A stretch of DNA of 64,000 bases from NCBI GenBank assembly GCA_025786725.1, contig JAHLTZ010000039.1:117186-181185 (forward strand). Direction: 5' to 3'. The translations under genes and the position numbers were made by a program. Shown here one piece after another: positions 1 through 64,000 of the stretch. Below the pieces are notes generated by a model, which saw only the letters and a list, made by a program, of their open reading frames with translations, was not told the origin of the DNA and did no database searches. Numbering within the stretch: the stretch's first letter is position 1; every line of letters begins with the position of its first letter. The stretch is from Syncephalis fuscata S228 (Eukaryota > Fungi > Zoopagomycota).

Positions 1-346
1 ATGCAAAATGAATATACAGCGTTAAGTAAAAGTATAAATGAATACATTTATTTAATAATAGACATTATACAGTGTACATTTGTAAATATATAAATTATAC
101 AACTATATAACTAGCTATGTTAATTGACCAGCTATACTGCTAATTATATTACTAAATATTTAGTACACATTGTAAAAAATTTATAAAAAAATTATATACG
201 ATATATGAGTAAATACATAACTAACGAGCAATATAAGTATGGATATAAACAATTATTTAATGTAGTATAAAATGGGAAATTAAAAAAATCGACAGTCGCT
301 AAATTTAATTTTATTAATTTTATTTAATAAATAAAATCTATCGTAA

Positions 347-1918
347 TGTCTACTAAACTATTTAAAAAAGCTATATTTAACAGTATTAAAAAACTGAGAG
401 CCGCTATTGACAAGTTTAAGCTTGTTAACAGTTGCAATTTTAATAGAAAAATAGTGATTCAACAAGATTACAACTTATTTGTCCTCATGAAGACCGTTCC
501 AGCAACAAATGCCAGTTTGTTTTAACTGCCAAAAAGCGGAAAATCGGCTTATTAAAAATTGTTTAATGCAATATTAAACATTTTAATGGTTGTTTATATG
601 ATTCTGGTAATGATACTATTAAATCTATTATTAAATATATTACAAGTGGTGTCGCTATATTCTCAAATGTAAAATCAACAGATGTACGAATAAAAGTATC
701 AAATTATGTACACATTTAATTATTTAATATACAATAACAATTGCAATAGCTTAATAGATGCTATTATTTCTTACTACAAAGCTTGTTCTGCTCTTAATTT
801 AATGGAAAAGAATAATATTAACAGCAATATTAATTCTTTTTCATTTATTAAATATTACTTTATCAAATTTGAACATTTTAATCCGGATTCTGTTCAGCAC
901 TTCTTGCAAAACCAGTCTGGTAATTTTGAAAATGCATTTTTATGTCATTTATCATTTATTAAAGCTTGCCAGTATACCCGTAAAGTACTGGTAATTGATG
1001 GTTGCCATTTAAGGTTTTCTTATGGCGGTGTTGCTGTTGCTGCCGTTGTTAAAGATGGAAATAATAATATTTTACCTTTGGTTGTTGCTATAGTATTTCA
1101 TAAAAATGAAAACAACTGGGTCTATTTCCTTAAACGTTTAGCAGATTCAGTACCTGAATTAAGTATTCACAAGCTCAAGGATTGTTAACTAATAATAGCT
1201 ATTTTTTGTATAAATCAACATTAACTGACATCAATAACTATATAGTTGATGATTATTCTGATACCAAATTTCAAATTAAAACTACTAATTTTGAAGAATT
1301 GTGGTTTTTTATTAAATGAGTTTATTAATAAATCTTACACCATTGATTATTCAAACAAATTATATGCTCCAGAAATTTGCCTGGTTGAAATAGAGTCAAT
1401 TACTGCGGATATTTTGTGTTTGCCACCGAAAATAACGAAGAAAACCGGTAGACCGAGAGTTAAAAGAATTAGATGTTATAGTAAAGCTTTGCAGACCACC
1501 AACGATATACTTGTCGCAACTGTAGCTCAAAAGGACACAATACAAGAACATGCGCTGTAAACACTAGCATGAATAACATTGAAACAAACATCTTTATTGA
1601 AAAGCAAATACAAACTACTAATGAAACAGCTATAAAGAAAAGAGAGCGTGTTATTAAAAAATGTTTAATTTGTGGTAAACGTCATTACAAGAAAACAAAG
1701 TGTGGAGCAAACAAAAAATAATTTTATTAATAAATAGTTTTAATCAATTTTAAAAAAGAAAAATTTATTATAGTGAAATTAAAAAACAGTGTATTTCTTA
1801 ATTTCCTTAAATTAAAAGTTATATTTATTTTATAAAAAATAGAAAAAAGTAAAATTAGAAATTTAAAAAGTATTTTTGTAATTAAAAGCAAAAAACAGTG
1901 TATTTTCCAAAATTGCCC
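347..1918 (+). mobile_element. Degenerate Mutator-like (MULE) DNA transposon remnant
   Basis: ORF 706-1188 has the MULE transposase motif VLVIDGCHL..YGG....VVKDGNNNILPLVVAIV..ENNWVYFL. Downstream are PPKITKKTGRPRVKRIR and a frameshifted zinc knuckle (CRNCSSKGHNTRTC, ~1512-1553). The coding region has stops, frameshifts and an internal gap. A possible right terminus AAAATTGCCC ends at 1918, with AAAAACAGTGTATTT present twice subterminally. Confidence 0.8.
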
Positions 1919-2118
1919 TGTTAACTATATAGAATTTTATGTAAAAACTATACACCAATTAATGATCACCACTCATATTTCTCTTTTACTACACACATAT
2001 TTACTACTTTTTATTACTCACTTGATAGGTAATTTGTATAAAATACTATATTCAATACAGACTGACACAATAACCATACGGTCATATAACTATATGTTAA
2101 TAGTAACATTTCACCACT

Positions 2119-4868
2119 ATGGCAACAATATCTTGGGCAACAACACTGCCACCGCCACATTTTAGTAATAATGCCGGGCCAGTACCTACATGGTCATTGG
2201 GTGATGGTGTACGGCAAATGGACATGGAATTCGATAATCTTAATGGAACAAGCTCTAAAGTAGCTACAAATAATGGTAAGCAACTGGAAAATAGATAAGA
2301 GTCGCGCAATGTCAATGTGTTGACGCGTCATACGCTATTATTTATGATGATAATGGTTGTTTATTACTTAGGCGTCAATCCAACTAATACAGCTACAAAG
2401 CATCACAGCATGTCGCAATTTAATGATAAAAGTGTTATGCATCCACTTATTGGCCATACAGCCTTGATGGAAATGGATCAAGAATTCACAACATTAACTG
2501 GTGCATGGCCCAAACAGAAAGCAAACACACTGCCACAGCGGGATATGCTCACCACAAATAAACTAGCTGGTAAAACTTTGAAGGAAAAACTAGTATCGGA
2601 TAAAGAAGCGCAGGATATTGATAAACAGTTACGAGAGATCCTTGAAAGTAACTCAGCAATTAAGGATTTTTATGCTGATATTGATGCACAAGCAGTAAGT
2701 TGTAATTATTAATTAACGTATATTCAATACATAGATTAAGTAAAATATTAACACGTACTATAGGAACAGCAAATTGAACAGATGGATCATGATACAATGT
2801 CATTGCCAGATGAGTTATCGAATATATTAAATGATGATATCATAAATGTCAATGATTTTAATTCACCTAATACTCGATCCATACCAACTATCCAAACAAA
2901 TCAATTATTTGAACAAAATCCTGCAAATTTGCTAATGCTGTCATCGCTGAGAGGCAAAATAAAGCCAGAAGAATGGATGTCAAACTTTGAAAATATGACA
3001 ACAATTCAAATGGATCCTGTAACACAGCTTCGATCCACAGCATCAATGCCATTTCAACGTAATAGAAATGATCGTGAACGAAGAAGAGATGAACGAGAAA
3101 AGACGCAGCAACAACAACAGCAGCGGTGGCCTATAAATAAGCCTCATTATCCAACGCGCGTTTTGCGCAACACAATACCAGCACGATTGCCGACCATTGA
3201 AGAAAGTTTATTAATGACATCAGCTAAAGTAAATAGAAATGAGAAAAAGCCAATGAATCCAACTATTACAGGTTTGCCAGATGTGTAAGCAATACAGACA
3301 AATATATTATTATTATTATTAAATTTATTGTTGCTGTTGTTAGGTATACAGTCACTACGTCGGTACCAGTTAGCACACCTTTAATTAATATTACAGCCAT
3401 GAATGAAACAATCGATGAGACAGCTTTACCTCAATACCCGCACATTGTTAATTTGCCATATCAAGGAAATGCAAAACGTAAGTGCTATTTAAAAAATTAT
3501 ATAAATACATACCCATTGTTATTTGTAGAGATTTTAAAAGCATTAAAAGCATTGCACCAACAGTTGTATGAAATGCAAAAAAGGTATACTACAGTTGTAG
3601 CTAGAAATAGCGAATTAGAGAAACAGTTAACGGCAGCTTTATCCAAACTGTCCATGTCATCGACGGCAATTCAGCAGCAACAACAAGAAAAGCATACTGA
3701 TGAAAAGAAACTATTTAAAAAAATGACGACACTTCAAACACAGTTAGAAACAGCAGAATTAAACGCTAGTAAACAGGCACAACGGTCACAACAATATAAA
3801 GCATGTGCGCTAAAACTACGCGATGAGTTGTTACAATTGCGTCGAAAGGTTGTCGACACCGAACAGCGTAATTCAGCCCAGCGTAGAGAAATGGATCGTA
3901 TCAATAACCAACTTGAGTCGTCTACACAACAACTTGGCAAATATCGCATGCAAGTAAGAACGCTAGAACAATCATTGGCCACATTAAAGCAACAGAATGA
4001 ACATAAAACAGGAGAAGCCAATAAACAACATCCTACGACGCTTACAACAAAATCAGCACTACTTTCCGGTAAGTAATAATAATAATTATTATTATTATAT
4101 GCAATACAGTAGTTGTGTATTGATGCTAACTAGTAGTAGATCGATCGATTAGAGAGCAAGCAGCAATGGCAACCGAAGCATTAACGGAGGCTAGAGAAGA
4201 ATGTCGCCGCTTACAACGCCAATTAGAATACGCCGGCTATCGAATAAGAGAAGTGGAAGAGAAAGAAATGCAGCTGTCAAAGCATCCAAACAAACTTCTT
4301 ATGTCAAACCAATGGTAAGTTAATCAATATCGGCATATCTATGACCCATTATTTAAACGATAATAGTACAAAACAAGCGATTCAAACGTAACAGTACCCA
4401 CAAACACTACTACTACCGCCACTGCGGTGTTGCACCCACCATTATGGCCAAAGTATTACCACCAGCAATGCCAGTCGCTACAAGAGATGCTAATACAGCT
4501 CGTGGTAAGTGATTTGTACTAAATGATATCAATGTGGCAATATTTAATGATTAATAAATAAATGGCCTATTAGAGGTGGCAGATAAAGATAAAAATGATC
4601 ATTTTAAAAGGTAAGCTATTATAAAATTGATAAATTGATTAACTTTAATTAATTAATATAATATTTATTAGACAATATCAAGAATTGTTACACCAATTTG
4701 AAAATATGCCACCAGGTGCACAGCATGCTTCACAAACAAGGTGGCTATTACAGCAACTACGTGATACTATTAATACAATGCAAACAAAGGTAAATAGTAA
4801 TATATTTACAGTATAGTATTAACTAATAGGCTTAAAGACTTTTTAGACATAATGATACTGTTCTTTAA
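2119..4868 (+). CDS. Multi-exon hypothetical protein with C-terminal coiled coil
   Basis: Chain of ORFs (2317-2712, 2782-3288, 3399-4076) separated by short GTAAG...AG introns; heptad-rich Q/E/K/L segment ~3530-4270. No family recognised; ends approximate. Confidence 0.6.
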
Positions 4869-5084
4869 CGAATGTATATTTAATAAAACTATTTATTAAT
4901 TTAAGATTTTAGTACCAAAAGTATTGCTTAAAGAAAACTGATTTATTTTTAATCCTATTATTGCAGAATATATAATTACATAAACTGCTCTTTCAATTTT
5001 ATACTACTTCAAATTATAGAAAAAACTATTTTTTTATTCTATATATACTAGCAAAAAAACAATACGATTCTATGACCGCATAAT

Positions 5085-8000
5085 TCATAGTTTTGCTTTT
5101 GAAGGTGCTTCTTCGAGAACAAGCGAAGTATCCGCCTCTTCCACTTGCTCTTTACTTGAAGATGCTACACTCATAGTGGTAGTATCTTTACCACTTTTCT
5201 CAGCCCGACCAGTCCATCCGGAAATACCTGTCAGTTCAGCAAGTCGAAGCACCCGTGAACTAACTATATACTCATAAATATATTATTGATCAGCTATTAT
5301 TGATCATATATATATAGTTGAGAGTGGCTACTTACCGGTAGCATTGTCACGTCTGTTTTTACCCTCACGTCTAAATTGCCCAATACGCTCTACCAGTGAC
5401 CAGAGACGGCCCTCAGGCAGTATACTGCCATCAGCCTGTCGTGCCGGTACATAAAGCGGATGGAGAGCAATACGTGTCGGGTCTTGGGGTGAAAGTATAT
5501 CACGTCGACTAAGCATAACGTTCTCGGTATTCAGTCGATAAAAGGCGTTCTTTAGTGTTTCTTGATTAACGGCCTCCATATAACTTATATCGCCTATGAC
5601 CGAGTCAGTTTACTATCTATTCGTTCATCGACTTACCTTGATAATAGAGTGTACGTCCAAATCCTTGGGCCTTTTTAAGAAATACTCGCTCTTCCACCCA
5701 GACTACACCATCTTCTTCAATAACCCCAGCCGGTAATTGTGCCGTAGTAGATGCCGGTGCACCAATCGTCGAATGAAGTAACCCCTGAGCATCCGTGCCC
5801 GGTGTCACCATAGCCACAATAAGTAGACTGACCGCTAATAGATATATATATATATATAAAATACAATGTTTAATAATACCAAATAATTTGTATCCACTTA
5901 CCAGCTAACCAGTAAGTTTCAATAAATGGCCAAATCAAGAAACAGTAAAAATCTAATATTCAGTATAATTAGCATTATTTATTTACCTATTCATACTATT
6001 CATACCGTAGTTTCACGACCAATACTGCGTTCTATATCAGACAATCCAACATATTCATCTTCAACTGAAATAACATTCATTTGCTAAATAATAACCATAA
6101 ATATACCATTTTCATCATGTATCGTTTATATTACCTCCATCGATATCAATGTCTCTTCCAAATTCTCTTCAACTGTACCAGGTTGATAAATAAATTCACC
6201 TTTCAATAGACGAGATAAAAAGGCGGTATTATCAATAGTACTTGTTGATGGATTCGCTGCGCTGATTTAATACCACCATCTTGATTTGTACATACATCGA
6301 TGCTGATGCAATAGCTATTTACTAATTAATTAATCATCATTAAATACAAATAACACTTACCTTCTGGTATAAATAAGTGAATGACCTAATTAGATGTTGT
6401 AAATCAATAACATTATTAATCATATAAATATGAATATTATTTATTAAAGACATACCTGATTACGGAAGAAGCTTAGTTCAAAGCGCTGTTGTGTATAGAA
6501 TATTGGTTCTAGAATATCTTTATCCTTGCGTACACTGATCAGTTCACGCATTACTTGAACAGCACTATTATATATCATATATTATATATTATATATTATA
6601 TATTGGCATTACACTTACCGATCAACAATATCACCCGTAGACATATTACCGAAATAGGCAACCCGTCCACCTTTACGTATAATGGCTCGTCTTAACCAAT
6701 TTACTCGGCGAATTAACTAAATATTAATTAATACTATGTAAATACATATAATGATTTGTTAACTTACTTCACTTCGACCTACTCCCTATCCATTATTAAT
6801 ATAATTAGTTAGATAATGAGTAAATGAATAGATAAATATAATATGTACTTACTCGTCCACGCAAGGTCAATATAACCGTTCCAACTATATATTATATTAA
6901 TACTAGGCAATACAACTAACAAAACTGTACAATTGAATTACCTAAAGCTGTGGGCATAATAACTGAGCAACCATTCTATTTAAATAAATTAATACACGTT
7001 ATTATAATAAATAATATATACTTGCAATATCTGACAATACGCTATAATAATTATAATAGTATTAATATTTAGTGTTATGTTTAACATGTTGTTAATAACC
7101 AACCGATACCCAAGAGATCGTAATAAAGTTCTTTATCGTCCTTTTGTTTAGGATCAAATGGTCTAATAATATTTGTTTTTAGATAACCGTTCATTAGAAA
7201 GAGTAAATACTTACGCTCGACGAATAGACTGTTCATTAATATACTCATTAAGTGAGAATGGTTTAGCAAACCTCACTAATATTACAATTAGTTACTAAAT
7301 ACTATACATTTGTTCTATATGGATATATAGATATATATATATTAGTTGATTTACCGTCTACACGTCCCCATTTTAATTGTAACAACTTGGTACTATTAAA
7401 CACTCCCTGTAGTGATTCTTTCTTTTTTGGTTGACCAAGTAATTCATGTGCATAAGTCTCTGTCTCAATTACCTACAAATATATGTATTAGAGAATGATA
7501 TAGTATGTATATATATATATATATACTTACACGATCATAGCCAATACTCATAGGTACAATAACACAATCACTAGTACGACCACTTTGCAATCCTTCAAGA
7601 ATTAATTTTAATATACCAAACTTTGGTTGTAATAATTTGCCTATATTATATATTGTATATAGTGTATATATATTAGTATATTATAATCAATGATTAATCA
7701 TGCTATTTACCCGTTCTACTACGGGTACCCTCAATAAAGCATTCAATATTATGTCCTTTTTCTAATAGTGTCTATTTACAAGTTATATATATAATACATA
7801 ATGAGTTAGTCCAGTTAATATCTTACTATAATAGTCTACCTCGATATATTCACGGGCCAGTTCTGTGTACATCAAATCACTGTCCCATGACCGACGAATA
7901 AAGAAAGCACCACCATGACGTAGAATATTACCAAGAATAGGCATATCCAAATTATCACCGGCCGCAATATGCGGTAACGCCAATCCCAAGCGATAAAAGA

Positions 8001-9254
8001 CATAGGAAATAAGTAAATAATCTACGTGAGATTTATGGCATGGTAGAATAATTAAGGATTGTCGATTCTGTTGTGCTTTAATAGCATGTCGGCGTAACTA
8101 TATACACGCATAAACTAATTGAATATACTACAAAGTACCACTTACTTCTAATAGCTCACTCTCCTTAATATGAATACCTTGATGATACAATCGTACAAAA
8201 ATGTTATTCACTGTAAAGACAAATGCCCTATACATATTCATTAATGACTAATAGATGCTGATGATTAGATAGATCGTACCGAATAAGACGCTGACTGCTA
8301 AAATCGGCAAACATTTTATCGGCCATATTACGCACTACTACTTCTAGTTCACGTTCCAATCTTACTTCACGTTCTACAATCTTTGTCACAGAAGGTTGGG
8401 CGTGGAGTTGTATGGCTTGTTTTCCCGACAAATACTTTATTGTATTACGTACTATATATTGGTTATTACACTAATCACTTGGTACTATATACATATGGCT
8501 AATAACATACCTCGATCACTACTTAATACGGCCTTTTTAATATCTTTGGTATAATTAGGATATAGAATACGTGCACCAATATAGTCTCGATAACTACGCC
8601 ATCCCTTTACAAATAATAACAATTAGATTATTAATTGCAATAGTATGTATATAAGTATTCATATTACTTACAGCGCCTAAATAGAATGCAGTTGATTCTG
8701 AAGTAAGTCGAATCATAAAATTAACAGGATTGGCTCGAAAATGACCCAAATCTTTGCCCTTACTAGTTCATAGTTCATTAGTTAGTTAATTAATTACTTA
8801 ATTAAATTGGTTTTCTATAGTATTTACATTAAGTTTTCTAAAAATTCTTCTTCATCCCCGGTTTTATCGCCATTTTCCCCATTTAAATTGACTTCATTAT
8901 ATGAATTAGAATGAGCCTCTGTAGAGTCCTGATGTGATACATCAAGCTTTGATGGTCGCAGTACCACTTCACTTTGGAATTGGCCTAGACGACGAGCATC
9001 GCCTACACTTTCACCTTCGGGACAAATATCTGGAGCAGTATGGACGGGTAAGATGTCACTATAGTGTCCTGTGCGGACGAATTGGTCGTTTCGTCGATAT
9101 CATCCGCTATGACTTGCTTCCACGCTTCTTCGGCGCTATTACTCGGCTTAGAAGGTGTGTTATTACGTGGCGCATTGTTTTGTGGACTCAACAAGCCGTC
9201 ATTGCTTCGGCGATTCTCGGAGCCAAATGGATTATTGTTAGAGGAATTCGACAT
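5085..9254 (-). CDS. Glycerol-3-phosphate/dihydroxyacetone-phosphate acyltransferase (GPAT/DHAPAT family, GNPAT-like) with PTS1
   Basis: Acyltransferase motifs LPCHKSHVDY (HX4D), AAGDNL, GAFFIRR and FIEGTRSRTG across exons; many short introns; last exon ends APSKAKL-stop (TGA at 5085-5087). Confidence 0.88.
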
Positions 9255-9648
9255 TGTAATAATAAACGAGACGGCAATAGATACGCACACACACACACAC
9301 ACACAACACAGCAAAGCAAATAGAGCAAGGCCAGTATTGTATGCCTACGTTAATATTGGTTCGTTCACTAAACAGCAGTAGCACTACTACTAATAGAGTT
9401 AAGAAAGAAGAGGGAAAGAAGTGAAACGAAATGCAATTTGAGGATAAACGATAGTGACGGTGATAATAAAAGTTGCCATGTTTAGTACTAAAATCTAACA
9501 CCAGATGTTTAGCGGCATTTCTAATTAATAAGTATTGAAGGTCATTAATGTTTACTTTCACACACATTTATTAATATTCTATACCATTTGTTTATTTAAA
9601 TAAAATGTTTATTTGTACATTATATTTATTATAGTTATCTATACTAAA

Positions 9649-11640
9649 TTAACGCAGAAATAAAATACCAACAAGTACAAAAAGCATTAAACCACTACAT
9701 CCAACAAGAATGAGTCGTGTCCAGATGGATGGCCGTGTCGTAACTATTGGCATTACTAGCTGAAGAACATGTTGGCCGTCCAGACCATAGACTGGCGCGG
9801 CATTTAATAAACCAATAGCTGCAGAAAATGCTATTAAATACCTATATATTTGCAGCTATTAATACTTCATAGCTGAAATAGTATCTAATTACCTAATAAA
9901 TAATTCAGGTAGTTCAGGTAGTGTTGTAGGCCATGAATAGAACCAAGACCGCCAACGACCTACACGCAATTGATGGTAGAGTTGAATTGGTCTACCAATC
10001 CATACTACCCATGGATTATCTATTTTGCTATTATTGTTAGTATTACTATGTTCAAACCATAAAGGTGGCTCGTAATAAAGTTGTAGTAATTGCTCTTTAG
10101 CTGTTTCTACACGTGGAAAATAACAGATCTGATCACTTTGAGGACAAGGCTTTTTTTTGTTGCATAACGTTGTTTTTGGCAGTGCTTTGATTATTGGTAC
10201 GCATATTTCCTTAATAAATTGTATTAGTATTAGTATTATTAGCTAATTAGTTAGTTAATTACCGTATTATTGGTCGCTCCACTAAAGCACCAATGGATTT
10301 GATCATCTTTTGTTGGCTGATTAGATGATTTTGGCAGACAGCAATCGTTTGGTTCTAATATTGTCATTAGTTTATGACTTTTCAACTTTATCTATTACCT
10401 TTATACCACTTTTCTTTATTCCAGCAGTATCCAGTGGTCAACGATGTTGATTCAAGATATGATAAGTGTTGTGACCAACCATCAATACCATGTTCTAATG
10501 CAGTTTGGCCAATTTGAGTAATACGCGATCCTATTGGTAAAACTGAATACAGTGGAGATGTCTGTATAACATTAATCGGTGTTATTGGTATTGCTTATTA
10601 ACTCACTGTAGAAATGCTGGTGACTACTACGCCTGATGTTATCCGCTCCCATCCAAGCCATGGCCAGGGCAGATCAAGTAGACCAGTATATAGTAGTATG
10701 ATAGCAATAGCAACTAGTATCATATTATGCCATACACCACCAAGCATAATGCGTAATTGTGTCAATGTAGATGCTCGATTCAAAGCATGGCTATCAACGC
10801 GTACAAATGCTCCTGGATAAATAAACCAGAAAAATGCACCTATTTGATGAAGAGGAATACGCGCACTATTATTACGTATTAGTAGTAACCGCTGAATATC
10901 GATTATGACTTTACATACTTGATAGCTGCCAGTGCATGTCCCATTTCATGCCAAAGACTTGCCACACCAATAGCCATAAACTGGAGTGGAAGATGAGTCC
11001 AGGGTAAATTGACACCAGGTATCTATTAATAAATAGTAAATATTATAACTAAGTTAGTTTATTAATGGTAACTCACAGTGGCTACTAATAAGGCTGGATG
11101 TTGGCCAGTATTGTTGGAATTGGTGACTTTATGTTCGAGTTGTTGTATTAAACGAGTAGCTGTTATAAAACATACAATAACAGCTGCTGGCATTAGTAGA
11201 CTACCTACAACTATGCCAATATTAAACCACCATAGCCATCCTTGGGCTTGACAGCTGCCACCGCGATGATCCACTCGAGGCGATGCCCAGCGATATAAAA
11301 AGCTTGGTAGCTTAGTAGTTTCCCATTGAATACGACACCAATCGACAAATAGCGTGGTAGTATTTTTTTGAGTTAGTGTATAGGTACTATGTGACTCTTC
11401 TTCATCCGCTAATAGTAATTCAATAGCCTGGTTATCTGTATTCAAACGCATATCTTCATCTTCACTGGTCTATATTATTCATTAGTGTAGTCTATGTCAT
11501 TCATTTAACAAATAACTTACATTCCTAGACCACCAACGGCGTTCGCCTGTCCATCGCGGCATCCATAGAATACGCACCATACTATGAATTACCAACCATA
11601 ATAGCGTATAGCCACCTAACCAAACTGTCCATGTACTCAT
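9649..11640 (-). CDS. Site-2 protease (peptidase M50, MBTPS2-like)
   Basis: WHEMGHALAA (HExxH) at ~10925-10955, GGVWHN, Cys-rich lumenal region and NAAPVYGLDG motif at ~9775-9805; multi-exon; ATG at 11640. Confidence 0.9.
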
Positions 11641-11644
11641 GTTG
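11209..11644 (+). repeat. Direct repeat copy 1 (~435 bp; 5' end of the site-2 protease gene including intron 1)
   Basis: Nearly identical to 18117-18553, with a few substitutions. Confidence 0.95.
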
Positions 11645-11649
11645 TAACC

Positions 11650-12090
11650 ATTTAATGTGATTTGGGTGTCAAATGATTAATTTAATAACATTCGCGCAAT
11701 TAGACTAGACAGTCGTTTTATTGAAGATGGAGACGGATGATGAAAAATATTAAATTATTAAATCATCACATTGTATTGTGATTTGGGGTCAAATGACAAA
11801 GTTTAGATGAAAGCTTAGTTTAAATGCGTGAATTACTATTGAACATAGAACTGAGTGGTAATGACATCAGTTATCAAATACTCATTATCATAGATTCAGT
11901 ATCCAGTATGCATATATTCAGTACACATATATCCTCTATTCATTTATATCACCTTCAATATGTCCCACACCATTATATATCATTCTATGGTATATTAGAC
12001 ACATTTTGTTGTTTATATACTGCGATATACTTCACTCATTCCGTTCATTGCATTATACGCACTATAACTTTAACATCGTTCATATGCTTT
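11650..12090 (+). repeat. Kinase-cassette-associated conserved element plus start of spacer
   Basis: Aligns by eye with 46201-46590 (ATTTAATGTGATT...TCAAATGA...TTTAATAACATTCGCGCAATT; TGACATCAGTTATCAAATACTC...TATCCAGTATGCATAT) and with 40790-40995. Confidence 0.85.
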
Positions 12091-12534
12091 CTTACCTTAC
12101 ATTTACCATTCTATATATCATTCTATAATCGCCTAATCTTCCTTTATCCAAAATGTTTTATTTTTGTTCTAGATTTATTATTAACAAATGTCAACTGATT
12201 CCGCTCATTGATCATGCATATATGCTCAATAACTATAACATTGCTAATCTTGTTCAATATCGCATATTCATTATAATGTTTATCACTTTATTATATATTG
12301 CCTATACGCGGTTTATAGCCGTTGTCTATATGGCTCCAACTTTTTTATCAGTAAAATTAACTTATCACACTTAGTTTGTTCACTGAGTTATATTGATAGA
12401 ACAAATAATATGAATATAAACGGAGTTATGTTTTATTAAGATTATTTATAATAAACTAGATCATGTCAACTAGTCATGAATTTAATGTTAATCAAACAAA
12501 GTGACGGGTATACATAGTAATAACACATACTGTG

Positions 12535-12665
12535 ATGATATATGCATACTGGACAATAGACCTACAATGATGAGTATTTGATGACTGATGTCACTCGCCA
12601 CCCATCATCATGTTCAATAAATTGGATGTTATTAAAAATAGTCATTTAATCCCAAATCATGTTAA
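12535..12665 (-). repeat. Kinase-cassette-associated conserved element, inverted copy just 3' of kinase copy 1
   Basis: Reverse complement reads AAATGACTATTTTTAATAACATCCAATTTATTGAACATGATGATGGGTGGCGAGTGACATCAGTCATCAAATACTC, closely matching 46341-46420. Confidence 0.9.
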
Positions 12666-12697
12666 TAATAAATAAATAACTTAATATTAGCATAAAA

Positions 12698-15337
12698 CTA
12701 ATATAAATAAAAATCATCGCGTTGTACTAATTTCAATATTTATTTTAATATATGAATATTGAATGACACAAATTATTACAAAATGTTGCCTGTAATTATT
12801 CCATTAGCATATGTATCAAATTATTTTAATAAACACCTACATTTTTTGGAAACCTTGACTGGACGTTGGTCGCTACTTATACTTGTTGAACGCGCCCGTT
12901 TAATACCATGTTGATTTGTAGGAACAGCAGCGTGTTTTTGAACTACATCTTCCGCGTTTGATGCAGTTGAATTTTTGTATACTTCCTCTTCAGCATTGTT
13001 AGTTATTATCTCTTCTTCCTTCTCGGTTGGTTCTTTTTCTTCTATTACTACTTCTTGTTGGTCAGCCTCTGCTTCTACTACTACTATTTCTTCTTCTTCT
13101 AATGTCGCTTGAATCAACTCTGAATCGCTGGGGTTTTCTGGTGATTCCGTAAGCCATTCGCTTTCCAAAGCTTGTTTTGCCGTTAAACGCAATGTGCGGT
13201 CAACAGCCAAAAGACCGCAGATTAGATTGCGTGCTACAGAAAAATCAAAATTGGTTTTGTATTTAGTATTATCTTGTAAAATACTTACCTTTTTCTGATA
13301 CTCCATCCCAGCTATCACCAAAATTCAGTGGACTGCTTAGTATATCGATGATATAATCTTCAGTTGTACTACTACCATCAGCTTTGTATGGAAGTTTGTC
13401 TTGATTAAAATAATAAATTAACAAAGCTGCTAAATTTACAAATACTTACTTGAAAGCATATAATACAATGTGACACCAAGGCTCCATAGGTCCGCTTCTT
13501 TTTTATATCCTTTTTCAAGAAATTGTGGTCCATACAATATATCCTTAAAGCTGGAATTGTTTTGCACTACATTTTTAATTATTTCTCCTCTAAAATTGGA
13601 GCGAAGAATTACATCTGGTGCCATATAGCCATTGCTGCCACGTATATTATCAAACACAGGCTTTTTTGAGTTGAGTTTACGGGCTGTACCAAAATCCGTA
13701 ATTATAATGGACGGATATTTGACATGCTTTCTGAGTAGAATATTTGCCGGCTAATGTGTGGTTAGAATTGAAATAATGAATGTAAACATTCATTTAGTTA
13801 ATTACCTTAATATCTAAATAATAGTAATAGCAGTTTTGTTAGCTATATAAATAATTTTAATTTTAACTTACCAAGATGAACAATATCTTTTGCATGAAGA
13901 TGCTAATTTAAAGTTAGTAACATTATTAAATAAAATTATTGCTTACCTTAACTCCTTCTAACAATTGTTTGAATATGTGTTTGGCCTCCTGCTCAGCTAG
14001 CCGGCCATGGCATTTTCTTCTTCAAGTTCATTCACACTGTCATCCTCTGTCGCTCCCTTAATCTTCTTTTTGTCACATATTTTGACAGCAATGGGCGTCT
14101 TGTTGTCGCGTGTTTCACCATAAAACACGTCGCCGTATGTGCCACTACATTCAGGTTAAAGATAATACAGTTTGAATGATATACACACTTACTGTCCAAG
14201 TAGCTGGCTTGTCACAGCATATTTATTGTTAATGGCCTATAATTGTGTTGGTTGTTATAAAGTATCATATTTAGATATTGCCAACTTACCAGGCCAAAAT
14301 CGAGACTTGGATCGCCAATTCTCAGTTCCAGCTTTTCAAATTTATATACAATATAAAATACTAAAACAACTGATTAGCAGTGATTTTTATAAATTAATAG
14401 AGCTTACCATTGTGGTTATAAAGCTGAATAAAGCTATTGTTATTTAACACACATGTGGCTTCGGATTCGATTTTGGCGCCGTTAACTAAACATTTTATCA
14501 GTGCTGTGTAATGGCTAATAATAATTGTTATTTACCCATTATTTCTCCGTTCATCAAACTCTAATTACATATTTAATACTACTATTGATTGTTATAGCAG
14601 TTACTTACTTTAAATGTTATCTCATTATTTTCCTAAACAGTAATTGCAGTTATTATTGCTATTCTAATAAAATGCTATATATTACTTACCATAAATATGG
14701 AGAAATAATTAGCTTGCTTATTATTTTGAATTTCACTTGTGCTAAATCAAATAAATCATTGTATTAATAAATGTTGTGTGGTATGGCTCATTAGCATTAT
14801 GTTTAATTAAATCAGCTATTGTTGGTTTGTATATATTTGTTATGTAATACAAATCATGATATAGTACTATATAGTAAAGTACTAGTTTTATACGCTGTAT
14901 AACTTACCTGGAAATAACTTGGCCAGCATTGAATATTTCTCCATGTTTCAGGAGATGTTCTTTAAATAGATGGTTATGTCAATTGCTTATTAATGATATA
15001 TTTACTTACCTGTATTTTTGTCATCAACAACTTCAATCCATCCCGCTACCTCTGCCCGCTCTGCCTCACTCAATGTTGCCCATGCTGTAGGAAGCTTTTC
15101 ATATATGCTTCCTACAGAGTTATTAGGTGTAACGAATGGCGAGGCAAGAGCGGGCACATAGGCTGTGTTTGTTACTTGGACCGCTGAAGATAATTCATAA
15201 GAAATATCTTCAGTAGCAGAGTATGTAACAGGTTCAGCTACAAATGGCGAAGCGGGAGGAGGCAATGAGATACGATGAGGATTATTTATAGACGAAGCAG
15301 CATTGATACAGCTAAATGGATTGTTTAGGCTGTCCAT
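12698..15337 (-). pseudogene. FHA-like + Ser/Thr kinase (Mek1/Chk2-like), copy 1, with internal deletion
   Basis: Same exon layout as 43403-46155; motifs GTYGDV, IAVK, HLDIKPAN, DFG, GSNGYMAPD, DLWSLG and an acidic tail. About 45-50 codons (alphaC to hinge) are missing at ~14005-14012, causing a frameshift and stop. Confidence 0.85.
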
Positions 15338-18093
15338 GGTGTATATAAACTTAGATATTTAAGAGATGTTATAATACTGCAAGATAAAATCAAAACACAC
15401 GTATCAAATAATGATATAAAGCTTTTAGAAAAGGTTCATTACGCGAATACTATATTGAACAACTCATATATTTATTTAATAAATAGGCTAACAAGCATGG
15501 GCGATGTGTCATAGTACATTTGAAACAGCACCATTACGACATGACTAGTTGCGCTATGAATGTGTTTCTAAACATTTGGTTTTTTATTAATCATATGTCA
15601 GTATATGACCAATTGGCTAGCAATTGTACAACAAATCAATGAGTGCAACTGATTGTCAAGCTTGAAAGATGTGTTGCTGAAACCACCGTTTACCGATTGG
15701 GAAACGCACCGTGCACACACGTAGTAGCACAGAGTAAGCATTTTGAGAGTTAGTTTGGCCGACATTCATACGCAAACAGTGGGCATATTTTAATAAAGTT
15801 TATGCAAAAATATCTGGCAATATGGATGCTACTGAAATAAATAAATTATAACTACGTATTTGAATAGCACATACTATTTGTTAGCTGTATGTCGTTACTA
15901 TAATATAGCAAGTTGTTTAGGAAAGTAGCCAAGTGCTAATGATTGATGCTAATGACACCGTGTAACATGCATGAGAATACCAAATAAATTGGCTTTACAA
16001 AAACGTTTGTTTCATAGCTAAGGCTTGAATGTATAGCTTACTGTACACACTTGTAGATCATCTTCAGCAAAATATTTAAGAATTCAGTGTAAAGCCTTTT
16101 ATTTCAACTGGATGTTATTTCAACATCGATTAATAGCATACATATCTTATTTAATTGGTAAATTGCTTAGACATATTCCATCAACTGATGATGATTTAAA
16201 CAAGACAGCAATCTTGAAATGGTAATACGCCTATTTTTATATTGCACCTTTTTTCACTAGCTTGCATTTTTGCTAGCACTGACGTGCATATCCATCAAAG
16301 AAAGCAATGAAACAAGTTCAGACTATTTCGTAATTGTATTACCGCGATAGATAAGTAAATCACCATTATTTGTTTATCTACATTAGATTGGTATATTGGT
16401 AACGCAATAATCCGTATTCAACCATTTTATTTTTACTGAATCATCGCACTGTTCAATTGAACAAATAGTTCTTTGCCTTGCAATGATATTCGCCCTTACT
16501 GAATATGCATTTATGTTACACGCCATTGCATAACACGCCTTTCTTTAAGCTGGCCTATTCTGTTTCTTTTTTTCACTCTGCTTAATGGATTCAATCCATT
16601 GGATAATGCTGAGTGCTCGCTTCTGCGCTAAACGTACACACATCTGCCTACATAACACATTCCCCATTAAAACACGTAATCTTAATTACGCCTTTTGATT
16701 TTACATTTGTTCTTTAACTAATTGGCAGGTGCATTCTACTATTTCATATGTTTGTAAATTACAATGTTTAGTGGAATTCACAGCTTTATATGGCGCACTG
16801 TAACCGCTTGCTTGTGAAGCCATACAATATACAACTGCTCGGCATACTTTAAGCTGTATAGATGGCTCTAATTAGTTGGTATAATCGCTTGAGATGATCA
16901 ATCGCACACTGTCAAAGCACTTTAATTTATGCTGTAGTCCACTATGTGTATTGTATGGTGGTGCTTGTATGTACACTCAGGTGTGTGTATATACATATCA
17001 CTATTTCTTGCTTGTAGGTGATGTTAAGCAGTTGTCATAATGGCATTGTTGTTTTGGCAGTTAAAGCGCCTTAATTGGCACAACTTTGGTTTAAGGTGCT
17101 ATACTGTTTGTGCCATCTAAGTTGTTATCTTCAACTGCGTAAAAATGGCGATGTAGTTGTGTTGGCTGTATAATATCGCAACAGTGTGCTATTGCACTGC
17201 TGTTATTGCATTTTAGATTTCTTGTTTGTGTGTAGATGGCCTAGACGTGGGTATGGGCTCAGCGTTATTGGTTGTTCGTTTCTGTTTATCTAGTCATGTA
17301 TGTCGCCTGACTGAGTAGTTTCTGATATTGTTTGTGTTATAAGCAATGGTAAAACAGCAGCCACGGCACATCGTGATTATGATAGCTGAAGACCGTATAG
17401 ACCGACGCTGATGGGTGGGAGTTTAGGCCATCAACATATCAAATAAACACTGTTTAGCATTGCATTCTATTATGATTGCGTTTAAGCTATGTTGAATTTT
17501 GCTAGATGTTTATTTAGATTTATCAACAAGCTAATATGATGAGCATTACAAAGTTAAATAATACTAAACTTTGTTAATTAGCTGCCAATACTAAATAACA
17601 TACATTGACAAATGTTTACTATGTTTGTAATTATAGATACGATATTGGTGTGCATAAACTATACTAACTAGCAAACCATTGACTATTTCACAATCTGATA
17701 TAGCCGTTGTTGTAGACTCGCTGCTTTTTGTCTTTATTTTCTATTTATATCGTATACTTGGCTGTAAGCTAATAAAATGAGGTAAACTCAGTTGAATAGT
17801 CAAAGAAAGTGCATGGATATTGATGATGAAGTATAATGTATGTATATATGTATATGACAAAGTGAATCAATTTGAAATTTACGAATAATATAATTAATTA
17901 TAAAAAGCAATTTTATAGTAAAACGTGAAATGTCATGAATGAATGAGCAAAAGGACAATGCATGAATAATGCTAGTAAAATTATAGTTTGCGTGGCTAAG
18001 TGAGCACAATAAATTGCAATTTATAACAGATACAGCTGGCAATAAATAAATGATATTTATTAATCTTATGTAATCAGTAAACGATAGAATGAT

Positions 18094-18549
18094 CTACAGT
18101 AGAATGAATATACAATAAACTACGTCAATACTAAACCACCATAGCCATCCTTGGGCTTGACAGCTGCCATCGCGATGATCCACTCGAGGCGATGCCCAGC
18201 GATATAAAAAGCTTGGTAGCTTAGTAGTTTCCCATTGAATACGACACCAATCGACAAATAGCGTGGTAGTATTTTTTTGAGTTAGTGTATAGGTACTATG
18301 TGACTCTTCTTCATCCGCTAATAGTAATTCAATAGCCTGGTTATCTGTATTCAAACGCATATCTTCATCTTCACTGGTCTATATTATTCATTAGTGTAGT
18401 CTATGTCATTCAATTAACAAATAGCTTACATTCCTAGACCACCAACGGCGTTCGCCTGTCCATCGCGGCATCCATAGAATACGCACCATACTATGAATTA
18501 CCAACCATAATAGCGTATAGCCACCTAACCAAACTGTCCATGTACTCAT
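18094..18549 (-). pseudogene. Truncated duplicate of the site-2 protease 5' end (direct repeat copy 2, 18117-18553)
   Basis: Encodes the same N-terminal peptide to GWLWWF, then reads into unrelated sequence and stops at 18094. Confidence 0.9.
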
Positions 18550-18957
18550 GTTGCGTCACAATACATTTGGTTACATCAAGAATCAAGGAATATCACTATA
18601 ATTGTTATTGTAGTTTTACGTAAAAACTGCTAAATAAATACTTGGTAGGTTTGTTTACACTTTCCATTTACTCTCTCTCTCTTCTCCTTTCTACTTGTCA
18701 TACAACGACAGCAACGACAACAACAACCATAACTGTATTTGTTTGTTTTCATCGCGTTTTTCTAAAGCTATACTATTGGATCTTTGGATCGCGTAGTTAA
18801 AAAGATTTAAATACGTAACGCTTTCTCCTATCTACGCGTGAACAACAAGAACAGCACACTTTAAAAACTGAGTTTATTATAACACTGTTTGTTTATTGTT
18901 CTTTGTCAACTATCTATCTATCTATACTTGATTAGAGTATAATAGCACAATATCTAT

Positions 18958-21900
18958 ATGTTTGGCGGCACATTCGGTAGTGGCGCTGGTGGTGGCGCTG
19001 GTGGCTTTGGCCAACAAAATCGACCACAAGGTAGTAATGTATTCGGTGGTGCTGGTGCTCAACCCAATGGATTTGGCCAAGCCAATACTGGTGGTGGCTT
19101 TGGTACAGGCACCGGCGGTGGATTCGGTACAGGCACTGGTGGTGGCTTTGGTCAAACAGCTACAGGTGGTGGCTTTGGACAAACAAGCAATACAGGTAAA
19201 TCTCTTTGTAGATCGTAAGTCAGAGTGAGTAACTAACTAACTGTGTCAATTAGGATCGACCGGATTCGGATCAAGTAGCACATTTGGGCAGTCAAGTGGA
19301 TTTGGCACCACACAAAATACGGGTACGAGCAATCTATTTGGTAAGTGTAATTAATCATATGTTATTGTTTGAATATTGATTTGTAATTCTATAGGTGGTG
19401 GTGGTAGTGGTGCTACTGGTACAACTGGTGGTGGCTTTGGATTTGGTGGTACTACTGGTACTACTAGCTTTGGTGCAAACACAGCTACCGGCCAGACTGG
19501 CGCTACAGGCGGTATTTTTGGTCAAAGGCCAACGGGTGGTGCATTTGGTGCTACTACTTCACAGCCAGCTGCAACAGGTGGTGGCATGTTTGGCTCAGCT
19601 AATACAGGTGGTGGATTTGGTGGTAAGTAATTGATAAATAAGATAGTTTATATTATTAGTCATTATTAATCACACTCATGTAGGTAATACTGGTTTTTCT
19701 GGCGATAGCAATGCCAATGCGCCAGTCAACGGCACTGCACAAACACCATTTGTTGTATATCAAGAAAAAGATAATCAAAGTAATCTACAGCTATTCCAGT
19801 CAATTACTGCAATGCCTGCTTATCGTAACTGGTCATTTGAGGTAAGTTATTTGTTATATGTGCTTAACTAAACTAATTACTTATTCATTTAAATAGGAGT
19901 TGCGTATGCAAGATTATCAACAAGGACGTAAAACTAGCAGTGGAGGCATGTTTGGCCAATCTACTGGCTTTGGTCAAACGACTGGAGCTGCTACTGGCGG
20001 CTTTAGTCAATCTGGATTTGGCCAGGCAACTACAGGCGCGACAAGTGGCGGTATTTTCGGCAGTACAACCGGCCAATCTACTGGATTTGGCCAGACTGGA
20101 CTAAATGCTAGTGGTGGCTTTGGAGCAACTGGTGGAGCAAGCGGCTTTGGTGGTAAGTAGTTAGACACCATAGTATGAGTATAGTGTATTTATAATTGTA
20201 TAATAGGCAGTGGATTTGGCACTACTGGGCCTACTGGATTTGGCGCAACTTCAGCTGCAGGCGGTGCTACTGGCGGCTTTGGTGCCACCGGCACTACTGG
20301 AACTGCTGGTGGATTTGGTAACACTGCTGGTGGCTTTGGAAGCGCAGGTGGTGGATTTGGACAACAACAAAAGCCAGGCGGTCTAGGCTTTGGTAAGTAG
20401 TCGATAAATACCGCATACTGAACTAGTTACTAATGACAATATTATTAATTAATAGGTAATACAGGATTTGGTGCTACAGCTACTAGTACACCAGCCACTG
20501 GTTTTGGCGCAGCTACTCAGCCAACCACTGGCTTTGGTGGATTCGGTGCCACAGCTACATCACAGCCAGCTACTGGTTTTGGTGCTACTGCTACTGCTAC
20601 TCCAGCATTTGGTGGTAAGTAACCATATAGTATTTATAATAAATACATTACTAACGAATAATGATACAGCGGCTACACAGCCAGCTGCTGGTGGATTTGG
20701 CTTTGGTGCACAGGCTAAACCAGCTACAGGCGGCTTTGGCTTTGGTGCAGCCACTACACAAGCAGGTACAGGCTTTGGTGCAGCAGCTACCCCAGCTAAA
20801 CCGTTAGGATTTGGCGCTACATCTACAGCTACTACAGGTGGATTGTTTGGTAAGTTTTAATAACAATTATTATTATTATTATTATTATGTTCTAATGCAT
20901 TTATTTATATGAAGGCAATACTGGTGCTGCTCCAGCCGCTGGTGGCGGTTTATTCGGCGCTACAGCTACTTCTCACCAGCTACTGGTTTTGGTGGCGGTT
21001 TATTTGGTGCTAATCCAGCAGCTCCTGCAACATCAATCGCCGCTCCTGCTTTAGGCGGTGGTCTATTCGGTGCCAATCCAGCTATTTCTCAACCAGCAGC
21101 TGGTATTAGTGGCGGTCTATTCGGTGCAAATAAAACAGGCGGCACATTAGGCGGTGGTCTATTTGGTGCTAATACAGCCACTTCTCAACCGGCCACTGGT
21201 TTTGGTAATACACTTGGTGGTGGTCTATTTGGTGGTACTTCAGCATTAACTTCACAACCAACATTAGGCTTTGGAGGCGTTGGCACGCAGGCTTTGGTGC
21301 AGCCAATCTGGCCGGTGCGGCAGCTAATGCAGCGCCAGTACTATCGGCCAGTATTGATAAAGCACCTTATGGCAATAATCCACTATTTGCATCAGCTATG
21401 GCAGCACCTGGACCTATTAATACTGAAAAGGCCACTACGTTAACTACTGCCACAACGTCAACATTAACAACACCAGCAACCGCTAAACCAATCGAGTCAT
21501 CCAGCATATCCGACTACTTGGCCAAACCACCTGTGCAGAAACGTGCGGATGTGCCATTGTATTTAACAACACCTCGTGCATCTGCTAAACTAAAGTTACG
21601 CGGATTTGCCGGCACCAATTCAGTAGCATCCAATTATTTCCCTGCTTCACGCCGTCTTCATCTGGATTACAATGGACCCAGTAATTTGAGTGCAGTCAAT
21701 TAAGAACATCACTGGCCTCTTCACCAAACAAATCAATGACTTCATTTGCGCCACGTACTAGCGTAAAACAATTGATTATTGATCCAAATGATTTCCTAGC
21801 GTCACCCACTCCAGCACTTAATACATCAACTGGTCCATCAACTGCTACTGCTACGGCCACTAATCTGTTTGGTAACAGTGTACTTACTGAAAGTACATTG

Positions 21901-24900
21901 GGTGCACCATCATCATCTGCACTGCCAACAGACACTGCTACTAGTCAACCAACCACCACATCAGCTACATCAGCTGCTGCTGATAAGTCAGTCGATAGTG
22001 AAGGTGGCTACTGGATGTATCCATCCTATGACGTACTACGTACCTGGACTCAGGCTCAACTAAAGGCTGTTGAAGACTTTGAAGTCGGTCCGCAATGGAT
22101 ACGGCAAGGTACGATTCCGTCGACCTGTCGATCTTACAGCCTTTGGATCGCTAAGCGCCATTGCCGGCCATGTTGTAGTATTCGATCGTCGTATGTGTAC
22201 AGTCTATCCAGATGAAGCAACCAAACATGATGTTGGTAAAGGACTTAATGTACCGGCCCAAGTTACCCTTGAACGATGCTGGGTATTTGACCGGGCCACT
22301 CGCCGTCCTATTATTGATCCATCCAATCCACGCTATCAGCAACATTTGAAGCGATTAAAGCAGGCCACTGACACTGAATTTATTGAATTTGATGCTGAAA
22401 CTGGCGTTTGGGTGTTCCGCGTTGAACATTTCAGTCGATACGGTCTAGAAGATGGCGATGATGACGAAGATATGGATATGGAAATGCGATCGATTGCAGC
22501 CCAGAAAGCCGCTGTCGATATTACTGAGCGTAAACAAGAGGCATATACACCAGCCAAGAAGGCTATTAGTAACCGAGTAATGGATGGAGTAACACCACAA
22601 CGACGTGTTACCTTTTCACATCCATTGACCAAAGAGAAAAGTATTTCATTTGAACTATCAGATGACTCAATGAGTAACCATAGCGATAATGAACATGAAA
22701 TCGATTTACCGCCCACTCAGTCGTTATTTCTAACATCAGCAGAGGCGGTGGCGCATCTAAACAAGCCAAATCACCATTTGATCTATCAGCCAGTCAAAGT
22801 AGCTTTATTGATATGTCATTGGATGCACATCGACTCAAATCAATTAAAGTGCCGTTAACTATTTCATCTGATGAAGAAGAGGAAATTGAAGAAGATGAAG
22901 CTGATGAAGATGATGCTACTGGAGATGATGAAGTAGAATCGATGCAAGGCACAGAAGAGAGTGGTCCACACGCAGTATCCAGTCCTTCTTCTACTTCATC
23001 CACCACTACAGTAGTACATTTAAACACTCGCCCAACTTGTCACCTATTCATGGTGCAGATAATAAGCCATCTAGTAGTAGCTACGCCACAACAAAGTCTA
23101 TTAATGACCAACAGCGCCGTCTACAAACGATGCGTACTTCGCTATTTGCCTCAACACCATCTCGACCTGATGATATGGCTACACTTGATTTTACACAAAA
23201 GTCTTTGTTTAAACGGCCATCTTCTGGTACACAACTGTCGATGGCCACTATTGTACCACATCCACAGCATGGCATTGCCTCGTCTAATAATAATGTCAAG
23301 CTAGCCAGTAGTACATTGTTGAAACGATCAGCCATGACAGGCAGCACATTGGATCAAAAGCATACTAGCCATACCTGGGAACGACAGGTGAGAAGGGGTG
23401 TTTAAACAGGATAGATGACATCATATCCATCTATTATAAGTTGATAATATTGATTCAAATAAATAACCTTTATTCTTTTACTTAGAGTCGTGCTAGTTTC
23501 CAACACCAGTCTACATGTACATCCGGTTCAGTAACTCGTAAATATATGCGTATTAAATATGAAAAGTCGATGATATTTGCCCGTACCAATTGTCTTGTTG
23601 ATGCGGGCCTTACTATGGGTCGATCATTTCGTGTAGGATGGGGGCCAGGTGGTCTACTTGTTCATAGTGGACGACTTGTTCAAACAGCAAAGTAAGTATT
23701 TGATAGTATAATAGATTTATAATAGATTTATAATAGATTTATAATGCTATGTAGTTTAATGGCACAAGAAAAGGAAAAGACAAAGAATGATAAAGATAAT
23801 ACTGTAGATGGCCCTGGTATAGTTCGATTACAATATATACCATTATTAAAAGATGATAAGGTAAATACATTTATACTATATATATATATAACTGTTTATT
23901 AATATTTTATATTTTATTAATAGATACTTGAACAAAAACGTCATCGACTCACTCTTGAAATCCAACGACGTTATACACGTATCGATCTTGATGAGCATGG
24001 ATGTCCAACTGCCTGTATAGAAAAGGATATGTTATTTGAAGTATTTACTAAACAAATTCGATATGCGGCTACTGGACTTGATACATCTATTATTACACGA
24101 CAAGAACTACTTATCTGGATGCTTGGCCAAGTATTGTTTGATCCAATTGAATCAACAGACGAAATGTCCGATACCGGAACAATGCCAGCCACCTATCAAG
24201 CACGAATTTATAAATTCAAACGCAAACGTGCTTTAATCCAATGGCTGGAAACAGCCGTTGAATCAACAACACTGGCTCATGTCCAACGCCATCTTGTTGA
24301 AGGCAATGACACAGGTGCTATATTTGCCTTTCTAACTGGACTACAAGTTGAGAAGGCCTGTGAATTGGCTATGCAACAGCGAGACTACCGACTGGCCACG
24401 CTATTGCCACAACTTGGGGGTGATGCCGATTTCCGTGCAGATATGGACGAACAACTAACTCGCTGGCGTGATTATGACTTTGAAATCAAGTTGTCGACAG
24501 AACATCGACGTATCTACGAGCTACTACGCGGCAATGTAGGCATTTCAGCGGTATCTGAAGAGGAATCAAATGCGTTAACCAAGACTGCCACGCCATCTAC
24601 ACGTCAAGCACCACCACTCAACATTGTAGAAGGTCTTGATTGGCGCCGTGTCTTTGGTATGCATCTCCTGTATGACATCTACGACGATATGTCTATTGCC
24701 GATGCAGTGAGTCGCTACGATGCAGCCTGTGCCGGTAAATATGGCGATGATACAATGTCTATCATAACCGATAGAACAAGTGTATTCTACGTGGCTGAAC
24801 CATTGCCGTGGTATAGACCGGTAGAGACGGCTGCCTCTATTACCGGTACACTGTCATCGGCTCAAAAGGATATCATTACCATTTACTGAAGATCTATGTG

Positions 24901-26163
24901 GATCCAGCCTATGCACTTGAAGATGCTCTACTACCCACCAGCTATTCACCGGCCATGGCTGATTACCGTATATCATGGCAACTACACTGTATACTTACGC
25001 ATGTACATGAATACGCGATTTTGTTGATCGTCATGATAATGGCGCTAGTATGACAGCAATCGATTATGTCAAAGTTGGCCTTGCAACTAGAACAAATTAA
25101 TCTATGGGAATGGGCCATATTTGTTCTACTATTCATTACAGATGATCATTGGTAAGTTGCAATATAATATACTATATACTATATAATATATATATATATA
25201 ATATATATTTATTAATAATGATTAATTATGTAATAGTCGTGCTAAAGCACTTTATGATGTACTGGCCCGACATGTGACACTAGCTGCTGGCTACACTACT
25301 GCTGCACCTCCTCTTTCACTACAAGAACAATTTGTAGTTGACCAGCTACAGGTACCACGAACATGGATCTACAGAGCAAAGGTACGTTACTAAAATGAAT
25401 AGTGTAATAACTGCTAATATATATATATATATGATATAAAGGCTTTATTGGCTAAACGGCAACATGATCACTTAGCCGAGGTCAATTGCTGGATTGAGGC
25501 AGATGAACACCGACTAGCCCATCAATTAACAATGCAGCACTTGGCACCTGAATATATTATACAAGGCAAGTAGATGATGTATACAAATATAGAATGGTGT
25601 TAAATAATATATGTATATATATAGGTGACCATACTTTATTACAGCAATTACTATCGCGTATGAATCCACAGCAAATTGAGAACTGGGCCCAAGGTGGCGG
25701 TGTAAGTAGTGAACGCTATAACACTAAAGTATTTACTAATCTACTTGTTAGATCTACATGGCTTATATTGATGAAATCTATGAGATACCCAAAATACTTG
25801 TATCAATACACGAACACACCACTGAATCATCGGTGGAAGAGACGGTTGAAAAGACACGCCACCGACTTACACGATTATTACAAGAATTGTCACGACTGCC
25901 CAAGACATCGCGTGAATTAAAGGTGGCCATTACTGAAATGATATCACGTATATCAGGATTTATCCAACGTTTACCGGTAAGTGTATAATTTTAGTAAGAA
26001 CAACAGTTTATTAAATATATATATAATATTATAGATGGATAGCACAAGTCTATTAGAGGCCCATTTATTGCCAGAAGATCAGCGATTACTACAACTGCAA
26101 TTATTAAGCAATGACTATTTCTCAGACTTGACCGATCAAACAGATCAGCGTATGATGGTTTAA
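18958..26163 (+). CDS. NUP98: Nup98-Nup96 nucleoporin precursor (Nup145/Nup189 orthologue)
   Basis: FG/GLFG repeats, GLEBS motif (QSITAMPAYRNWSFEELRMQDY), autoprotease domain ending VEHFSRYG (HFS at 22427-22435), GRSFRVGWGP and Nup96 body. Several 1-nt frameshifts are probably consensus errors. Confidence 0.95.
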
Positions 26164-26290
26164 TCGTTATAAATAAAATGATTTTAATAAACAAACAATG
26201 ATAATAACAATAGTTATGGATGTTGTTGTTGTTGTTGTTGTTGTCAATATCTATTAACTAGATTTGACAACTATCAAATAGATTAATATA

Positions 26291-29200
26291 TCATTGGGAA
26301 GTAGTGGTGGTGGTGGTAGATTTGGCAGTATGAATGGCCATAGTACGTTTACGACGTAGACCTGACCGTAATCCACGAATAGCATCATCAAAGTCACCTT
26401 GAGTCAGAGGATTTGAAGCGAGAAGATTTGAAGATTTGTGTACCTAAAATATAATAATGATTAGTTATATAACAAGTAAAGTATTTATTATTACCGGTTG
26501 AATGGCATGAGAAGCGGTAACAGTTATTCGTTTCTGTTGTTCAGCTTCATTTTCCTTATGTGCTTTCTATAATATTATTTTGTTGTTATTATTATTAGTT
26601 AAATATATATATATATGTGTGTGTGTGTGTGTATTGCTTACTACAAGTGCCGATGAGAAAGATACAACAATTGAGAAAAAGTCTTCAGGTTTAGTGGCTG
26701 GATCTTCACCAAAATAGATCATCAATTCTTGTAATTCTTGTTCAAGTCGTGAAGCAAGTTCCTCTAAACTGCCAACCGTCGAATCGGCTCGTTTAACAAA
26801 GTTCTAAATATATTATTGTTACATGAATAGGTTTAATTGCGTAGAGTATAGTTACTTACATTCATAACGATAAGAAAACGGTCTTTTGCATCACGATTCT
26901 TCATATTGCTTAGTGTACGTACTTCATTGCGCACATTCTGCAATCCTTGTACAAGACCACTAGCCGATGCTAGCAATGTACTAAATGATACTATAGACCA
27001 TATAGTTGGTTAGTTCAGTGCCTATACCAGTATAGTAATATCAGTGTCCATGTCGCTCACCTCGTGCTGCTGCCTCAACATGTGGCAATTCATCCATAAA
27101 GTTTAATAATTCATTATTATCTTTATGCAATAAATAGGCCAAGTAATGTAATAAAGTAGCTGTGCCCAATTCATTGCCATCTTTTGATTTAATTTCCCTT
27201 AACTATTATTGTAATTATTTATAGATATATTAATGTTTCTATTAAATTACTTACCATTAATAAGGCATCCAATTGAAATCCATAGGCACCACCACGGAAA
27301 CTTGATCCATTCAAATAATTACCAATAGCCAGAATCATCTATTATTGACTCATTTATTAGTTACTATTAATACAACAAAGATTTTAATTACCTCAAGGAT
27401 TCGTGCAAATCGTTTCGACTTTCGTAATTCATCTACTGATTGGTGAAGAATAACCAATTCCTATAATAGGATACCATTATTTACTCGTTGATTACTTTTA
27501 ATTGCTATACTACTTACCGGCTTGACTTCTTCAACATCAAGTTCAAATCGTCGTTTGAAAATCATACTTGTAATACGATGTGATAGACGTGGAATAGTCA
27601 TGATCTATATTAGTTAATTAATTAGTCATCATTCTATATTATTAAATAGTCTATATATTACCTCTTTGAAGTACTGTTCTGCGTTACCTAGTGTAGAAAA
27701 GTCACCTTCATACGATGATAGCAATTGCATCTATATTGTTATTGTATTAGTATAGCAATACTACCATGCATTCCATACTAATATAGTTGTAAATTGACTT
27801 ACTTCTTCAATAGTTGGTATATATTGTGATATGGCTCGAAGATTCTCAATACTAAGTGCATTTTCATCCAACTCTAATATAGCACGTCGGATAGCTGGAT
27901 AACTAATCTTTATACGAACAATCATAATACCTATTTACATTATTAATACAGATGGTGTAATCTGTAATCAATACTTACCGATATTGTTTGCTCTATTTAG
28001 ATCCAATAAAGTGGTGGCTGTCGCTTTCTTTCTATTAATAACGGCCAATTTTGAACGTTGAGCTATTAATTCGTTGATTAGAGTTAATCCATTGTATTTA
28101 ATAGCAATATTAGTATTAATTACTTACCAGCTATTGTAGGCTTAGCGAATAGCTTCTCCAATTCCTCTACGCGAATACTAACATGAGTATCCGATAACTG
28201 TCCCCAGACTGTTCGTTCCAGTATATTGGTGGGTACCTTCTTCCAGAACAGTGGCTATTAAGCAATTGATTAAATATCTAGGGCTATATTAGTAATATAG
28301 TAACTTACACGCATAGGTACATTTGGTTTAATAATTGGCTTTTGTTGAGGAAGTGCCTGTACTGTTGTAGCAGCACGAGACATATTACGAATCGTTGTAG
28401 ATTGTAGTGATACACCTCCAGGTGGTGGTGGCGGAGGAGGAGGAGGCGGTGGTGGTGGTGGCCCATCATTTGTTTTACCAGACTTTAATATAGATTTAGG
28501 GAACTTGCCATTACTGCCAGGTGGGGTGGAGGTGGAAGTATAGGACCACATTGGTAATGGTGGAGGTGGTGGCGGTGGAAGTATAGCACCACTATTTGGT
28601 AATGGTGGAGGTGGTGGCGGTGGAGGTATAACAGATGCTGTATTTGCATTTGCTACTTTTAATCGAATACCAGCATTGCCTGCTACTGGTGGTGGCGGTG
28701 GCGGCGGTGGTGGTGGTGGTGGCGGGGCAATAGATTCTGTATTGGCTACTTTTAGCTTAATGCCTGCATTAGCTTGTACTGGTGGTGGTGGTGGTGGAGG
28801 CGGTGGCGGTGGTGGTGGCGCAGTAAAAGCTGCATTGGCATTTGCTACTTTTAATCTAACATTTCCATTAGCTGGTGCTACTGGTGGTGGAGGCGGTGGT
28901 GGTGGTGGTGGTGGATTAGGATAAACGCGTGATAATGGACGAATACGTCGCGCTGCTACTAATTGAGACTGCAATTGGTCAATTTTAGATTCCATTTCTT
29001 TAACTTGTTGTTCTTTATGTTCTGCTACAACTTTTTCTTGTTCGTACTAGTCAATTATGACATTAATATTAATTAAATACGCGTTATTAAAGCATACCTT
29101 TTGAATGGCATCATTAGCCTTTTGCTGCAATGCTTCCAGATCTTTAGTGATGTATTCGCGTTGTGCAGCTTCGTGTTGTAGCTTTTCAATAGTTAAACGC

Positions 29201-32200
29201 ATTTCAGCCATCTCTTTATCCTTATTGGCAATGCCTTCAAGTGTTGTATGAATAGCAAATCCAGCTGCTTCTCCTTTCTCCGCCGAAGGTGTGTCCACTG
29301 TTGCTACACTGGCCAGTACCGATTCAACTGTTTGTTCATATCGAGCACACACTGATTCGAGTGCCCGTTGTAAGTAGCGCACTTCTTTATTGCGCAGTTC
29401 AGCATCATCAATTAATTCAGCATTCTACAACATTTAATTAATTATTAAAGTAATTATTAAACATATATATAATTACCTTGGCTTTATAACTTTCCATCTC
29501 ATCCATAATGGCCGTCCATTTATTGTCGAAATCTTTGTTTGATTTATCACTTCGTTTGGCCCGTGCATCTTCATCCAACTAATAATCAATTAATATATTA
29601 TATTACTATTGATTCTAATAAACACAAATAGTAACTTACTAGATATTCAGATGTATCAATACGTTCATTATGCTTTTTCGATAAACGATCAATAAGTGCA
29701 GTTAATTGTTCAATCTGCTTTTCGCGTTGAATAAGCCGCTGAACTACACCTGCCAAATTCTCCCGTTCACTTGGTCGTCCAATGGTTAATCGCTCCGGCT
29801 TCTCCTCACCATCTGGCTAAAATAATGGATTAGAACAATCTACAGCAATTATTAAATTCATTAATTACTTACACTATGTCGACGTGGCAATGTATTGGTA
29901 AAGGTCATTTTTAATGATGTAAGTTCAGCATCTTTAATATCATATAAACGCTCATATCTATTTTTCTATAATAAACATATTAATAAACATTATGTTACAG
30001 TATATATATATATATAGCAATTCATACCTCGTCCCGCGCTTTGGTCGCTTCTTCGGTTAAATTTGCTACTTTCTTTTCCAAATTAGCAATTCGATCCGCA
30101 TCTTCAAATAACTTTTCTGATGCTGCTGATTTGCCTAAAATATGCTGTACTGATTCACGGAATTGTCGGATACATTCTGGCCATTCTATAAATAGTACAA
30201 TACAGTCGAATAAATACTAGATCTGTATAATTACACATTTACTGTACCTTCATCTAAATGTTGTGCCTTTGAAAGCTGTTCTGTAAACTTTTCAATTAAT
30301 ATTGCTGTATCAGCATGTGAATTACTATATGTACATTATTAGATTACTCAATTCAAGGTATTATTTACAACTTACTCATTTGTTTTTGACATAGCCATTA
30401 CAGAAAGATAACGAATTGTTGCTGCCATAGATTGTCGTAGTGGATGTTCCTTATCAATATTATTAAATATAGTCGATAATGCAAATATAGGATCACTGTA
30501 TAACATACACCATCAATCATTGGTATTTAATTATCAGGCATTACTTACTCGTCATTTATAATAAGTGATTCACGATGCTTTTCTTGCTGTTGTTCTCTAG
30601 CATCTTCTAAAGCATCTTCATCGTAAACATCCAATTGTTTCTTTAATAGATCAGGTGGCAATGCTGCTCGAAGTGTCTATTTAATCAGTTAGTAATTGTA
30701 GCACTATTGATCCATAACTAAATGAATAACTCACCTTGAGCATATCTTCAATACCACGTCTAAAAAACTCGCCTCTTAATGCTACACGCTCTTCAAGATC
30801 CTCTGGCGTGCCAATAATAGCATTAATGAGTGTAAGACATGCTGTGCGATACTCGAATCCTTCATCTGTTTCATCGCTTAATGACTGTACTAAGTATTCA
30901 AAGCGGAACTTTTCTTCATGGGCCACACGAAAGTCGGAAAAGGCTGCCAACACTAATTGATGTCCCTCGGCCGATAAAACGCACAATGCAGCCAATACTT
31001 CTGCCACCAATGTGCGTAATTTGTTGCTAGTCGTATAAGTACCATAGGCAATATGTGCCACCAATGTTCTCGATTGTAATACTTGCTCAAAGCCTGGTTC
31101 TGTATTCAGTAATACACGTAAACATCGAACACATTCCAATTGAGCATCTGTGTCAAGATCGGCTCCATCGGTGGTAGCATTGGTACTAATCGGTTTAATG
31201 GTGTTAATGTTAGCGTTAAACAGACTAGTATTGCTTATTTACCTTTTCTTAGTGGCTGTCACTTGGGCAAGTACTGAATCTAATGCAACTAATCCACCAG
31301 CATCAAGAAATTCACGAATCCAACCAAGTTTTGCTGTAGAAAGAGTAACACGTAGTGATAACAAATCTTTTACCATAGCTCTGGATGGCATTTGTCTATA
31401 ATGTATTTATATATATATAAGTATCTAATACAATAGTATACAATCATTATTAACAAATAGCTACTTACCTTGATTGAAGTCGTTCTACATAAGATATAGG
31501 TGTTGTTTCCTCTTCATCGTGCTTATCTGTTGTATAACCAAGCCATGCACTTAATAAACTAGTAACACCACCGCTACTGCCGCTACCACCAAATGAACCT
31601 GAACGGCCACGACTATGACGTCCACTGAATCGACCATCTAAACTGGCCGTTTCAAGTCCACCTAAACTATCGGCCAATTCATCTTCTTCATTACCGTCGA
31701 CCGTGGCGACATACATAGTCGATCGATGGTTACTAGACATAGTACCGGAACTGCCAAGTATTTGCGGCTTAGGCGCAAACATAACACGGTTTTCTTTGAG
31801 TGAATTAAATGGATGGTAGCCGGTAATAGCATTAACAGCTGCCGATGCAGCCGCCACAGCTGATTGCGTAACTGACGATGAAGTAGATGTCGAAGAAATA
31901 GTAGATATAGCTACAGCTGACGATTCATGTTGTCCTGGTACTCCGTCTGTATTACCATGGCCAGAATTAACACGCTGCATTGTATTTACTTGATTATTCT
32001 GTCGAATTAGTGTGCGTTTACGTTCATCATCCATAGCAAGCATATTTTTACGCAGTGTTTCATCCCTCATATTCAAATCATCCTATTATAATTATTAGAT
32101 ACTAATCAGTTAATATTAATGTATACTTACCAATAATGCAATAAATGCTGTCTGCAATGCTTCTCCCTCGAGTAATGCTACTTCATCTTCTCCTTCATTC

Positions 32201-33482
32201 TCACCGGTCATGACGATCGATCCACGTGCATATTTGGTCCAATCGGCACCGCTTTTTGGCCGATTTTTACTTGAATCTCCGCCTAGCCAATTTGAAATAC
32301 CGCCAGCCAATGGAATTGGTGACATTAACGATGCTCGTTTACCTGCTAGCTTTTCTGGATCAACGCTAAATCGATTACGTGGATCGGTTGGCGTGGCATT
32401 ACTATCATGGTGAATGCGGGCCTGTGGATTAATGCCGCGTGTCGTTTCTTCTTCTTCTTCTGCCAAGCTACTGTTTTGATCTTTATCTACAGCTGCTGAG
32501 GATGAAAAGCCAAAAAAGTTATACATTGATAGTGGCCGTGTTCGACCATTTGAGCCTTTGCCGCCTAGCATGACCATCGATGTGGGTCGAGTAAATCGAT
32601 CGGCTAAATGCGATGTTAATGAACCAACACGTGAAAGCCAAGTAGATGGCAGGTGTAGTATAAAGCGATGTATGCCCACTGTCTCGCGATGAATCTGCAA
32701 TAACAGTTCTTCTTCATTAAGCAGTCGTGTTTCTAGTGCGTGGAATGCATATAAGCCATCTATTCACTAGTCTATTACTTTACTTACGTTCAGCGCCTTC
32801 CATGTCAGTAAATGCTAATGAAAGTACATAGTCAATGCCCGTAGGACTGGGCGGGTCGAGTGGAGCTAGGCGATATTCCTCCATAATATGCACAATCAAG
32901 TTACGTACATTCATTTGTGGCGTTACGTAGAAGTCACGCTCATAATGATCGGGTAGTTCGTTGACATTGCGAAACATTACTCGTATACAATGGTTCACAT
33001 AGACCATTACAAATGGTGTAAAGTCGGCGTCTTGCAACGCTTCGGTGTCGACATCGTCGCATGACCCGCCAGAGAGAATGTGCTCAAGTTCTTTGAATAT
33101 ATGCACATGCTCATCAAGTATAATTACTATACAGCCGTTAAATAAGCCACATTCGTAAACAACACACTATATGCTTACCTTCTTCAATCGCTCGTAACTC
33201 ATTTGGCGTATACTTTTCTACAAGCCCATTACGCATTAATAGAGCATATATTTAGTATACAAATAACTTACTGGGCTGTTTTAGCTTTGGCACTACACGG
33301 ACTAGCTTCCAGCGGTCCAGTATATGCTCTGGGCTATCTTCTGAAGTGCCAATGTCGTAACCGTCAAGATTTTCAGTTACTAGCTCACGTATTAGGTCGG
33401 CGACAGTCCCGTCCTCGTCAAGGAACGTAGCTAGCAAGGTACCGTCTACCAGACGGACCTGAATGATGTCCTGACGACCCAT
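26291..33482 (-). CDS. Formin (GBD/FH3, coiled coil, FH1, FH2, DAD)
   Basis: [13 protein letters not shown] (GBD/FH3), polyproline tracts 28420-28920, FH2 motifs LFWKKVP and [22 protein letters not shown]-terminal DAD-like [16 protein letters not shown]. Start codon uncertain. Confidence 0.93.
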
Positions 33483-33768
33483 AAACCGGCTGTCCAGGAC
33501 AAATGCAAAACTATACAAACAAAGCGAAGGCTATAAGGTAGATGATAACGGTCGATATAAACGCTACTGCTTAGCGGTAGAAACAAAGAAAGGCATTAAA
33601 TCCCGCAGACTAAAAAACAAACAAAAGAAAGCGGAGAGTAGTAGTGTGTCCGACGCCTTTAGAACGAGCGATTGCGTCGTTGTCGTTCTAAAGGCGGACA
33701 CACTCGGCGTCACGGAGGCATGACCAAAGTGTCACGTGAGTACCAAATGCTCACGCGGCAAAACGTTA

Positions 33769-33840
33769 TGCCTCCTGACGGGATCGAACCACCGGCCTTT
33801 CCGTTACGAGCGGAACGCTCTACCACTGAGCTAAAGAGGC
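33769..33840 (-). tRNA. tRNA-Thr(CGT)
   Basis: GCCTCTTTAGCTCAGTGGTAGAGCGTTCCGCT-CGT-AACGGAAAGGCCGGTGGTTCGATCCCGTCAGGAGGCA folds as a cloverleaf with A and B boxes; no intron; T4 run downstream. Confidence 0.95.
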
Positions 33841-34263
33841 TTTGTAAAAATGTAAAGCTCTAAAAAATAAATGTTCCAGTTTTTTTATTTTGCTAAAAAA
33901 CTGCTTGTAGCGGCTTTTTAGTAACAATATTGTAATTGGCACATACATAGCACCGTAATTCTTGAATTTTTATTTATAAATACGGTGTTTTGAGCCTAGA
34001 GTGCTTGTAAAAGTGTAAATACAATATAAAATACTAAATAATTAGGTAATATAGTTATATTGGTATATTTTGCTTATTTATTTACTTACAAACCAACTCA
34101 TCAACATTCTATTTGTCCTATTTGTTTCATCTACGCTTTTATTTAGTGCGGTAACTAGGCTATAGTCTATGGACAAACGATACGTATAAAGTGATTTCAA
34201 CCGGAATGATGACGTATTCTTTTTTATTATCCATTCATACTGTTTAGCGAATACACATGCACA

Positions 34264-34688
34264 ATGTCTATACCTACTTTGCCACGCTTTCATACACTAA
34301 CACTATGCACAATCCGGCCTGTTCAAAGTCGCGTGCTGCGCTAGCTTTGTTGCAAGACCGAGCACCAAATGCACATCCGCCATTTGAGCTTGATGTTGTT
34401 GATTATTTAAAAAGTCCACTAACTAAAGATCAGTTACGCTCACTTACCTCCTATCTTGTTACTGGCAGTGACAATGGTCCAGCACTACGTCAATTGCTGC
34501 GCAATGAGCCAGAGGTCAGTAGTGCGGTGGGTACAGCACCTTCCGCTGAGCAGTTAGTCCAAGTACTTGTTGAACATCCTGGCTGGATGCAGCGGCCAAT
34601 TGCAATCGACTGGGTACGAGGACGAGCCGTTATTGGTCGTCCACCCGAAGCGGTACTTTCAATTAGCGAGGGAGTAGGAGAGGACTAA
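34264..34688 (+). CDS. arsC: ArsC-family (glutaredoxin-dependent arsenate reductase-like) protein, intronless
   Basis: HNPACSKSR, DYLKSPLT, LLR, HPGWMQRPI and IGRPPE match ArsC family motifs. Start is ambiguous: 34257, 34305, or 34264 with a 1-nt consensus error. Confidence 0.85.
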
Positions 34689-35155
34689 GTAATAAAGCGA
34701 TTGGTAGCAAGTTAAACTTTATAATGAAAATTTTAAACAAGATGACAGGTAGAATATGTAGTTTAGTTTATCGGCTATTTTGATAGTAATATCACTAATA
34801 TTCATTGTTATTAAAGGTTATAGCGATCTATTCCATTTGTTGTTTGATGTATCAGTTCACGTAGTGCATAACTAGTAATAACATTATTATACACATGATG
34901 TTATATGATTAACACTATATTGGTTCTTGGGTCACATCTTTAAACAATACAATTATACAGCTGCTTATTAAAATATAATAAATATCATTATCTAAATAAC
35001 CTTAGTTCAAACTGCTCATATAAAAGTTGTGATCTTACACAGCTTACACTCATGTGTCGTTTAAAAGCCATACAGTCATTTAGTAACCAAGTCAAGTAAC
35101 TTATTACCCATCTACTAATGGTAAATTAAACATTTTATTTAATTATAAATCAAAT

Positions 35156-36318
35156 TTATAAAATACGCGATAACATTTGTATATCTTCTTCCTCGGCTAT
35201 ACTCTCCTTTTCTCTAATAAGCCGTTCTCGAGCCATAACACCACTTCGAGCAGCCACGCTTAGCACACCAGATATCAGCTCAACTGCCCGTATATTGTCG
35301 TCGTTGCCGGGAATAGCATAAGTTACTAAACGTGGATCGCAATCCGTATCCACAAGTCCTATTGTTGGAATATTTGCTCGTTGTGCCTCAGCCAAAGCAA
35401 TTCTGTTTTCCATTGGATTTAATACAACCATTAAATCTGGTCGATAAATCGGTGCTTGCTTCTGACGTATTCTCTGTTGATTCTCCTCCATCATTGCTGA
35501 GTATTCGTCACGGTTACGAGTACGACGCTTAGTTTTTATGCCCATACCGGCTGCCTCAGGCGATACACCAGCCGTAAAACTAGCCACATCCTCATCCACT
35601 AAAGAAGCTGACTCTGGTGTCTCTAATACAATTTGATTCATCTGGCCCGATCCACTTTGAATTTGTGATCGACGTAGTAGTTTATACGCATTAGTAATAG
35701 TGCCGGCTATCCAGCGCTGTGCCACGTAATAGCCGCCGCATCGTCGTGCTGCCGATACTGGCAAGTGTTGAATGCCTGGTCGTGTGCCAATAAACAAAAT
35801 AATACCATCATCGGCTGCCACTTGTCGTATAACGCGACATGCACGTCGTAATTGCGTAAGTGTCACCTCCAGATTGATAATATGAACGCCGGCTCGTGTA
35901 CCAAAAATATATGGAAGATTCAATGGGTGCCATAGCTCTTGTGCATGTCCCAAATGAAGTCCACTGGCCAGTAAGCGTGCCACCGTAAGTTGGTCGGGTG
36001 TTATTACGTGATTCTGTGCCAAATCATCACCAAGTGCTAGCGCTGTGCTGCTGTTGCCTATAGACAGCTTAATTAAATTACTTTGCGCTAGCCAGTGTCT
36101 CTTACCAGTATTCATGCGATAATTAGGCTGTGTCAAAGGTGTATTGGTGGCCGACAGAGCTGGTCGAGCCATAGATATGGCGCGTAGACCCGTACGCTAC
36201 ACAATATAATTAATGCATTATTGATGAATACATCTCAATGTACGCGTATTTATGCTATATACAGATCTGCACCTACCCGAATCATGCTCTTGGCTATTAT
36301 ACTAGTGGTAACCAACAT
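35156..36318 (-). CDS. MRP4: Mitochondrial ribosomal protein uS2m
   Basis: LLASGLHLGH, YIFGTRAGVHIINL, RWIAGTITN, IPTIGLVDTDCDP and IPGNDD; basic N-terminal presequence with one intron at ~36197-36276. Confidence 0.9.
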
Positions 36319-36707
36319 GATAAATGACGTAGTGTAGTCGTAATGCCCAAGATCAAAGGGAAAGGAAGAAAAAGGCCACTATAAATTAAAACCGCTCAGT
36401 AAATGGTGTTTTTTCTCTAATTTTACATCATCTAAATATCACACTATTTGGCCATCGTCATATTCTCTTCTTTTTCGCCTATTCGTCTAGTTACTACTGC
36501 AGTTACTATTCTTATTAGCAAATATCCAGCCGTCTACTCTACTTTGTAATCAAACTATTACCTTTTTGACTTCCGTACTACATTTCTCCTTGTCTCTTAG
36601 TTACTTCTTTGTTTATTGTGTTATTGCTATTCTTATCGACACCACTATATTATACAAACTATATATTATCTTTTATACGCCATTTTGTTGTCATTGTCAC
36701 TATCTAT

Positions 36708-39642
36708 ATGTCTTTTCATCGACATAACTTGTCCGACGGTAGTGCTTGTCCACCTAGCCAGCCTTTTACACCGTCAGCCGACGATAGTAGCCATGATCTA
36801 ACGACTTCTGGTCCTGGCACTTCTGCTACGCCTTCTAGTGGCGATGAGCGTGTTTTATTTGCTACTGACACGTCCACGTCACCACCTATGGCTGTGCCAA
36901 TCCCGTCTGTGCAGTTACTACCGGCTTCTTTATCACCAACCGACAATAGCTCGATGTCTGTTGCTGCTCGTAGCTTACCGTTACAAACACACGATGAGCA
37001 ACGTCATAGCCAGTTTGGCTCAAGTGAAACCGTCGTACCGCCTATTGAACTATTAGCCAGCTCTTTGCCAAATAATATGAACGAGCATGGTATTTTACGG
37101 CAATCGGTCGATTCAGCCTATTTACGCTCTGCTTTAGAGCATACTCTTTCCGATGCCATTTATGCCGGTCCCAATAGTGGCCATGATTTATCACTGTCAG
37201 CCAGTGACACAACGCCATTACTTTCAGGGACAGGTCGTTCACGAGCTGTATCTGCACCGGTCCCACACGGCCTAAGACCTTTTCCATTGCCTACTACCGG
37301 GATTAGTTCACGTCCTATGCAATCACTGCTATCTCAACAACAGCAGCAACAACAGCAACAAACATTACAACGTCTTGGTGCCAATGTAACTTATCCACCG
37401 CCCCATTCACCTTGTCTATATCCCAGTGCGACTCCACGATACGACACCACTACACTTCGTGTCAATCCATTGGCTACTCGATCTATGCGCCCTCCTGCAC
37501 CCAACTATATTCATTATAATCCTTATTTGGCTGGTTTAAATCGACCAGCATCACGCACTGTGACACAATCTCCTTATACACAGTATCCTGATCGGTCTAG
37601 GCCTGCCACACCGCCTTTTGATGCAGCCAATCCATCGAGTGACTCTATACCTAGTTTTTCTTCACAACTACACTCATGTCCACATTGCCATAATGCCTTG
37701 TCTAGTACAGTACAAGTGTCTAATACGGCAACCGATGGTAACAGTGATCCACAATATATGCATACGCCCAATGAAGCCGCATCTATTGGTATAAGTAGTA
37801 ATGAACCAACTCCAAATACTGAAGCAAATAGAATGCGTCCAGGCCCTATACCGGTAACTAGACACGGACCTGGATTTACTCATTATTATGGAACTTCACC
37901 GCTTATTAGCGCTGCTGATATGCATCATCCAGGTTATCATGGACATGCCTATGGAGGCGATAGTAATAGCGGTGATCTATACTATGAGTTCCCTAGTCAC
38001 TATTCTTATCATCAACCGTATCAAACACTGCAAGATCCACGTCCTTCCGTTGATATAGATGAGCTTAAACAGATGTATGAACGTCGTGAGGCTGCAGCCC
38101 AACGCCAGGCAAGATTACGTTCAAATAGATCGCCCGTTTCTTCTGCTTATTACGGAGCAACAAATTCACGTGACCTTAATGACGGAGCCACTCTACGACG
38201 TCGTGGCGGCAATCTTTCCAATGTTTCTGCTTCGTTTAAAAATGGTCATGGCAGATTTATGTTTTATACGCCGACAGTTGGAGCTATTACTGCACCATCG
38301 TTTGAAGATATTGGCCTTGATGCAAGTATTCAAGTAGGTCCACCAAAAAGAGGCAGCTCACCAAAGTCTGGCACTATAAGACGTTCATCAGCCGTATCTG
38401 TAGCTGCTACTGCTACTGCTACTGCAGGATTGAATGATGAACCGGCCAGTCAAACGAAAGCAACTGGAACACAGAGTAAACATACTAAAAGTGAATCAGC
38501 TGATTTTAATGATGGGACTACATCAGATACACAGAAGATGGCTGATCAATTTGGCCGTGTATTGCACGAAGGTCCATTTTGGCTAGATGTTACATCGCCT
38601 ACTGATACAGAAATGCGTACACTTAGTAAGGTAATGCCATATAATAGTTGGTTAATTATAATTTTAACACATTGAATACTAGATATTCCGTATACATCCA
38701 TTGACAGCTGAAGATATTATGACAGAGGACACACGCGAGAAATGCGAGCTATTCCGCAACTACTATTTTATTTGTTTCCGTTCATTTGACGCTGATCCAC
38801 ATAGTGATACTTATTTGGAACCACTATCAGTGTTTACAGTAGTAATGCGTGAAGGGATTATTTCATTCCATCATCGACCAACACCACATGCACGCAATGT
38901 ATTGCGCCGTATTCGACAACTAACTGATTATGTTACCGTATCGCCCGACTGGATCAATTATGCACTTATCGACGATATAACTGATGGATTTGCACCACTT
39001 ATTGGCAATCTGCAACTAGAAGTGGATAGTATTGATGAACTAGTACTGATTCTAAAGGAATCAGAGCAAAGTGATATGTTGCGTCGAATTGGACATGCTC
39101 GAAAGAAGGTAATGACATCGATGCGACTTCTTGGTGCTAAAGCCGATGTGATGCGTGGATTAATTAAACGATGCGATGATCGAGTTGGTGGTGAAATTGG
39201 ATTATATCTTGGTGATATTCAAGGTATGTATATGTATATTTGATATATGAATATAATAGTAACACTATGACATAGATCATTTAATTACAATGTTGCAGAA
39301 TGTGGCACATTACGAAAAGATTATTGCTCGTGCACATAGCAATTATTTGGCACAGATCAGTATTGAGTTGACACAAACATCCAATGTTACCAACGATGTT
39401 ATGACAAAGCTGACAGTTCTTGGTACTATTCTAGTGCCAATGAACGTTGTTACTGGTAAGTGTAGAATAAATATGTAGTAGCTATCAGTTTAACTAGTTT
39501 GTTTACAGGTTTATGGGGAATGAACGTTGAAGTACCCGGTAGAGATATAGAAGGACTTTCATGGTTTTTTGGAATCATTATTGGCATGTCACTTCTTGGC
39601 GCCGTCTTATACATGTATCTGCGGCGTAATAAAGTCGTTTGA
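36708..39642 (+). CDS. ALR1: CorA-family Mg2+ transporter, ALR1-like
   Basis: FWLDV..P, FRIHPLTAEDI, WINYALIDDITDGF, YEKIIARAHSNYLAQ and LWGMNV (GMN motif); long disordered N-terminus with polyQ; 3 introns. Confidence 0.9.
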
Positions 39643-40789
39643 TCATGCATAGACCAAAGTATTAAGTATATGTTGAGTTTATTTTATCAAACTGGTATAG
39701 TCATTTAAATATTGATTTATTTTAGTAAAGATATTTAAGTATATTATGTTTATTAAGACATTTATAAGTGCCATTCTTATAGGTATAGATTGTAATTGTG
39801 CGTAGACAGCAATCAATAACAACTGTAGTACATTATTAGTAAAGTAAAATAATATATATATATATATATCGAATAAACACGAGTTTGTTACATAAATGCG
39901 CTATAATAATAGTAATCGTATCATAAAATACCTATTTAAATACGTAAATTTTATTACTGTTAACTGACTATTTTATCCAGGTTATCTGCTGACTGTTGAA
40001 TACAACTCATGGCAGCTTGTATTCGTAATGATAATGGTTGGTAGCAGCCATCAAATACTGACTATATCAGCGTTGATAGTTAATAGATTGCTATAGAATG
40101 CAGCACTGCCGCTTTAATTGAATTTGTAGATAACACGGCTTGCAAATACTGGATATATTATTGTATCTACTAAATAACTGTTAACCAGTATTAAATCTAC
40201 TGATTACAACCTTCGTTATACGAAAGTAATAACTAATAATAGTTTATGTTATTAATTGCGTTGTAATCAACCAATAAATCAAATAAATATGAGTATTTGA
40301 TGTTGGGTAAAAACCATTAATTATAATGCTACAGTGCACATAGTTATTGTAAGTATTCAGATACTTTAAATCATACACAGTATATCCACAAACTTCTACA
40401 TAACTATTGCACAAATAATAACACAGTTATAATGGTTTAACTATTGTTATTGATTATAAACATTATTTACAGTTGTTTGCGCTGTTAATAATAGTTATGG
40501 ATTGATAAACTACAATTCTCACATTAAATGATTACAATGGTGTATATGTTTATTTGAGTAATTATATTTTTTATTAATACATTGTATCATAGATATTGTG
40601 CCACTGTACCTATTTTGATTATAGATATCAATAAGCGTGACTTTTTTATAAAAAATAAATTATTTAGCATAATTGTAAATAAATGACTATATTATAACAT
40701 CGATAGCAAAGTATAGTTTAATATTATTGTTAAGCAATTACTTTTGCTAACATTTGTGCAATTAAGCTATAAATTTGCTTTATTGATAA

Positions 40790-43700
40790 TGAACTGAGTG
40801 ATGAGTGACATCAATCATCAAATACTCATCATAGATCCGTTATCCAGTATGCATATATCCACCGTTTACCTATATCATTCCCATTCTGTCCCACACTACT
40901 ATGTATCATTCTACAATACACTAGACACATTTTATTGTTTATACGCGGCAATATACTTTGCTCATTCCACTCATTACACTATGCGCACTATAACACAATT
41001 ATCCATTTCATTCTCATGGTATTTCTATCATAACTTAATCTATTTAAATGCACACCACTCGTAACATACAAAGCAATAAAGTAATTGCAGATATTAACAT
41101 AGCAATATACCACTATCTGAATCCATTGCTGTAGCTACACATGCTGTTATTGGTCGCTATATATAGACTATGCAATCTCAGTTTCACCAACTGCTTAACA
41201 CGAATGTCGCCTATGCTGCCCACTTTCTTCACCACTCTTCTCCTATTCCACTACTACCACTATGTATTTTTGCTACAAGAATACGTGAATTGCTTTTGCA
41301 ACTTACAATTGCAGCGAGCTATGCTGTAGTGCACGCTAAAACGTCTGCTTGTGGCACACACGAATACACATATTATTATTAGGCTAGCTGGACGAGTTGT
41401 GTACTAGATACGCACTTTAGAGCTATCGATATTACATTGTGTTGTGTTGTGCAATGCTTGTTTGTCTGCTCATTTGTTACAAGCTGTGACAGAAGGACGG
41501 CACACTTGTTGACGGACGCCACTAAAGCAACTGTTGTAATAGTAGTGCCCAGTACAAATATTCAAAGGGCTATCCAGTTGGTATAACACCACTAAACTAG
41601 CTGCTGCAATAGTGCAACTGTTTAGCAGTGGGTGCTGTGGTGGTCTAAATAGGACTCAGTGAAAAGTTCTGCCAAGTGGAGGGTCGCTTGAATGGTGTAG
41701 TTGGCCGCTACTTTTACGGTGTTATTTTAGTGGTGCACTGGTGTGTGGGACTAGTATAATGGATATACAGCCATTGTTGCTATGTCACAGAATATGGACG
41801 ATGAAGGCACTTGCCCCGATGTAGTGTGTAGCATACTGTTTGTTGGCAGTTCACTGCTAGCTTGCAGCTTGCGTATGGGTTGCTTTGAAGGATTATCTCT
41901 TACATGTTGCCAATATCATAATATTATTGGCACTATCAAGATAGCTTCTTCAGCTCAACTATGGACCTATCCATACAAGAATTGGCGTGGGCTACGTAAT
42001 AGTTGCAGCTATGCGATTGTGTGGTATTATAGCATAATATCACACTGTCTGCAAACAGGATGGGTGGAGCGCAGCTTGGATGTTCTATATAGTGCAGCGA
42101 TTGTTTTGTATCTGCATTTGAGTCACATCGTGAATTCAGTGTGTCGGCTGTTTTTATTGCATTCGAGCATCATCTGGAAATTCAGTGCAATACGAAACAA
42201 CTCTTTGCGCTATTTTAACGGTTGCTACATATTGTACACTGCTTTATTACGGTATTATGTGTGCATGTATGGTTAAGTGCATTAATATAACACTGTTGTA
42301 AAGCGGTGATGTAGCGATGACGGCAAAGTGGGAGCTTCATATATTTGGTGTTGTCTTTATTTAGGTGTAGGGATATATCTATTGAGGGTGCTACGTCATT
42401 AAAGGTGCTACTCAAATATGTGGAGTAATTGCTTTGTGCTGGGCTGAATGCTTCCATACTGTCGTTTGTTACATGCTGCATCGGGGCTTTTAACAATTAT
42501 AAATATTAGATTATAAGATAACCATTTAGATTATATAATTTAGAACATTAACTTAATATACATATGTTGTAATTATACGACAGGTACATAGCAATTTATA
42601 ACTATTAATTATAATATTAACGGGAAATTATTAGATTAAGATCATGGATACAACTGCACATAGTTTCAAGGACACCTGGTGCCGTACAAGAGGATCGTCC
42701 AAGTAGCAAATGCCAGTTTTATGGAGTGCCGTCGTTTGGATTTTTAGTCATTCAAGCCGTTACTATTTTTATTTAATATACCACATTTACTTATTATTTA
42801 ATTACTAGAGTGGCTCGGTGTTGTATATTATTGTCAAATTGCTGCCGCCTATTACAAGAGTGCAATAAAATAATACATTCAATTCTTATAGCCTATACTT
42901 GATCAGCATAATTAGAGTAGCTGTATATTAATAAATATTCTATTTTTCATTCATATTGCATTTGATTGTATTGTTTGAGTATGCATCAATATTACACATT
43001 AGTAATAAATAGGCTCATTAATTTACATGATATGAAATGCTTATTGATTATGTATGTATAACAAACTGGTTGGTTTAAATCAACATCGACTGTTGTAATA
43101 AGCATTGCACAGTTAATGTATTTAAAACACTGTACTAGCAAATTTAAAATAGATTATTTACTGCGCAGTGCGCTGTAATTATGCTGTATAATCATAGCTG
43201 CAATTGGTATTTTGTGCACTTTGAATCAATGTTCCATTGATGGTGTTGTTCGTGCGTCATTGGTTCAGCTGCCACCTTGCATGCCAGTGCTGGCATATAG
43301 CTAGCTAAATAAAAGTGACGCGCTGCCACCTTTGTTATCTATCTTTATTTGAGCTTTATTTTTGTCGGAACACGTACTTTGCTTGCCAAGTTTATTGTAA
43401 ACATGTCGTCTTCAAACAACTCCACCTCATATGGCAATGCTGAGCCATCTTATCATGCCGCGTCGTTGGCATCTAACGACACTCCGCTTAAGTCGCTATC
43501 ACATTCTAGCCACGTACCAGATGCTGTTAATACATCAGTTGCTGGCCCATCCGCCTCCCCCGTCCCTCCTGCCTCTACTATATCTACTGCTTCTACTGCA
43601 GCCAATGCACCACTTAAACCATCTGATGACGACAGTATAAACACCTGCTTCCTCAAAAAGACGCCCATGCTATGGGACAGCCTGCCTCATGCTGAGATGC

Positions 43701-46380
43701 GTGATGTAGCTGGATGGATAGAAGTGTTCGACTTGGAACGCACAGGTAAGTAAAAGTTTATAAATAACTGTGGTGTAATTGGCTGATCAATATTATAGAG
43801 ATATTGATAAAAGCTGGGCAAACTTTTATCTTTGGAGTGGCGTCGAGTGGTAAGTATTGAATTAACTACTATTTGGGGTAAAATGACTTTTACTAACAAC
43901 TATGTAACGATGACTTTATTAATATAGTGATTATGTTATTCCGGGGGCAGAGGTACCTGAACAATGGTTCCGTATATTTATGGTAATTGCCATATCAACG
44001 TTTAATAACTTGTACTAATTATTACGGGTTGATATAGGAAGGGAACTTGATTATGTTCCAAGTAAGTATATTATTTTTATTTCCATTTATAACTAAATTT
44101 TATTTAGAACATTAGTGACGATCCATTAACTGGTAATTATAAAAATATCACTTAATTATACACTAACATGCTGTACAGTTAATGGCAAATGGTGAAAACA
44201 CCAAAAAATTATTTTTTTGAATGGCGGTTTTATCAGTATTCCTGGCCTGTGAAAGTAGGTTATAAAATAGTTATAATTATTATAATTAATAATCAATTAT
44301 TAGTAACCTTTCGCGTGTATAATCTGGAACTCACAGACCACATTGTACCCGACAACAGCCCAGATTATAAAATGGTAGGTTTAATTAACATATGATATTA
44401 AAATAATTTAACACAATAACGTATAGGCTGTTGGAAAAAAATATACCATCAGCAAGGCCATACTTGGGTCGTGAGTGTAGCAATAATTATTATTGCAATA
44501 TATTAACTGTTAATATTTACTAGTGGAACCTTTGGCAAAGTATATGTAGCAGAGATTAATGCCACAGGCGAACGCGTCGCCATAAAAAAGTCCAGCAATG
44601 GACTGGAAAAAACTCAAGAGGAGGCAGATTTAGCTGTTATAACATTCGTATCTGAAATTCAGATACTTCACGAGCTCGATAATCCGTTTATGGTCAAAAT
44701 GTTGGATTTTATGGCTACAGCAAAGTTCAACTACGTTGTGCTCGAGATGGCAGAGGGTGGTGATTTAAAAAACTATCTAAAGCTGCACCACCCCCTGCCA
44801 GAGCCTGCAGCACAGTATATTGTGCACCAACTAATGCGTGGATTGAAGGTGAGTAATAATTATACCAGTTGATATTATACTAACACAGATCAATTAGTAC
44901 CTGCATAAAAATAACATTATTCATCGGGGTAAGTGTAATGGTTATTTATTAGCAACATTTGGTAATTGTATGTGATTTCACCATCAAACATTAGACATTA
45001 AAGTAAGTAACAATTGGCAATGCAATATAATCAACTAATGTTGCTGTAGCCCAAAAACATCCTTTTGCGCGGACATCACAAGTACCCGCATGTGATGTAT
45101 TCCGACTTTGGGCTGGCGTGCCAGCTGGAAGATGCCAATGCACTTGCAGACGATTACCGTGGTACGCCAATTTTTATGGCGCCTGAGGTCTTTTTGGGAA
45201 GCAAGGGAGGGCGTGCTATTATCGAACAAGCAGCTGCGAAATCTAAGTCGTCCAACACATTTGATGTCTCTGACCATGCTGTTGATGGATATGGCAAAGA
45301 GGTTGATGCATGGAGTCTGGGCGTAACAATATATTCTTTATTCTCAAGTAAGTTCTAACAGACTAGATTATTATGTTTTTATTAACACATGTAATAGAAA
45401 AGCATCCGTTTGAGGGATTTACGGATATTCACTTTCTTGTACGCAAGATGATAAATGATGAGCCTCAGTTCAGCGGCGAAGTGTGGAAGACTGTTACAGA
45501 TCAAGGTAAGTAATATGGTTTAGATTTATACAATTTATTAATACAATTGCAGCTATAGGATTTATAGCTGCTTTGTTGAATCCAAGCCCATCGGCCAGAT
45601 ACACGGCTGGAATGGCGCTAAAGAATTCATGGCTTAGCGAGCCATTCAAAACGCTGGTTGAGCGATATCGCGACCCTCAGCTATTGGAAGAACTCAAGGA
45701 CCTGGAAGAAGACGAAGAAACCGAGCAAACTGAGCTGACCAAACTAAAGGACAGCGCTCAACCAATCCAAGACACGGACAAGGAAGAGCCAGAAGTGGCC
45801 CAAAAACAAGCAACTGGCACAGAAGATGAGCTAGTTCAACAAGAAGATGAGCAGGATGAAGAAGCGAAAGAGGAAGAAGCAGCGGAAGAGCTGGTACAGA
45901 ATGTACAAGAAGAAGCATTGGTTAGCAAAAAAGACTTGGCTGCTGAAGATAAGCAAGCAGCTAAGCAAGAAGAACCGGCCAAAGAAGAGCAGGAGCAACA
46001 AAGTCAGTTAAACCTGCTTTTTCCAAGGTCAAAAAGCGCCAGCTTTCTCATGCTTCAGAGAATGAAGCTGAAGAAGGCAAGCGCAACAAACTTGGTAAGT
46101 ACATACTAATAATACATTATAATAACTAACATCAATATTAGACGATGATTTTTAAACATGTACTTAGTTTTGTGCATTAAATAAATTGTTTTTATTAATT
46201 ATTTAATGTGATTCAGTGTCAAATGACTAAATTTAATAACATTCGCGCAATTGCACTGCACATTCACTCTATTGAACATGGGGACAAGTGGTGAGTTTTA
46301 TTTAATCGTCACATCATCACACTTATTGCTTTTTGGGGACAAATGACTAATATTTAATAACATCCAATCTATTGAACATG
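40790..46380 (+). repeat. Tandem ~5.59-kb unit, copy A (element + spacer + kinase gene)
   Basis: 40798-43350 is repeated almost identically at 46388-48954 (offset ~5590), and 43348-44464 continues at 60245-61364. Confidence 0.95.
43403..46155 (+). CDS. FHA-like + Ser/Thr kinase (Mek1/Chk2-like), copy 2
   Basis: Exons splice to ILGSGTFGKV, VAIK, SEIQIL, HRDIKPKNILL, DFG, GTPIFMAPE, DAWSLG, an E-rich tail and KKR...KRNKLDDDF. As assembled it has 1-nt indels in the FHA exons relative to copy 3 and one near 46000 (errors or incipient pseudogene). Confidence 0.8.
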
Positions 46381-46455
46381 ATGATGGGTGGTGAGTGACA
46401 TCAGTCATCAAATACTCGTCATCATAGATTCGTTATCCAGTATGCATATATCCAC
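46201..46455 (+). repeat. Kinase-cassette-associated conserved element at the tandem junction (two internal sub-repeats)
   Basis: CAAATGACTAA..TTTAATAACAT...CTATTGAACATG...GTGGTGAGT occurs twice (46220-46296 and 46340-46396), followed by the hairpin core. Confidence 0.9.
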
Positions 46456-48954
46456 CGTTTACCTATATCATTCCCATTCTGTCCCACACTACTATGTATC
46501 ATTCTACAATACACTAGACACATTTTATTGTTTATACGCGGCAATATACTTTGCTCATTCCACTCATTACACTATGCGCACTATAACACAATTATCCATT
46601 TCATTCTCATGGTATTTCTATCATAACTTAATCTATTTAAATGCACACCACTCGTAACATACAAAGCAATAAAGTAATTGCAGATATTAACATAGCAATA
46701 TACCACTATCTGAATCCATTGCTGTAGCTACACATGCTGTTATTGGTCGCTATATATAGACTATGCAATCTCAGTTTCACCAACTGCTTAACACGAATGT
46801 CGCCTATGCTGCCCACTTTCTTCACCACTCTTCTCCTATTCCACTACTACCACTATGTATTTTTGCTACAAGAATACGTGAATTGCTTTTGCAACTTACA
46901 ATTGCAGCGAGCTATGCTGTAGTGCACGCTAAAACGTCTGCTTGTGGCACACACGAATACACATATTATTATTAGGCTAGCTGGACGAGTTGTGTACTAG
47001 ATACGCACTTTAGAGCTATCGATATTACATTGTGTTGTGTTGTGCAATGCTTGTTTGTCTGCTCATTTGTTACAAGCTGTGACAGAAGGACGGCACACTT
47101 GTTGACGGACGCCACTAAAGCAACTGTTGTAATAGTAGTGCCCAGTACAAATATTTAAAGGGCTATCCAGTTGGTATAACACCACTAAACTAGCTGCTGC
47201 AATAGTGCAACTGTTTGGCAGTGGGTGCTGTGGTGGTCTAAATAGGACTCAGTGAGAAGTCCTGCCAAGTGGAGGGTCGCTTGAATGGTGTAGTTGGCCG
47301 CTACTTTTACGGTGTTATTTTAGTGGTGCACTGGTGTGTGGGACTAGTATAATGGATATACAGCCATTGTTGCTATGTCACAGAATATGGACGATGAAGG
47401 CACTTGCCCCGATGTAGTGTGTAGCATACTGTTTGTTGGCAGTTCACTGCTAGCTTGCAGCTTGCGTATGGGTTGCTTTGAAGGATTATCTCTTACATGT
47501 TGCCAATATCATAATATTATTGGCACTATCAAGATAGCTTCTTCAGCTCAACTATGGACCTATCCATACAAGAATTGGCGTGGGCTACGTAATAGTTGCA
47601 GCTGTGCGATTGTGTGGTATTATAGCATAATATCACACTGTCTGCAAACAGGATGGGTGGAGCGCAGCTTAGATGTTCTATATAGTGCAGCGATTGTTTT
47701 GTATCTGCATTTGAGTCACATCGTGAATTCAGTGTGTCGGCTGTTTTTATTGCATTCGAGCATCATCTGGAAATTCAGTGCAATACGAAACAACTCTTTG
47801 CGCTATTTTAACGGTTGCTACATATTGTACACTGCTTTATTACGGTATTATGTGTGCATGTATGGTTAAGTGCATTAATATAACACTGTTGTAAAGCGGT
47901 GATGTAGCGATGACGACAAAGTGGGAGCTTCATATATTTGGTGTTGTCTTTATTTAGACGTAGGTATATGTGATGAGGGCGCTACGTCATTAAAGGTGCT
48001 ACTCAAATATGTGGAGTAATTGCTTTGTGCTGGGCTGAATGCTTCTATACTGTCGTTTGTTACATGCTGCATCGGGGCTTTTAACAATTATAAATATTAT
48101 ATTATAAGATAACCATTTAGATTATATAATTTAGAGCATTAATTTAATATACATATGTTGTAATTATACGACAGGTACATAGCAATTTATAATTATTAAT
48201 TATAATATTAACGGGAAATTATTAGATTAAGATCATGGATACAACTGCACATAGTTTCAAGGACACCTGGTGCCGTACAAGAGGATCGTCCAAGTAGCAA
48301 ATGCCAGCTTTATGGAGTGCCGTCGTTTGGATTTTTAGTCATTCAAGCCGTTACTATTTTTATTTAATATACCACATTTACTTATTATTTAATTACCAGA
48401 GTGGCTCGGTGTTGTATATTATTGTCAAATTGCTGCCGCCTATTACAAGAGTGCAATAAAATAATACATTCAATTCTTATAGCCTATACTTGATCAGCAT
48501 AATTAGAGTAGCTGTATATTAATAAATATTCTATTTTTTATTCATATTGCATTTGATTGTATTGTTGGAGTATGCATCAATATTACACATTAGTAATAAA
48601 TAGGCTCATTAATTTACATGATATGAAATGCTTATTGGAAATGAATATTGTTATGTATGTATAACAAACTGGTTGGTTTAAATCAACATCGACTGTTGTA
48701 ATAAGCATTGCACAGTTAATGTATTTAAAACACTGTACTAGCAAATTTAAAATAGATTATTTACTGCGCAGTGCGCTGTAATTATGCTGTATAATCATAG
48801 CTGCAATTGGTATTTTGTGCACTTTGAATCAATGTTCCATTGATGGTGTTGTTCGTGCGTCATTGGTTCAGCTGCCACCTTGCATGCCGGTGCTGGCATA
48901 TAGCTAGCTAAATAAAAGTGACGCGCTGCCACCTTTGTTATCTATCTTTATTTG

Positions 48955-49298
48955 TGTGGTAAAGGAAATGTGCTGGTGCCAATTTTACTAATTTTAGCTG
49001 ATGAACACATAGCTCGGCTTTGCCACTCTAAGCATGGCGCGCTTTTAATATAAATAAGATGAATAGTGCGCGTATAATTAAAAAAAAAAAAAAACAAGGA
49101 GCAGTTCACGTTTGAGTTATATTTAGTCGTTTATCTTAAAGCAAGTCCGAGTACTTGTGGAGTTTATTCGTGTGGTCATATACATCTCAGAGTTGAGGTG
49201 TCGTGTCAATTACTATCGTAGTTATCATTTTAAGCGTACACTTAAATCCTTTTCAGGATGAGCCTTCCAACAAATCGTGGAAACGAACAACTACCACA
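48955..49298 (+). repeat. Element A 5' LTR
   Basis: Matches 59901-60244 except for one A/G change seen in the A-tract. Confidence 0.97.
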
Positions 49299-51225
49299 AC
49301 TGGAGCCCAATGCGGGGGGCTCTAGAGTGCACGCCTACCCCGTGAAGCCGCCCAAGCGTTATAATGGAGGATGTATCGAGGAATTTCTATCACAATATGA
49401 TAAATACGCGAGATATATGGAGTGGACAGATGAAGAAACCATCCGGTGTCTACTCAACTACACCAGAGGAGATGTTGCGCACATCGTAACGTCAAGTCCA
49501 GAAGGAATGAGTGGAGATTGGCAAGCGTTGAAGAAAGAACTGTTGATGGCGTATGGTAGGAAGCCCACTAAGAAGTCACCGGAAGAGCGAGTATCCGCGC
49601 TGCTTAAAAGCGGTTTCAATTATGCGCAGCCCGTATCATTCCTAAATCAATATAATCTATTGTGCAAATGTGTAATTGACATGCCAGAGCGTGAAAAAAT
49701 CCGAAGATTGTGCAAGATTATCGATAAGACTCATCTAAGAATGTGTTTTACCAAGATGCCGCGAGACAACTATACATATCAACAACTATGCGACGCGCTG
49801 GTGAACGTATGTGAAGACGACAAGGCGTTGCACATCGCCCTTGGTATAACAGATTCGGATAGAGACAGCGACATTGATAAGGATGAGAACGAATCAGATG
49901 AAGAAGCCGTCATCATCAAGAAGGAGAAGAAAGTCAAAGAGAGGATTAACAAGAAAGCAGATGAATCTGGAAAGAAGAATCAAGATCATATCACCATAGA
50001 ACGAAAGGTAGACGATTTATCAGAACAGTTCCGACAACTGGTGTTGTTAGTTGAAAAACAGCAAGACAACAGAGGACGAATGGACGGGCGAGACAGAAGG
50101 AATTTGCTGTGCTTGTATTGCGATTCGCCAGATCATGTTAAAAGTCAATGCGGACTATTGACTGATGATTTACGAAACAAATTGGTTACATTGGACGCTG
50201 GTAAAGTCACATACCCTAATGGTTCGCTTGTTCCGTTGAATACTGGTCGAGGCGGTATGCGCAAATTACTGGTCGATACGGCTAACGTACGGATGATCAC
50301 TGCCGAGCAACCGATCAAGTACGACCTTACTTGGGAAAGCGATGTTCAGTTAACGACTATAGAGCCAGAAATCGTAGTAGAGGATGTAGAACATATAGCC
50401 GAAGTCAATATGAAACGGGCACGTGTAGGCACTCGTCAAGCGTCGGAAGCGGTGCCAGTAGAAACCCGTGAAGCTGGTAGTATGACGGAAAGGCAGGCGC
50501 GGCCACCAGCCACGCATCAATACCGATCTGTCATCGAGGAAGGAGCCGATGTGGATGGCACTGTCGATAAGCTGCTACGTAGCGCGCAGGTGACGATGCC
50601 GCTACAAGATTACCTGTCAACATCGTCTGTTGCCAGAAAGAAGATGGCTGAGTTGGTCAGTCGTAAGAAGGTGCCTATCGATACAATGGTACAACAAGCC
50701 GTGGTGTATGTAGACGGATTGTCAACGATAGACGGCACTATAGTAGCTAGGCCAACAGCTAAAGTGACGGGACGAGTGGCAGGAGAGCCGGTAGAAATCC
50801 AAATCGATCCTGGTGCTGAAATAAGTGTAATATCTGGCAAGTTATATGACCAGATTGGTAGTCTACCATTGGATGCGGCGCGAGCATGGTCGATGGGTAA
50901 TGCTTCTGGTACAGCGTCTAAGTCTAGAGGCATGTGTATCAACGTACCAGTGACCATTGGAGGAGTAACGATAAACGCACATCTAATAGTTGTAGATGGA
51001 GCACCGTTCGACGCGTTGGTTGGAATGCCTTGGTTAGAAGAAGCGTTATGGGAGGTCAAACGAGAAGACGGAAGAGCGTGGGTACACATAACTGATGGCC
51101 GAAGCGCGGCTAAGTTCCCTGCGGCTCCTACAATGGTATCAGCCAGTGGTAGAGGCCAGCAAGACCAACGTAAGAATGTGAATAGTGTTACGGTGCTGCG
51201 AGAAAAGAGAGTGAGGACGAAATAG
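49258..51225 (+). CDS. gag: Element A Gag-protease ORF
   Basis: Capsid-like N-terminus, zinc knuckle CLYCDSPDHVKSQC, aspartic protease IQIDPGAEISVI...ALVGMPWL; the ATG lies inside the LTR. Confidence 0.9.
   Translation: MSLPTNRGNEQLPQLEPNAGGSRVHAYPVKPPKRYNGGCIEEFLSQYDKYARYMEWTDEETIRCLLNYTRGDVAHIVTSSPEGMSGDWQALKKELLMAYGRKPTKKSPEERVSALLKSGFNYAQPVSFLNQYNLLCKCVIDMPEREKIRRLCKIIDKTHLRMCFTKMPRDNYTYQQLCDALVNVCEDDKALHIALGITDSDRDSDIDKDENESDEEAVIIKKEKKVKERINKKADESGKKNQDHITIERKVDDLSEQFRQLVLLVEKQQDNRGRMDGRDRRNLLCLYCDSPDHVKSQCGLLTDDLRNKLVTLDAGKVTYPNGSLVPLNTGRGGMRKLLVDTANVRMITAEQPIKYDLTWESDVQLTTIEPEIVVEDVEHIAEVNMKRARVGTRQASEAVPVETREAGSMTERQARPPATHQYRSVIEEGADVDGTVDKLLRSAQVTMPLQDYLSTSSVARKKMAELVSRKKVPIDTMVQQAVVYVDGLSTIDGTIVARPTAKVTGRVAGEPVEIQIDPGAEISVISGKLYDQIGSLPLDAARAWSMGNASGTASKSRGMCINVPVTIGGVTINAHLIVVDGAPFDALVGMPWLEEALWEVKREDGRAWVHITDGRSAAKFPAAPTMVSASGRGQQDQRKNVNSVTVLREKRVRTK
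49301..49318 (+). promoter_or_regulatory. Element A primer-binding site (probably tRNA-Lys)
   Basis: TGGAGCCCAATGCGGGG lies 2 nt after the LTR; its complement ...CCCCGCATTGGGCTCCA resembles fungal tRNA-Lys(CTT) 3' ends. Confidence 0.75.
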
Positions 51226-52644
51226 TGATAGGTACGATTACCATGCGTGAATCAGTAACAACAGGTAATACTGCGTCCGTGTATGCCGCTAAATACAAGC
51301 CGGTCGGAAAGAAGAAATTACCAATTGCCGTGGCAGTACCAAACGGAGAAGAAGCTGAAGACGAAGAACGAATTGAGAGCAGCGAGTCAAGATTGACTGA
51401 TGAGCGTATAGCAGACATGGTTATTGGAAACGGTCAGTTAACAGAAGAAGAGACCGCGTACTTCATTGAGCAATTACGCTCTATAGACGAAGTTTTTGCA
51501 TTCAACGACGGAGAGATGGGTAAGCTTAAGGCGGAAATAGAACCACCTGTAAGAATACCAACTGTACCGCATGTGCCATGGACGCAAGCTTCGATACCGG
51601 TACCAAGAGCAACATTCAGTAGAGTAGTAGAGTTATTGCGGGAAAAGATGAATAGCGGAATTATTGAGCCAAGTACTGGTGCTTATAGTAATCGATGGTT
51701 TGTGATTGCTAAGAAAGATGGATCTAAGTTGCGATTCATACAAGACCTACAACAAGCCAATTCTGTTAGTATCAAGAATGCCAATGCACCGCCGCTGTCA
51801 GAAGAACTTACTGAAGACGTGTCAGGTAGATCTATTATATCTACGTTTGATCTATATTCCGGTTACGATCAAATCCCTGTCGACAATCGTGATCGTGATA
51901 TATTCTCATTGATGACGCCGATTGGACTGGTGAGGATGACACGGTTACCTATGGGTTGGTGTAATAGTGTCGGAGTGTTTCAGCGGATCGTAAATAAGAT
52001 ACTGAGTGAGTATATGCCGCATACAGTAGGCATATTCGTGGACGACGGGATAGTTAAAGGATCGGTGGAGAAGAATGAAAGTATTGTATTGCCAGGAGTG
52101 AGAGCGTTTGTGTTTGATCATGTAGCTGACGTAGTAAAAGTGTTAAAGGCTTTGAGTAAGGCGGGAATAACAGTCAGTGGAAAGAAATGCAGATTTGGTA
52201 TGGATGAGGTGGAAGTGTTAGGTTACCAGTGTACCCAACTAGGAAGAACTGTAACTCCGGATAAGACGGTTAAGATTACGCAATGGCCAACACCAGTCGA
52301 TAAGAAGCAAGTACGAGCATTTGTGGCCTGTTGTGCATTCTACCGAGTGCTTATTCCTCACTTCTCTACGATCGCCGAGCCATTGTATTATCTACAGAAG
52401 AAGAAAGTAGTATTTCACTGGAAAGGTGAACAACAACGAGCATTCGATGCGCTAAAACGAAGTATTAGTGAAAGACCAGTCATACGACCGCCGGTGTATG
52501 GTGACGACAATCGACCACTTATCTTAACAGTAGATGCTAGTCCTGTTGGTGCTGGCGCTGTGTTGGGACAATGCGATGAAGAAGGAGTGAAGTATGCTGT
52601 GCGGTATGACAGTTGTTTATTTAACGGTGCGCAGAGACGATACG
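51225..52644 (+). CDS. pol: Element A pol, 5' part (RT and start of RNase H)
   Basis: DLYSGYDQI, RLPMGWCNS, FVDD and LTVDAS motifs; interrupted at RRY by element B. Confidence 0.93.
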
Positions 52645-52982
52645 TGTAACAAAAATTCTCCCTCTCATTTATTATTACCATTTTTAGACATTATGATCGG
52701 TGTTTAAACACACCGATCATCACACATGGTCCACGATGAAGTTAACACTCCGCCACCGCGTATTGTTTTATCTTTATCTTTTATTTTCTTTTATTTTTAT
52801 TTTATTTTCTTTTATTGTTCTACTTAGATATTCCATATATCCAATAGAACAATATAAATACGCGTATGATTATGACCACAAATAAAGACATTAGTTCACT
52901 TTCAATATTCATTTTTATTTTATATACATTATTGTATTGTGACTCGTAGTAACCGCAACAGTTCGCTGTATCTACGGTTACA
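52645..52982 (+). repeat. Element B 5' LTR
   Basis: Appears identical to 57871-58208 and, as reverse complement, to 61365-61702. Confidence 0.97.
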
Positions 52983-52984
52983 TA

Positions 52985-53002
52985 TGGTAGCAACGGGTAG
53001 TT
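52985..53002 (+). promoter_or_regulatory. Element B primer-binding site (probably initiator tRNA-Met)
   Basis: TGGTAGCAACGGGTAGTT lies 2 nt after the LTR; its complement ends GCTACCA, as in fungal initiator tRNA-Met. Confidence 0.7.
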
Positions 53003-53039
53003 TAAACCTATCCACCTCGTTGCCTTGACTTACAGTGAT

Positions 53040-54224
53040 ATGAACCAACGACGTGGTGCGAAATACTTCGACCACGAACAAGCCCGTCAATCTTTCGCCG
53101 ACGAACTCATCCAAGATCCACCAGTAACCTTTCGATACCCAGATAACCAGTACGAACCACCGATCACAAGCCACACGAACGAATACACCGATACCCAGTA
53201 CGAACCACCGATCACAAGCCACACGAACGAATACACTACTGATACTCAAGAAGAAATAACACCCATTATGAACCCAGAATTGCCTAACACAAGTTTCGTT
53301 ACCAACGCTGACTTTATTTCAAGTTTGGTAACGCAAATTGTGTCCCAAAATAATGCTGCTACTGCCGATGCTGTTGTTACTGCCGCTGCCAATACTGCCG
53401 CTGCTATTGCCGCTATTCCATCTACTTCTGTCACTGCCCCTCCTACTGCTCGTCCATCTGCCCCGCCACGATACAACGGCAATGATAAGGATATTTCAGT
53501 AGAGACTTGGTTGTACCGTGCACGGCAATATGTCAGGTATATCCCTGATGAAATTGAACGCATCGAAGTAGCCGCCACTTATTTAGATGGCACTGCCTCT
53601 AGTTGGTGGCAGAGTAATACTATTCACTCTGACGGTGACTATAGTCATCCATATACCACTTGGAGTGCGTTTGCTCACGCACTACGCCAACACATCTGTC
53701 CCGGTACTTCGGTAGAAGAAGACGCTTTTAGTCGTCTTCACATGTTACGACAAGCCAACAAAAGTGTCAATGATTATACGTTAGAATTTAACAATTTAAG
53801 GCACACTTTTCCTATGCCTGATTCCGAAATGTGGCAGTTAGCTTTACGTATTATGTTTATTAATGGACTGAATCACGAAGTTAAATACGAAGTACAAAAA
53901 GCTACACCGTCTACATTACAATCAGCCATAGAAGTGGCTACTCATTTTGATTCGTTACGCAAGTACATTGGCAAATCATCAACTAACAACGTTCGCCATA
54001 ACACACCTCGTCCAACGCAACAACAACAGTTTCGCCCTCCGATTAACACACAACCAAGAAATGGCCCTATACCAATGGAACTAGACACCATTAATCGGTT
54101 ACCCCCACTCACTGATGCTGAACGCGAAACGTTACGACAAAACGGCGGCTGTTTCCGCTGTCGCCAATATGGCCACATCATGCGTTTTTGTCCTTTGAAT
54201 ACGGGAAAAGTCCAGCACCAGTAG
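53040..54224 (+). CDS. gag: Element B Gag
   Basis: Retrotransposon gag features ([25 protein letters not shown]), GPIPMELD and zinc knuckle [14 protein letters not shown]. Confidence 0.93.
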
Positions 54225-57200
54225 TGTCAGCATCACAACCTACTGGTGCCCAACTAAATACTATTTCTGTTGATGCCACCCCCGATCTTCTCTCGCTTAC
54301 TTCTGATGATGAATTGCTTGTTTCTGCGCCATTATTTCCTCATGCTAATGTTGTTGATGACACTGATGCACTTTTAAAGGAACAAAGTTTATTGTCAAAA
54401 TATCCACACGCTCACGATTTATTACGTATCAATGCTCGTTTATTAGGTAGAAAAGTTACGGTACTAATAGATAGTGGAGCAGCTGATAACTTTGTATCCG
54501 CAAATCTTGTGAAACATATTCGCGCACACACCCATAAAGTTAAATACCCATCGACCGTACACGTGGCAGATGGCCGTTCGTATACGTGTGACCGCCAACT
54601 GGCTGGTGCGCTCCTTACTTCCACTGGTTACAAAGACCGTTTATCGTTTTTGGTTGTTCCTTTAGAACACGACGTAATACTCGGTAAACCGTGGCTAGCC
54701 CGCTATAATCCACAGATAGATTGGTTAATTAACACTGTTACGTTTATGCATGATAATCGACACATTGTATGGCAAGCAAATGCACATAGACAACCAACCA
54801 TATTGCCATTATCTGCCTTACAATTTAAACGCTATGCTAAACGAACAGATGAATTACACCTAGCCATTGTACGACCAGCCGATAATCCGCTAAATGAAGC
54901 TGCTAATCACTCAAATGACCCATCCATCACTCCAGTATTGACTGGATTACGCAACGACTTTGCTGACGTATTTCCCGACAAACTACCGAAACAATTGCCG
55001 CCAAAACGTGATGGATTAGATCATCGTATCGATTTGATACCAGGCGCAACACCACCCAGTAACGCCTTATACCGATTGTCCCCTCTGGAACTTAAAGAAC
55101 TTAAAACACAACTTACCGAATTACTTGACGCGGGATATATTCGTCCTAGTATATCGCCCTACGGTGCGCCTGTTCTTTTCGTCAAGAAGAAAGATGGTGG
55201 TATGCGCATGTGTGTTGATTATCGAGCGCTGAATAAAATCACTATCAAGAACAAGTACCCATTGCCAAGGATTGAAGATTTATTCGACCAAGTGTTAGGC
55301 GCAACTGTCTTTTCTAAGATAGATCTACGCTCTGCTTATCATCAACTACGTGTAGTAGAAGAGGATATACCCAAGACGGCCTTTCGCACCCGCTATGGTC
55401 ACTTTGAATGGCTAGTAGTTAGTTTTGGTCAAAGTAATGCACCATCCAGTTTTCAAACACTGGTAAACTATCTATTTAGGCCATTACTAGACAAATGTGT
55501 TATTGTCTATTTGGACGATATTCTCATCTACAGTAAAACACCAGAAGACCACGAACGACACCTACGCCAAGTATTACAAATACTTCGCGACAACCACTTA
55601 TACGCCAAATGGTCAAAATGTGAATTATTTAAGGATGAAGTTGAATATTTAGGCCATTTGCTATGTGCTAATGGTGTAAAAGCTGATCCAGCTAAGATAA
55701 AGGCCATTTCTGATTGGCCTACACCACGAAACGTCACTGATATACGCGCTTTTACAGGCTTGGCCAACTACTATAGAAAGTTTATTAAAAATTACTCTGC
55801 TATAGCCACACCACTTACCGATCTACTATGTCAAGATCGTCGTTTCTTATGGACCATTGAAGCTCAAAAATCATTTGATATACTAAAGAAGACAATGACC
55901 CAAGCTCCAGTATTACAAATAGTCGACGTACATCAGCCTTTCCGTGTAGAAACCGATGCTTCTGGCTTTGCTGTAGGTGCTGCCTTGTTGCAGCAAGATC
56001 GTGATGGCCATTGGCACCCCATTGCTTATCATTCGCGCAAAATGAAGCCCGCTGAACGCAATTATCCGGTACATGAACAAGAACTATTAGCATTAATAGA
56101 TGCTTTAAAGATTTGGCGCCACTACTTACATGGATCGTCATTTCACGCGTATACTGACCATAAAACCTTGCAGTACTTCCAGAGTCAACCGAATTTATCA
56201 ACCAGACAAGCAAGATGGTCAGAACTATTACAAGAATATGACGTATTGATCGAATATAAGCCCGGGAAAAACAATATTGTAGCCGATTCATTATCCAGAC
56301 GGCCTGATTTACAACTGTCCAGTTTAACTACTGTCAGTTTTACATATATTGATCAAATTAAAAACTTGTACGCCAACGATGTTGACTTTGGTGAAATATA
56401 CGCCCAGCTTAATACGACAACGCCACTTCCAGCTCTTCGTACCAAGTTAGTCAAGTATCGACTAACTGATGGATTGTTATATTTCAACGGTGATCGATTA
56501 TGTGTACCTAAAAATAACCAATTACGTCAAGATATACTACACGATCATCACGATGCCATCGTAGCCGGCCATCTAGGTGTAGATAAAACATACCTGGCTA
56601 TTCATCGCCATTTTTACTGGCCATCACTACACAACACCGTCCACCGCTATGTCACTTCCTGCGATACTTGCCAACGTAATAAGGCCACTAATCGACGACC
56701 AGGTGGCTTATTACAACCACTTGAAATACCTGCACATGCATGGGACTCAGTTAGTATGGATTTTATTACACATCTACCACTCACTGAAAAAGGTGCAGAT
56801 GCGTTAATGGTAGTAGTTGACCGCTTTAGTAAACAAGCCCACTTCGTGCCTACTACCAACACTGTCACAGCTGTTGACACCGCACGACTATACTTCGACC
56901 ATGTATATCGTCTACATGGTCTTCCACGATCCATAATCTCTGATCGTGACCCACGATTTACTAGCCGATTCTGGGAAGCCTTATTTGAATTTACCGGTAC
57001 TAAATTAGCCAGATCAACTGCAAATCATCCACAGACTGACGGCCAGACTGAGCGAACCAACAGAACCATCGAAGAAATGTTACGTCATGTTATTAGCCAA
57101 CAACAAGATGATTGGGATAAATACTTACCTGCATTAGAATTTGCCTATAACAATAGTACTAACGCTACTACTGGTATTACACCTTTCTTCTCTGTATATG

Positions 57201-57856
57201 GACGTCATCCAATAACAACGACTATGCCAGCTGATAGCGATAATATAACAGTACCAGCAGCTGAGGAGTTTTTACAGCGACTAGAAGCGATACAAAAGGC
57301 GGTAAAAGACAACATATCGTACGCTCAGGATAGACAGGCACAATATGCTAACCAACGACGTCGAGATGACACCTTCCAAATAGGTGATCGAGTAATGCTG
57401 TCAACACGACACACAATGCCACGACACGTAGCAGAACAGTCAAACTCCGCCCTTCGTACGCGTAAAACTGGCCCGTACACTATCATAGAGGTCATTAGTC
57501 CGACCGCGTACAAGATCGAACTACCACCAGGCATGCGCATTCACCCAGTTATACACATCTCTCAGCTTACCAGGTATAAAGATCCGAACGTATTTCCAGG
57601 ACGACCAACGGCAATTACTATGCCTATGCCAGAAATGATTGAAGGACAAGCTGAGTGGGAAGTGGAAAGAATAATAGGTAGAAGAACAAGAAAAGTGGGG
57701 ATGAATGACGTGGAGGAATACTTAGTAAAATGGAAAGGATACTCAAAAGATGACAGTTCTTGGGAGCCAATTGAAAACTTGCAAAATGCTCAAGAACTAT
57801 TAAATCAATACGAACACTCCACACACATACGATTAGCACTTGGGACAAGCGCCTGA
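54188..57856 (+). CDS. pol: Element B Pol (PR-RT-RNase H-IN-chromodomain)
   Basis: LIDSGA, YLDD, VETDAS, HHCC and DDE integrase motifs, and [10 protein letters not shown]...YLVKWKGY...SWEP chromodomain. Confidence 0.97.
54203..54276 (+). promoter_or_regulatory. -1 ribosomal frameshift signal (slippery heptamer plus stem/pseudoknot)
   Basis: G GGA AAA at 54203-54209 in gag frame; perfect 10-bp stem 54215-54224/54240-54249; pol is in the -1 frame. Confidence 0.85.
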
Positions 57857-57867
57857 GAGGGAGGGGG
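57855..57867 (+). promoter_or_regulatory. Element B polypurine tract
   Basis: GAGAGGGAGGGGG, 3 nt before the 3' LTR. Confidence 0.9.
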
Positions 57868-57870
57868 TAT

Positions 57871-58208
57871 TGTAACAAAAATTCTCCCTCTCATTTATTA
57901 TTACCATTTTTAGACATTATGATCGGTGTTTAAACACACCGATCATCACACATGGTCCACGATGAAGTTAACACTCCGCCACCGCGTATTGTTTTATCTT
58001 TATCTTTTATTTTCTTTTATTTTTATTTTATTTTCTTTTATTGTTCTACTTAGATATTCCATATATCCAATAGAACAATATAAATACGCGTATGATTATG
58101 ACCACAAATAAAGACATTAGTTCACTTTCAATATTCATTTTTATTTTATATACATTATTGTATTGTGACTCGTAGTAACCGCAACAGTTCGCTGTATCTA
58201 CGGTTACA
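57871..58208 (+). repeat. Element B 3' LTR
   Basis: Direct repeat of 52645-52982. Confidence 0.97.
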
Positions 58209-58213
58209 ATACG

Positions 58214-59874
58214 CACAAGTCAAACGAGAATTATTTGGTTTATATCAGATGGTGAAGAAAATGAGGAAATATGTGCATGGTGTGAAATTTATCATTGAGA
58301 CAGACGCTAGACCTGTCATCGGCATGCTGAGAAAGCCTGATTTACCTAATGATGCAGCAAGTCGATGGGTAGCTTACCTTTCGTTGTTTAATTATGAAAT
58401 ACGTCATATTCCGGGTGATAAGAACGTAGTAGCTGATGCGCTTAGTCGTGTTGACATGGGACAAGAAATGTTGACAGATGAAGATGATGAAGATGACAAG
58501 GTGTTATGGAACTATCACATCGAGGACGTCAGCGGTGATGAATTATTTGGAGTGACTAGTGTCAAACAAGTTAATACTGATAAAATGACAGCTAGGTCGC
58601 CCTATTATTATTTATTGTATTTTCTCGAGCATGGTTGCATGCACAACGACTGTAATGATAGCAACAAGAAGAGGATTAGAACTCAGTTGAAGAAGTTTTT
58701 TATTAGCGATGGATTATTATTTCGGCGAGCGAAGACAGGAATGCCTAAGCGAGTCATAGGTGAAGAAGAAGAACAATTGCGTGTGACAACGATGGTGCAC
58801 GATGGACATCCATTTGCCCATAGAGGAGTAGAAGCAACATATAGGTTGTGCAGTGATCGATTTTATTGGTACGGGATGTACAACACTTGCAAAGAGGTGG
58901 TGAAAAGATGTGACATATGTCAGCGTACGCAAAGGAAAGGACAAGTAGAAGAGCTAAAACCGTTTATTGGTTCTACATTGTTCAAACGCATTGGATTCGA
59001 TTTAGTTAGACTTCCAGAAGCCACGACGGGTGAGATATATTTAGCAGTGGCCAGGGACGACTTCAGTGGATGGGTAGAAGCAAGAGCGCTGTGTAAAAAT
59101 AACGCGGTAGAAGCATACAAATTTTTATATGAAGATGTTATATGTCGGTTTGGTATACCTAGTGAAGTAGTAGCAGATCGTGGTGAACTTTATGGGCTGT
59201 TGATACGTCATGTAGCTGCTAAGGACGGAATTCGCATTAACTTCACAACAGCCTATCACCCCCAAGCAAATGGAATGATTGAACGAGGACATCAGGAACT
59301 AATGGGTGGACTGGTAAAAATAGTAGGAGAAGATTACGCAAACTGGCCTAAGTATTTGCACGCTGTGTTGTGGGCCGACAGAATTACCACTAAGCGTACA
59401 ACTCAGCGGAGCCCATATCAGCTGGTATACGGACAAGATTGTGTGTTGCCGTTTGACATAGATGAAGAAACTTGGCTTACCTTACAGTGGAAGAAAGAAA
59501 TGACGACTGAGGAATTATTAAGTATGCGGGCTAGACAATTATTATCAACCGCATGGGATAGGGAGGAAGCAGGAGTGAAGTTAGATAAGTCTAGGATGAA
59601 TAATAAGATGTATTACGACAAGAAGCAGAATGTTAGGAAGGGACCTGTTAAGATAGGAGAGATGGTATTACTTCGAGATAATAGACCCATACGTAAGACG
59701 GATGCTAAACTTACTCCAAGATGGATGGGACCATATATAGTGGTTGGTAGACCCAACAAGGGAGTATATGAGTTGACTGAGCTTGATGGTACGCGGATGC
59801 GAAGCACAATTTCCGGTAATCGCATAAAGCGATATTATGCGCCGATTATGACGGCTACATCTGGAAGTCAATGA
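58214..59874 (+). CDS. pol: Element A pol, 3' part (RNase H and integrase)
   Basis: Removing B and one TSD restores RRYAQVKRELFG; IETDARP, NVVADALSR, HHCC and DDE integrase motifs; no chromodomain. Confidence 0.93.
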
Positions 59875-59900
59875 AGTAACTTCCAACAGGGTCCCGCGGT

Positions 59901-60244
59901 TGTGGTAAAGGAAATGTGCTGGTGCCAATTTTACTAATTTTAGCTGATGAACACATAGCTCGGCTTTGCCACTCTAAGCATGGCGCGCTTTTAATATAAA
60001 TAAGATGAATAGTGCGCGTATAATTAAAAAAAAAAAAGAACAAGGAGCAGTTCACGTTTGAGTTATATTTAGTCGTTTATCTTAAAGCAAGTCCGAGTAC
60101 TTGTGGAGTTTATTCGTGTGGTCATATACATCTCAGAGTTGAGGTGTCGTGTCAATTACTATCGTAGTTATCATTTTAAGCGTACACTTAAATCCTTTTC
60201 AGGATGAGCCTTCCAACAAATCGTGGAAACGAACAACTACCACA
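59901..60244 (+). repeat. Element A 3' LTR
   Basis: Direct repeat of 48955-49298. Confidence 0.97.
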
Positions 60245-60299
60245 TTTGAGCTTTATTTTTGTCGGAACACGTACTTTGCTTGCCAAGTTTATTGTAAAC

Positions 60300-61364
60300 A
60301 TGTCGTCTTCAAACAACTCCACCTCATATGGCAATGCTGAGCCATCTTATCATGCCGCGTCGTTGGCATCTAACGACACTCCGCTTAAGTCGCTATCACA
60401 TTCTAGCCACGTACCAGATGCTGTTAATACATCAGTTGCTGGCCCATCCGCCTCCCCCGTCCCTCCTGCCTCTACTATATCTACTGCTTCTACTGCAGCC
60501 AATGCACCACTTAAACCATCTGATGACGACAGTATAAACACCTGCTTCCTCAAAAAGACGCCCATGCTATGGGACAGCCTGCCTCATGCTGAGATGCGTG
60601 ATGTAGCTGGATGGATAGAAGTGTTCGACTTGGAACGCACAGGTAAGTAAAAGTTTATAAATAACCGTGGTGTAATTGGCTGATCAATATTATAGAGATA
60701 TTGATAAAAGTTGGGCAAACTTTTATCTTTGGAAGTGGCGTCGAGTGGTAAGTATTGAATTAACTACTATTTGGGGTAAAATGACTTTTACTAACAACTA
60801 TGTAACGATGACTTTATTAATATAGTGATTATGTTATTCCGGGGGCAGAGGTACCTGAACAATGGTTCCGTATATTTATGGTAATTGCCATATCAACGTT
60901 TAATAACTTGTACTAATTATTACGGGTTGATATAGGAAGGGAACTTGATTATGTTCCAAGTAAGTATATTATTTTTATTTCCATTTATAACTAAATTTTA
61001 TTTAGAACATTAGCGGCGATCCATTAACTGGTAATTATAAAAATATCACTTAGTTATGCGCTAACATGCTGTACAGTTAATGGTAAATTGATGGAAAAAA
61101 CCAACAAAATTATTTTTTTAAATGGCGGGTTTATCAGTATTCCTGGCTGTGAAAGTAGGTTATAAAATAGCTATAATTATTATAATTAATAATCAATTAT
61201 TAGTAACCTTTCGCGTGTATAATCTGGAACTCACAGACCACATTGTACCCGACAACAGCCCAGATTATAAAATGGTAGGTTTAATTAACATATGATATTA
61301 AAATAATTTAACACAATAACGTATAGGCTGTTGGAAAAAAATATACCATCAGCAAGGCCATACT
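60300..61364 (+). pseudogene. FHA-like + kinase copy 3, 5' half, disrupted by a second copy of element B
   Basis: Exons splice in frame to ...ILIKVGQTFIFGSGVECDYVIPGAEVPEQWFRIFMEGNLIMFQNISGDPLTVNGKLMEKTNKIIFLNGGFISIPGCEITFRVY...KKYTISKAIL, then an LTR begins. Confidence 0.9.
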
Positions 61365-64000
61365 TGTAACCGTAGATACAGCGAACTGTTGCGGTTACTA
61401 CGAGTCACAATACAATAATGTATATAAAATAAAAATGAATATTGAAAGTGAACTAATGTCTTTATTTGTGGTCATAATCATACGCGTATTTATATTGTTC
61501 TATTGGATATATGGAATATCTAAGTAGAACAATAAAAGAAAATAAAATAAAAATAAAAGAAAATAAAAGATAAAGATAAAACAATACGCGGTGGCGGAGT
61601 GTTAACTTCATCGTGGACCATGTGTGATGATCGGTGTGTTTAAACACCGATCATAATGTCTAAAAATGGTAATAATAAATGAGAGGGAGAATTTTTGTTA
61701 CAATACCCCCCTCCCTCTCAGGCGCTTGTCCCAAGTGCTAATCGTATGTGTGTGGAGTGTTCGTATTGATTTAATAGTTCTTGAGCATTTTGCAAGTTTT
61801 CAATTGGCTCCCAAGAACTGTCATCTTTTGAGTATCCTTTCCATTTTACTAAGTATTCCTCCACGTCATTCATCCCCACTTTTCTTGTTCTTCTACCTAT
61901 TATTCTTTCCACTTCCCACTCAGCTTGTCCTTCAATCATTTCTGGCATAGGCATAGTAATTGCCGTTGGTCGTCCTGGAAATACGTTCGGATCTTTATAC
62001 CTGGTAAGCTGAGAGATGTGTATAACTGGGTGAATGCGCATGCCTGGTGGTAGTTCGATCTTGTACGCGGTCGGACTAATGACCTCTATGATAGTGTACG
62101 GGCCAGTTTTACGCGTACGAAGGGCGGAGTTTGACTGTTCTGCTACGTGTCGTGGCATTGTGTGTCGTGTTGACAGCATTACTCGATCACCTATTTGGAA
62201 GGTGTCATCTCGACGTCGTTGGTTAGCATATTGTGCCTGTCTATCCTGAGCGTACGATATGTTGTCTTTTACCGCCTTTTGTATCGCTTCTAGTCGCTGT
62301 AAAAACTCCTCAGCTGCTGGTACTGTTATATTATCGCTATCAGCTGGCATAGTCGTTGTTATTGGATGACGTCCATATACAGAGAAGAAAGGTGTAATAC
62401 CAGTAGTAGCGTTAGTACTATTGTTATAGGCAAATTCTAATGCAGGTAAGTATTTATCCCAATCATCTTGTTGTTGGCTAATAACATGACGTAACATTTC
62501 TTCGATGGTTCTGTTGGTTCGCTCAGTCTGGCCGTCAGTCTGTGGATGATTTGCAGTTGATCTGGCTAATTTAGTACCGGTAAATTCAAATAAGGCTTCC
62601 CAGAATCGGCTAGTAAATCGTGGGTCACGATCAGAGATTATGGATCGTGGAAGACCATGTAGACGATATACATGGTCGAAGTATAGTCGTGCGGTGTCAA
62701 CAGCTGTGACAGTGTTGGTAGTAGGCACGAAGTGGGCTTGTTTACTAAAGCGGTCAACTACTACCATTAACGCATCTGCACCTTTTTCAGTGAGTGGTAG
62801 ATGTGTAATAAAATCCATACTAACTGAGTCCCATGCATGTGCAGGTATTTCAAGTGGTTGTAATAAGCCACCTGGTCGTCGATTAGTGGCCTTATTACGT
62901 TGGCAAGTATCGCAGGAAGTGACATAGCGGTGGACGGTGTTGTGTAGTGATGGCCAGTAAAAATGGCGATGAATAGCCAGGTATGTTTTATCTACACCTA
63001 GATGGCCGGCTACGATGGCATCGTGATGATCGTGTAGTATATCTTGACGTAATTGGTTATTTTTAGGTACACATAATCGATCACCGTTGAAATATAACAA
63101 TCCATCAGTTAGTCGATACTTGACTAACTTGGTACGAAGAGCTGGAAGTGGCGTTGTCGTATTAAGCTGGGCGTATATTTCACCAAAGTCAACATCGTTG
63201 GCGTACAAGTTTTTAATTTGATCAATATATGTAAAACTGACAGTAGTTAAACTGGACAGTTGTAAATCAGGCCGTCTGGATAATGAATCGGCTACAATAT
63301 TGTTTTTCCCGGGCTTATATTCGATCAATACGTCATATTCTTGTAATAGTTCTGACCATCTTGCTTGTCTGGTTGATAAATTCGGTTGACTCTGGAAGTA
63401 CTGCAAGGTTTTATGGTCAGTATACGCGTGAAATGACGATCCATGTAAGTAGTGGCGCCAAATCTTTAAAGCATCTATTAATGCTAATAGTTCTTGTTCA
63501 TGTACCGGATAATTGCGTTCAGCGGGCTTCATTTTGCGCGAATGATAAGCAATGGGGTGCCAATGGCCATCACGATCTTGCTGCAACAAGGCAGCACCTA
63601 CAGCAAAGCCAGAAGCATCGGTTTCTACACGGAAAGGCTGATGTACGTCGACTATTTGTAATACTGGAGCTTGGGTCATTGTCTTCTTTAGTATATCAAA
63701 TGATTTTTGAGCTTCAATGGTCCATAAGAAACGACGATCTTGACATAGTAGATCGGTAAGTGGTGTGGCTATAGCAGAGTAATTTTTAATAAACTTTCTA
63801 TAGTAGTTGGCCAAGCCTGTAAAAGCGCGTATATCAGTGACGTTTCGTGGTGTAGGCCAATCAGAAATGGCCTTTATCTTAGCTGGATCAGCTTTTACAC
63901 CATTAGCACATAGCAAATGGCCTAAATATTCAACTTCATCCTTAAATAATTCACATTTTGACCATTTGGCGTATAAGTGGTTGTCGCGAAGTATTTGTAA
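61365..64000 (-). mobile_element. Second copy of element B (3' LTR 61365-61702, PPT, 3' part of pol), running off the window
   Basis: Reverse complement of the 3' ~2.6 kb of element B; ORF 61718-63916 translation matches the C-terminal part of Pol 54188-57856. Confidence 0.97.
61718..64000 (-). CDS. pol: Element B copy 2 Pol, partial (RT end, RNase H, integrase, chromodomain)
   Basis: Same peptide as the nested copy. Confidence 0.95.
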   Translation of the reverse strand, partial: LQILRDNHLYAKWSKCELFKDEVEYLGHLLCANGVKADPAKIKAISDWPTPRNVTDIRAFTGLANYYRKFIKNYSAIATPLTDLLCQDRRFLWTIEAQKSFDILKKTMTQAPVLQIVDVHQPFRVETDASGFAVGAALLQQDRDGHWHPIAYHSRKMKPAERNYPVHEQELLALIDALKIWRHYLHGSSFHAYTDHKTLQYFQSQPNLSTRQARWSELLQEYDVLIEYKPGKNNIVADSLSRRPDLQLSSLTTVSFTYIDQIKNLYANDVDFGEIYAQLNTTTPLPALRTKLVKYRLTDGLLYFNGDRLCVPKNNQLRQDILHDHHDAIVAGHLGVDKTYLAIHRHFYWPSLHNTVHRYVTSCDTCQRNKATNRRPGGLLQPLEIPAHAWDSVSMDFITHLPLTEKGADALMVVVDRFSKQAHFVPTTNTVTAVDTARLYFDHVYRLHGLPRSIISDRDPRFTSRFWEALFEFTGTKLARSTANHPQTDGQTERTNRTIEEMLRHVISQQQDDWDKYLPALEFAYNNSTNATTGITPFFSVYGRHPITTTMPADSDNITVPAAEEFLQRLEAIQKAVKDNISYAQDRQAQYANQRRRDDTFQIGDRVMLSTRHTMPRHVAEQSNSALRTRKTGPYTIIEVISPTAYKIELPPGMRIHPVIHISQLTRYKDPNVFPGRPTAITMPMPEMIEGQAEWEVERIIGRRTRKVGMNDVEEYLVKWKGYSKDDSSWEPIENLQNAQELLNQYEHSTHIRLALGTSA

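What the first reader, a model, noticed from the sequence alone, without database searches (positions are those of the whole stretch)
40790..61364. A ~5.6-kb kinase cassette present in tandem and dispersed copies with no transposase of its own
Seen: a unit of conserved element + ~2.6-kb spacer + intron-rich FHA-like kinase gene occurs twice in tandem (offset ~5590, near identical). A strongly diverged inverted relative at ~12535-18115 has almost the same length, the same exon layout and the same 3' element. It sits between S2P and Nup98, flanked by a duplication of local sequence. Introns are retained, so spread was at the DNA level. Inference: a non-autonomous mobile or amplifying kinase cassette, possibly a selfish (drive or toxin-like) or effector gene family.
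Basis: partly seen in the sequence, partly recalled or inferred. Interest (0 to 1): 0.85.

Follow-up and report, generated by a model that had tools for sequence, protein, structure and literature searches.

The report
Duplicated RNA-plus-kinase gene unit
A 5.6-kb unit holding a very abundant non-coding RNA gene and a kinase gene has been copied in tandem and to other places in this fungal genome, most likely by recombination at a common short repeat and not by transposition.

Summary
The repeat is real, but it is not a simple tandem pair. Copy A (40781-46370) is whole. Copy B starts at 46370, is split by three young Ty3/Gypsy retrotransposon insertions, and runs off the contig end.

Two more whole copies (96-97% identical) lie on other contigs, plus one truncated copy. 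The kinase belongs to a family with at least 54 paralogous loci.

It starts about 10 bases after the kinase stop codon.

I found no unit-specific terminal inverted repeats, target-site duplications or shared sharp ends. Two copies also share 3.2 kb of flank beyond the unit. Divergence between copies is mosaic, which indicates gene conversion.

My reading: repeat-mediated segmental and tandem duplication inside an expanding gene family (about 0.6). Mobilisation through the flanking repeats remains possible (about 0.2).

The "spacer" is not empty. It yields an RNA 100-1000 times more abundant than the kinase mRNA, with no conserved ORF and a strongly structured + strand.

The kinase is spliced (14 introns, one 8-base micro-exon), keeps its catalytic motifs and has a degenerate FHA domain.

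Earlier notes of this scan describe a comparable ncRNA-kinase pairing elsewhere in this genome.

The parts
40781..40994 (+). Left boundary of copy A: partial copy (right-hand 214 bp) of the dispersed repeat element
   Evidence: 98% identical to 46370-46587. Alignment to genome-wide copies. No significant left half upstream.
41350..42513 (+). Abundant non-coding RNA gene, copy A. Ends are approximate and the strand is inferred. A TATA-like box lies at 41161-41168.
   Evidence: The equivalent stretch of copy B has depth 12,000-69,000 in RNA run X1, against 35-585 over the kinase. The ORFs are not conserved between copies. MFE z-score is -5.9 on the + strand and -1.3 on the - strand. Changes in the diverged C322 copy mostly keep the predicted pairs.
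43403..46180 (+). Kinase gene copy A: 15 exons, 14 GT-AG introns of 46-78 nt, and an 8-nt micro-exon at 44995-45002 that completes HRDIKPKN. The FHA domain is degenerate and the C-terminal tail is acidic. Relative to the other copies, A has a 1-base deletion after 43835 and an extra base at 44246.
   Evidence: Spliced RNA contigs. Splice sites and translation. Pfam Pkinase on exons. Indel table.
46191..46587 (+). Dispersed repeat element (397-bp shared part) at the A/B junction. It starts about 10 nt after the kinase stop codon. The unit boundary at 46370 lies inside it.
   Evidence: At least 40-70 copies at 85-97% identity. Related 0.8-1.3-kb elements with inverted arms: over 100 matches. DNA-run depth about 2800 against about 6.
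46370..48954 (+). Copy B, left part: repeat element, RNA gene (about 46943-48106), intergenic region and start of the kinase 5' UTR
   Evidence: 98.1% identical to 40781-43351. RNA depth.
48955..60243 (+). Ty3/Gypsy LTR retrotransposon inserted in the 5' UTR of kinase copy B. LTRs are 48955-49298 and 59901-60243 (342 of 344 identical). The 5-bp target-site duplication is ATTTG.
   Evidence: gag, protease, RT, RNase H and integrase domains.
52645..58208 (+). Second Ty3/Gypsy chromovirus nested inside the first. LTRs of 338 bp are 100% identical. The target-site duplication is ATACG. One 1222-aa pol ORF ends in a chromodomain.
60244..61366 (+). Copy B, kinase 5' part (exons 1-8). The reading frame through the FHA-like domain is intact.
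   Evidence: 98.3% identical to A 43347-44466. Translation.
61364..64000 (-). Second copy of the chromovirus, inverted, inserted in exon 8 of kinase copy B. It is cut off by the contig end.
   Evidence: 99.96% reverse-complementary to 55574-58209. The contig ends at window base 64000.
12538..18118 (-). Diverged relative (family 2). The kinase is on the - strand (about 12800-15400, about 40% aa identity to family 1). Upstream is a spacer whose + strand is structured.
   Evidence: tblastn. At least 10 near-identical and many diverged copies in the genome, with a shared end at 18118. z-score -3.8 on + and -1.7 on -.
11650..12656 (.). MITE/foldback-like element (two arms in inverted orientation) next to the 3' end of the family-2 kinase
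11209..11644 (+). 436-bp direct repeat, first copy. The second copy is 18118-18553.
   Evidence: 98.6% identical. Found only next to family-2 units on C305, C130 and C370.

Best explanation
The 5.6-kb unit is a two-gene block: a highly expressed, structured non-coding RNA gene followed by a spliced kinase gene with a degenerate FHA domain. It was duplicated recently, in tandem and to other loci, by homologous recombination and segmental duplication, not by transposition.

Shown:
- Element sequence in direct orientation lies at the upstream edge of three of the four copies (a partial copy; the C329 copy is cut off before it) and as a longer segment just past the kinase stop codon in all four.
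- The tandem junction is one intact repeat element.
- The copies differ in where their homology ends.
- The copies are mosaics of one another.

Inferred:
- Unequal crossing-over between the flanking element copies made the tandem pair.
- Ectopic recombination or larger segmental duplications placed the other copies.
- Gene conversion keeps mixing the copies.

Copy B was later hit by three Ty3/Gypsy insertions. The unit is one young branch of a kinase family with at least 54 loci in this genome.
For: - Structure and breakpoints.
- Element copy number.
- Other copies sit in unique flanks, but C335 and C322 share 3.2 kb (98%) beyond the unit.
- No inverted termini. No clear target-site duplications.
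- Mosaic divergence. A and C329 have 0 differences in about 800 bp of the kinase domain but 41 in about 800 bp of the FHA region, while B is closest to C335 there.
- Introns are retained and used.
- Family size.
- Order of events. Dispersed copies differ by 3-4%, the tandem pair by 1.9%, and the LTR pairs by 0-0.6%.
Against: - Three loci carry the same unit with both ends in the same repeat family, which is also what element-assisted movement would give.
- At least five to six differently flanked family-2 copies end at the same base (18118). That is sharper than plain segmental duplication predicts.
- The left element of copy A lacks its left half, so the simple crossover model needs a truncated upstream repeat.
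- Several carrier contigs are short (65-100 kb), so some 'dispersed' copies may belong to one unresolved region.
Confidence: 0.6

Rival explanations
1. The unit is mobilised through its flanking repeat elements. One route is a composite transposon moved in trans by the elements' transposase, as with foldback-flanked transposing elements or Pack-MULEs. Another is a circle that pops out between the two direct repeats and re-enters at any of the hundreds of element copies by homologous recombination.
For: - Copies lie on at least three contigs with unique outer flanks.
- Both ends lie in the element.
- The right-hand element of C329 runs on as a canonical full-length family member, and that of C335/C322 switches to another subfamily near 46465-46530. 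Re-entry into different target copies would give this.
- Family 2 has a shared end at 18118.
Against: - The flanking elements are direct, not inverted, and the left one is partial.
- There is no target-site duplication and no common terminus.
- The far end of family 2 has no inverted copy of its element arm.
- No transposase partner was identified.
- C335 and C322 share flank beyond the unit.
Confidence: 0.2
2. Part of the apparent copy number comes from the assembly. C335, C322, C329 or C130 could be alternative haplotypes or unresolved pieces of one repeat-rich region, and the one-base indels could be polishing errors.
For: - The carrier contigs are short and the window ends inside a retrotransposon.
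- C130 matches window 10800-18600 at 98% including the flanks.
- Every assembled copy has frame-breaking one-base indels, yet dN/dS is 0.2-0.4 and RNA contigs show an in-frame version.
Against: - Copies differ by 2-4% with different outer flanks.
- A and B lie on one contig and differ at about 50 sites.
- Long single-copy and retrotransposon ORFs in the window are intact, so the general indel error rate is low.
Confidence: 0.1
3. The kinases are a selfish (drive, toxin-antidote) or host-directed effector family, and selection for that role drives the amplification.
For: - The family is large, diverges fast and is lineage-specific (31-46% identity between paralogues).
- The FHA-like patch is hypervariable beside a nearly invariant catalytic domain.
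Against: - The N-terminus does not read as a signal peptide (by eye only; translations).
- dN/dS is below 0.4 even in the variable patch, where dS is also high. That fits conversion from a diverged donor and not positive selection.
- No partner gene with a toxin or antidote signature lies in the unit.
Confidence: 0.07

Closest known systems
Repeat-mediated segmental and tandem duplication (non-allelic homologous recombination between dispersed repeats, as with Alu- or LTR-mediated duplications)
   Same: Breakpoints lie in a high-copy repeat in direct orientation. One hybrid repeat sits at the tandem junction. Copy extents vary. Gene conversion continues among the copies.
   Different: The same 5.6-kb unit recurs at several loci with both ends in one repeat family, and the sister family shares one exact end.
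Composite or cargo-carrying DNA transposons (foldback-flanked transposing elements of Drosophila, Pack-MULEs)
   Same: Host genes lie between copies of a non-autonomous element with long inverted arms. The unit has no transposase of its own.
   Different: The flanking copies are direct and one is partial. There is no target-site duplication and no constant terminus. Whole genes with their introns and promoters are carried, not fragments.
FHA-domain checkpoint kinases of the CAMK group (Chk2, Rad53, Cds1, Mek1)
   Same: An N-terminal FHA-like fold pattern is followed by a Ser/Thr kinase domain with intact HRD, DFG and APE motifs. The nearest solved kinases are CAMK-group enzymes.
   Different: The FHA residues that bind phosphothreonine are replaced (GR to GS, SxxH to PEQW). 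Matches to solved kinases are weak (E about 1e-8), and Chk2 and Rad53 are not the top hits. The family has at least 54 loci, where a genome normally has one to three.
Ty3/Gypsy chromoviruses
   Same: The three insertions in copy B have LTRs, 5-bp target-site duplications, and gag, protease, RT, RNase H and integrase domains. The nested element also has a chromodomain.
   Different: They are insertions into the cassette, not the cause of its spread.

Membership tests
Non-autonomous DNA transposon (TIR, MITE or Pack type) | Terminal inverted repeats at the two ends of the unit | tested here: not met
   Unit 1 ends carry the element in direct orientation. For unit 2, the 12538 end against the 18118 end scores 17, against a shuffle mean of 14.6 and maximum of 25.
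Non-autonomous DNA transposon (TIR, MITE or Pack type) | Target-site duplication of constant length flanking each copy | tested here: not met
   No matching flank words at A, C335 or C329. The flanks are AT-rich and the ends differ between copies.
Non-autonomous DNA transposon (TIR, MITE or Pack type) | Same sharp termini in all copies | tested here: not met
   Family 1: the left ends are near 40781 (A), about 30-50 bp further out (C335) and at 41068 (C329). The right ends are near 46530 (C335/C322), and C329 runs on into a full element. Family 2 does share one end at 18118.
Non-autonomous DNA transposon (TIR, MITE or Pack type) | Autonomous partner with the same ends | not tested
No transposase ORF lies beside the element copies that I read.
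Helitron | 5'-TC and 3'-CTRR ends with a subterminal hairpin, inserted between A and T | tested here: not met
   Read by eye at 12538 and 18118 and at 40781 and 46587. Neither strand shows these ends.
Retrocopy or LTR-type non-autonomous retroelement | Spread through an RNA intermediate (introns lost) | tested here: not met
   All 14 introns are present in the DNA of every copy and are removed in RNA contigs.
Repeat-mediated segmental or tandem duplication | Breakpoints in pre-existing direct repeats, with one intact repeat at the junction | tested here: met
   The junction element 46191-46587 is collinear with genome-wide copies, and the unit boundary 46370 lies inside it.
Repeat-mediated segmental or tandem duplication | Variable extent of copies and sequence exchange between them | tested here: met
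   C335 and C322 share 3.2 kb beyond the unit. Divergence is mosaic across 400-bp windows.
FHA-kinase of the Chk2/Rad53/Mek1 type | Kinase catalytic motifs intact | tested here: met
   GTFGKV, AIK, HRDIKPKN (completed by the micro-exon), DFG and APE are present in the RNA-supported model. Pfam Pkinase matches at E 5e-18 and 2.5e-12 on exons.
FHA-kinase of the Chk2/Rad53/Mek1 type | FHA domain with the phosphothreonine-binding Arg, Ser, His and Asn | tested here: inconclusive
   By eye on the copy B translation: GR is GS, SxxH is PEQW, and NG is kept only in VNGK. No profile test was possible, because the domain is split over six exons of 8-26 codons and the joined model was not sent to search tools.
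FHA-kinase of the Chk2/Rad53/Mek1 type | Closest solved relatives are Chk2/Rad53 | tested here: not met
   Top hits are CDK2, PLK4 and MARK2 for the N-lobe exon, and phosphorylase kinase, CASK, CaMKII and DAPK for the C-lobe exon, all at E of 1e-8 or weaker.
Ty3/Gypsy LTR retrotransposon (the insertions in copy B) | LTR pair, 5-bp target-site duplication, gag-PR-RT-RH-INT order | tested here: met

The most novel reading that the evidence does not exclude
The unit is a co-amplifying module of a structured, extremely abundant non-coding RNA gene and a pseudo-FHA kinase gene. It spreads by a recombination-based route: excision as a circle between its flanking repeat copies, then re-entry at other copies of that repeat. 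The RNA and the kinase act together, which is why they are copied as a pair in two unrelated-looking versions (families 1 and 2).
Probability: 0.15. Interest if true: 0.8.

Novelty: new variant of a known kind. Interest (0 to 1): 0.5.

Why it matters
This looks like a gene family in the act of expanding. Young tandem and dispersed copies, gene conversion, retrotransposon hits and decay all appear within one 24-kb stretch.

The more unusual point is that each kinase gene travels with a gene for a very abundant, structured RNA that has no known family. If the pairing is functional, it would be a new kind of RNA-kinase partnership in an early-diverging fungus. If the repeat-flanked unit does move, it would show how ordinary genes can become mobile without a transposase of their own.

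Tried and rejected
- Known RNA families. Rfam at gathering score over the whole window found only one tRNA. Rfam at E up to 5 on the spacer found nothing credible. The element is not a tRNA, 5S or snRNA gene.
- Subtelomere idea. No (TTAGGG)4 exists anywhere in the assembly. The 10-bp TAAGACGGCG microsatellite is confined to 2.2-kb element arrays. The window also holds housekeeping genes, Nup98-96 and a ribosomal protein S2. I left this idea open and did not use it.
- Coding potential of the spacer. The 164-aa and 88-aa ORFs are broken by indels in other copies.
- Homology between the two spacers. None was found by sensitive blastn or by local alignment against shuffles.
- A degenerate left half of the element upstream of 40781. 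Not significant.
- C322 as the missing 3' part of copy B. Rejected, because the retrotransposon orientation does not fit.
- A whole-RNA folding z-score script timed out, so I used 600-nt pieces instead.
- The findings search by sequence returned nothing.
- The joined (spliced) kinase model was used only in local scripts and was never sent to a search, fold or family tool. Searches were run exon by exon by reference.
Full report
**Where the window lies**

The window is the last 64 kb of contig C305 of a 29.4-Mb, 371-contig eukaryotic assembly, and base 64000 is the contig end. Introns are short (46-78 nt, GT-AG). Ordinary genes lie nearby: Nup98-96 at about 22-25 kb and a ribosomal protein S2 gene at 35-36 kb. 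Earlier notes of this scan name the organism as the mycoparasite Syncephalis fuscata. I did not verify that.

**Checking the observation**

A self-comparison shows the following.
- 40781-43351 equals 46370-48954 at 98.1%, offset about 5590.
- 43347-44466 equals 60244-61366 at 98.3%.
- 48955-49298 equals 59901-60244 at 99.7%.
- 52645-52982 equals 57871-58208 at 100%.
- 55574-58209 is the reverse complement of 61364-64000 at 99.96%.

Read together, copy A (40781-46370) is followed directly by copy B.

Copy B is interrupted three times.
- A Ty3/Gypsy element sits at 48955-60243, with the target-site duplication ATTTG, which is the sequence at 43347-43351 in A. This is in the 5' UTR, 52 nt before the start codon.
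- That element carries a nested chromovirus at 52645-58208, with the duplication ATACG.
- A second copy of the chromovirus, inverted, sits in exon 8 at 61366 and runs to the contig end.

So the tandem is real in the assembly, but only 3.7 kb of copy B can be seen. The LTR pairs (99.4-100% identical) are younger than the A/B duplication (1.9% divergence).

**Other copies**

The whole unit recurs at C335:57026-62714 (96%) and C329:38921-44352 (97%). The last 1.1 kb recurs at C322, cut by a chromovirus. A 70%-identical paralogue lies on C79.

Outer flanks:
- The left flanks of the C335 and C329 copies are unique sequence with small unrelated repeats.
- The right flank of C335 is 98% identical to that of C322 over 3.2 kb. 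That duplication therefore reached well beyond the unit.

**The 'element'**

Bases 46191-46587 match at least 40-70 assembled places at 85-97%. In the DNA runs its summed depth is about 2800, against about 6 for the rest of the unit.

Elsewhere it is the first part of a 0.7-1.3-kb repeat. That repeat has a partial inverted copy of itself, about 260-290 bp in the copies compared. It often stands in 2.2-kb arrays with a 10-bp microsatellite. A related 0.8-1-kb subfamily gave more than 100 matches.

It fits no Rfam family. I could not find clear target-site duplications for single copies, so I call it MITE/foldback-like and go no further.

In the kinase unit it starts about 10 nt after the stop codon (46178-46180). 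It has the same position in family 2 and on C79.

**Ends of the unit**

- Copy A begins with the right-hand 214 bp of the element, and no significant left half lies upstream.
- C335 keeps about 30-50 bp more.
- C329 is cut at position 41068.
- On the right, C335 and C322 leave the shared sequence near 46465-46530, while C329 runs on as a full canonical element.

There are no inverted termini, no hairpin ends and no flanking duplications. In the sister family, the 12538 end has no inverted partner at 18118.

The tandem junction is one intact element. A crossover between an element at the 3' end and a partial one upstream would give exactly this.

**Exchange between copies**

Differences per 400 bp are very uneven.
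- The RNA core 41176-41975 differs at 1-4 sites between any two copies.
- A and C329 are identical over about 800 bp of the kinase domain but differ at 41 sites across 43561-44356.
- B is closer to C335 than to A in the 5' gene part (98.8% against 98.4%).

This mosaic is the mark of gene conversion. An earlier follow-up on other DNA of this genome reached the same reading (s1-640408).

**The kinase gene**

Contigs of run X1 carry GT..AG joints, so X1 is RNA and the gene is transcribed and spliced.

From the joints and the sequence, the model has 15 exons. One is an 8-nt micro-exon (44995-45002) that completes HRDIKPKN. GTFGKV, AIK, DFG and APE are present. Exons match Pfam Pkinase.

The nearest solved kinases match only weakly, at E of 1e-8 or weaker. 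The C-lobe exon hits CAMK-group enzymes, and Chk2 and Rad53 are not among the top hits for either exon.

The segment before the kinase domain has the FHA pattern, but by eye GR is GS and SxxH is PEQW (copy B translation). A profile test was not possible, because the domain is split over six tiny exons.

**State of the copies**

Every assembled copy is damaged.

| Copy | Lesion |
|---|---|
| A | Lacks a base after 43835 and has an extra one at 44246 (stops in between) |
| B | Broken by retrotransposons |
| C322 | Broken by a retrotransposon |
| C335 | Lacks a base at 43557 |
| C329 | Four one-base deletions in exons |
| C335 and C329 | Share a gap of about 80 nt in the acidic tail |

The RNA contigs carry the in-frame version at 43835 and 44246. 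They also carry variants seen in no assembled copy.

dN/dS is 0.19-0.28 over the kinase and tail. It is 0.19-0.38 over the FHA part, where dS is also high between B and C329. So the protein was under constraint for most of the divergence. The lesions are either recent or partly polishing errors, and I cannot tell which.

**Family size**

The exon-12 peptide finds 54 matches with the same exon limits, and all but the C329 copy have an open frame. The two intact family-1 copies are 99-100% identical, C329 is 65% with a stop codon, half the exon on C79 is 71%, and the rest are 31-46%.

The inverted relative at 12538-18118 is about 40% identical in protein. It has at least 10 near-identical copies (C130, C370 twice, C190, C197, C199 and others) and many diverged ones.

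At least 10 hits end at the position of 18118. C305:61576, C190, the two C345 copies, C343 and C33 do not continue into the window's flank. This is the best argument for a discrete mobile end, and I could not follow it up.

The 436-bp repeat that flanks the relative in the window also lies between two such units on C370. It may therefore be part of a 6.9-kb tandem unit, not a target duplication.

**The spacer is a gene**

In RNA run X1, the stretch 46781-48173 has summed depth 12,000-69,000, against 35-585 over the kinase. The DNA runs show the same low depth for both.

The transcribed part is about 46943-48106, which equals 41350-42513 in A. No joints were seen. No ORF is kept between copies.

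- The + strand of 41800-42400 folds far better than shuffles (z -5.9), and the - strand does not (z -1.3).
- In the 70-78% identical C322 copy, 7 predicted pairs change on both sides and about 30 on one side while staying paired, and about 15 break.
- With one diverged sequence this is suggestive only.
- A TATA-like box lies at 41161-41168 on the + strand.

I infer a structured non-coding RNA, probably on the same strand as the kinase.

The spacer of family 2 is unrelated in sequence. It is also structured on one strand (z -3.8), there the strand opposite to the kinase. Earlier follow-ups of this scan describe a roughly 45-60-copy, highly expressed, structured RNA gene family that sits head-to-head with kinase genes of this family. 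My data agree for expression and structure. They suggest that family 1 has a different RNA in a different orientation.

**Verdict**

The evidence favours recombination at a common repeat, followed by gene conversion and decay, within a large expanding kinase family. It does not show a transposon, and it gives no support for a drive, toxin or effector role.

The co-duplicated abundant RNA is the most interesting feature. The scan has already noted the comparable ncRNA-kinase pairing on other DNA of this genome.

Noticed in passing
window 46781-48173 (equal to 41190-42580 in copy A): An RNA from the 'spacer' is 100-1000 times more abundant in run X1 than the neighbouring kinase mRNA. No splice joints were seen, it has no conserved ORF and no Rfam match, and its + strand is strongly structured.
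   Followed up: partly
window 43960-44356: The FHA-like exons are the most variable part of the unit between copies (12-32 differences per 400 bp), next to a kinase domain with 0-4. dS is also high there, which points to conversion from a diverged donor and not to positive selection.
   Followed up: partly
L022 (C340:47845-52692); also C318, C337, C113, C290, C304, C2, C235: The repeat element forms arrays of 2.2-kb period. Copies alternate in inverted orientation and are separated by about 560 bp of a 10-bp microsatellite (TAAGACGGCG / TAAGACGGTA). Many arrays lie near contig ends. No (TTAGGG)4 exists in the assembly.
   Followed up: partly
L027 (C157:434841-439971) and L028 (C24:712000-717145): A 5.1-kb segment that starts at an element arm is present on both contigs at 96.6% in opposite orientation relative to the element. 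This is another duplication bounded by the same repeat.
   Followed up: no
window 16410-17640: This part of the family-2 spacer matches many places in the genome. These include short tandem arrays of about 915-bp period on C7, C329 and C335, which are contigs that also carry kinase units.
   Followed up: no
   Followed up: partly
window 60204-60650: An ATG in the 3' LTR of the inserted retrotransposon opens a frame that runs into exon 1 of kinase copy B (148-aa ORF).
   Followed up: no
L013:6763-6997 (C335:56763-56997) and L018:4458-4579 (C329:44458-44579): Two further small dispersed repeats, of about 110-230 bp and each with dozens of copies, lie directly outside the unit copies on C335 and C329.
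   Followed up: no
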